Notes under the pieces: generated by a model | Database searches by the model: none | What the model was told of the DNA's origin: nothing | Seen by the model: only the letters and a program-made list of their open reading frames with translations | Part shown: piece by piece, positions 1 to 64,000 of the stretch | Numbering within the stretch: position 1 is the first letter of the stretch | How the letters are laid out: the number at the start of each line of letters is the position of its first letter | Program-made: the position numbers and the translations under genes | Assembly (NCBI GenBank): GCA_036867785.1 | Contig: CP145412.1 | Span: 62,001-126,000 of the forward strand | From: Plasmodiophora brassicae | Lineage: Eukaryota | Direction of reading: 5' to 3' | Length of the DNA stretch: 64,000 bases

Positions 1-3000
1 AGTGACTCGGGCAGAGAGACTTGATAGGGACACCGTCGTGCCCAGCTGAGCATCACATGATTCCATTTTGATTGCCAAGTTATCAAGCTGAGCTTGGAAC
101 AGTGCGATTCCTTTGCGCTCCTTGTTGAACGTCACAACGACACGGCGCAGCTGCGACGTTAACTGGAACTTCGATGATGCGCTGTCGTTGGATGCGTTTG
201 GCACGGGAACGGGGACTTCAGATCGATGGGAAGGCGAAGACACGGCCTCCGTTGAATCGGCTTCCAGGATTTGCATAACTGTCGACACTGTATCAGGGTT
301 CCACTGGATATAAAGGCTCGAAAACGAGATATCCAAGTGGGTTCCTTCGGCGCCGACATCGCGAACAATGCGAATCAAATCGTTCGAGTTGTCGCCATCG
401 CTGATGTCAGACCGCGCAAGGTCAGCGAAAGCATCGCCGGACGGCTGCAGTAGATCGCGAATGTGCAAACTTCGTAGCCGAGCAATCTGTTTGGTCTCAG
501 TTTTCGCGTGATGCATCTCGAAGGAAAATTCGGACGCAAGAATATTGACGATTGGGAGGGATGTGGACATTTGCCGAAACATGACGTCAACCCCAGCCAC
601 GTTGACAGTACAGTCAAACGCGTAGTCGTCGTCACCGGCTACAGAAGCAATTGCATCAGACTGACCGCCCTGGGCAACTGGCAACGAATAGTAGAAATCC
701 ATCCAAGATGACAATAACGAAACAGATCGACGAACAAACGACTTGTACAGGACGAGGCGCAACACGTGTCCTGACGAAACACATAGTTCCTGGCGTCCAG
801 GAAGCATGGGCATCACGAGTTGAAGAGACAGTGGCCATGGCTCAATCACTTCGTTCCAGGCGCCGCCTACATAGTGCTGAATGATGACAGTGCTGCTAGC
901 CGAAATGCGGTTCGTATTGCTCTGCTGATCGGCTACTTTCCTAAATGCGAGGTTGGACAGGCGGGCATCAAGCAGATGTTTCTTTGAATGTTCATCCAAG
1001 AACAGAAGAATAATGTCATCAATGTTGACGGCAAGGTCACCCTTTGTCGTAGGGGTCCCAACGGCAGGGTCAGGGCCGGCAGAAACGGGAATAACGTTAG
1101 GCTTATAATTCTCCAGAAAGCAAAACAGAATGTTGGAGAATAGCCTCGCGATTTCAACGGAGATGTGCAACCGAACAGGCTGCAGGCGCACTGTCGTCGT
1201 CCCGTCAGCGCTAAACACGACATTGACGTTGAACGGAGACATGACAGAGTTGTCTCCGTCTTTAGAGACGATAGGGCGGTCCGCAGTGCACGAAAACATT
1301 TGCAATCCCAGCACATCAATCGACGTAGACACATACGACGGGCCTTCATAGAGTACCTCAAGGACGAAATCGCAAGAAGTCGCAATGGCGCGCGAATCGC
1401 TTGCTTTGAGATCTTCCAGGAACACCATACGACTTTGTTCGATGCGGATGACGGTGGAGGAACTCGATGTGGTCGACGGGTCCTCTTGAAGCACTGCATG
1501 GTCGGCAGTAACAGAAGGGGCAATTCCGTCCAAGGAGAAGAATGATCCCAGATCGTACAAAAACGAAGAAACGGCATAGCCACAAGGGCTATGAAGCACA
1601 ACAGATAGAGTCGTCGGTTCAGATGCACTCCTCGGCTGGACCCACTCAACGGCGACATGTGAAACTGCAGTCTTAGCTTCGTCGATTTGCACGCTGTCAT
1701 CTGTCTTGGCAGCGCTGAAATCCCCGATGAGAGTCCGAAAAGGGGAATCGCATGACGCCACGCGTTCATCCTCCATTGTGACGGTGCTCAGCGAAACGCC
1801 AAACTCCATGTGCCGCGGAGGAACCGAGAGAAATCGGATGCAGATGTCTCGGGCAGAAAGAAGCGCTAGTCGGCTCCCTGAATCGGAAACCCAGTCCACA
1901 GAGCACCCAGCTAGCAGCAGGAATCGAACTTCCGGGACGTCAAACTTGACGTTGAGTCGAGATCCGAGAACGTTTACGTCATCGTAAGAAAAGGCGACGA
2001 TGCTCTTCGCATTGGAAATAACCGCAGCAGGAGCAGCAATATTGCTATAGAAGATTTGCATTGCAAGTAGGTAGGTTTCCTTTGCGAGGGTGACTTCAAG
2101 GTTGCTTAGTTGGCCCCGTACGAAAATGTCGTAGTCCACAGGTTTGCAAGGCATGTCAACGGTGACATGAAGATCGGCGTGACTGATGACATGTCGGCTG
2201 TCACCTTTGCAAACGCTCATGTTAGTGGCATTAACGAAGATGGATAGATCACCAGCACATGTCCCGGGAGAGGAGCGAACAGCAATTTGTCCCAAGTCTA
2301 TCTCGAGACGCTTTGCGGAAGCTGACGCATGCGTGGGAACCATGACCAAAGGACGGGAAATGTCGAGCTCAAGAAGCAAGTATTTCGATGCGGGGGTTTC
2401 ATCACGCGAGGTTGGACGCAGAGCATCGGTCGCGTTCGCCACAGTCTGGGCTAGAAACGTACCAAGAATCCCTTGGAACAGATAGTCAACAAGTTCCATT
2501 GTGGGTTGATGCAGATAAACTGCCCGAACCGACGCAACTGACAATGCGAACCTGGTGCTATGCTCCCGTGCCGGAATGACATCGGGACCGAATATATCGG
2601 CCTCAAAATGCAGTAACTGATGGTCGCGGTCTTGCTCAACAGCATCCCGCAAGCCCAACAGAGTCAGGTCACCGTTCTCCGGGAGTGGCATCGCGAGATC
2701 AAAAGACCCCAGATCGCCAACAACAGATGTCCATTCTCTTCGAAACACGACCTCGGCAACCAAGTCCGACACGAGAGCAACGGCGACAACGCGATCACGA
2801 GTCTCCTTATTCAGCGACAGTCGCACACGACGAAGCGTAACTTCAATAACGAGGGAGCGCGAGTCAAATGGAGCGACGACAAGGTCGGCGACCTTTGGTG
2901 ACGTTGCAGAAGTATCAGGAACAAGAGAAAGAGGCACGTCCGAAACGTCATCGTACTGTCCAACGACATCCGTTTCTGGCAGGCGAGCAACTGCAGCAAT

Positions 3001-6000
3001 TGTTGCAATGGTGTCAGCATTCCAGTTGACCGACAAGTCGTTCAGGCTGACATGGACATGCTGCGTCACGCCTTGAAACAGTGGCGATGTTCGAGGGAAC
3101 CTGTCAATCTGTATGTTGATCAGGTCCACCTGGTTGCCACCTGACGACGACGACGCCAGCTCCGAGAAACGCGGCGATGTAGATGAAAGCAAGTCGGTTA
3201 TACAAAGTGACGTCAAGTGAGCCTCAGAATGAGAGCAAACGTGGGCATGATAGAACGACACGGAAAGCCCGACGGCATCAAGTTGGGCAACGCGCTGAAC
3301 CGTGTTGCTGAGTTCAATCGTGATATGTTCGATGGAGAAAGCGCAATCAACGAGATGTCTTGAATCGTGCGACTCGGCAGCTGCCGCTTCGGCAGCTGCA
3401 GCGTCAGCAGTGAGCTGATAGAGCGACACGTTCACTGATCCAGTATCGACGGGAGCAGTTGTAGCTGCTACGTCCTGCTGCTTAGCAGTTATTGAAGACA
3501 AGAGGCGAGACAACACGAGCAGATTCGGACCTGCTACGTGCAGAACCAATTTTGGAATAGAGCCGTTAACGACAAGTTTCGTCAGAGTCGTCGATTGACG
3601 GTCAATGCAGGTGAATAGCCCAAGCAGGCAACTAGTCCTGTCGAACAGCCGATAAACAGGAGGAGGATGGCCGTCGGCAGCTCCAGAGCTCTGGGCGCTT
3701 TCGCATAAAGACAGCGAAGCACCATGCACATCAAGCATAAAGGCATCATAGGCTGATCGAGGTTCGGGAGGCTTGCCGAAAAGACACTCGTCGGCAATAT
3801 TGGCCAGACCTCGAAGACTGATCACATTACATGACACCAAATCGGCGATTAACATAGAAGGCGATTCCTGGCGAACGTCAGCGGGAATGAAAAGAATCGG
3901 ATGCTCCACGCTGATGTTCAGGTCGATGCGCCGATGGTTCGTCAGAGCCGTCAGCAATTCCGACTGCCGCTGTTCAGACCACGACAGGGCAGCGCCTCGC
4001 AGATGGGACAAAGCGTCATGGGGACGGAAGAACTTGAAAACGTTCTGCACCCAGAAGTGGTTATAAACTAGTTGCACGGGACGAAGGCGAAGTTTGAAAA
4101 TAATGTCGGCATCGGAGTCAACAGGGTCACTTTCAACGCTGAGTCGAAGGAACGGAAGTTCGGATCCAGTGCCAGATGCCCCGTCAGTTGGTTTGTGAGT
4201 CAGCAGCTTGGGGAAGCATGTCTCAAGCGTGTCTTCATCGTAAAGGGTGGCCGATTCCACAGCCAGCGTCAATCGAGTGCCTTGGAACAATTCAATCTTG
4301 GCCGTCCCGTCGAACTCGAATCTGGTCATTGGCGAACCTCGGCGAATCAGGACAACAGCGGCACGAACAACCTCAATGTCGAAGACGGTGTAGACATAGT
4401 CGGGACGCAACGTGAACTCCAGCGCGACTTCGTTAAAATCGATGGTCTTGTAGAGCTCTCGCCTTTGTGCCTCGGTCAACCGAATTTCGTCAGCCGATGC
4501 CGTCGCCTCCGGTGCCGACGACGACGACGCGCCACCGAAGACAGCACCCCACCAACCACCACCGGCGGCAGCCTGATTCGCGGTTGCCAGTTCCTCAGTC
4601 ATCTTCTTGCTGCGCTTCGCCTCTTCCGATAGATCCGTTTCAGCGAAGGACCTGAAGAACAGGATGTCGTCCAAATCTAGCGCTTCTTCCAGCTCAGCAA
4701 GACGAGCCACTCCTTCGTCGTCCAGGGGCGGATGCCACGGAACGTTCCGCTTCCGTTTGAACAGCTCGACATACTCGCGTCGTCTTTGACAGTGCCGGCT
4801 GATGGAAGCCCAGGAAAACCACCGCCGATGTCGGGTGCCGTTCAAATGAATGATGCATCGTCCGGCATACTGCCACCACGCGAGAGCCCCGCCAGGTGCA
4901 AACACATCCTTGTCAGGATGCAAATCGCGTAGCCCAGCGAACCGAGTCTCGATTTCCGTCCGCGCCTGGATCGCCGTGAAGTTATCCATCAAGCATGTCA
5001 GGTCGCTGTACTGCTCGTCGTGCAAGGTCAGCGTTATCGAACGAACTTGCAGTTCTGCCAAGCACGACGTCATCAGGTACACCCGCATGACACGTTATCG
5101 ATGACCTACCGAAACGGTAATGCGGAGCAGTCTGCTCAAAGTAGCGGCTGTTAAGCGTCAGGTGCAGCGTTGCGGATAACGGTTCGAGAATGAACACATG
5201 GCGAATGTCAGATGGGCGCGTCTGCCCATCAGCGAGCGCGATATGACTGGTCGACGACGACATTGACTGCCGCGCGAGTGCTTTCCGATCCAGCCCGTCA
5301 ATGGACGCCTGCATGAACGCAAAGACAGCGTCATCGGAGCTGTCGTGCCACAGTACGACGTCATTTGAATCCCAGTAGACGGCGGCGTTCCTCATCGACA
5401 GCAACTTGTACGTGTTCACCGCAGTCGCCAACGTCGACACGAAACATTCCTCGAAATTCGCATCCGTCGTCAATGCCGTGAATTCCTGGACAATGACGCC
5501 GGCAGCGAACTTCCTGCCCGGGAGCGTCTCGGCGTCCTCGTAACGGACATGCACGTCGCGAACGACGATCTGCAGGTTGGCGATAATTTTCGACAGTAAC
5601 GATTGGCCAAAGCTCTCCTGACGCCTCGCTTCCTCCGCGTTGTTCTCCTCCCAGTGACGAAGCGCACGGAGCTGCTCGGCGGCCAGCAATTGCTGTTGTT
5701 TGCGTTCGGATACGAGACGCAGGGCGGCGTCACGATCGAACTGAGCGCCGTGAGCGGGCCGAGCGAGTACATGCAACCCTTCCAGCGTGATCTTCACTGG
5801 GGAGCTGCCCAGCGATGCCCATGGCACTTTGACGTGCAGGCGACGCAGGCGCCCAAGGCGGACATTGATCGGAAGTTTCAATCGGGTCAGGCAGGACGGG
5901 CGCAGGGCGACGTTGTCGAGGACGATCTCGCCGGACCACACGCCGACCTGGATGGAATCTTTGGGCAGGTCGACGTACTCGCCGAGGCGATCCAGGATCA

Positions 6001-6025
6001 GGCGCTCCAGGACGCCCTCGAGCAT
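1..6025 (-). CDS. VPS13: VPS13-family lipid transfer protein (multi-exon; 3' part runs off the window start)
   Basis: N-terminal chorein motif MLEGVLERLILDRLGEYV..IQVGVWSGEIVLDNVALR..VKVPWASL..IIANLQIVVRDVHVRYED. Downstream minus-strand exons give VPS13-like segments (LTEAQRRELYKTIDF, VYLHQPTMELVDYL, EPW). First intron donor is near 5109. Confidence 0.92.
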
Positions 6026-6382
6026 CGCGACGTTGACTACCGCTCAGCGGCCGACCACCCCACCGACTGACGTCATGAAAGGTCTGACCGTGCCGACCAC
6101 GCCGAGTCCCAAAAATAACAGCCGCAGCACTGCGGTCGACAGGAGGCGGAGGGGGAGGGAGGGGGCGACGACGACGGCCGTATTCAGTCCATCACAGAAA
6201 ATATTGATCACAAAGTACCGTCCTGCAATGCTCCTGGTGAAACGTTTCCAGGTTCGCGCCCCGTGGAATGTTCTGCGGCGCCGTGCCAAGGCTCAGTGTA
6301 ACGGGTAACGCGGGGCGTTGCAGCTGCACAGGGCGTCATTTGGTTAACTGTCGGGCGGGGACAGTTTGTGCGCGGCGAACGG

Positions 6383-8496
6383 ATGGCGACGACGACGGCG
6401 GCGGCGGCGGCGGCGGCGGCACGCGGGCCGGCGTCGTCGCTGTCGGACGTGGACACGATCATGGAGCCGGACGTGCTGTCCCGGCTGAAGGCGTTCATCA
6501 GCACGGGGCCGGGGAGCCAGTCGGAACGCGTCAAGGAGGCCATCCGCCTGCTGTCCACCTCGTATAAGGGCCGGGCGCAGATGTGCAACCTGCTGATCCG
6601 ATGGATAGTCGACATCATGGGCGAACCGGAAGAGGTCCCGCCCGGTGTCGTTGCGCCCCATGCGTGTGGCAATATCTCAGTAACGTCGTCGAAATAGGAT
6701 ATGCAGGGCCTCGTCATGGATCACCTCAAGGAAATGGCCGTTCAGCAATTCGACGTCACGAAAGCTGACTCGATTTTCAGTGCACCGACGAAGGTAGTAG
6801 TCCATCATTGTAGTTGCGCCGTCCTGGTTCTTATGTCTTCAATAGGGCGAGCCAGAATGGCTGACGTGCATGATTCGGGATCCGTCATGGAGGTCTGTGC
6901 TGTACCGGCTGTCACAGGACCACCCGAATTGCCTCCTGCTCAATTTCGCCATCAAAAAGATCGGCGAGGACGGCCATGGCAGTGAACTGGCGGTCAGCGC
7001 CAGGTCTGGCGATGTCAAGCTGTCCGTCTTCATGAACGTGCTCAGTGAGGCACTCACCCAAATCGTGTGCCTCACTGATCGAGAGTCGTTCCAGCGCTCG
7101 CTCTTCGAGCTGCAGCGCCTGTGCTGTCAGACACAATAGTACGTTCTCATGTGCACTCGGTACCTGACTCCGAGGTGACAATCGCACACAGCACGTATTT
7201 GCTGGCACAGTTCGTGCTGACAGCCTTGTCTCGGCATCCTCGAACGGGGTTTGTCTGGAGGCACCTGCACCAGTCCGTGTCCAGTTACGCGGTGCAGCAT
7301 CATGGGGAACGCATTCGGTCTCTCGACCTGCTTCTTACGCAAGCACCGAGATATCCTGGTATGCTCCGATCGTGTCGCCATCGACGCAAGGACTAACAAA
7401 GCGTTCGCCTCCAGAAATCTTCAAAGCGGTCAGCGCCGTACAGCGAGGAAGTCGTTTGACGACCACCGACATCAAGCATATTTATGAGTTGTTCTCCGGG
7501 AACAACCCGCCGCCGATATCCCTGCTATGCACGTCGTACATCATCCAGCCCATAATCGATGCCTTGTTCGATTATACGCGACCGCCATTGGGCCCCGTCC
7601 ACAAGCAGTACTACGTTTCACTGCTGGCATACGCGTCATGTGTCCGCGATAATCGTGCTTGGTTCGCGTCGCAGCCTACTCAGGCGCCCGTTGACGAAAC
7701 GCTCGGTACGAATGGTTTGCTGTGTATATATGCGAATCGTTGGTGTTGACGTGACGCGCAGTTGACAAGTCTCGTATGTCGTCCACGATTGCGGCGCTGA
7801 ACGAAGTGTCGTCCATTTGCCAGAGCAAAGAGTTTGGCTTTCACCTAGCGGAAAACGAACAGACTCTGCGTCAGCATCTGACGCTCCCTATCTGCTCGAC
7901 CGCCATCGTCCAATGGATTCGGCTGTCACTGCTGTCCCCCGCGTACTATTCAACAACGTACCAATCCGTGTGCACACCGGTCTTTTTCAGGCTACTCGGA
8001 TACATTTCGTCTCTGCACGCCCTCCAGCGACCGATGGTCTTCGATCTGCTGTGCTCCGCGTTCCATCTGAAAACGGACCTGGACGACCTCGCCGTCATCA
8101 AGTTCCGCAAGCTCATTCTACAAGTTCTTATCCACCTTGGTACGCGCGACGGTTTCAGCCCATCCTTCCAATGCGCACTTACGCTTCCTGCCAGTGCACT
8201 ATGGCATGCTCGTCGAGGTGACGCGTATGGTCGCCGACAACGTCCCACGAATGGACCACAGCCTCGTCCGGTTCTTCGTTGTGCAGATCCTACAGACGAC
8301 CGGGCCGCCCTATTCGGCGACGTTCGCGCATTGCATCTTTGACATCGTGTCCATGCCGGACGCCACGTTAGCCATCAAGAACGACCCGGAAAGCGTCGTC
8401 AACGTCGGCGGGTTTGCGCGGGACGTCTCCTCCATGGGCATCGCCGACCTCAAAGAGCACTGCGACAACTGGGTCGCGTTCGCATCGAACTCTTAG
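6383..8496 (+). CDS. NELFCD: Negative elongation factor C/D (TH1-like), multi-exon
   Basis: DTIMEPDV..LLSTSYKGRAQMCNLLIRW, FDVTKADSIF and WRSVLYRLSQDHPNCLLLNFAIKKI match conserved TH1/NELF-D blocks. Short GT-AG introns join the ORF pieces. Confidence 0.9.
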
Positions 8497-8672
8497 CCGT
8501 CGGCTGCCTACGTCCGGCACGTACATACACACACTGGGCACCGCCTCGTCGTTCTAACGGGCCATGCTGGTTCAAGCCTGTTCAGCCGCGTGACGTTGTG
8601 ACGGGCTGAACTTCGGGACTGAAGGTAGGGAGCTCGGTGTAGCGACCCGCACCAGGTGGACCCACACGGACG

Positions 8673-9236
8673 ATGAGCAGCGCGACGCCGCCGCCTTCAG
8701 GTCCACTGATTCTGCTGTCGGGTCCACCAGGCGCCGGTAAGACCACGATCACGCCGATGCTCGCCGCGTCGTCGCGGTCCGCGTCGGTGATCACGATCGA
8801 GGGCGACCGGTTCTGGGCGTTCGCCGTCAGGGACCCGCGGCCGTTCAAGCCCCAGTTCCGTACGCTCACCTCATCAATCGCCGGCGCCGCTGTACCCTTC
8901 GCGAAAGACGGCTGCGAAGTCATTGTGGATTTCGTCGTCCCGCCATGGTGCCTGAAGGCGTTCACGGCGCGCGCCTGGACACACGACGTCGACGTGCACT
9001 ACGTTGTGGTGTGGCCACCCGTGGACACATGTGCACGAAGGGCGCAGGAGCGATCAGTGAACCCGGTCGCCTACGACGAACGCGTTCGAACGTTCTACGA
9101 TAGGTTCGGCGGTGAGTGCCCATCCAGGCACCGGATGGCCATCGCCGATGTCCACCGTTCCGCTGCATCGATTGCTGCCGAGATACGATCGGGAATCGAT
9201 TCCGGTGCGTTCCTGCTGCCCCGTGACACTTCCTGA
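8673..9236 (+). CDS. Small P-loop kinase/AAA_33-like protein, intronless
   Basis: Walker A GPPGAGKTT; IEGDRFW; VIVDFVVPPW; lid-like CARRAQER; 187 aa. Confidence 0.75.
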   Translation: MSSATPPPSGPLILLSGPPGAGKTTITPMLAASSRSASVITIEGDRFWAFAVRDPRPFKPQFRTLTSSIAGAAVPFAKDGCEVIVDFVVPPWCLKAFTARAWTHDVDVHYVVVWPPVDTCARRAQERSVNPVAYDERVRTFYDRFGGECPSRHRMAIADVHRSAASIAAEIRSGIDSGAFLLPRDTS

Positions 9237-9802
9237 CGGGATCGACGACAGCGGGTCGACGGGCCCGAATATCCGCCGGGCGCTGCAGGGTCAGGAGTAC
9301 AACGACGCAGTCGGAACAGACCAGTGTCTTTCAGGCAGACGATCCGGAATCGCGACGCAGCGCCGCATCGATCGTCATGAACAAACCCAGAGCGTGCTCG
9401 GGTGCGGGTACAGGGCGGTGCGAAGCGTCGCGCAGGTAGCCCGCTGTGCCGTCCAGGGCCTCGCTGCGAGCACGGGGTCCCATTCGTCGCCGTCCATCAC
9501 AGGCTGGGTCCCCTGGTAGAGGTTGACGTCCGCCAGCAGACCGGCAGGCTGGTGACGCCGCTGGGCGTTGTCGTATAGTTCAATGTGGACCCGGTCGACA
9601 ACGACGATTCCAGCGCTGGCGCACCAGGTTCCTATAAAGCTCCTCGATGCAATCAGCGCCCGTGACGCACTCCACACATTCGCCCAAAACGTCCGCGGAA
9701 GGGGTGGGAACGTCCTGTCAGCTGTTCACGAGTCGCAACGTGTCGAGACGGAGGGGGCTATGGCACCGTGTATATACGATGGTACACACACATACAACAT
9801 TG

Positions 9803-12800
9803 TTATACGTCACCGATCTCGGCGATCTCCGCGTCGGACAGCTTCAGGTCGCGGTCCAGCGTCTGGCAGTTGCGGGCGGCGTACAGCAGGCGCTCGCGCA
9901 GGACGGCCGCCGACGAGTACCGGGGCAGGGCGATGCTGAAGAAGCAGGTGTGCGTCTGCGGCAGCTGCCCGTCGGCGGCGTGCTGCAGGCCCTCGCCGCC
10001 CGGCATCGGCTGGATCTTGAACTTGGTCGTGAACTGGTCGGCGCGCACCGGCAGGCGCGTGCGCGCCCAGGCGAACCGCGCGAACTCGCCCTTCTCGTCG
10101 GGCGTCATCTCGGACAGCACCTGCCAGAAGTAGACGACGTGGGCGTCGTCCGGCGACACGCCGCCCTCGTAGACGGTCACCGACCGCAGCAGGTCGACGC
10201 TGAAGTCGGCGCGCCCGCAGACGATCGCCTCGACCTCGTCCACGGTCAGCAGCTCGAACGTGGCCAGCGGGACGATGGCGGCGAACCCGTCGCGGATCGC
10301 CCCGATCTGCGCGTCCGCCTCGTGCAGGCGGCACTGCTCGGCGAGGCGCGCCCAGTCGCCCCGGTTCTCCTTCGTGACGCGCACCTGCCGGCCGAACGGG
10401 ACCAGGTCGACGGTCGTGCGCCCGTCGCCCAGCGTGCACTCGAACGTCAGGTCGTCGTCGTCGTCCAGGGCGTCGTCGTTCAGGAGGGCGTCGTCGAGCC
10501 GGTCGGCGAACTGGGCGTCGACCTCGCGCAGGTGGGCCCGCGTCGGCTCGAGGCCGACGAGCGCCGCCCAGACCAGGGCGGGCAGGCGCAGGTCCAGGTG
10601 GATCTTGTTGCGCACGGCGATGCCGACCAGGTGGCCCATCAGGCGGAACAGGTCGGGGCGGGCGCAGGCCGGCGCCGGCACGTACCGGTCGCGGCCCGCC
10701 CCGCCCTGCGCGTCGCGCGCGTTCGCCGTCGCCACCAGCAGCGGGAGCAGCGCCGGCGACTGGAGCTCGGCGACGAACTCGTTGAAGCACTCGCGGTACG
10801 GGCCGCCGTTGTCGGTGACGCCCTCGCCGACGAACTTCACCTTGAACGTGCGCTCCTGGCCGTCGTCCAGCATGCGGACGAACCCGCGGCGCAGGTCGCG
10901 AACGGGCATGACGCCCAGCTGCGTCGCCGCCTGCCCGAACAGGCTCGACGCCAGGCGCTCCGCCTCGCTGGGCGACGAGGCGCGCGCCGCCGCCAGGTGC
11001 CGGTTCAGCGTGATCTGGCGCAGGTCGGGCGGGTCCTCGTACGGGTCCTCGCTCGGCTTCGTGTACGTCGCCGTCTGGTGCAGGACGTCCGCCAGCGCCT
11101 GCGCCTTCAGGCGCGTCACGACGACCGGGCGCAGGCGCCGCACCAGGGCGCCCAGCGACATGGACAGGCGCGGGCCGGACGGCGCCGCCCCCTGCACCGC
11201 CAGGTACGGCAGCACCTGCGACACGAGCAGGTTGAACGTGCGCACCAGGGCGAACCGGGCGCAGGCGCCCACGTCGTCGTCGTCGACGCCGGCCGCCGCC
11301 GCCACCTCGTCGTACAGCAGCGACAGCGGGTCGACGCCGAGGCGGTCGGCGGCGTCGTTGCAGGCGCGGACCAGGCGCGCGTCGTCGTCGTCGAGCGCGC
11401 GCCGCCCCCCGTGCTCGACGAACTCGCGCAGCGTCCACCGGGCGGCGGCGGCCCGCGCATCACCATCACCGTCGTCGTCGTCGACGATCGGCGCCGACCG
11501 GACGAGGCTGTCGACGGGCACCAGGTCCGGGTCGGCGTCGCCGTCGCCGCTGACAACGGCGACCGGGCGCCCGTCGTCGTCGCCGGTCGCCACCCCGACC
11601 AGGACGCCGGCGACGGCGCCGTCCTGCAGGCGGCGCACGCGGCGTCGCAGGACGAGGCCGACCCGGCGGCAGGCGGCGCGCGACACGTCGGCGCGGACGA
11701 CGCCGCCGCCGCCGCCCGTCGCCAGCAGGCGGTGGTCGGACGGCACCCAGGACCGCCAGAACGCGTACGCCAGGTCGAAGAAGTGGCTGGCGCAGGCGGG
11801 GCTGGACGACGACGAGGGCGACAGCAGGCGCCGGGCGAACCGGGTCGCTGTGGCGATGCGCCGGGCGACGCGGGCGGCCTGTGTCGTCATTGTCGTCGTC
11901 GTCGCCAATGACGACGCATGCGGCGTCTGGCGGACGCGCCGGGCCGTGCCGAACGAGACGGCGTCGTGGCGGTGGTAGAAGGAGACGGCGGGGAACAGCT
12001 TGGCGGCGGGGGCGACGGGCAGGTCGTCGAAGGCGACGCCGAGGTCGTTGCCGTTCAGCGCGTACGACAGCGTGCGGTGGTCCAGGTCGAGGACGACGCC
12101 GACGACGTCGCCCTGCGCCATCTGGTCGCCGTACTTGGCCCCGCCCTTGACCTTGTTGCGCCCGTGGTACCGGGAGCGGTCGCTGACGAACAGGCCGAAG
12201 CCGTGCGCGTCCCCGCCCACGTACGTGTCCGGGTTGGCCGACGCCGTCCCCACGCCGATGAAGATGTACCCCTTGGACATGCGGTCCAGGCAGATGTCCC
12301 AGCGGTGCACGCCGGACGCGTACCCGCGGTTGGCCAGCAGCGTGCGCCACTTGTCGCTGCCGGCGTCGAACGTGGCCGTCAGCGCGCAGTGGGACAGGCG
12401 GACGCGGGCGCGGCCGGACGCGCGCGCGTTATGCGCATCCCAGCGCAGCGCCGGGTACGTCAGCAGCGTGACCGGGTCGGACGCGCGCCCGTGCGTCAGG
12501 TCGCGCACCCGAAACTCGTACGCCGTCAGCTCGTCCAGCGCCTGGGCGCGGAAGGCGCGCGCCCCCCCTCGGTACACCTCGTGGAACGCGGGCGGCACGT
12601 CCGTCGCATCCGACGTCGTCGTCGCCGCCGGGCGCATGTCCAGGGCGAACTCGGCGGAGGCGGGCCCGTCCCAGAACAGCTCGATGGCGTCCGTCGTGAT
12701 CTCCTCGGGCGTCGGCGCCGGCTGCCCGCCACCGCCGCCGCAGGAGGACGACGACGGGTCTGCAAGGCGGCGTTCGGCGTCGTCGACGGCGCCGAGCAGG

Positions 12801-15800
12801 GCGAGCATGGCGGCCAGGTACCGCGACTTGATCAGGCGGTCCTCCTCGCCGGCCATGCGCTGCTCCGTTTGCCGACGGACGGCGGACGCCCTGACGGCGG
12901 CGACGAACGCCTGCAGCGTGTCGCGGTCGTCGTCGCCGATGCGGTAGGCGAGCGCGGTCAGCAGGTCGGCGATGCATTCGCGCAGCGGCAGGTTCGACGA
13001 GCGCAGGCAGTGCGCCAGGCGGCGGACGACGGGCGCCACGTCGCTGGGCAGGTCGACCAGGTCGCGCACCATCCACATGGCCAGCTCGACGCGCGGCTTC
13101 GACAGGGCGTCGGCGTCGGTGAGGGACAGGTCCCGGTGGCCCCAGACGCACCCGCTCCAGTCGGGCGTGGCCGCCATCTCCAGGTGCCGAAGGCACTCCT
13201 CCAGGACGAGGCCCTGCGCCGCCGGCCCCTGCGTCTGGACCAGCAGCGCCAGCTGTCGGAGCAGGCGCCGCTCCTGGACGGGCAGGGCGCCCAGGTTGCG
13301 GAACGCGACCAGCTTGATGAACCGCAGCGTCATGTGCGGGTCCTGGCGGCAGACGGCGGCCAGCTGCGACGACGCCCGGTCGGAATGGACGAGGGCGTCG
13401 ACGACGGCGTCCCGGGCGAAGATCACGCCGAGCGCGTCGTCCATCTCGCGAACGGAACGCAGCTCGTCCGGATAGACCAGATCGGGGGCGTCGTCGTCCA
13501 GGCCGACGGCGGGCGGCCCTGAGGACGACCCGCCCGGCGACGAGGCGGCGCCGCCGCCCTTCCCGGGCGACACGAACTGGCCGGGTACGTTCAGGAAGGA
13601 AGTGATCGGGAGCGACGACGACGACCCCTCCGGGAAGAAGCGCTCCACGAACGGGTCGGTGGCCGTCTCCTTCGTCGAATGGTCCTCGACGAGGGACGCG
13701 TCCACGGGAGGGAGCCCGTCCAGGCACGTGGCAATGTCGACGGCGGGCGCTTTCGGCGATTGGGAAGGGCGCCCGCGACGCGCGTTGCCGCCTGCTCGTG
13801 GGGAGGCCAACGGCCGCGCTGCGATGACGGCCTCGGCCGCCCGTTTCTGCGCCTCCAGCGTTTCCAGGTTGACGAGCAGGAACTCGACGGCCGCGTTCTC
13901 GTCCCAGTTGCTGTTGGACAGCGCCAGGCGGCAGAACTCGCGGTCGAACCCCATGGCGGCGACATGGTCGACCTTCACCTCTTGCGCCCTCTGCTCGGCG
14001 GTCAGCGTCGGCGACGCCAGGGGCGACGGCAGGGCCGCCGTTGGCGATTCCACGACAGGCGGGTGGTCCTCGTGCGGGTCCACGTCGACGCCGCCGACAT
14101 TGTTGTGCACGGCTCGCCCGTAGCGCAGCCGGGCCCAGGCGAACTGGTGCTTGTACTCGAGCGCCATCCGATCCATGCGCGTCTCCAGACGCGTCGGCAA
14201 CGACGCAACGTAGACGAGCTCGCCGAGCAAATCGGCGTCAAACGCAAACGACCCCGACGACGACGACTGCCGGATCATCAGACAGACGGCCTTGAGCAGC
14301 GATGAGGAAAGGCGCGAGCGAATGACGGCCCGTTCCGCCTCGACAATCGTTTCGGCGTCACCACCGTCGGTGGACGTGACGACGGTCAGGCGGGGGCCCG
14401 ATTTCGGCGGCGGCGGCGACGCCGGCCCCTGTGGTGCGGTCCGGCGTTCGGCCAGGGCGAGCGTGAACAGCCGCAGCAGGACGTCGGAGAAGCGCTGGGC
14501 GGCACCGGCGGCGTTCATCTCGTCGACCAGGACCACGTTGCGAACGTTGACGATCCTGGACGAGTCCTCGCCGTCCACCAGGACGTGCATGGTCAGCGAG
14601 CGCGACCGGAACCAGGTGACGGCGCCGAGCACGCCGTCCGGCAGGCGAACCCGGGCGCCCAGGCGCATCATTGGGCAATGGCCACCGATGACCGCCAAGG
14701 CGCCAATCGCGTACGCCACCGCCGGGCTGTTCACCGCAATCGGTTCGCGTAGAAGGCCGGCAATGCCTTGCAGGGCCGTGCGAATCGCGTGCGACACGAC
14801 AGCAGCCCAGGCATCATCGGCGGAATCGAGAAGCGATCGCAGAAGTTGGATGGCCTCATCAGCAACGGCCATTCGGTGATGTTCGGTGCGCACGGGGGAC
14901 GACGATGATGACGATGACGACGATGATCCGGCCGGTTCCCAGGTCCAGACAAGCGACGCGACGGCGTCCATGAGGAAGGCGACCAGGAACTCGGCAGACG
15001 TCAGCATCGAACCGCGTTCGATGCGATCCGACCCGCGACCATGCGGCGACTGTAACCGCTCGATGGGCAGCAGTGGGAGAAGGCGCCGCAGGAGGCGAAG
15101 GACACGGATGCGAACAGCGAGCGCGGCGCCGTCATGCTCGAGCAGCTCCAGGAGGCTGCCCACCCAGCGGCCGGAACCGGACAGCGATTTCGGGCCGATC
15201 GACCAGAGCAGCGACAGCAGCTGGCAGGACGCTCGGTCGGCCGGATCGCCTGACGGGCGACCGCCTGCGAACGTTTCGCCCAGCTCCGAGTCGGACACCG
15301 CCCGCCGAATGAATGCAACCTGGGCGACGCGCCCCTCGAATCCGTGAACGTCGCTGTCCAGCGCCTTGCCAATGAAGAACGGCGACGACGACGACGACGA
15401 TGACGGCTGTCGCGGCGACCCCTGCAGCGTTTTACGAGTCACAACCGGTTGCCCGGTGGCCTCTGGGGTAACCGTCAGCGTTGCCGCGCGCTTCTCCATC
15501 GAGAACACGACGTGCGTCCAGGCATGCATCGGCAACGATGCGGGGCTCTGCACGACCTCGTTGCCGGTCGACGTCGTCACGACGGCCTGCAACTTGTGAT
15601 CGTACCGGGACAGGCACAGCTTCGGGGCGAACACCTGCAGCGACCCGAAACGCACGAGCACCGTTTGCAGGACGGCGGACGATGCATCCGCTGTCGGCCC
15701 TGGGGCCGCGGCCGGCGACGCCACGGGCATGACCCAGAGCATGACCGAATAGTCGGACGACGGCACCGCATGCGTCGACGACGTGGCGATCGGCAGACGG

Positions 15801-18800
15801 TAGCCGAGTTGGTCGGATCGCACCGATACCGGCGTGGACAGCAGCAACGAGGAGCCACGAGGCAGAGCGCCGCCTTGGCCGCCACCCGTGTGGGCAGACG
15901 CCGACTGGCGGCGCGCCCGCTTCGGCGACTTGTCAACGGCCCGGCGCGTCTGAACACACGATTGCAATTCGTTGTGGATGGCGTCGAGAACGACGCCGAT
16001 CCGTTTCGGCCCGCGAGCGAGTTGCGACGCGAGGACGCGGAAGACCGCCCAGGCGAGGGAGCGCAGCGGGCTCGGCGTCGTCAGCAGTGACTGAACGACC
16101 GTGAACGCGGACGACTGCCACATCAGGCCATGGTCGAGGCGGTGCAGGCGCTGGGCCAGAACGAGGAGCGCCGCCCGGCAGGTCTGGTCGTCGAGCCCTG
16201 TCGGGTGCGCCGCCGCGTTCGATAGCGTTTCCACAGCGATGTTCATGATCGCCAGAGCCTGCCGCTGGACTTGCACCGACGCGCGCCAACCACACCCGTC
16301 GACGCCTTGCAGAGGCGAACCGAACTGGAGGGCCCTCGGCAAACACACGAGAAGCTTGGCACGAATGCCCGAATGCTGGATGGTGGTCAGCAGACCGTAC
16401 AGGTGCCGAAGGCCACAGCATCGTTGCAGGGCCCGCGTCTGGCGTCGACGCAGGGCGACGCGGATCGCCCCAACGGAAACCACCGTCGAATCGTTGAAGA
16501 AGCGACGCAGGTCGGCGAATGGCGAATCACGCTGCAATTTCTGCTTCATGGGCGTCGGCAGCGTTATTCGCAGCAGAGACCTCCAGCGCAGGGCGCTGAC
16601 GACCAGGCCGCGCAGCCTTCGCCATTGCCGGCCTGTTTCGCACGGCTTGGGGACGTCGCCGACAAAGACCTCGTCGTCGTACGCTTGCGCCGGGGGGAAC
16701 GACGTCGGCCCTCTCGCGCCTCTCTTGTCCACATCGGTGTCCTCCTCGGCGTTGTCGACATCGATGACGTTGATCGGGATCTCGGTGGGGTCGGAACCTT
16801 GGCGGCCGTCGTCCTTCGCCCATGACTCGAGGACAGCGACAGGCGTGCCGGCAACGACCATCTCGTCGGGATCGTCGCCTTGCGCGGTCTCATGTAGGAA
16901 CGCCGCTTCGTGATGCGCATTCAGGTCGTCGACGTCCTCCTCCTCGTCGTCCTCCTCGTCGGGAACGAACAGGCCATGACGCAGGTCATCGGCAGGCGCC
17001 GGTGCCGTTGACAGCAACAGAGATGCCTTGGCCAGAACAGTGGCAACAGCGCTTTCATAGGTGAAGTGGTCATGGTCGTCGCCATCGTTGTCGGCCATGG
17101 CCTGCGTTTTCCGAAACATGATCTGCATGCGGATGCCTTGCGCTTCGCGCCAGGCCTCGACGAGCTCGACGGGAACGCGAAGGTACGCGCCACCACGCCG
17201 CTCGGGGCCGCCCCGGTCAATGTTCTTCGACACGATCAGGCGGCTGTACGCGACCGCTTCCACGACCAGGCGCCGGTGGTGAACGATGGCGGCGAACGCG
17301 GCCCGGCACGCACGATCGAGCCACGGTTGTGGGGCGCCGACCCGCTCGGCCCGCATGGCGCCGTTGAGCCAGACCCAGAAACGGCCGCCTGGACCGCGCT
17401 CCTCCAGCAGGTCGTTGATGAACTCGGAGCAATCGCACGGCGTGATGACGTACGACGACAGAGCGTGCGGCGTCGAACGCGCCTTCTTGCAGCGTCCAAC
17501 GTCGACGGCATCGTCCGTACCGCCGCCATGGCGCCGTGATTCGCCCATGCAGAACAGGGGGCTTTCCAACCATGGCCGCAGGTCGTCGTCGCCCTCGCGT
17601 TCCACCGCCTGACAGGCGTCGTCGCCCGGGACGTCGCCGGCCGAGATCTGCCGGCAGAGGATGTCGATCAGGGCGTCGGCCACGATATGGATCAGAGCGT
17701 CGATCCCCTGGTCGGCGCGGGCCGATTCGTCCAACCCGGGAGTGGCATGGCACCGAGCGACGACGGCGACGTTGTCCAGTTCGGCGACGAGGCGCAGCAG
17801 AAACGGGAACAGCTTGTCGGACAGGCCGAGCAGGGACAGGGACTGGACGAGAACGGGGACGATGGCGCCGACCAGCGACGAGCAGAGCGTCGATGAGATC
17901 GTTGCGGTGAGCGACTGCCGTGCGATTCGGCACAGTTGCAGAGCGGTCTCGAGGACGACTTGGGCGTAGTCGACGACGATGCCAACCGATAACTCGGTCT
18001 GCTCGGCAGCGACCCAGGCGATCAAGTGCGCCTGCAAGGCCGATAGGAACCGGAGCAGGGGCAGACAGGAGGAATCCAGCAGGGCCACGCGGTTGACGAG
18101 AAGAAGGAGCAGGTCGAGCAATTGCCGCGTATCAGCCCGCGCGGACGCTGACGACGACGACGATTGTTGCTGCGGAACCAGCAGGGCGGTCATCGAGCTA
18201 TGGGCCATACGCTCCAGGACGGCGGGACCGATCAGCTTCGCCACCGACGTCGTTCCGCAGATGCTGGTCTTGAGCAGGTCGATCTTGGCGTCATTGGACG
18301 GGTAGAACAGGTCCAGGCCGACTTGCAGCAATTCAACGACTTCGCTTCGGATGGCGTCGGCCCCAGACCATACCGCTGTGGGCGCGCGTGTTTCACCAGG
18401 TTGGTCGGCGTCGACGAGCCACAGCAGCAGACGGTTCAGCGTGTCCAGGGCGAACCGTGCAGCTGGGCGGTCCACACAGGACGACGTGGTGTCGCTGTTC
18501 GTGTGCAGGTCGAACCCGAGCGCCGCCACAGGTTGCTGGGCGAGGACCAACCGCCGAACGTTGCACCGGAGCAGCCGAAGCGAAGACCGCATAATGAATA
18601 CAGGCACGGCGGTCTTCTGGCCCTGCGCCTCGTCCTGCATGTCGTTGTCGGTCAGAACGGCAGACAGCCTCGCTGACGCCTGGCGAATCAGGGCGACCAG
18701 GCGTTCGAAACACACGGGGCGCACGTCGATGCAGAACGGCACCGACGTGATCTCATCCTGGCGCAGCAGCGTCGCCGAGTAGCGTTGCTCCCGCGACAAG

Positions 18801-21121
18801 CGATCCAGTTGCATCAGGAGGATGGCGGCCACGTGCACAGGGTCGAACGCCTTATCGTCGGGCGCCGCAGATACGTCGGGCAACTCGCCACCGAACAGCT
18901 GAAGCAGCGCTTCGTGGTGCTTGTCGACGTGGTCAGCCCCAGCATCGGCGTTCTGGTCGGCGGACGCGTGCAGGGCGTCGTTGGCGTCCGGCGCGACCTT
19001 CTGGAGCGTGAACGGAAGCGGGACGCCGCCGGTGCCGACGATGGCCGGGTCGAGCGGATCCCCGGTGACGCCCAGCGAGTACTTGTCGCCGGCGAGAATC
19101 GTCCGAAGCGACGTGCCTGTCAGCGCCGCGATCGGCGCCGGCGTGTGCACGTACGACTCCTGGCCGTTGCCGAGCTGGAACTCGCTGGCGCCGCCCCAGG
19201 CCCAGGCCTGGCCGTCGGCGGTGATCGCCACCGAGTGATCGGCGCCCCCATCGACCCAGACGACCCGATGCCCATGGAGAGCGGCCACGCGTTTCGGCGC
19301 CTCCTGGCTGGTCGAGTTCCCATGGCCGAGCTTCCCGCTCAGGCCTTCGCCCCAGGAGAACAGGTCGCCGGACGACGTCACCGCCAGGGCGTGGTCCCAC
19401 CCAGCAGAAACGACGACGACGTTGTGTTCGGCCAGGGCCTCCAGGCGCCTCGGGGTCGATTCCGGCTGGCACGTCCCGTGGCCGAGGACCGGACGCGACG
19501 CCTCGTAGCCGCTCCCCCACGAGTACGCCTCGCCGTTCATGGTCGCCGCCAGGCTGTGCTCCCAGCCGCAGGCGATCATCTTGACGCGCCGGTCGGCCAG
19601 CGCGTCGACAACGGTCGGGACGTTCGCGTCGTGCCGGTGGCCGAGCCCGAGCTGGCCCGACTCGTTCTTGCCCCAGGCGTAGACGACCAGGTCGTCGTCG
19701 ATGGCCATGGAATGGTACGCGCCGCAGACGACGAACGCGACCTTGACGTGCTCCAGGGCGGCCACCGGGGCCGGCTCCGACAGCGACACCGACGACCGAT
19801 GCCCGAGGCGCCCATTGTTGCCGTCGCCCATCGAGAACACGGCGCCGCCGTACGTCAGCAGCAGCGAATGCGACAGGCCGCACGCGATCGACAGGATCGG
19901 GATGCCGGCCACCTTCTCGATCTCCTTCGGCAGCGACTGGTGCGAGGCGCTGCCGTGCCCGAGGCGGCCGTTGTCGCCCTTGCCCCACGAGAGCGCGCGG
20001 TCGTTCATGTCGACGGCCAGCGCGTGGTTCGCGAACGTCGCCACCTGCCGCAGGTTCGTCGAGGAGAACGCGGAGACGCTGACGGGCGCGCCCTTCTTCA
20101 CGGTCGACCCGATCCCGAGTCGGCCGTTCTCGCCGCGCCCCCAGGCGAACAGGTCGCCGCCGGGCAGACGAACAATACCGCGCTCGGCCGCAGCAGCCGA
20201 CGACGCGGAGGACGCGTCGCCCAGCGAGGCGACGATCAGAGCGGATGACGAGCGCGGCGAGGCCGTCGACGCCAGCGGGCCCTTCGTTCGGGCGAGTTGC
20301 TGGAGGAACGGCACGACCTGGAGCTGGACCTGGTCGGCGGTCGTCAGGATCAGCTGCAGAACGGCGAGCAGGTCAGCGAGGGACGCGCGTGCGATCGCCA
20401 GCCCGAGCAGGGCCGAGATCGCCTGCGACCGGTCGTCCCTGGCGACGGCGACCGTGTCCGCGTTCGCCAGCATCGACATCAGGAACCGGGAGATCGCGTC
20501 GAGCACGCCGAGGTCGTCCGACGACGTCTTCGTCATCGGGGCCATCGACGACAGCAGCGGTAGCAGGACGTTCAGGATCGACGACGACACGGTCGGGTCG
20601 GCCGGGTCGGCCACGTCCATTGTCGCACACATCAACCGAACGCCAATCATGGCTTCGAACGGCAACGACGACGACGACGACGACGACGACGGCACTGCAA
20701 CGGGCGGGTCGGACGATTTCGACGACGTCGACGATGACGGTGCCGCGCGATGCGGTTGACGATGATGGAGCTGGCCGATGGAGTCGGCGACGCGCCTGAG
20801 CAGTCGGGCTCGGAGCGCGGCTCTGGACCGGTCGGCGGCGGCGATGTCGTCGACGTTCGCCGATATGCGGCGGATCAGGCGGTCGACCAGATCGGCGACC
20901 TGGTCGCGGTCGGCCCGGTCGGCGCCGAGCATGGCCTCCTCGAGGCCGTCGTCGTCGTCCAGGTCGGCCTGGCGATCGGCGGCTGACGCCGGCGCCTGTT
21001 TGAGTTGCTGGGCGATGTAGTCGATGTCGAGGAACCGCGACAGGTCGACGTGCGTCCAGTCGACGGACGGGTCGGACAGCGACGACGACCGGGAGCGGGC
21101 GGCGACGCCGGCATTGCCCAT
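9803..21121 (-). CDS. Giant HERC-like E3 ubiquitin ligase (RCC1 repeats, LamG-like, UBA, FN3, SPRY, HECT), intronless, ~3770 aa
   Basis: About 7 RCC1 repeats (FAWGRGENGRLG, VACGWEHSLA-like). UBA: MGFDREFCRLAL..NWDENAAVEFLL. SPRY: GVHRWDI..GDVVGVVLDLDHRTLSY. HECT: FVGEGVTDNGGPYRE..LPQTHTCFF with catalytic Cys. First ATG at 21121 (MGNAG). Confidence 0.93.
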   Translation of the reverse strand: MGNAGVAARSRSSSLSDPSVDWTHVDLSRFLDIDYIAQQLKQAPASAADRQADLDDDDGLEEAMLGADRADRDQVADLVDRLIRRISANVDDIAAADRSRAALRARLLRRVADSIGQLHHRQPHRAAPSSSTSSKSSDPPVAVPSSSSSSSSLPFEAMIGVRLMCATMDVADPADPTVSSSILNVLLPLLSSMAPMTKTSSDDLGVLDAISRFLMSMLANADTVAVARDDRSQAISALLGLAIARASLADLLAVLQLILTTADQVQLQVVPFLQQLARTKGPLASTASPRSSSALIVASLGDASSASSAAAAERGIVRLPGGDLFAWGRGENGRLGIGSTVKKGAPVSVSAFSSTNLRQVATFANHALAVDMNDRALSWGKGDNGRLGHGSASHQSLPKEIEKVAGIPILSIACGLSHSLLLTYGGAVFSMGDGNNGRLGHRSSVSLSEPAPVAALEHVKVAFVVCGAYHSMAIDDDLVVYAWGKNESGQLGLGHRHDANVPTVVDALADRRVKMIACGWEHSLAATMNGEAYSWGSGYEASRPVLGHGTCQPESTPRRLEALAEHNVVVVSAGWDHALAVTSSGDLFSWGEGLSGKLGHGNSTSQEAPKRVAALHGHRVVWVDGGADHSVAITADGQAWAWGGASEFQLGNGQESYVHTPAPIAALTGTSLRTILAGDKYSLGVTGDPLDPAIVGTGGVPLPFTLQKVAPDANDALHASADQNADAGADHVDKHHEALLQLFGGELPDVSAAPDDKAFDPVHVAAILLMQLDRLSREQRYSATLLRQDEITSVPFCIDVRPVCFERLVALIRQASARLSAVLTDNDMQDEAQGQKTAVPVFIMRSSLRLLRCNVRRLVLAQQPVAALGFDLHTNSDTTSSCVDRPAARFALDTLNRLLLWLVDADQPGETRAPTAVWSGADAIRSEVVELLQVGLDLFYPSNDAKIDLLKTSICGTTSVAKLIGPAVLERMAHSSMTALLVPQQQSSSSSASARADTRQLLDLLLLLVNRVALLDSSCLPLLRFLSALQAHLIAWVAAEQTELSVGIVVDYAQVVLETALQLCRIARQSLTATISSTLCSSLVGAIVPVLVQSLSLLGLSDKLFPFLLRLVAELDNVAVVARCHATPGLDESARADQGIDALIHIVADALIDILCRQISAGDVPGDDACQAVEREGDDDLRPWLESPLFCMGESRRHGGGTDDAVDVGRCKKARSTPHALSSYVITPCDCSEFINDLLEERGPGGRFWVWLNGAMRAERVGAPQPWLDRACRAAFAAIVHHRRLVVEAVAYSRLIVSKNIDRGGPERRGGAYLRVPVELVEAWREAQGIRMQIMFRKTQAMADNDGDDHDHFTYESAVATVLAKASLLLSTAPAPADDLRHGLFVPDEEDDEEEDVDDLNAHHEAAFLHETAQGDDPDEMVVAGTPVAVLESWAKDDGRQGSDPTEIPINVIDVDNAEEDTDVDKRGARGPTSFPPAQAYDDEVFVGDVPKPCETGRQWRRLRGLVVSALRWRSLLRITLPTPMKQKLQRDSPFADLRRFFNDSTVVSVGAIRVALRRRQTRALQRCCGLRHLYGLLTTIQHSGIRAKLLVCLPRALQFGSPLQGVDGCGWRASVQVQRQALAIMNIAVETLSNAAAHPTGLDDQTCRAALLVLAQRLHRLDHGLMWQSSAFTVVQSLLTTPSPLRSLAWAVFRVLASQLARGPKRIGVVLDAIHNELQSCVQTRRAVDKSPKRARRQSASAHTGGGQGGALPRGSSLLLSTPVSVRSDQLGYRLPIATSSTHAVPSSDYSVMLWVMPVASPAAAPGPTADASSAVLQTVLVRFGSLQVFAPKLCLSRYDHKLQAVVTTSTGNEVVQSPASLPMHAWTHVVFSMEKRAATLTVTPEATGQPVVTRKTLQGSPRQPSSSSSSSPFFIGKALDSDVHGFEGRVAQVAFIRRAVSDSELGETFAGGRPSGDPADRASCQLLSLLWSIGPKSLSGSGRWVGSLLELLEHDGAALAVRIRVLRLLRRLLPLLPIERLQSPHGRGSDRIERGSMLTSAEFLVAFLMDAVASLVWTWEPAGSSSSSSSSSSPVRTEHHRMAVADEAIQLLRSLLDSADDAWAAVVSHAIRTALQGIAGLLREPIAVNSPAVAYAIGALAVIGGHCPMMRLGARVRLPDGVLGAVTWFRSRSLTMHVLVDGEDSSRIVNVRNVVLVDEMNAAGAAQRFSDVLLRLFTLALAERRTAPQGPASPPPPKSGPRLTVVTSTDGGDAETIVEAERAVIRSRLSSSLLKAVCLMIRQSSSSGSFAFDADLLGELVYVASLPTRLETRMDRMALEYKHQFAWARLRYGRAVHNNVGGVDVDPHEDHPPVVESPTAALPSPLASPTLTAEQRAQEVKVDHVAAMGFDREFCRLALSNSNWDENAAVEFLLVNLETLEAQKRAAEAVIAARPLASPRAGGNARRGRPSQSPKAPAVDIATCLDGLPPVDASLVEDHSTKETATDPFVERFFPEGSSSSLPITSFLNVPGQFVSPGKGGGAASSPGGSSSGPPAVGLDDDAPDLVYPDELRSVREMDDALGVIFARDAVVDALVHSDRASSQLAAVCRQDPHMTLRFIKLVAFRNLGALPVQERRLLRQLALLVQTQGPAAQGLVLEECLRHLEMAATPDWSGCVWGHRDLSLTDADALSKPRVELAMWMVRDLVDLPSDVAPVVRRLAHCLRSSNLPLRECIADLLTALAYRIGDDDRDTLQAFVAAVRASAVRRQTEQRMAGEEDRLIKSRYLAAMLALLGAVDDAERRLADPSSSSCGGGGGQPAPTPEEITTDAIELFWDGPASAEFALDMRPAATTTSDATDVPPAFHEVYRGGARAFRAQALDELTAYEFRVRDLTHGRASDPVTLLTYPALRWDAHNARASGRARVRLSHCALTATFDAGSDKWRTLLANRGYASGVHRWDICLDRMSKGYIFIGVGTASANPDTYVGGDAHGFGLFVSDRSRYHGRNKVKGGAKYGDQMAQGDVVGVVLDLDHRTLSYALNGNDLGVAFDDLPVAPAAKLFPAVSFYHRHDAVSFGTARRVRQTPHASSLATTTTMTTQAARVARRIATATRFARRLLSPSSSSSPACASHFFDLAYAFWRSWVPSDHRLLATGGGGGVVRADVSRAACRRVGLVLRRRVRRLQDGAVAGVLVGVATGDDDGRPVAVVSGDGDADPDLVPVDSLVRSAPIVDDDDGDGDARAAAARWTLREFVEHGGRRALDDDDARLVRACNDAADRLGVDPLSLLYDEVAAAAGVDDDDVGACARFALVRTFNLLVSQVLPYLAVQGAAPSGPRLSMSLGALVRRLRPVVVTRLKAQALADVLHQTATYTKPSEDPYEDPPDLRQITLNRHLAAARASSPSEAERLASSLFGQAATQLGVMPVRDLRRGFVRMLDDGQERTFKVKFVGEGVTDNGGPYRECFNEFVAELQSPALLPLLVATANARDAQGGAGRDRYVPAPACARPDLFRLMGHLVGIAVRNKIHLDLRLPALVWAALVGLEPTRAHLREVDAQFADRLDDALLNDDALDDDDDLTFECTLGDGRTTVDLVPFGRQVRVTKENRGDWARLAEQCRLHEADAQIGAIRDGFAAIVPLATFELLTVDEVEAIVCGRADFSVDLLRSVTVYEGGVSPDDAHVVYFWQVLSEMTPDEKGEFARFAWARTRLPVRADQFTTKFKIQPMPGGEGLQHAADGQLPQTHTCFFSIALPRYSSAAVLRERLLYAARNCQTLDRDLKLSDAEIAEIGDV

Positions 21122-21700
21122 TGGGGCGGGGCGGGCGGGCGGGCGGGCGGCGACGATCACAATCGAACCCCCGGGCGCAGCAGCCCACCACCGCGCGCGC
21201 GCGCCCTGCTCTCACCCAGTCAAAGTCTGTATGACGATTTGCGGCACTGACGATCCCGATCACAGCCGGGCGCGAGATCGACGGTTACATTTTATTGTTG
21301 TTCCGCCACAACCAGGGAGCCCGTTTCCTGATTTTGCGCCTTCCCTCCCCTCCCGTCGGGTCCTCCGTTCTCGGAGCCGCGTACGGCACCCCCGCGGGCA
21401 CGACCCCCCGCTGGACGGAAGCTGCTTGCGGGTGACGTCCCCTGTTCCGACGTCGACGTCCTCAGAACCGCCCCACCCACGCGTCGAATCCTGCGCATTC
21501 CCAGAACAGCTCGCCATTGTGCCGCCCTCCCTGGCACCAGAGTCGTGGAAGCCGGGGCGGCGCCCATCGTGAGGTACCTACGTACGTACCGTCTAGAAGG
21601 CCCTGCAGGCCAGTGGCGGCTCGCAGGCGGTTTCAGACTTTCAGTCCCCCCGCCACTCAAGTCCCTATTTTTGTCGTCGCACCGCCCGCCACTGGCGACG

Positions 21701-23784
21701 ATGGAGGAGACCAACGGCGACGTCGACGACATCGCGTCGCTGGTCGACGACGACGTTGACACGGCCGACGGCGATGTATCCGAGGGGTTCTTCGGGAAAG
21801 TCGACACGTGCCCGCGTCAAACGATCCATCGGCACGCGAGGCGGGCCCCCGGCAACGGCCGTCACGTCCGGCGGCGCCTCGCCGGCGAGGTCCTGTCCAG
21901 AATCAAGGTTCCCCCCGCGGCTGAGAATCGGCGCTCACCACAGCGCGCTCTGACACGCGCGCGCAGGACATTGCTCGAACAACGGGTCTACGCCGAGTAA
22001 CCGCCGCGTCCGATGTCGACCTGGCGTGTAACGACGACGGTCAGGTACAGATGCACGTCTTGCTGCACTTGGTAGCGCTGGTGTCGCTAACGCGATGGCC
22101 AAGTTGACCCATTTGGGCCAAGAGGACCACACGGGCCCGATCGAGTACAAGTACATGCTGCTGGCGCCGTCCCCCGACCGCATCGAGAACCTGTGCACCC
22201 AGATGAACTTCCGGCTGTCGGAAGGTGCTGGCCAGGCCGTCTACGAGGTCGTCCTGCGCCCACGTTTGACTGCGTCGCTCGTGTCCTAACCGCAAGGTGA
22301 CACAGATTGGCGTTCGCGACTGTGGCGATCCGGCTGGGTTGTCGGACGAGGACCTACGCGCGTCCATCAGGACGATCCAGACGATGGCCGAGATGATCTC
22401 CTGCGACTGTTTCATTGTCGGCGTGCATCGCGGGCGTCTGGGGAAGACCGCCCAGCTGTACGTGACGCGGACGTCGAGGCTGGACGTGCCTGCCGACGTC
22501 CGCATCTGCCTCAGCGGGCGATCCGGTTCCGGGAAGAGCACGCTGATTGGCGTGCTGTCGAGTGGAGCGCTCGACAACGGCGTTGGATCAGCGCGGACGA
22601 ACGTGTTCCGTCACCAGCACGAGCTGGCGAACGGGCTGACGTCGTGCGTTAGCCGACAATTGATCGGATTCGACGCCGGCGGGGGCATCACGAACCATGA
22701 CGCTCTCGTGCGAAGCCTGCCATCGGTTGTCGCAGCGTCGGCCAGACTCGTGACGCTCATCGACCTCGCTGGCCACAAGCGGCACTTGAAGACGGCGCTG
22801 TACGGGCTGGCGTCGCAAGTCCCCGACTACTGCTGCATTGTCATCGCGGCGCGGGACGCCATGGACGAGGGTTCCCCGTTGCCGGAGCACCTGGACATCA
22901 GCGTTCGCCTGCGGATTCCCGTCTTTATCATCGTCAGCAAAGCGGACCTCGTCGACGACGCCGTGCAGGTCGCCCAGCACCTGTCTGCACGAGTTGCCGT
23001 CAGGACTCAGGTCATCGAGACTGTCGTGACGCAGGACCTGGCCGACCGGTGCCTGGACCTGCGCCTGATTCCGATCCTTGTCATCAGTGGGAAGACAGGC
23101 GTTGGCCTGCCCACTCTGCGACGTTTCCTGAGGCTCCTGCGCAAGCCCCGCGTTTGGGAGAAACGGAGGGATGACAACCTGTTCGAGTTCCACTGCGATG
23201 AGGTCCACGATGTCGACCGGGTCGGCACCGTCGTATCCGGCGTCGTCCTGAACGGCGTCTTCGAGGTCGGTACTCGATGATGGGGCTCCCGTGTATCCGC
23301 GTGTGATTATTCGTGCCTGCAGGTCGGTCAAACGGTCAAGCTCGGCCCTGTGGAGAACGGCACGTACGTCGAAGTGATGGCGGAATCCATTCACGTACAT
23401 CGGACGAACGTGCGGCGAGCCGTTGCAGGCCAGGCGGTCAGCGTTGCCTTGCGGGGCGTCAAACGGTCGCACGTTCGCAAGGGCATCGCCTTGATACATG
23501 TCGATCGCCCGCCGTCCGCATGCACAGAGTTCACTGCCGATGTGACAGCGCTGTCGCCATCGAACCCGTTCGCTGTCGGTGCACAGTGCGTCGTGCACGT
23601 GAGCACCGTCAGCCAGCTGTGCACCGTCGTTGCCGTTCACAACCAGAGCGTTGTATTCAGGTTCGCCCATAGAGCCGAGCACGTGTCGCAGGGCGCTCCG
23701 CTCATCTTCCGCGATGATCGCGTCCAAGGGTGCGGGTTCGTCACCGGCGTCAACGTCGTACCGTCTGGTGGCAGCCACTGTTGA
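21701..23784 (+). CDS. GTP-binding protein 1/2-like translational GTPase, multi-exon (start uncertain)
   Basis: GPIEYK..LCTQMNFRLSEGAGQAVYE|IGVRDCG; G1 GRSGSGKST; LDNGVGSARTNVFRHQHE; G3 DLAGH; G4 SKAD; EF-Tu-like domains II and III. Confidence 0.85.
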
Positions 23785-23971
23785 TAAGCCATCCCCAGTA
23801 ACTATATACACCAATATCTATCGACGACGACTCGGGGAGGCTGGACAGAACCACAACGAACATTGTATACGTCGAAAGACCTGTCAGGACGCTTCAGTTG
23901 GTGGGTGCTGACACAAGGACAAAGGCGTTCGTTACATGAGGCGATGTTCGATAGGTCGTCGGGCGAAGACG

Positions 23972-24856
23972 TTATCGTTGAAGTTGCGAGGCCGTCATGT
24001 GCGATAGATCTGGTAACTGCCTGACGAGGTCGCCGACGGCCTCGATCGAGGACAGCGTGGCGTCGTCGTCAGTGGCGGGCGCCTCCGTCGGCGCTGCCGC
24101 CGAATCGGGCAGGACCCAGAGGCTGTTCGTCGTGGACAGCGTACCGACGGGCGACTCCAGGCTGAATTTCCGTCGCAGCGGCCGATACGGCTCGGTAGGC
24201 GCGTTCGTGATCCCAATCCCGGCGAAGACCAGCTCGCCCAGCCTGGATTGGTAGAAGATCGACGACGTCGTCAACGGCCGCAACCGTCCGTCGGGCGACA
24301 GCAACGCCGGCCTGTTTGTCCCATTGGGCGTAAACGGATACTGGCAATGGTACGCGCGCATCCTACCGATCCTTTTCCCACCCAGCAATCAGTTGGACGA
24401 GGGTCGCCCCCTGCTCGTCGTCTTCATCGTCGCCTATGACGCCAACGCAGTCACTGGGCAGGAATTCGCGTAATCTCTGTCATCAGGGGACATCAGTGTC
24501 GTCGCTGTCCCTGCAACGTCCACGCCATGGACCTTCTCGACGAGCTGCTCGAACTCGGGAGATTCCAGGCCGACCAGCGGATCGGGCGCGGGTTCCGCAG
24601 GCGCCGCCGACGGTTGCTCGAAAGCGCCCCAGTCGTCGTGGTCGTCGTCTCCATCGGCGGCAGGTACCGCGGCGGCGTCGTTGAAATCGCCCCAGTCGTC
24701 CTCGTCGTTGGCGGCCGGTGCCACGTGGCCCCTGTTATCGTTGGCCGGCGACGCGAAGTCGCCCCAGTCGTCGTCGTCCGGCGATTTCGCATCGCCTGAC
24801 GCGCTTCCCGCCTTGCCGCCCGCCTTGACATCGTCGGCGACGGCCGCCGCCGACAT
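23972..24856 (-). CDS. Aftiphilin-like AP-1/clathrin accessory protein, multi-exon
   Basis: Three acidic WGDF/WGAF gamma-ear-binding-type motifs and a C-terminal LPDLSHM motif resembling aftiphilin; introns near 24537-24482 and ~24390. Confidence 0.6.
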
Positions 24857-25576
24857 TGAGATTCACGCGGCCCGACGTGCGGCGCCCCACGAAATATCTG
24901 AACTGGGGACCGATGACGGTCCGGCCGCAGTTCGGCGCTGGTCGTGCAATGCGGATCGGGGTCGACGAACGCCGACGGAATGGCGGCGGACAGCGGACGC
25001 GCGACTGGCGCCCTTCCGTTGAGAGTGCAGGGACCAACCAGCACGATACTCGTGAGGATGTCCGTGGCAGTTCACCCTTCACGAATATCGCGATGAGTCC
25101 CTGCTCTTACCGTCATGCCATTTGGGGTACGTACAGGTTGCTGGCGGCGCTCCAGCAAGGCGCCGAAGTGCTCCAGTTCGGGGTACGTACTGCGCAAACC
25201 CGCAGGTGCGCGCATTTTCGCGTAATTCCCGTCGGTGGACCACTGTGCGAACTGCAAGCGCCGCCGCAAGCGTCGCCGTGTCGAAGATGCGCCTGCAATC
25301 AATGACGTTGAGGCAGCTGAACGCCTGATGGATGCGAAGGCGAAGACCTAACAACCGACCCAGTTCTTCACGCGACCTGGCGAATGCTGTTCGTTATCTC
25401 GTTCAACAATTCCGTAAGTCAGACGGGATCGGTGCGAAGAAGGCACAGTACATGATGTACTGTAGCCTTCGGGCCGCTTACTATGCTGACTCGGAAGCGC
25501 GTCATGCAGCTGAGCATGGTTGACCTGTACCATTTCGTCAACATGAGATTTCTCCATCCGCATGAGGAGACGTTGG

Positions 25577-26151
25577 TACGTGTTGTTCCTGTAGCGCTTG
25601 AGGACCGTGCTGCTTTGACACATACAGCTGTCGCCCTTGTCGTCCAGGATAACCCCCGGGCGATATGTTGCCTTGGTAAGGGACAATCGGGCCGACGACG
25701 GGACCTTGTCAGCGTGGACCCAGCGTCGGGTAGAGAGGTCGTAGGACGAGTTCATAGGTTGATCTGCCATTCCTGACAAGCCATACGCGGCGGCTGTGCT
25801 TGTCTCGAACCAACACTCGAGAGTAAGACACCTCCACGAGGACTGTTCCTACATCTGCTGTCGATGGTGATCTTCAACGTTCGCGCCATCATCAACGATC
25901 TGTTCGGGGGCAAACTTCACGGTACACTAGACAAGCAAATTCGCGTATGGCTTGTCGGGAATGGCAGATCAACCTCTGAACTCGTCCTACGACTTCTCTA
26001 CCCGACGCTGGGCCCACGCTGACAAGGTCCCGTCTTCGGTCCGCTTGTCCCTTACCAAGGAGCATCGCCCGGGGGTTATCCTGGACGACAAGGGCGACTG
26101 CTGCATGTGTCGAAGCAGCAAGGTCCTCCAGCTCTACAGGAACAACACGTA
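25577..26151. repeat. Long imperfect inverted repeat (arms ~25577-25788 and ~25942-26151)
   Basis: ORFs 25348..25779(-) and 25952..26152(+) translate to near-identical peptides (MSGMADQP.NSSYD.STRRW.HADKVPSS...YRNNT). Confidence 0.9.
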
Positions 26152-26342
26152 GCGGTAGAAATGACACTTCCATAGCAATGCATGAGATAGGGATGCCAGA
26201 TGTCACTTGACGTCCGACTGGCACACGTACGCCAGCTCATGTGGCTCGTAATTCAGCAATTGTGAACACTCGCCTGAACGCCATTTCACCCAGCTTCGTC
26301 GCGAAATCACTGGGAACGCTGAGTGGTACCTGCTCGTTACGA

Positions 26343-26724
26343 TCAACGCACACTGCGAACGCCTTTCCTGTTGGTGTATCGGCTCAGCCAGCCACGTGAC
26401 GCGGATAACGATTGTAGGCGTTTCGCGGGTTTCTTGTCCAGATCGTCGCCAAAGTCTTTCAGCACCTGATCGCGAAAATCACGAGCTTTGCACTGTAGAA
26501 CGTCTCCGGTGATGTTGACATTGGGCGCGTCGATCTCGACACGTACCTGCCAGGCATAGAGCAGCAACCCGTCGATCATGGAGTAATACGATTCCATTTC
26601 CGCCACCTTCCTTTCCATCCCACCCACTGACTTTTCGCACAGTCGCCGAATCTCGATTTTCACCTTCAACCATTTCGTGACCCCTGGAACAAATTATGTG
26701 CTTAAACCGAGGTTTAACTCTGTA
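26343..26724 (-). mobile_element. Degenerate pogo/Tigger (Tc5) transposase relic: CENP-B-type HTH with a possible TIR
   Basis: ITGDVLQCKARDF...SASRGWLSRYTNRKG matches the HTH_Tnp_Tc5 pattern. The minus strand at 26724-26700 reads TA-CAGAGTTAAACCTCGGTTTAAG, similar to pogo-type termini. No DDE domain seen. Confidence 0.7.
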
Positions 26725-27119
26725 CCGGCGGATGCGACAGTCGCCCCAGGAAGACATGCTTCACCATCGTAGTCGAGCGGTTGAATCGTGACCGATCTGG
26801 GCTGCACCGACGCTGGTGAATTTGCACAGCTGAAACGATACCTGCCTGAACATGTCTCCAGTCGTACTACTGTCGACAGGCACGTGTAACAGTACATGGT
26901 GTCCAGTCAGAACTGATGTTGTTTAAATTATATACAGAGGGGGCGCGTGTTTGTGTGTGGACGCGAGGGCACAGAACTGACATGGAGGGCAACGTATTAG
27001 GGAATGCACATGGGGCAGGGATCGGCGAGTGCCGCAGGATCCTTGTCGCAGAAATATAAGAATGTAGATACAGGGGGTGGGGAGACAGACAGCGACGACA
27101 CGAGACCGCCCTGCCAGCG

Positions 27120-28608
27120 CTAGACCCGGTACGTCCGTACGACGTCCACGATTCGCTGTCTGCAGATCTGCAACGTCGTTCCTGTTAGACGCCATTGCGC
27201 GCACGATCGTTCACCGCTGCCTTACCGGGCATCGTTCGAGGTGGCTGGAGCATTCGACGCACGCGCACATGTGCCCACATTTGATAAGGACCGTGTTGAT
27301 GACACGCTCGAAGCAGATGTTGCAGCGGTCGTTCTCCGGCGGGTCGGGTGTCGGGTCCTGCCCCGGCCGTGTTGCTGGCTGCGATTTGGGTGCTGACGAC
27401 GTGGACGACGGCAGATGCTCCTCGAGCTTCGCCCGCAGCCTGTCGATCTCGGCCCGCAGAACGGCCGTCTCCTCCTCCTCCTCCTTCTGCTTCAGCGTCT
27501 GCATCGTCCTCGACGGCGTGAACGGGATCGGTTTGCGATCTTTGCGGACGCCATGCTCCCAGACCTCCATGAACGAGCACGACCCGGCCGCCGACGTGAA
27601 CGTTCCTTGCCCGTGCTTCTTGCCCGTTTCCCATCGTCCCTGGAACACGTCGCCGTTGGCGTAGTAGTACGTCCCGTCACCGCACTGGTCGGCATGGACC
27701 CACCACCCTTCGTACTTGTCGCCGTTCGCCCACTCGTAGACGCCGTACCCGTGGCGCCTGTCGTCCTGGTATTCGCCGATGTGCCTGTCGCCGCACGCGA
27801 ACGTCTTGATGCCCCGGCCATGCGCCTTGTCGTTCTCCCATTCGCCGTCGTATATGTCGCCGTTCGCCATGGTCTTCACGCCGTTCCCATGCATGCGGCC
27901 GTCCTTCCAGAATCCTTGGTACTTGTCGCCATTCGACCACGTGTACGTGCCGAACCCCTCGCGCTTGTCGAACGCGTACATGCCTTCGTGCAGGTCGCCG
28001 CAGGCAAACTTCTTCACGCCGCGCCCGTGCGCCTTGTCGTCCTTCCACTCGCCCTTGTACACGTCCCGGTTGGCCATGTACTTGACGCCGTGCCCGCACA
28101 TCTTCCCTTCCTTCCACTGCCCTTTGTACACGTCGTTGTTCGTCCACCGGTACACGCCATACCCTTCCCGTTTGTCCATCTGGTACAGCCCGTCGTGGCG
28201 GTCGCCGTTGGCGAAGATCTTCACGCCGTAGCCGTGCGCCTTGTCCTCCAGCCATTCGCCGTCGTACATGTCGCCGTTCGCCATCGTCTTCTTCCCGTGG
28301 CCCGTCATCTTGCCGTGGGCCCAGTTGCCCTCATAGACGTCGCCGTTCGCCCATCGGAACACGCCGTAGCCGTGCATCTTCGACCCGAGCCATTCGCCTT
28401 CGTAGGAATCGCCGGTCGCCCACGTGTACACGCCCTTGTGCGACTGCCTCGGGGACGGCGCCGCGTTCTCGTCGTTGACGATGTGGCCGCTGGCGCTGTC
28501 CTTCCACTGGCCGCCCGAACGCGTCGCCTGCTTGTTGCCCTGGGCCATGCGTTTGTTGCGGTGTGGGACGGCATCGCCGCTGGCAGTTGTGGGCTTCGAC
28601 GCCTCCAT
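27120..28608 (-). CDS. MORN-repeat protein with coiled coil and C-terminal C3HC4 RING
   Basis: About 12 MORN repeats (GDVYEGNWAHGKMTGHG...). RING CNICFER..CGHMCACVEC..ERCP is completed by exon ICRQRIVDVVRTYRV* after a GTAAGG..GCAG intron (~27225-27168). Likely start MEASK at 28608. Confidence 0.85.
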
Positions 28609-29362
28609 CAGCGACGACGAATGGGTGTGTTGGTGGTCGTGGGGGTGGAGGCCGTTGCCGACTGGCACCCGGTAACGCCAATGGTGGTCGTCCCGGTTTC
28701 CCTCCCTGTGGGCGGCGGCGGCCTGCGAAAACGACCGACGACGACGACGACGATCGTAGGCGGAACGGCTGGCGTTGTTCTCGTTTGTGTGTGACCGGCA
28801 CGACGACAGACCCGGTGTGCTGTCACAAATGGGTGCAGCAGCAGCCGCACTGTCAATGTCGTTGTTCCCTGGGACTGCACGCCCGCGCCCAAGCTGCAAT
28901 TCGCGTTGCTGCCCGACCGACCGTACGCAGGTCCAGACGGCCACACACGCACACACACACACCCCGGGCGAGCGAACGACAACGAGCGACGATCGGGTTG
29001 TCGACCACTTCCCTAAGTGCGAGGCCGCCCGCCACCGCCCCGCCAATCGGTCGCCGGGCGGGACGCCGCCGTTTTGCCCCGCCCGTCCCCCCTTCTGCGC
29101 CACTGGCGCCCGACTATGGGTTCGCACTGTCCCGGTTGCGCGTCGCCACTTGGGAACTGCATCTGAGTACATACAGTGCGGACAGCTGGCTATTTATGAT
29201 GGGGCGAGCAACGGTGCGCTTCCAGAGACGCACCTGGCTGCTGCGTTGGCAGTGCCGTTTGGCGCAGAGCGTATATACGCTGGTGCACGATGGCGAGGAT
29301 TGCCGGCGGTCCGTCCTCCCCAGTGTGTCTATACATAGACATGGCGGCCGGCGCGTGTAACG

Positions 29363-31641
29363 TCATTGGCGCAGGGCGATGCGGACGCGTTTCATGAAGA
29401 CATGGTCGGCGCGGATGTGTAACCAGTGCTGGATGGCGATGTTCGTCAGGGCGGATTGCTGCGCGTCGGTGACGGATCCGGCCACGTGGCGCGCGATGGG
29501 CGCCGGCGCGACGTCCGGCTGCATGAGACGGTCGTAATCGCCGGGGTCCAGGTCCAGGTCGATGCCTTTGAATTGCAACCACCGCGCACACGCTTGCTCG
29601 ATCTTGCCAATGATGATGAGCAGGGCGCACAAGTTGAACTGTGCTGGGACGCTGTCTGTACCAACATGGGCGTCAACATCGGGAACGGACGACATGGGTT
29701 CGCACGGGCGCAAACCGGGATCGTGGAATACGGCCCACTGCAGGACGCTGACGGCTTCCTGCTTCCGACGTAAACATAATAAAGCCAACGACTTGTTGAT
29801 GTACGCGTTGACCTGGAAGTACGAAACCTTGAGCGTCAACTGATGAACAGGCAATCGGGTTCACATACCTTGACGGAGACGTGCTCAGGTGGCGTCGCCA
29901 GGTCAGCTGATATAGGGATTGTGTGAACAACAATGCCGTCACAATAACCGCCTAGCGGCGTTACCTGACTTGGCACGCTTGAGAGGAGGGTCTGTCGATG
30001 TATGCGACGCCGAGCACAATTCGAGAATGCGATCCAAACCCGCAATGCAGTCCTCGTAGTGGGATAACGCGAAATGCGCCTGACTCCTATACTCGAGCAA
30101 CGGTACGTCGCTGGGAAACCTGTCTAGAAGACGCTGGGCACGATCTAAAGCGGACGCAGGGTCGTCGACGCATCGCAGCAGGAAATGGACGTACGATCTG
30201 GCGACGTCAACACTCTCAACGACCTGGACTGCGACGTTAGCAATACGCTGTCCCGCTGGAAGCTGGCGATTACGTTGGCGTGGCGTGAAAACAGTGTTGA
30301 TCCAGCAACAATGTCGGCCGTCATTTCGTAGCACCGGCACGCACGTTCAATGAGGGTATCGCGAGATATCGAAATCGTTGATGCATCCTACAGCAGTTCC
30401 TTAGCTTGTTCATCCTCGTTCAGTGGCAATGGTGTCATCACCTGGAGAAGGGCCTCGTAAATTTGGCAAGCGGCTGGGAATTCCTTTGATCGCTCCAGCA
30501 GAACGGCAATGTTGAACGCGGCGTACGGCTCGACTTGAGGGTGTTGAATGGCGCGATGAAAGAAGGCCTGAGCGTCGATAATGGTGGAATTCTGCCCATG
30601 GCAGCACCCGATGAAGAAATATGCGAACGGACGCGTTCGGCGCCCGGCAGACGTGAAGTGGGCAACTGCGTCGTCGAATTCTCCAGAAGCGAACAGGCAG
30701 TACCCTGTGGAGATTCAGTGAACTTCAGTGAGTTTGACAGCACAGAAAAGGACGTGACCTCGAAGGAATGCACTATCGTTGCTATTGTCATCTATTACGT
30801 TGGCGAGCGTAGCGACAGCGGCCTGCGTGCCGTCATCAACACTGGATTCATCTTTCGGACGAAGGATTGTGCCGGAAACAGCAGCGAACACATTCCTCGA
30901 CGATTCACGAGCATTGCACGGCGACTGCAATGCCCAGCACAGCGAAAGCACTGCCGAGCAGAGCGGTATTTCGTCGTCACAGTTCACCAAGCAAGCAGCG
31001 TACAATCGCAGCAACCGCGACTGGACCGGGAACTTGCCCTGACAGGAACGGTTCAGATAGTGAGAGTACTGCGGCATGTCGGTTTCCCAACCCCGCTGCA
31101 TGCAGAACTGATGCGACCGGAGCGGTCCACATCGAAATCTCGGACGACGTCGACGATGGTTCCCAGTTGCGCTGCCGGCGACGCTCGGCAAAGCGGCCAT
31201 GACACTGACATATGGGTCAGGAAGTCCACAGCAGCACACGCATCGTGAAGCGAGCAGAGAAGAACTCGCGCAACATCGAACTGTGCTTCGAGGAATTCAA
31301 CGGTCGCCGATCCAGAATCCTTCTCCAAGTACCATGTGCCTATGGACAAATCCCGACGATTAGGCCCAGCGACGGTTCACGTTCCAGGCGATCTCTACCG
31401 AGGATGTGATCGCATTTTGAGATGACAAAGTGCACCATTTGCCGGACCTCGTCCCGGGTCTACATTGACGCGAATCAGTGCTGATGAGCGAGTCGTTAGA
31501 TACGCCGGTCCCGACCAGCGACGACGCCAACCCCCGACTGATGTGACAGCACAGCGACCGTATCTGGACGAGCGGCGTCCCGGTCGCTGTCACAACCGCC
31601 CGCATCAGTGCGCCGACGTGCGACACTGCATCGGCGACCAT
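29363..31641 (-). CDS. Multi-exon TPR-like helical-repeat protein of unknown function
   Basis: Exon-like segments encode TPR-like helices (AAFNIAVLLERSKEFPAACQIYEALL; YRSQAHFALSHYEDCIAGLDRIL; AYINKSLALLCLRRKQEA). Start is uncertain. Confidence 0.5.
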
Positions 31642-33713
31642 GACGGCTCCCGAATGGATAGGTAGCCGGTCGGTCGGCTGCGACTGCCGGCGCAAAATTA
31701 TTGCCGTCCAACGTCACGGGGGCCAGTGCAGCTGCACCCGGAAGCCGGGCGCCAGCTGCAGTGCTCGCAGACGCGGTTCAAGGTGACCTGAAGCGCACCT
31801 CCTGTCGTGATCTTCTGCTGGTTCCGTCGCGTGCAGTGTGATCCGGTACCCCTTGCCCGGACGAATGTGTCGCCTGGTTGCGCATCGCGCGTCACGGGCA
31901 CCCGCGACTTGCAACGCCTGCATCGTCGTCACCAGCCACCCATGTCGCCATCACCGTTATCACGCCCGCCATTGATCATCTGCGTCGTCGTATTTTCCTC
32001 AAACGCTGCAGTACACTGACAAAGAATCTACAGGAGAGACGTTATCCGGTAGCAATGGCCACCTTCCCCACACCTTCCCGGTATTGCGGGGCGTCTGCAG
32101 TTGACGAATCGGCTGACAACGGCGCCCATCAGCGAATGTGTGCGCTCACATTATCGGAGGACGAAGTTGTTCGGCCTAGCGTTGACGTCAACTCATGGTG
32201 GGCAACCGCGTCCTGAATGAGAGTTCGCACATGCAGTATAAGCAGCTCCACCGTCAGCTGGCCCTGTTCTGAAAGCGGATTGGTGATTTCGAGTCGCTCA
32301 TGATTCTCGATGAGCGAGCGCGCACCGAATTCTGTCCATCGATGATGCCGACACACTCATGGCTTTCATCGGTTTCAAGGTCATGCCGCCAGGCTCTCCC
32401 GTTGTTGTGCATCGTGACGATGCTGCCAAATTCTCACCGCGTTGGTCCAGTTCTGGACACAGGGCTCGGTTACACGATTCAGAATACGGCCCGCTCTGGT
32501 GCCTTGCAACATGTACGATCACTGACAGCCGACGACAGCTGATTGCAGAGTTCGGACCGTTCCAGGCACCCGTTGAGAGGATAGAAGTAATCCAGAACTG
32601 GACCAACGCGGTGAAAATTGACAGCATCGTCACGATGCAGAACAACCAGTTGGCTTGACGGCAGAATGGCGCGCGGACATGGACGTTTGCTCGACTCGCG
32701 ACAACGTCACCAAGCCAAGGGCTCTGAGAAACATATCTGTACCAGCCCTTCTGTGCTCCGGAATTGATTGCACGTACCGGATCCAGATTACCGGCGGGAA
32801 TGAGTTCCCGGCGGTAATCTGGGTAAGCTGAAAGTTATGACAGGCGCAAAGGCGGACAACAGCCATCCACGAAGTGCACAATTACAGTGCAGGACCCACA
32901 GTGGGCAGACCTGCGCTGGATGACAGGATGTGAATTTCGGCCCCTGTTGTCCCGGTGGGCCTGGCATCCAGCGCACAGTTTATTTTTTAATGTCTGCTGA
33001 ATGCATATAGGAACCATCGGTGACATGCGTCGTGTTAATGTACAAACGACAGAACTGTCCCAGATGTCCCCCGATCATCTGGGTGTGACGTCGTCTTCCT
33101 GGCCGCGGACCGCACCCGATTCTAAACGGAACGTATCAGGAACAGTGGACCAGAACTTGGAAATTGCAAGTCGAGTTAGACCCGGCCAGCGCTCTCAGGA
33201 GAGGTCGGCCATTTCGAGGCCGAAAAGGGTGTGGCATCGGTTGATGAACGCTTCGGAACGTGCACGAGCTGCTTCGGTTTAACGTGAGGAAGGAAAACCT
33301 TTGAGCTGCTGAATCATATGCGGGCATGAGATTTGAGGGGGTCTTTCCTCGGGAAATCATTTTGCATAACGCTAGCGACTCTCTGTTCCTGACGTAATCC
33401 GGCTATATATGAAGGTAAAATGGTCCGTCGAGTAAACCGGCCCCGCAGGCTGCACAAATTGCAAGTCGCAACTCGGCAAGTTACTCGACAATGAAACAAC
33501 CAGCCACGTCTGGCCACTCCGGGGCGATTCTTGGAGAGACGGTGCGAGACGCGCCGGTCGCAGTTACTCTCGCAGAGTCCCGCAGTCGGCCGTACGGGAC
33601 AGGACCGCGCCCCGCAGTCCGTACGGGAGTAACGGGACAGGCCCGCGCCCCGCACCGTGCGGGGCGCGCACGTCATCATTCATTAGACAAACCCGGTGTT
33701 GCTGAGTTGGACG

Positions 33714-34541
33714 ATGCAGGTGCTCCTGGGTATGTTGCTGTGTGCGCTGCTGCTGACGTTCCGGTCGGGCGTCCATCTTTCCGCTGCCGGAACTAACGAC
33801 AACGACTGGGCGAACTTGTTCGACTTCGACAAGTTCGATGCCCGTCACCTTGTTGGCGCGGGTGGTGCAGCCATGGACCAACCGGGGTCTTCCGTTTATC
33901 GCACGGGCGACACCTGCCCAGACGACTACGTTAGCCAGCACGAGTTCGAGCATGGTAATGTGAATCTGATCAATTCGGAGATTCCTCCGACGAATCAGCC
34001 AGCATCGATTCACCACGTAAAGCCCAGCCAAGCAACGTCATCACACGGGCTTTCAGGAAATTACAACCCCAAGCAATGCCAGTACTGTCAGCGGACGTTT
34101 ACAAGAGCCAACGTTCGCGGACAACACGAGATGAACAGGTGCATCTTGCGAGGGCTTCCTGGCGCAATAGCGATCCGCTCAGCAGACGGGAGCCCCGCCG
34201 TACAATGCCGGACTTGCGGGCAGGAGTTTAAAAAGCAGAATTTATTTCGGCTTCACCAGGATGCGAATGGACACTGTCGTCTTCGCGAACAACCAGGCGT
34301 GGGTGACGATTCCTTGCCGCAATGCCCGATCTGTTTCGCGACGTCTTTCGACACGTTTGGCTTCGTGCTGCACGCACACACCTGTCTCGCTCGAGTACAG
34401 ATCCCTGGCGCTGAACTGTTGCAGACACGTGAGACGTTTGTCCTAAGATGCCAATCCTGCAAGAAGCCGTTTCTAACGGAGGACGGATTTCAGGATCACC
34501 TGAATCGCTGTCGATGGCGTACACGTGCCCAGCGTCCTTAG
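33714..34541 (+). CDS. Secreted zinc-finger protein, copy 1 (signal peptide, acidic motif, 4 C2HC fingers)
   Basis: Hydrophobic N-terminus MQVLLGMLLCALLLTFRSG; NDNDWANLFDFDKF; four CxxC-x12-H-x3-6-C motifs; intronless. Confidence 0.85.
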   Translation: MQVLLGMLLCALLLTFRSGVHLSAAGTNDNDWANLFDFDKFDARHLVGAGGAAMDQPGSSVYRTGDTCPDDYVSQHEFEHGNVNLINSEIPPTNQPASIHHVKPSQATSSHGLSGNYNPKQCQYCQRTFTRANVRGQHEMNRCILRGLPGAIAIRSADGSPAVQCRTCGQEFKKQNLFRLHQDANGHCRLREQPGVGDDSLPQCPICFATSFDTFGFVLHAHTCLARVQIPGAELLQTRETFVLRCQSCKKPFLTEDGFQDHLNRCRWRTRAQRP

Positions 34542-35667
34542 CACCCATGTGACATCAATACATGTTCTACATCGTTGACAGTGCAGCGCGCCGGGTGAGA
34601 GCGCGGCCGGTGGCGAACGTAGATTCGATCAGAATCTACCGCCAGTGTGCCTATCGGTCGTACCGCTCAAGCACGCGGCCCAGGTTCCTCTACGTTTCTG
34701 GACGGCGAACTTTGTCGGTAATAACGATGGTCAGCAACGTCGTGGTCGTCTGGGCGTCATAAGACGCCGGCCACTATTACGAGTTCGATCTGGAGACGAA
34801 GTTGCACGATGCCGCCCCACACCCACATTGTCATATTACGTGCAATAATATCGGTGCGACGTCAGCACCTGTCAATACACAGCTGCTGACTACCTACATA
34901 GGTTGACGACCTCCTGCCTGTGGGTCAGTTCGTGGGTATCCCGGGGATCCATGTCAGACAACGATCGACGGAGCCAACGGGTGCTCGTATTCGACACCGT
35001 ATGTATAATAGTTTAGAGCTGACTGAACAATACAATGTTATCCAAACGGCACGGCCGGGGCGCTACTCGTCGCGGGATCGCGGCTGCTGCGGATCGTTCG
35101 CGTTGGCGTCGCTCGGTTTCGGTCTGTTCAGGTTCGGCGAAGCTCTTGTCGGGCGACAATAGCTTTTGCTTGATCAGCGATGGAGATTGTTTCTGTTATG
35201 CGCTGCTCGGCACGTTCGATTCGGTCTTCACGACGAGCTTGCCCCACGTCCACAATTCGTGGGTTGCACCAGAGCGCGTCAATCACGACGTTCAGGTCGT
35301 ATGCAAATGGCAACAGTCAGCCGATATATACAAGGCCACCTGTCTCGCACCGACCCAGGAAGCCGTCCCGGGACGATGCGGATGAAGAACGAACTGCAGC
35401 GGTGGTTCTCCCACCTGAAATGTCAGGGGAGCAGAGCTCCGATCGCGTGACGTTCGCACGTGGTTCAAGGTCCACGGGTCGCGATGAGGGCACGTGACTT
35501 CATGGGTGTAACTTCAACCTCGGTTACGGCGCACGCGCCTGAACGACCCAGCGGGCCAGCAGTGAGCGCCATCTGCGAATGGCAGTCCTTCAGACGACGT
35601 ATTCTATTAATTCGTCGACCGTCATGTCTTATGGAGGTGTTTCCCGGCCAGTGGCCTGACATTCATT

Positions 35668-35830
35668 TCGACCCGGGTCTGACCCGTTGGCCTCAGGACT
35701 CGACCCGGGTCAGACCCGTTGGCCTCAGCACTCGACCCGGGTCAGACCACGTTGGCCTCAGGACTCGACTCGGGTCAGACCCGACTCGGCAGGTCCCTGA
35801 CCCGCCCGACCCGGGTCGACCCGTTGACAT
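35668..35830. repeat. Array of ~32-bp units built on the palindrome GACCCGGGTC
   Basis: tcgacccgggtc[a/t]gacc(a)cgttggcctcag[g/c]ac occurs 3 times plus partial copies. A related array lies at 63640-63785. Confidence 0.85.
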
Positions 35831-35847
35831 TAGGTACTGTCCGCGCT

Positions 35848-35940
35848 CCGCAGTCCGTACGGGACAGGACCGCGCCCCGCAGTCCGCACGGGACAGGACC
35901 GCGCCCCGCAGTCCGCACGGGACAGGACCGCGCCCCGCAC
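35848..35940 (+). repeat. Three 29-bp tandem repeats just upstream of ZF copy 2
   Basis: ccgcagtccgYacgggacaggaccgcgcc at 35848, 35877 and 35906; 1-2 related units upstream of copy 1 (33580-33655). Confidence 0.92.
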
Positions 35941-35982
35941 GTCATCACTCATTAGACAAACCCGGTTTTTCTGAGTTGGACG

Positions 35983-48200: not shown

Positions 48201-51181
48201 CAAGAATTCGGTCACGAAGAAGACGACAGCTTGTTTCGAACCTAGGCAAGAAGCGCTATTTGGCATGCTGCTCGCGCCAATACTAAATTCTGCAATGGTC
48301 GCAGTCTGGATTACATTGTTGTTAAGATGCCAAGGTGGTCGGTTTGTCATAGCGACGTTCTCCAAGCCCTGACGTTCGCTGTTAGATGGGATTTGCGCAA
48401 GTTCTGGCGCGTCTCGAATCACCTGGGGAGCAGTATGAAGAGTGTAGGCGAAATCATGGCAATCGGACGTAGTTTCGAAGAGGCTTTCCAAAAGGGTTCG
48501 CTATGAGTCCTGTCAGGGTCAGATTGACGACTGACCACTTTCAGGCGTCCGAATGGTGGACGGAGAGCTCGATGGGTTTGGGGACTCGGTAGGCGATGTG
48601 GAGACGTTGACTAGAGACGAACTGGACAATGCGCTTCGCAACCCGGACGATCGTCGGCTCCTGTATCTCGCAGCAGCGCTCAGAAGAGGTATGCTCTTCG
48701 TCGCCTGCGTCGTCTCGTTCGCTCATCATCTTCAGGGTACACTGTGGAACGTATTCATGAGCTAACGTTCATCGATCAGTTCTTCCTTTGCAAGCTGCGA
48801 AACATCATCCAGATCGATATGACGTTGAGCGCATCGCCTTCCTTGTGGTCGGTGTCGCCATCGCGACTTCTGGAGGCCAAACGTGTAGGTCTGTTGTCAG
48901 TTCGTCGTGCTCTGCACTGACGATTGTGCCTCCAGGCTGGATTTGGCGACCAACAGATTGGCCGTTGCTGTCGCGTTACCGAACCTGAGGTTCGCAAGTA
49001 CCGCCAACAGTCCGGCGTCCTGCCCTACGTCAAGCAAATCGACACGCTGGCGGCCGAGTTCCCTGCGGTCACCAATTACCTGTACATGACGTACAATGCC
49101 GTCGAGCACGACGTGGCGTTCACGACTCGTGGCGTCATCGTTCTTGGCTGCGGCGCCTACCGTATCGGCAGCAGCTGTGAATTCGATTGGTGTGCCGTGT
49201 CCTGCCTGCGCACGCTTCGTTCCCTGGATGTCATGTCCGTCATGATCAACTATAACCCGTTCGTGCGAACCCTGTATGAGATCCGATACGTTCTCTGATG
49301 TCGTTGCATCCCAGGGAGACAGTCAGCACTGACTACGGTGGGCCCTGACCCGTTGCCTCACGTGTGCCAAGGTACCCTAGAATAACAACTTTGTTACAGA
49401 TGAGTGCGACCGCCTTTACTTTGAAGAACTGTCGTTCGAACGTGTCGTCGACATTTACGAGGTTGGTTGGCTCAAGTCGTTGCCGTCACCCACTAAGCGT
49501 CGTGTATGGTACAGTGTGAGATGGGCATGGGCGTTGTCGTGTCTGTTGGCGGCCAGATTCCGAACTGTCTCGCTCTGCCTTTACATCGATACGGGGTGCG
49601 GATTCTCGGAACGCACCCGAACTCGATTGACAGCGCCGAGGACCGCCACAAGTTCAGCGAATTGCTGGACAGTCTGGGCGTTGACCAACCGGAATGGCAA
49701 GAACTGACTACGGTACGTACAAATATCTCCTGGCGTGCTGAATGCCAACTTGCCGCCTGACCATCGCCCATCGTTAGATTCCTGATGCCCTTAAGTTCGC
49801 TGCGAAGGTCGGATATCCTTGCCTTGTTCGTCCCAGTTACGTGTTATCCGGCGCCGCCATGAACGTCGCCTTTACGGATGCCGACTTGGAGGTTAGGGTC
49901 TCCATTACTGTTCGCTTCCCGTTGGCTCAGTTGTTCGGTAGGACTTCTTAACGCAAGCGTGCAATGTATCCACCATGGCGCCCGTGGTGATGACGAAGTT
50001 CATCGAGAATGCTAAAGAGATCGAGTTCGACGCCGTCGCCCACAAGGGCGTCGTCGTTAACTATGCGATCTCGGAGCACGTTGAAAACGCTGGCGTTCAC
50101 AGTGGTGATGCCACGTTGATCCTGCCGGCCCAGAAGCTGTACATGGAGACGATTCGGTTGGTGAAGCGGGCCGCGCGCCGCATTGCTGCTGCCCTGAACA
50201 TCACCGGGCCGTTCAACATCCAGTTCCTGAGTCGCGACAATGAAATCAAGGTCATCGAATGCAACCTGAGGGCGTCACGATCGTTCCCGTTCGTTTCGAA
50301 GACGTTCAACGTGAACTTCATCGAGCTCAGCACGAAGGCCATGGTCGGGAAACCCGTTAAACCCCAGACCATCGACCTGTCCGATATACCATTCGTCTGC
50401 TGCAAGGTTGCTATTCGCTTCAGCCTGTATTCGGTAGACGCTAACGGCGTGCTATAGGCGCCCATGTTCTCATTTACGCGTCTGGCTGGAGCCGATCCAG
50501 CGTTACGCGTCGAAATGGCGTCGACTGGAGAGGTCTGCCCTTTGGTCGGCATGTCGATGCGATTGACGAACACTGTCGCGTCAGGTGGCGTGCTTTGGTT
50601 CGGATCGTTACGAAGCGTTTCTGAAGGCGGTGCTGTCCACCGGGTTCCGATTGCCGAAGCGGAACATCTTGTTCTCGGCCGCGTCCGTGTCGGCCCGACT
50701 GGAATTTCTGGAGTCTGCCCGTGAATTGCAACGCATGGGGTTCTCTCTGTACGCGACTCATGGGACGGCCGCGTTCCTCGAGGAGAACGATGTCAACGCC
50801 GTCGTCGTGCACAAGCTTAGCTCGGGGCAGCACCCGGACGTCATTGACAAGATTAAGGCTGGTGAGATCGACCTGGTGATCAACATCCCCGATTCCAAGA
50901 ATCGACAGCAGGTATGCTTGTTCCTGGGTGGTGTTCATCGGTCGTGCTGAGGGCCACCCGAATCAGATGACCGATGGCTATCACATTCGTAGAACGTCGG
51001 TCGACTTCTCCGTGGGCCTCATCACCAACATCAAGTGTGCCGTGCTTCTTGTTGGCGCTTTGATTCGAGTAGGCATCGTGATGAGGAACCCCGCTGACAT
51101 GCCTCTGACCTATAATAGGTTAAGAGATTCAACCTGAAGTCGTGGTGCGACTACCTACGCGATGGCCGAGGCGGGATCTGA
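45275..51181 (+). CDS. Glutamine-dependent carbamoyl-phosphate synthetase II (fused GATase, CPSase and MGS domains), ~25+ introns
   Basis: [29 protein letters not shown] (catalytic Cys); [69 protein letters not shown]. Ends ...[14 protein letters not shown]. Confidence 0.95.
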
Positions 51182-51339
51182 TTCTCGCACCCCTGCTCAC
51201 CATTGTTCTCCACATATACGATGTTTGTGACACCATCCGAACTATGAAACATCGCCACTAGCGACAGACCACCGGTCGGCCTGAACGTGCATAAGGTTTG
51301 CTATATTCCATATTAGCGGGACAGGTGCAGATCGGAAGG

Positions 51340-53400
51340 CTACCAATAGTCGCCACAGGAGCACTGGCCGTTGCGGAAGAAGTGGTGCCGGCTGGCATCG
51401 CGCGTGAAGATGTCGCGTTTGTACAGGGCAGAGATGCGCTTCGACGTTTCGTGGCAGTCGGGGCACACCCTGAGGTTCTTCGTCAGGCGGATCGGCTCGT
51501 GAGCTGCCAGATGAAGCAGGCCATAGGCGATGGCGAGCACCTCGCTGTGCAGCGACAGCGAGCGTCGCGCTTCCTGCGCCGACGAGAACCGACTTGCGAC
51601 GAGCTGCGACGTGTCAGGAGCGTACCCATGCACATCCAGGTGCCGCACCAGCTCCGCATGCTTCTCCTTCAGCGCCGCATCCTTGAAGTACTTCTCGTCC
51701 TCGGATACGAACGCGACCAGCCCCGACGTTGGCAGGTACAGCGACGTCTTCGCGGGCGTCTTGCTTAACCCCAGGCGGTGCATCTCCTCGCGCAACCGAA
51801 CGCTGTCGTCGTTGCGGCGCGCGCTCCCGTAGATGACGGCCATCAGCGAGTACGCGGACGCCACGTGCCGCTGCGACGCGTTCGGGATCGCTTGTATCCT
51901 CGCGAACGCGCGTTCGGCCCTGACGACGTCGTCGTGTTTCCGGCAGGCGCTCAGCAGCGTTAACCAGGCGATGATGTCGTCCCCGGCCGTCTCCGTTGCG
52001 ATGCGCTCCGCCTCGTCCAGGTTGCCGACCCTGCCGTGCAGATCGATCAGGCAGGTCATGTGGGCCCCGTCAACCGGGAACGATCCCCGCCGCTGGAACT
52101 CGTCGACGATCGCGTTCGCCTGGTCCAGGTCGCCGACGTGGCTGCACCCAGCGAGCAGCGACGCCAGCGTCGGCGGTGTCGGTTCCAGCCCAGCGCGCTT
52201 CAGCTTGTCGTACGTCTGCCGCGCGTTCGCCAGCATGCCATGGTGGCTGTACGCGGCGATCATGGCGTTGAACGGGGTGACGCCCGGCGTCGACACGAGA
52301 CATCGTCGCCGGAACACGTTCTCGGCGGCGTGCAGGTCGCTGCAATGCGCGAAGGCGGACACGAACGCGCTGACGACAAAGTCGTTGCGCAGCACGTCGT
52401 TCGGCAGGTTCGTCGCGTGCTCGTACAGGATTTGGACGGCGGCGAGGTCCGAGGCGCGACCGCAGGCGGCGACGAGGAGGCTGAGGACGGGCGTGTCGAC
52501 GGGAAGGCCCCGGGCGACCATCTTCCGGACCAGGTCCAGGGCGTCGCTGATGCGGTCGAGCTTCGCCAGGACGGAGAGGATCTTGGTGTACAGGAACGCG
52601 GACGGCTGCATGCCGGTGGTGTCGATGGCGTCCAGGGCGCGCATGGCGGCGTCGATGCGCTCCTGGGCCAGCAGCGGTTTGATGAGGTTGGAGAACGGGC
52701 GCTGGTCGGCGGGCGGGCAAAGGCGTTTCAGGCGGAGGAGGTCGAACAGGCGTTCGGCGGTGTCGGCCGACTGACGACTGAACATGGCCTCGGCGCAGCA
52801 GGCGGCGAAGATGGACAGCAGCTTCGTGTCGATGGCGACGAGGTCGTTGTCGGCGATGTCGGCGACGAGGAACAGGGCGGACGCCGGGCGCTTGGCGACT
52901 CGGCAGATGTTGGCGATGCCGAAGATGACGTTGTAGGTGCGCGGGCCGCACCGGGCGTACGCGTCCAGGGCGTCGTCGAGCAGGACGGGTTCCGCGCTCT
53001 GACACGCGGCCAGGAACGAGCAGAACATGGCGTCGCTGATGTAGATGCCGCGAGCCTCGGCGGCGCGCATGACGTCGACGGCCCCGCCGGGGTCGTACCG
53101 TTTGCAGAACGCCATCATCGTCGTGTAGAACCGGAAATCGGCGTCGATGCGCTCGTCGAGCACGCGACGGAACACGACCCAGGCGTGGTGCGGGTCCGTC
53201 TCGGCCTGCAGGGCGCGCACCGCCGCGACCGCCGACGGCCGCCCCATGAACGATTCGAAGGAGCGCGAGATCGCCGGGTCCCGCTCGCGCCGCACGACGT
53301 GGCCCGCCGCCCGCCCAGCAGCAGCAGCAGCAGCAGCAGCAGACGACACCCACCGCGGGCCATGTTGCAGTCGACCAATGACGCAGCGAGCTGCAGCCAT
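51340..53400 (-). CDS. PLS-class PPR protein with E1/E2 and DYW cytidine-deaminase domain, intronless, putative mitochondrial presequence
   Basis: About 11 PPR motifs ending in P2-L2-S2 (PFNAMIAAYSHHG, TLASLLAGCSHVG, HMTCLIDLHGRVG); E1 AWLTLLSACRKH; E2 AYSLMAVIYG; GYAPDT; HSEVLAIAYGL; KNLRVCPDCH; HHFFRNGQCSCGDYW. Confidence 0.95.
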   Translation of the reverse strand: MAAARCVIGRLQHGPRWVSSAAAAAAAAGRAAGHVVRRERDPAISRSFESFMGRPSAVAAVRALQAETDPHHAWVVFRRVLDERIDADFRFYTTMMAFCKRYDPGGAVDVMRAAEARGIYISDAMFCSFLAACQSAEPVLLDDALDAYARCGPRTYNVIFGIANICRVAKRPASALFLVADIADNDLVAIDTKLLSIFAACCAEAMFSRQSADTAERLFDLLRLKRLCPPADQRPFSNLIKPLLAQERIDAAMRALDAIDTTGMQPSAFLYTKILSVLAKLDRISDALDLVRKMVARGLPVDTPVLSLLVAACGRASDLAAVQILYEHATNLPNDVLRNDFVVSAFVSAFAHCSDLHAAENVFRRRCLVSTPGVTPFNAMIAAYSHHGMLANARQTYDKLKRAGLEPTPPTLASLLAGCSHVGDLDQANAIVDEFQRRGSFPVDGAHMTCLIDLHGRVGNLDEAERIATETAGDDIIAWLTLLSACRKHDDVVRAERAFARIQAIPNASQRHVASAYSLMAVIYGSARRNDDSVRLREEMHRLGLSKTPAKTSLYLPTSGLVAFVSEDEKYFKDAALKEKHAELVRHLDVHGYAPDTSQLVASRFSSAQEARRSLSLHSEVLAIAYGLLHLAAHEPIRLTKNLRVCPDCHETSKRISALYKRDIFTRDASRHHFFRNGQCSCGDYW

Positions 53401-53579
53401 TTATGCGCCGGGCCAGTCAGTGCCTGAGCTGCACAGCACGTGCAACTGCCGCCGCTCGCGCGTCAGTCACGGAGTTCCCCCGGGGGGCACTGGGAGCTGC
53501 ACGCACTCTCCGTTGAGCTGCAGGGTGGGGGCGCGCGCGACGGGGCTCCGCACCACTACACAGGCGGCCACGCTGCTGT

Positions 53580-56500
53580 TTACTCGGGAAGGATCTGTCC
53601 TGCGGAGCGGAGCAGGTCGTCGATGATGCCGACGGCGTCGTCGAGGTGGGTTTTGATGGCTTTGCGGTCGACCGTCACGGCGCGGGGGCGACGATCGGAC
53701 CGGGCGTTCTCCTTGTCGGACTCGATGGCGGACAGCAGGTCGTGGCCCTGGAAACGCGCCCCGATCCGGTCCAGCGTTGCGCGGGCGTCGTCCAGGTCGT
53801 TGTCGTCGGCGCGAACCTCGTCCTCGATGTGATCCAGACGGCGTCGCAGGGCGTCCAGACGGTTCTGTTCGAGTTGCCCGTGAATCTACGAACAGGGCTC
53901 AGTGTGTCGCCATGCTGGGATCACGTTCGCCCAGTAGGGTCTCACTGATTCGGCATCGGCCCCGCAGAGGTTCAGATCGGCGCGAAGGCGCTCGGCGCGC
54001 TGCAGGACTTGATCGAGGCGGCCCTCGAACTGGCCAATGTTGTCGCGCAGTGCGCGCACCTGCGAGAACCGCGATTCCGCTGCGGAGTATCAGATTGGTT
54101 ACCCGCGCACATACGGAACCGCAAACGTGGCGACTGACGAAGTTGCGAGATCGCATCGGCGTCGTCCTTCGAGAGCACCATATCGGTGACGGCGAAGGCG
54201 CAGCCGACGCCCGGATCGGCGCCGCTAACCAGGTCGGCTTCGACGACCAGCGACGGCTCCTCGTGGATGTCCTGGACCGACAGGAACTTCATCGACGGCG
54301 CCCCGCTGTCTAGCAGGGCGGATGGCGGCAACGCCGGCGACGACGTCGTCTGCGTCCAGGCCAGGCCATCGCCTTGCAAGGCGGCCGGGTTCAGAATCGC
54401 CAGCAGCCCGGTTCGGAATCCGGTGATCCGGCTCGGATCGCCGCCTTCCGGGACCGGGAATGCCGACCGGACCTCGTCCAGGTGCGCGTGCATCTTCGCC
54501 TCAAGCAACTCAGCGTCAATCGCACTTAGAATTCGGCCCTGCACACACTCAATGAGTACAACAATGCCATGGGGGGCGCCCGTATTCCCAGACTCACGTC
54601 CGATCGTTTCAAAGCCGCCAGCGAAGGTCCCGGTCGTGGTGTGGGCAGACGCCGAAACGTCTTCGGGATGCCCGGGCGACACAGCTGTACATGGTGGAGG
54701 TCGTCCGCGTTCCGCTCAGGTCGGTGGTCGCCTGTCGGGACCTCGCCTCGATCTTCGCCGAGCAGCCATTCGCTAAGTTGGACCGAGAACGGCACAGGCT
54801 CGGGTGCTATGGACTCCACATCCGCCTCGGTTTCGTCGTTCACGTTCGTAGACGCAGTTGCCTCATCGTCGTCCGCATCGTGCCCGTCGCCATCGTCAGC
54901 GACAGAGGCGTCTTCACTGTGCTCGGAGCTAATAGCCATCTCGGCAGGGCACACGACATGCTCCTCTTGCTCTGTGCCTGCTGCAGACGGTTCCCGCTCA
55001 GGTTCCTCACCCAACACATAGTCTTGCACAACCGGCTCCTGGGGCGATGCGGGTTCCTGCGCGACATCGGGAACCAGGACGGTTTCGTTTTCTTCCGTCA
55101 TGGTCGTCACGTCCGCACATCGTACCCAGACGTCGGCAGGAAGCCTGCGGACGTCTGTATCAGCGGTCTGCACTGAAGAAGCAGATGTTCGAACTGGAAC
55201 GGGCGGCTTCTGGAAGGTCGTCAACGGCTCCACACTGCGGCCGGCGACGGCGCTTCGGACGAGCCGAGGTATCTTCAGGGGCGATGCGGCGCGGTGAGTT
55301 CGCTTCGGGACCAGCGGCTGGAACAGGCGCGCAGGACGCGCCTGCTTCAGGGGCGGGACCGCCATCATGCGACGCGGTTTCGGATCAGCGTTCACCCTCA
55401 CGAGAGGGCCCGGTTCCGCAACGTGGCCTCGCCTCGTCGCCATCGAAGGCCAGATGGAGTTACACACGCTGTTGCCGCCGCTTGGCGTCGTCGTGCGCAT
55501 TCCAGACCGGAACGTTGACCAGATGCACGATCGTGGCGTCGCGTCCCGGTTGCCGTCAACGGCAACGAAACGGGGATCGACGTCGTCCTTCACTTCTTCG
55601 TGTTCCACTTCAGCGACAGCACGCGGCACCGGTTCCGGTTGCTGCCGTTGTTTCGGCGTCGTCGCCGTCGCCTTCAGCAGGGCGAGGAGGTGACGGGGCG
55701 ACAGCTGCGGGCCCAGCATCTTCACGACGTCGTCGCGGGACAGCATCGTCCCCATCTCGTTCAGCAGGTGCACGTCGATGTCTTCCGGGCGCGTCACCGC
55801 AGCAGGCGGCGTTTGCGTCGCCGGAGCCGCTGCCGGAGCCGCCGCCGGAGCAACCACCGCCGGCTCCGGCGGGGAACTTTGGACTGTCGAGGCAGCACTC
55901 CTTACCGTCGACATCGGTGTCGCGGTCGAATCCGACGTCGTCCTTGCTGTGCCCGTCGTCGTCGTTAACGTGGTGATCGACGACAGTGGACTCTTTCGTG
56001 ACGACGATGACGACGACGACAATGACGATGGGCGATTGGCGGCGGTGGTCTTCGCGACCGTGACGTCGAGGCGGGGTACGGGTGGCGCCGGTTTCGGAGC
56101 GTCCACGACGATCGTCAGCGGCTTCGCTGGCGGGAGCGATACGGGCCGTCCCGTTTCCGCCGCCCATTGCCGCGGCAGGTCGACGGTTATCCAGCGAATC
56201 GCATTCGAGAGCGCGTCCGCCATCGGCGCCGTCGTCGTCGTCGCCGCCGCGAATTCCTGGCAGACGCGATCGACTTCGCCGGCGTCGTCGGCGAACCATG
56301 GCCCTGGCGGTGACGTGTCGCGCTCCACAGTGACAGCGGGGAGGCGCGCGACAGCAACGTCGAACGCTGCCCGGTGCCGGGCGACAATGCGGGCCGGGTC
56401 CAGGAACCGGGCCACGTTCCTGGCGGTCGCCACCGACGGGTCTGCGTTCATCCCGGCGATCACCCGGTCCTGCAACGCCGACTCGGGCAACGTCGGCAAC

Positions 56501-59164
56501 ACCGACGCCAATCGCATCAGGCGTAACGCGCTGGACACCGGATCGTCGGTGTCGTGCAGACAGTGCCACGCCCAGACGCATTGCTGCCAGGCGTCGACGT
56601 TCTCCGCTGTCAGCACCACCCGGCACCGTTGCAGAAGCGCACGAACGGGCGCGGGCGCCGCGCGCCCAATCGCGCCCCTACACAGGTCCAACCATTCCCT
56701 GCAGGCGCGGCCGGCGACGTCCTCGCGCTTCGTGTGTCGTCCGAGGTCGATCACGGCGCCGACGTCCTGGCTCGCGATAACGGCGTCGGCGTACTTGACG
56801 ACGACGTCGTCGTCGGCGCCGAACGCCGTCAACGCGACCGCCACCGCCACCATCGGGATCGTGCGACGCGTAACCGCGATCGCGTCTCGGTACCGACGCA
56901 GGCGAAGTAGGTCCCTGAGGCACAGGTCGCGCGTCCATCGCTCCACGACGAGCGCCTGGCGACGCAGGCGTACACCTGGCCCCGGGAACGGCCCGGGCAC
57001 CGTCACGAACTCGTCGTCGTTGTCGTGCGCGACCATGACCGCGGTCAGGACGCTCGCCAAGTCGTCCCTGATGGCGTCCGGCGACGCTTGCGACAGGGAC
57101 ACGGCCCCGGTCATGTCCTGGCGGTACAGGGCGAGTCGGAACCGGGCACGAACATCCCCGGTTTGCTGCAGGGCGCGATCGCACCCTTCGAGGTCGCCCT
57201 CCAGGAACAGACGTTCAGCGACCCGGCCGTCCACATCGTCGTCGTGGATGAAGTCGCCGATGTGCCGAACAATGGCCATCGCCACTCTGCGACAATCGGC
57301 GTCCGGCCCCGTCAGCCGTCGCCAGCAGGCGGACAACATCGGCGGGCAATGCAGGGCGTGATCGACCTGCAACGCCCGGTCGTCGTCGCATTCCACGACG
57401 AGGCGATCTCGCCTGTCGGCTGCCGACGTCCGGAACGACGCCATCGAGACGTACCCGGCGATTTCGTTCCGGTAATGGACGGCGACGGCGTCGTCGACCG
57501 CGTTCAGGGCGACGAACGCGTCCAGATGGCGGCCGGCGTCGATCAACGCCCCGATGAGCGAGCTGGCGTGTTGTACCAGCGCGTGGAGATCGGACGGGAG
57601 GTCGGCGAGCAGGGCAAACAGTGCCTCGAGCGGGTCGGCGGGTCGGCGCCGGTCCCAGACCGCGTCGCCGACGCCGAATGCGACAATGGCGGTGCCGTTC
57701 GACACGACAAGTTCCGGTTTCGACGGGTGACCCGCCAGCGACGGTTTCGCGTTCGGCGGTCCGGTCGGGAACGTGACCGGGAGGAACGTGGTCGGGTCGG
57801 CACGGCTCGGCATCGGCCCAGCGCCGACGCAGACGAGCGCGACGGGGCCTGACCGCCCGACGAACGCGATGTCCAACGACGCCGACAGGAGGCAGACGAG
57901 GCTGGCGTTGACGTCGACCCAGGTCAGGTCGACGATGTCGAGGTCGCTGTGGCTGGGGAACGACCCGATCCCGATCGCGACGGACACGATCGACCCGGTC
58001 GGCATCGCCACGAAATGCAGGGCGGCGTCCCGAGCGTTGCGGTGGTTGACAACCAGAGCGAGGACGGCCCCGTGACGGTCCCATTCGTGCAGAAGGGGCA
58101 ATCGTGCCCCGCTGTCGACCGCGACGTCAACGTCGGCGGACAGCAACGGCGCCCTGCTCCGCATCGACACGATACTGCCCTGCCGACGACGGAGCGTGTC
58201 GCAGGTCTCCTCGTCAGGAGCGGACGGCCCCGACACGTACGCCATGTTCAGCGGGATCAGCAGGCGGCGAACGCGCACGGAACCGTCCACGATGGTGCAT
58301 TGCGTTGCCAGGCAGGTCGTCCCGAGAATCGGGTCCCGGTCGACGAAGTGGAAGCGGATCGGCGACCCGACGCGGAAGTCGTGGTCGACCTGAACCCACC
58401 GGGCGCGACCTTCCAGATCGATCAGCATCGCGCCACCAGGTGCGATCCGGGCCCGCGTTTGGCACAGCCACAACCCTTCGCCCTTCGTGTGAAGCACGAT
58501 GGAACGCGCGTCGTCCGATATCCCGATTCGATCGTAGCCTGCGAGGGGGGGAGACGTCGCCTCAGTGAGCGCTCTTGCTCTGGAGGTGACATTTCCAGGT
58601 ACCCAGCCGGACGGGAGGTGGCGGGATGGCGAAGACGGACGAGGCTCGTTTGGCGCGTTGCTTGCTGAACACGGCGGTGGTGACAGGCGGTGCTGGCACC
58701 GTGTCGCATTCGCCGCTGAACACGCTCCAGATCAGGAGGTCGCCGTTACCGAGCGCCGCGACAACGAAATTCCCTGGCCGCATGCTGGGTTGGAACGCTC
58801 TGCGGTTTCAGACGCGGATAGGATGGCGATTACCGGAGCGGCTGCTGGCAGCGATCGCGAACCGGCACCCGAACTGGCGTTCGAAGAAGTTTCGAGGGCA
58901 GCGCCCGTTGGCGTAGAGAGGCGCGAGTCGAGTTGCATCCGGGACGTCGTCGATCAGGACCATGGACGGGTTGTCGAGCGTGTCGCTGGAGGTGGCGCCC
59001 GGTGCCGTATCGACCTGTACGCCGCAAGGCGATGAGAGGGCGGACATTCCCAGACGAGCGGATGGAGTCGAGCCACGTACGTAGCGGACAGTGGACCATG
59101 GTTTCGTCCTAGGGATTGTGGCAACCAGGCCGACATCTACGCGCACGGTACCTCCGCTGGGCAT
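53580..59164 (-). CDS. CPLANE1: CPLANE1 (C5orf42/JBTS17)-like ciliogenesis protein, multi-exon
   Basis: N-terminal RTKPWSTV, NGDLLIWS and DLTWVD..PTTFLP..SLAGHPSKPELVVSNG resemble CPLANE1 N-terminal blocks. Long central exon; coiled-coil terminal exons end ..GQILPE*. Confidence 0.6.
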
Positions 59165-59949
59165 TGGTTGTTTGAACGCAATCAGCGGCGTCCGACACGT
59201 GCCATGGCAGCTGGGCCTTCGACACGATCGCTCTGACCGTGCTTGTGACTGACAGCGGGGACGACGAACACAATGGACGTACAGACGTGTGGACATGACC
59301 AGCTTAACGTTGCAGGTCATACACGGCACCTTCCAACGACCTACGCTTGTCATCAACACCAGAATGAGTGGGAAGAGAGTGCACGTCCGCAGTGGCCCGC
59401 CCTATGTAGGTCACTGCCACGTACGGGTGCAAGTTGTCAATATCCGTTTTACCCGGCCTTCCAGAAGTTTGAGGAATATCACTGAACGTACAGCTTAATT
59501 AGCGAGAGGTCCCTGACGTCCAGTGGTACGACCAGCGCAGTGTTGTCGAGAACACAACCGATCTCTAACGTTGACAACACGATAAGGATGACAACAAATA
59601 GGCTGCGTGTGTGAACCTAAGAGGTCACGACAGCGTTGTCGTGACGTCTGCGGCATCCGGCGAGGAGAATGGGCCTGCACACACCTGCGCGCGCTCCTCG
59701 CTGAAGACTTGCTAGCTCGCTGGTTCAGACAATATAACTCCCTGATCGCAAGATATGCACGAGACGCTGGTAGAACGTGCGGGGCGTCGTCCTCACCTGA
59801 AATTGTCGCCACACCCCCTGCAGCAGCAGGTGTGGCTTGCGTTGCACAGCCCAAGGACGGTCTTGAACGGGATGATGAGGTGTTAAACGATGCGATCTCT
59901 TCTGCCATAGAGGTGTAGTGTACGAACGCTCGAGACCCGTAATGTTCCC

Positions 59950-60249
59950 CCATGTACTTGTCGCGTGTTGATCATCAAGGACCGCCCAGCTATAAATCTA
60001 ACAATTATCCAGCCCTGTTGCGCAACAGGACGAGGCAAGTTGTATTGTTCAAAGTTCAGGGAAAGAACCCGGTCACGCTGGTATATGAGACGCAGTCCAA
60101 GTTAGCTCGAACGGTAGCTAGTACTGTTGATGAACTTGTCCGCGGCCAAACGGTGGTCATCGCGTAAGTGGCCGAGAAGGTCGTTCCCATCCATATGCGT
60201 TACGGGCAAACGGCAAACAGGGCGCATCATCTCGACAGAAGGAGCAGAT
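59950..60249 (-). pseudogene. Truncated zinc-finger paralog: last finger and 3' flank of copy 4
   Basis: Aligns with 62395-62704. Translates SVEMMRPVCRLPVTHMDGNDLLGHLRDDHRL (first Cys changed to Arg); no 5' part. Confidence 0.85.
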
Positions 60250-60511
60250 CCAGAGGCGCGTTTGACGCTTAGATGACCTTTCGACAGTCATAAAAGAGTC
60301 AATATTGCTGTGACGGAACAGTCAACGGAGAGTCGTTCTTCGTCATCGAAGCGTCCAACCGGTCATTGTGACAGGCAAGAAAACTTGACTGTTGGATGAC
60401 CCTTCTGGGTTTCTAGTGCGGAACCTCCTAACAGGTCACGCGGGCAAGCGCGCCTGCTGTCAACGGGAGGTGGGAGCCGGATCGTCTCTCTGCAATCCGT
60501 TGGCGTCGCCA

Positions 60512-64000: not shown

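What the first reader, a model, noticed from the sequence alone, without database searches (positions are those of the whole stretch)
51340..53400. Plant-type PPR-DYW RNA-editing factor in a non-plant protist genome
Seen: a complete PLS-P2L2S2-E1-E2-DYW architecture with zinc ligands and catalytic Glu (HSE...CPDC), a literal DYW end, a degenerate PG box (KTPAKTSL), and an Arg-rich, acid-free N-terminus (MAAARCVIGRLQHGPRWVSS) resembling a mitochondrial presequence. The gene is intronless and lies between intron-rich host genes. Known: such proteins perform organellar C-to-U editing in land plants and occur patchily elsewhere (e.g. Naegleria). Inference: this organism may edit mitochondrial RNA, and the gene may have arrived by horizontal transfer, which would be notable in an intracellular plant parasite.
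Basis: partly seen in the sequence, partly recalled or inferred. Interest (0 to 1): 0.82.

Follow-up and report, generated by a model that had tools for sequence, protein, structure and literature searches.

The report
Clubroot parasite PPR-DYW RNA-editing gene
This is a real, expressed gene of the clubroot parasite Plasmodiophora brassicae that looks like a plant-type organelle RNA-editing enzyme; it is one of about thirty related copies already labelled in public databases, so the open question is whether the parasite's mitochondria really edit their RNA.

Summary
Window 51340-53400 (-) is one uninterrupted 686-codon ORF ending in DYW. It has PPR repeats, E1 and E2 motifs and a full-length DYW deaminase domain with HSE, CPDCH and H..CSC intact.

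It is Plasmodiophora brassicae PBRA_006614, annotated as a partial 621-aa protein. It is not a lone gene. It belongs to a clade of 30 mutually divergent DYW paralogs, of which 29 were shown to be P. brassicae proteins. The "degenerate" PG box is a trait of this family, not decay of this copy.

Contigs from four public runs splice the neighbouring CPS gene but cover this ORF without any joint, so the gene is intronless and very probably transcribed.

Mitochondrial C-to-U editing is the best reading but was not tested here. Transfer from the angiosperm host lineage is rejected: the family sits apart from all sampled land-plant sequences. An older transfer cannot be judged.

The genes already carry "DYW domain-containing protein" labels, and a 2026 survey counts 31 DYW domains in Rhizaria. 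This is a new member of a known kind, of moderate interest.

The parts
51340..53400 (-). Complete intronless coding sequence of the PPR-E1-E2-DYW protein (686 codons plus stop at 51340-51342). It equals PBRA_006614, with 65 more N-terminal residues than the public 'partial' model.
   Evidence: ORF list and translation. 100% identity to P0002, which is 621 aa. Colinear contig pieces without joints.
51288..53479 (-). Minimum extent of the transcript as covered by stand-alone contigs: X9 covers 51288-53302 and X6 covers 51307-53479. The 3' end converges with the CPS gene's 3' end.
   Evidence: table 8. The strand is inferred from the ORF, because contigs do not give a strand.
53281..53400 (-). 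Residues 1-40: Arg-rich, nearly acid-free N-terminus with an Ala run, predicted disordered. Putative mitochondrial presequence.
   Evidence: 7 R/K, 1 D/E, first acidic residue at 39. (pLDDT below 50 for residues 1-34). No targeting predictor was available.
52600..53277 (-). Residues 42-267: one capping helix plus six divergent PPR-like helix hairpins.
   Evidence: AlphaFold2 helices H42-53 to H249-261. They score 3 bits or less against plant-derived P/L/S motif profiles.
51979..52599 (-). Residues 268-474: canonical P1-L1-S1-P2-L2-S2 repeats of 35, 37, 34, 35, 36 and 30 aa. Residue 5 / last residue: T/D, S/N, S/G, N/T, A/D, T/D.
   Evidence: Motif profiles built from 244 sequences give 24.4, 18.6, 30.2, 38.7, 34.5 and 37.8 bits. 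Register taken from the 9kfx and cPPR alignments and from the AF2 helices.
51763..51978 (-). Residues 475-546: E1 and E2 motifs. E1 carries the family signature 'RAERAFA'.
   Evidence: E1 48.7 bits and E2 32.7 bits. Pfam E_motif 22.6 bits, below its cut-off. Alignments.
51343..51762 (-). Residues 547-686: DYW cytidine-deaminase domain. It has a variant PG box (KTPAKTSLYL), H618-x-E620, C646-x-x-C649-H650, H673, C680-x-C682 and a terminal DYW.
   Evidence: Pfam PF14432 E 3.2e-29. 7o4e E 3e-24 by sequence; TM 0.86 and rmsd 3.6 over 138 columns by fold. Residue table.

Best explanation
The gene encodes a nuclear-encoded, mitochondrion-targeted, site-specific C-to-U RNA editing factor of Plasmodiophora brassicae.

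Proposed mechanism:
- The array of about 12 PPR repeats plus E1 and E2 binds a short single-stranded stretch of a mitochondrial transcript just upstream of one cytidine.
- The C-terminal zinc-dependent DYW deaminase converts that cytidine to uridine.
- This copy keeps every catalytic and zinc-binding residue, so it should act on its own.
- It is one member of a lineage-specific family of about 30 paralogs. Thirteen of them have lost a catalytic residue. By analogy with plants, those would serve as specificity factors that need an active DYW domain in trans.

Shown here: domain architecture, intact catalytic residues, the fold, an intronless expressed gene, the family expansion, and a native (non-host) origin of the DNA.

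Inferred only: mitochondrial import, RNA binding, deaminase activity, and the existence of editing sites.
For: Architecture and fold:
- Full-length DYW_deaminase match plus PPR families.
- Residues 339-686 align to the solved synthetic PPR-DYW editing factor 9kfx (E 1e-88) and to the OTP86 DYW domain (E 3e-24).
- The AF2 model has mean pLDDT 91.1. Foldseek's best hit is 9kfx_A, the synthetic PPR-DYW bound to its target RNA (E 2.6e-24, 638 columns), and 7o4e_B matches at TM 0.86.
- The canonical P1-L1-S1-P2-L2-S2-E1-E2 order is recovered with motif profiles.

Catalytic residues:
- H, E, C and C are all kept in this copy and in 17 of 30 paralogs.
- The second zinc site is kept in 30 of 30 paralogs.

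Family size:
- A clade of 30 representatives, each its own cluster at 50% identity.
- 20 of 20 looked up are P. brassicae proteins, and 9 more are named.

Targeting:
- This copy has an Arg-rich, acid-poor N-terminus.
- 26 of 30 paralogs reach a net charge of +3 or more in their first 30 residues in at least one gene model (my count).
- No hydrophobic signal-peptide-like segment is seen; the maximum 19-residue Kyte-Doolittle mean is 1.08.
- The organism has a 114-kb mitochondrial genome with 32 protein genes as possible substrates (PMC6823432, section 7 read).

Expression:
- Contigs of 4 runs from 4 studies join the CPS exons across GT..AG gaps, so they hold spliced cDNA.
- They cover the ORF colinearly, as stand-alone contigs of 2173 and 2060 nt in two of the runs.

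Precedent:
- Another rhizarian group, the paradinids, has PPR-DYW genes together with demonstrated mitochondrial C-to-U editing (PMC11946409, abstract and passages).
Against: - No editing site was observed. Mitochondrial DNA and reads could not be compared here.
- The authors of the mitochondrial genome paper mapped transcriptome data to the mtDNA, and the sections I read mention no editing. In that paper 'RNA editing' occurs only in the reference list.
- The PG box departs from the land-plant consensus: G to A in this copy, and the Trp is replaced family-wide. In plants this box matters for activity (recalled, not from a call).
- 13 of 30 paralogs lack a catalytic residue, so the family is not uniformly a deaminase family.
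- The run type 'RNA' is the tool's guess.
- Targeting rests on composition only.
- The six N-terminal repeats do not fit plant P/L/S profiles, so the plant PPR code may not carry over.
Confidence: 0.62

Rival explanations
1. The protein binds mitochondrial RNA but does not edit it. It would act in splicing, cleavage or stabilisation of transcripts of the unusually intron-rich mitochondrial genome, with the DYW domain kept for structure or for nuclease-like activity.
For: - The P. brassicae mtDNA has 54 introns and problematic splice sites, and no editing is reported for it (PMC6823432, section 7).
- 13 of 30 paralogs lack a catalytic residue, yet 30 of 30 keep the second zinc site.
- The PG box is altered family-wide.
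- A few plant DYW proteins act in splicing or cleavage (recalled, not from a call).
Against: - This copy and 16 other paralogs keep H, E, C and C exactly. That is hard to explain without selection for deamination.
- The best structural and sequence matches are editing factors.
Confidence: 0.2
2. The gene is a recent acquisition from a host plant (angiosperm, Brassicaceae), or it is host DNA mis-assembled into the parasite genome.
For: The architecture is of land-plant type, and the DYW domain is 40-55% identical to angiosperm domains. The parasite lives inside plant cells.
Against: - GC3 is 0.886, against 0.78-0.79 in the flanking parasite genes.
- The gene is embedded between spliced parasite genes within single contigs, and it is held in 20 runs of 10 studies.
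- It is only 44-54% identical even to its own paralogs.
- All 30 paralogs lie on one side of a branch: FastTree support 93, IQ-TREE SH-aLRT 83, and 97 when four unnamed sequences are included.
- All 85 named plant rows lie across a split with support 90.
- A P. brassicae plus angiosperm clade is rejected, delta lnL 99.5, p-AU 0.002. The group was named after the tree had been seen.
Confidence: 0.02
3. The protein is exported into the host cell and acts on host mitochondrial or plastid transcripts as an effector.
For: - The parasite is intracellular.
- Host PLS-class PPR genes for 'RNA modification' are strongly induced at night in infected Arabidopsis (PMC13247141, passages).
- The protein has the plant-type domain order.
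Against: - No signal-peptide-like hydrophobic N-terminus.
- The N-terminus looks like a mitochondrial presequence, and so do those of most paralogs.
- The family diverged far from plant sequences.
- No secretion evidence of any kind was found.
Confidence: 0.03
4. The gene is a decaying or functionless relic of an old expansion.
For: Many paralogs carry catalytic-site losses (13 of 30). This copy's PG box has an extra G-to-A change.
Against: - The 686-codon ORF is intact in a 67% GC gene.
- All catalytic and zinc ligands are kept.
- The fold is predicted with high confidence.
- Contigs cover it in 4 of 4 runs laid.
Confidence: 0.08

Closest known systems
Land-plant PLS-class PPR-DYW editing factors. 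Solved examples are the synthetic PPR-DYW 9kfx and the Arabidopsis OTP86 DYW domain 7o4e/7o4f.
   Same: - The same order P1-L1-S1-P2-L2-S2-E1-E2-DYW.
- HxE...CxxCH and H...CxC...DYW are all present, with the plant-type spacing of 26 residues from the Glu to the first Cys (spacing counted from the sequences).
- The fold matches at TM 0.86 to 7o4e_B.
- The gene is intronless.
   Different: - PG box: P-A-K-T-S-L here and P-G-R-T-[ST]-L in the family, against P-G-[RC]-S-W-I in plants.
- An E1 signature 'RAER.FA' and a small insert at the E1/E2 junction.
- The six N-terminal repeats do not fit plant P/L/S profiles.
- Only 25-31% identity over the whole length.
- The sequences lie across a well-supported split from all sampled plant sequences.
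PPR-DYW proteins of paradinids (Ascetosporea, Rhizaria), which have demonstrated mitochondrial C-to-U editing (Yabuki et al. 2025, PMC11946409).
   Same: Both are from the rhizarian supergroup, both are parasites, and in both the PPR-DYW proteins are proposed as the mitochondrial C-to-U enzyme (passages).
   Different: - Paradinids have one to three DYW sequences. P. brassicae has about 30.
- The paper says that paradinid and fungal DYW domains share a two-residue deletion between the catalytic Glu and the CxxC. This protein has the full plant-type spacing (my count on the sequence).
- No paradinid sequence was available here for a direct alignment or tree.
DYW-type PPR proteins of Heterolobosea (Naegleria gruberi, Acrasis; here Willaertia magna P0164) and other protists.
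   Same: They are non-plant DYW proteins with the same C-terminal domains. In the tree they lie on the non-plant side together with P. brassicae and unnamed environmental sequences. For Naegleria, editing of mitochondrial transcripts has been published (cited in PMC13386178 and PMC11946409; I did not read those primary papers).
   Different: Willaertia keeps a plant-like PG box (PGKTFIE). It is not the sister of the P. brassicae clade. The sisters are four unnamed metagenome sequences (SH-aLRT 97).

Membership tests
PPR protein, PLS class, DYW subgroup | Tandem array of pentatricopeptide (helix-hairpin) repeats | tested here: met
   Pfam PPR E 8.2e-23 and PPR_2 E 1.4e-18. AF2 shows 12 helix hairpins between residues 57 and 470.
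PPR protein, PLS class, DYW subgroup | P, L and S motif variants of different length in P-L-S order, ending in P2-L2-S2 | tested here: met
   Residues 268-474 score best to P1, L1, S1, P2, L2 and S2 in that order, at 18.6-38.7 bits, and they align to 9kfx. The six upstream repeats are inconclusive at 3 bits or less. The profiles were cut from an alignment that uses this protein as its coordinate reference, which favours the register.
PPR protein, PLS class, DYW subgroup | E1 and E2 motifs between the repeats and the deaminase | tested here: met
   In-session profiles give E1 48.7 bits and E2 32.7 bits. 9kfx aligns through this region. Pfam E_motif is below its gathering score, 22.6 against 27.3 bits.
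PPR protein, PLS class, DYW subgroup | DYW deaminase domain with the zinc and catalytic signature HxE...CxxC | tested here: met
   PF14432 at 101 bits against a cut-off of 24, covering 93/93 positions. H618, E620, C646 and C649 are present.
PPR protein, PLS class, DYW subgroup | Second zinc site (H after CxxC, H, CxC) and the C-terminal DYW tripeptide | tested here: met
   H650, H673, C680, C682 and a terminal DYW.
PPR protein, PLS class, DYW subgroup | Canonical PG box (PG.SWIE) at the start of the DYW domain | tested here: not met
   This copy has P-A-K-T-S-L. The Trp is kept in 2 of 30 P. brassicae paralogs but in 4 of 5 plant reference rows. The beta-hairpin at this place is still predicted, E551-556 and E560-565.
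PPR protein, PLS class, DYW subgroup | Import into a genome-bearing organelle | not testable with these tools
   Only composition could be examined: an Arg-rich, acid-poor, disordered N-terminus. No targeting predictor or localisation data were available.
PPR protein, PLS class, DYW subgroup | Site-specific C-to-U conversion in organellar RNA | not testable with these tools
   No P. brassicae mitochondrial sequence could be obtained as a locus.
DYW:KP variant (proposed U-to-C editing domain of hornworts and ferns) | KP-type box and altered C-terminus in place of PG...DYW | tested here: inconclusive
   The 'TPAK' of this copy superficially recalls a KPA box. However, 13 of 30 paralogs keep PG at the two PG columns (my count from the table) and the protein ends in DYW. 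The KP consensus is recalled, not taken from a call. The 2026 survey lists only DYW, not DYW:KP, in Rhizaria.

The most novel reading that the evidence does not exclude
Plasmodiophora brassicae, and probably Phytomyxea more widely, runs a large plant-like mitochondrial C-to-U editing system that nobody has noticed.
- About 30 PPR-DYW factors form an old, separately expanded lineage with its own PG-box variant, in which the Trp is lost.
- 17 of the 30 keep the catalytic residues. The other 13 have lost a catalytic residue but keep the structural zinc site, so they would have to borrow deaminase activity in trans, in an organism with no known MORF-type helpers.
- If this is true, the published annotation of its 114-kb, intron-rich mitochondrial genome was made without allowing for editing. 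That annotation has 9 of 32 genes with non-ATG starts and reading frames that shifted under the canonical splice sites, and it would need revision.
Probability: 0.4. Interest if true: 0.6.

Novelty: new member of a known kind. Interest (0 to 1): 0.45.

Why it matters
DYW-type PPR proteins are the enzymes of plant organelle C-to-U editing, and their patchy occurrence outside plants is an open evolutionary question. This report places a roughly 30-member, deeply divergent family in an economically important crop parasite and shows that it did not come from the angiosperm host lineage. It also gives a concrete, cheap prediction: tens of C-to-U sites in P. brassicae mitochondrial transcripts.

If the prediction holds, three things follow:
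- Editing in Rhizaria would extend beyond paradinids.
- The mitochondrial gene models of phytomyxids would need correcting.
- There would be a natural DYW deaminase variant without the PG-box Trp, which is of interest for engineering editing tools.

If no sites are found, the family becomes a case of DYW domains kept for another RNA function.

Tried and rejected
- Whole-genome search of the window's own assembly: no genome is held.
- The look-up of sequencing runs, kind rna: no RNA holder listed. All 14 'RNA?' holders are guesses. I therefore relied on spliced joints in the laid contigs.
- Direct test of editing: not possible. No mitochondrial sequence of the organism is in any collection I could reach.
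- Naming the nearest outgroups: 10 sister-group representatives were looked up and none carries an organism name; they come from ENA, JGI or Logan metagenome records or are a EukProt transcript label. I did not try to resolve them further.
- ESM Atlas: it returned only Streptophyta and Rotifera DYW clusters, with no new information.
- Literature searches:
  - 'Plasmodiophora' + 'DYW' gave 2 papers. I checked one of them, where DYW is a potato gene. I saw the other only in the search listing.
  - 'Plasmodiophora brassicae' + 'RNA editing' + 'mitochondrial genome' gave 11 papers. 'Spongospora' + 'RNA editing' gave 6. 'Phytomyxea' + 'RNA editing' gave 6. 'Plasmodiophora' + 'pentatricopeptide' gave 22.
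  - I saw most of these hits only in the search listings and read passages of a few. None that I examined reports editing or a DYW family in phytomyxids. One transcriptome paper lists 'pentatricopeptide repeat-containing' parasite genes as differentially expressed without further analysis.
- PPR-code target prediction: I read residue 5 and the last residue for the six canonical repeats. With the recalled plant code this gives roughly G-A-?-Y-?-G at positions -9 to -4, which is too degenerate to be useful and could not be scanned against mtDNA. My first register was off by one and was corrected from the alignments.
- Tree building: the first IQ-TREE call returned no answer. A rerun picked up the finished tree.
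I did not pursue it.
Full report
**1. The observation**

The window holds one open reading frame of 686 codons on the minus strand, at 51340-53400. It runs from the first in-frame ATG to the stop and ends ...CSCGDYW.

Pfam finds a full-length DYW deaminase domain at residues 592-686, covering 93 of 93 profile positions (101 bits against a cut-off of 24). It also finds five PPR families above their cut-offs. The E motif scores 22.6 bits against a cut-off of 27.3.

Against solved structures, the best match is a synthetic PLS-type PPR-DYW protein, 9kfx (E 1e-88), aligned from residue 339 to the last residue. The isolated DYW domains of Arabidopsis OTP86 and DYW1 also match, at E 3e-24 and 9e-22.

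An AlphaFold2 model built with 40 relatives is confident: mean pLDDT 91.1, pTM 0.83. It shows these elements:
- a disordered N-terminus (residues 1-34);
- one capping helix;
- twelve helix hairpins;
- two more hairpins for E1 and E2;
- an alpha/beta domain.

Foldseek places the whole model on 9kfx_A, the synthetic PPR-DYW bound to its target RNA (E 2.6e-24, 638 columns). It places the C-terminal domain on OTP86 DYW (7o4e_B, TM 0.86 by target length, rmsd 3.6 over 138 columns).

**2. Repeat architecture**

I cut motif profiles (P1, L1, S1, P2, L2, S2, E1, E2) from an alignment of 244 DYW proteins, mostly plant or unnamed, and scanned the protein with them. Each motif type is the best hit in its own interval:

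| Residues | Motif | Bits |
|---|---|---|
| 268-302 | P1 | 24.4 |
| 303-339 | L1 | 18.6 |
| 340-373 | S1 | 30.2 |
| 374-408 | P2 | 38.7 |
| 409-444 | L2 | 34.5 |
| 445-474 | S2 | 37.8 |
| 475-513 | E1 | 48.7 |
| 514-546 | E2 | 32.7 |

The profiles used this protein as the coordinate reference, which favours the register. The scores themselves come from the other sequences.

The six hairpins upstream (residues 57-267) score 3 bits or less. The plant-type PLS pattern is therefore shown for the C-terminal half only.

**3. Organism and gene model**

The protein is 100% identical to 'hypothetical protein PBRA_006614, partial [Plasmodiophora brassicae]', which has 621 aa and starts at residue 66 of the ORF.

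Twenty public runs from ten studies hold the stretch. None is on record as RNA, and the tool's 'RNA?' label is a guess. I laid contigs of four runs from four studies on 47000-57000:
- They join exons across 27 joints, of which 15 are listed. All but one of the listed joints have GT..AG ends and skip 47-65 nt, in the plus-strand gene at 47306-49940. These contigs therefore derive from spliced cDNA.
- The same contigs (X1, X2) or separate ones (X6: 51307-53479, 2173 nt; X9: 51288-53302) lie on the PPR-DYW gene colinearly, with no joint and no indel.
- X6 runs 79 nt beyond the ATG at 53400.
- The other three stop at 53302, where the tool skips a simple repeat (53303-53354) that encodes the Ala run.

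The gene is thus intronless, very probably transcribed, and its transcript includes the upstream ATG. This supports the 686-aa model over the public partial one.

The upstream neighbour carries a CPSase ATP-binding domain. The 1300-aa minus-strand neighbour has at least one intron (54538-54596) and no Pfam match, so 'CPLANE1' is unverified.

Two adjacent T>C differences at 52431-52432 appear in three runs and not in the fourth. They look like strain variation.

**4. It is one of about thirty paralogs**

Word-indexed searches returned other P. brassicae proteins that are only 36-50% identical to this one.

An exhaustive HMMER search with the last 215 residues found 2234 cluster representatives at E of 1e-3 or better, and 112 at 1e-30 or better.

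A FastTree of 270 C-terminal regions holds all P. brassicae rows in a clade of 30 (support 93). Exact look-ups showed that 20 of 20 further members of that clade are P. brassicae proteins, most of them labelled 'DYW domain-containing protein'. With the nine named, that makes 29 of 30. The remaining one, P0016, is Logan-only and was not looked up. Because each row is a separate cluster at 50% identity, these are distinct genes.

The family has its own signatures:
- The PG box reads K.P.[RK]T[ST]L.L, where plants have PG[RC]SWIE. The Trp is kept in 2 of 30 paralogs.
- E1 reads RAER.FA.
- There is a short insert at the E1/E2 junction.

The full H-E-C-C set is kept in 17 of 30 paralogs, this one included. 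The other 13 have lost at least one of these residues, most often the Glu. The second zinc site is kept in all 30.

Arg-rich N-termini are general. By my count, 26 of 30 paralogs reach a net charge of +3 or more in their first 30 residues in at least one gene model. Several of the rest start inside the first repeat, which suggests truncated models.

**5. Origin**

In the 270-row tree, a split with support 90 puts all 85 named land-plant rows (angiosperms, Ginkgo, Diphasiastrum, mosses, Calypogeia) on one side with 103 unnamed rows. P. brassicae lies on the other side with 52 unnamed rows. A profile search with 14 of those unnamed rows gave names to two: Balamuthia mandrillaris (P0165) and Willaertia magna (P0164).

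A second tree used 89 chosen rows: 30 P. brassicae, 23 unnamed, 7 Balamuthia, 1 Willaertia, 1 Adineta and 27 plants. I picked the rows to represent the clades of the first tree, so the other 181 rows were left out. It was built with IQ-TREE, LG+C20+F+G4 by PMSF, quick search, on 208 columns:
- P. brassicae lies on one side of a branch (SH-aLRT 83).
- P. brassicae plus four unnamed metagenome sequences (P0145, P0146, P0149, P0150) has SH-aLRT 97.
- Next come further unnamed rows, then Willaertia and Adineta.
- The plants lie at the far end in a 34-row group (support 84) that also contains Balamuthia.

Forcing P. brassicae and the ten angiosperm rows into one clade costs 99.5 log-likelihood units (p-AU 0.002). 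I named this group after seeing the tree.

Codon usage is native. GC3 is 0.886, against 0.789 and 0.776 for the two neighbouring ORFs.

Contamination and recent transfer from the host lineage are therefore rejected. The tree is unrooted, sampled by similarity to the query, and has long branches. It cannot say whether the family descends from an ancient plant-to-protist transfer, from transfer between protists, or from an older eukaryotic gene.

**6. What is known**

In the searchable library I found no paper that links Plasmodiophora or Phytomyxea with a DYW family or with mitochondrial editing. I saw most hits only in the listings and read passages of a few.
- The mitochondrial genome paper (PMC6823432, section 7 read) describes 32 protein genes, 54 introns, 9 of 32 genes with non-ATG starts, and reading frames that shifted and coding sequences that were disrupted when canonical splice sites were applied. 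Transcriptome data were mapped to the mtDNA, and editing is not mentioned.
- Yabuki et al. 2025 (PMC11946409, abstract and passages) show C-to-U and A-to-I editing together with PPR-DYW genes in paradinids. They state that C-to-U editing had never been reported in rhizarians. They also describe a two-residue deletion shared by paradinid and fungal DYW domains. This protein has the plant-type spacing of 26 residues between the Glu and the first Cys, by my count on the sequence.
- A 2026 survey (PMC13386178, passages) counts '31 DYW in Rhizaria' in its Table S10, without naming species in the main text. The number fits the 30 found here, but I could not see the table.

**7. Verdict**

The most likely function is site-specific C-to-U editing of mitochondrial transcripts (confidence about 0.6). 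The main rival is a non-editing RNA role in the intron-rich mitochondrion (about 0.2).

The gene is a new member of a known kind, already labelled in databases. The worthwhile follow-up concerns the family rather than this single gene: a simple comparison of RNA and DNA on the parasite's mitochondrial genome would settle whether phytomyxids edit.

Noticed in passing
Proteins P0165, P0326, P0329, P0330, P0336, P0350, P0376 (not in the window): Seven Balamuthia mandrillaris DYW proteins form a tight clade (SH-aLRT 100, end branches 0.06-0.15). It sits inside the group of 27 named land-plant rows (34-row group, support 84), unlike the P. brassicae family. This suggests a separate and younger plant-to-amoebozoan transfer, or plant DNA in that assembly.
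   Followed up: no
window 52431-52432: Two adjacent T>C differences (plus strand; codons 323-324 of the PPR-DYW gene) appear in contigs of runs X2, X6 and X9 but not X1. This is most simply a strain polymorphism.
   Followed up: partly
window 51119-51340: The plus-strand CPS gene and the minus-strand PPR-DYW gene converge. In runs X1 and X2 a single contig of 6.6-6.7 kb carries the spliced CPS exons and then the whole PPR-DYW gene, so the two 3' ends overlap or abut.
   Followed up: no
window 53490-58428: The 1300-aa minus-strand ORF (54526-58428) continues across an intron (54538-54596) into a 3' exon that ends near 53490-53519, only about 10-40 nt from the PPR-DYW transcript's 5' end.
   Followed up: partly
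window 10001-22000: A 12-kb stretch has 66-75% G+C, well above the rest of the window at 52-69%.
   Followed up: no
Proteins P0297 and P0233 (not in the window): Two paralogs carry consecutive NCBI accessions (XXQ38441.1 and XXQ38442.1) on the same 923,546-bp contig, so they are probably tandem neighbours. Part of the family expansion may be by local duplication.
   Followed up: no
Several P. brassicae DYW proteins (P0008, P0153, P0157, P0305, P0310, P0321): One NCBI record series labels these nuclear-contig proteins 'unnamed protein product (mitochondrion)'. The contigs are 1-2 Mb long, so the label looks like an annotation artefact. It is not evidence of localisation.
   Followed up: no
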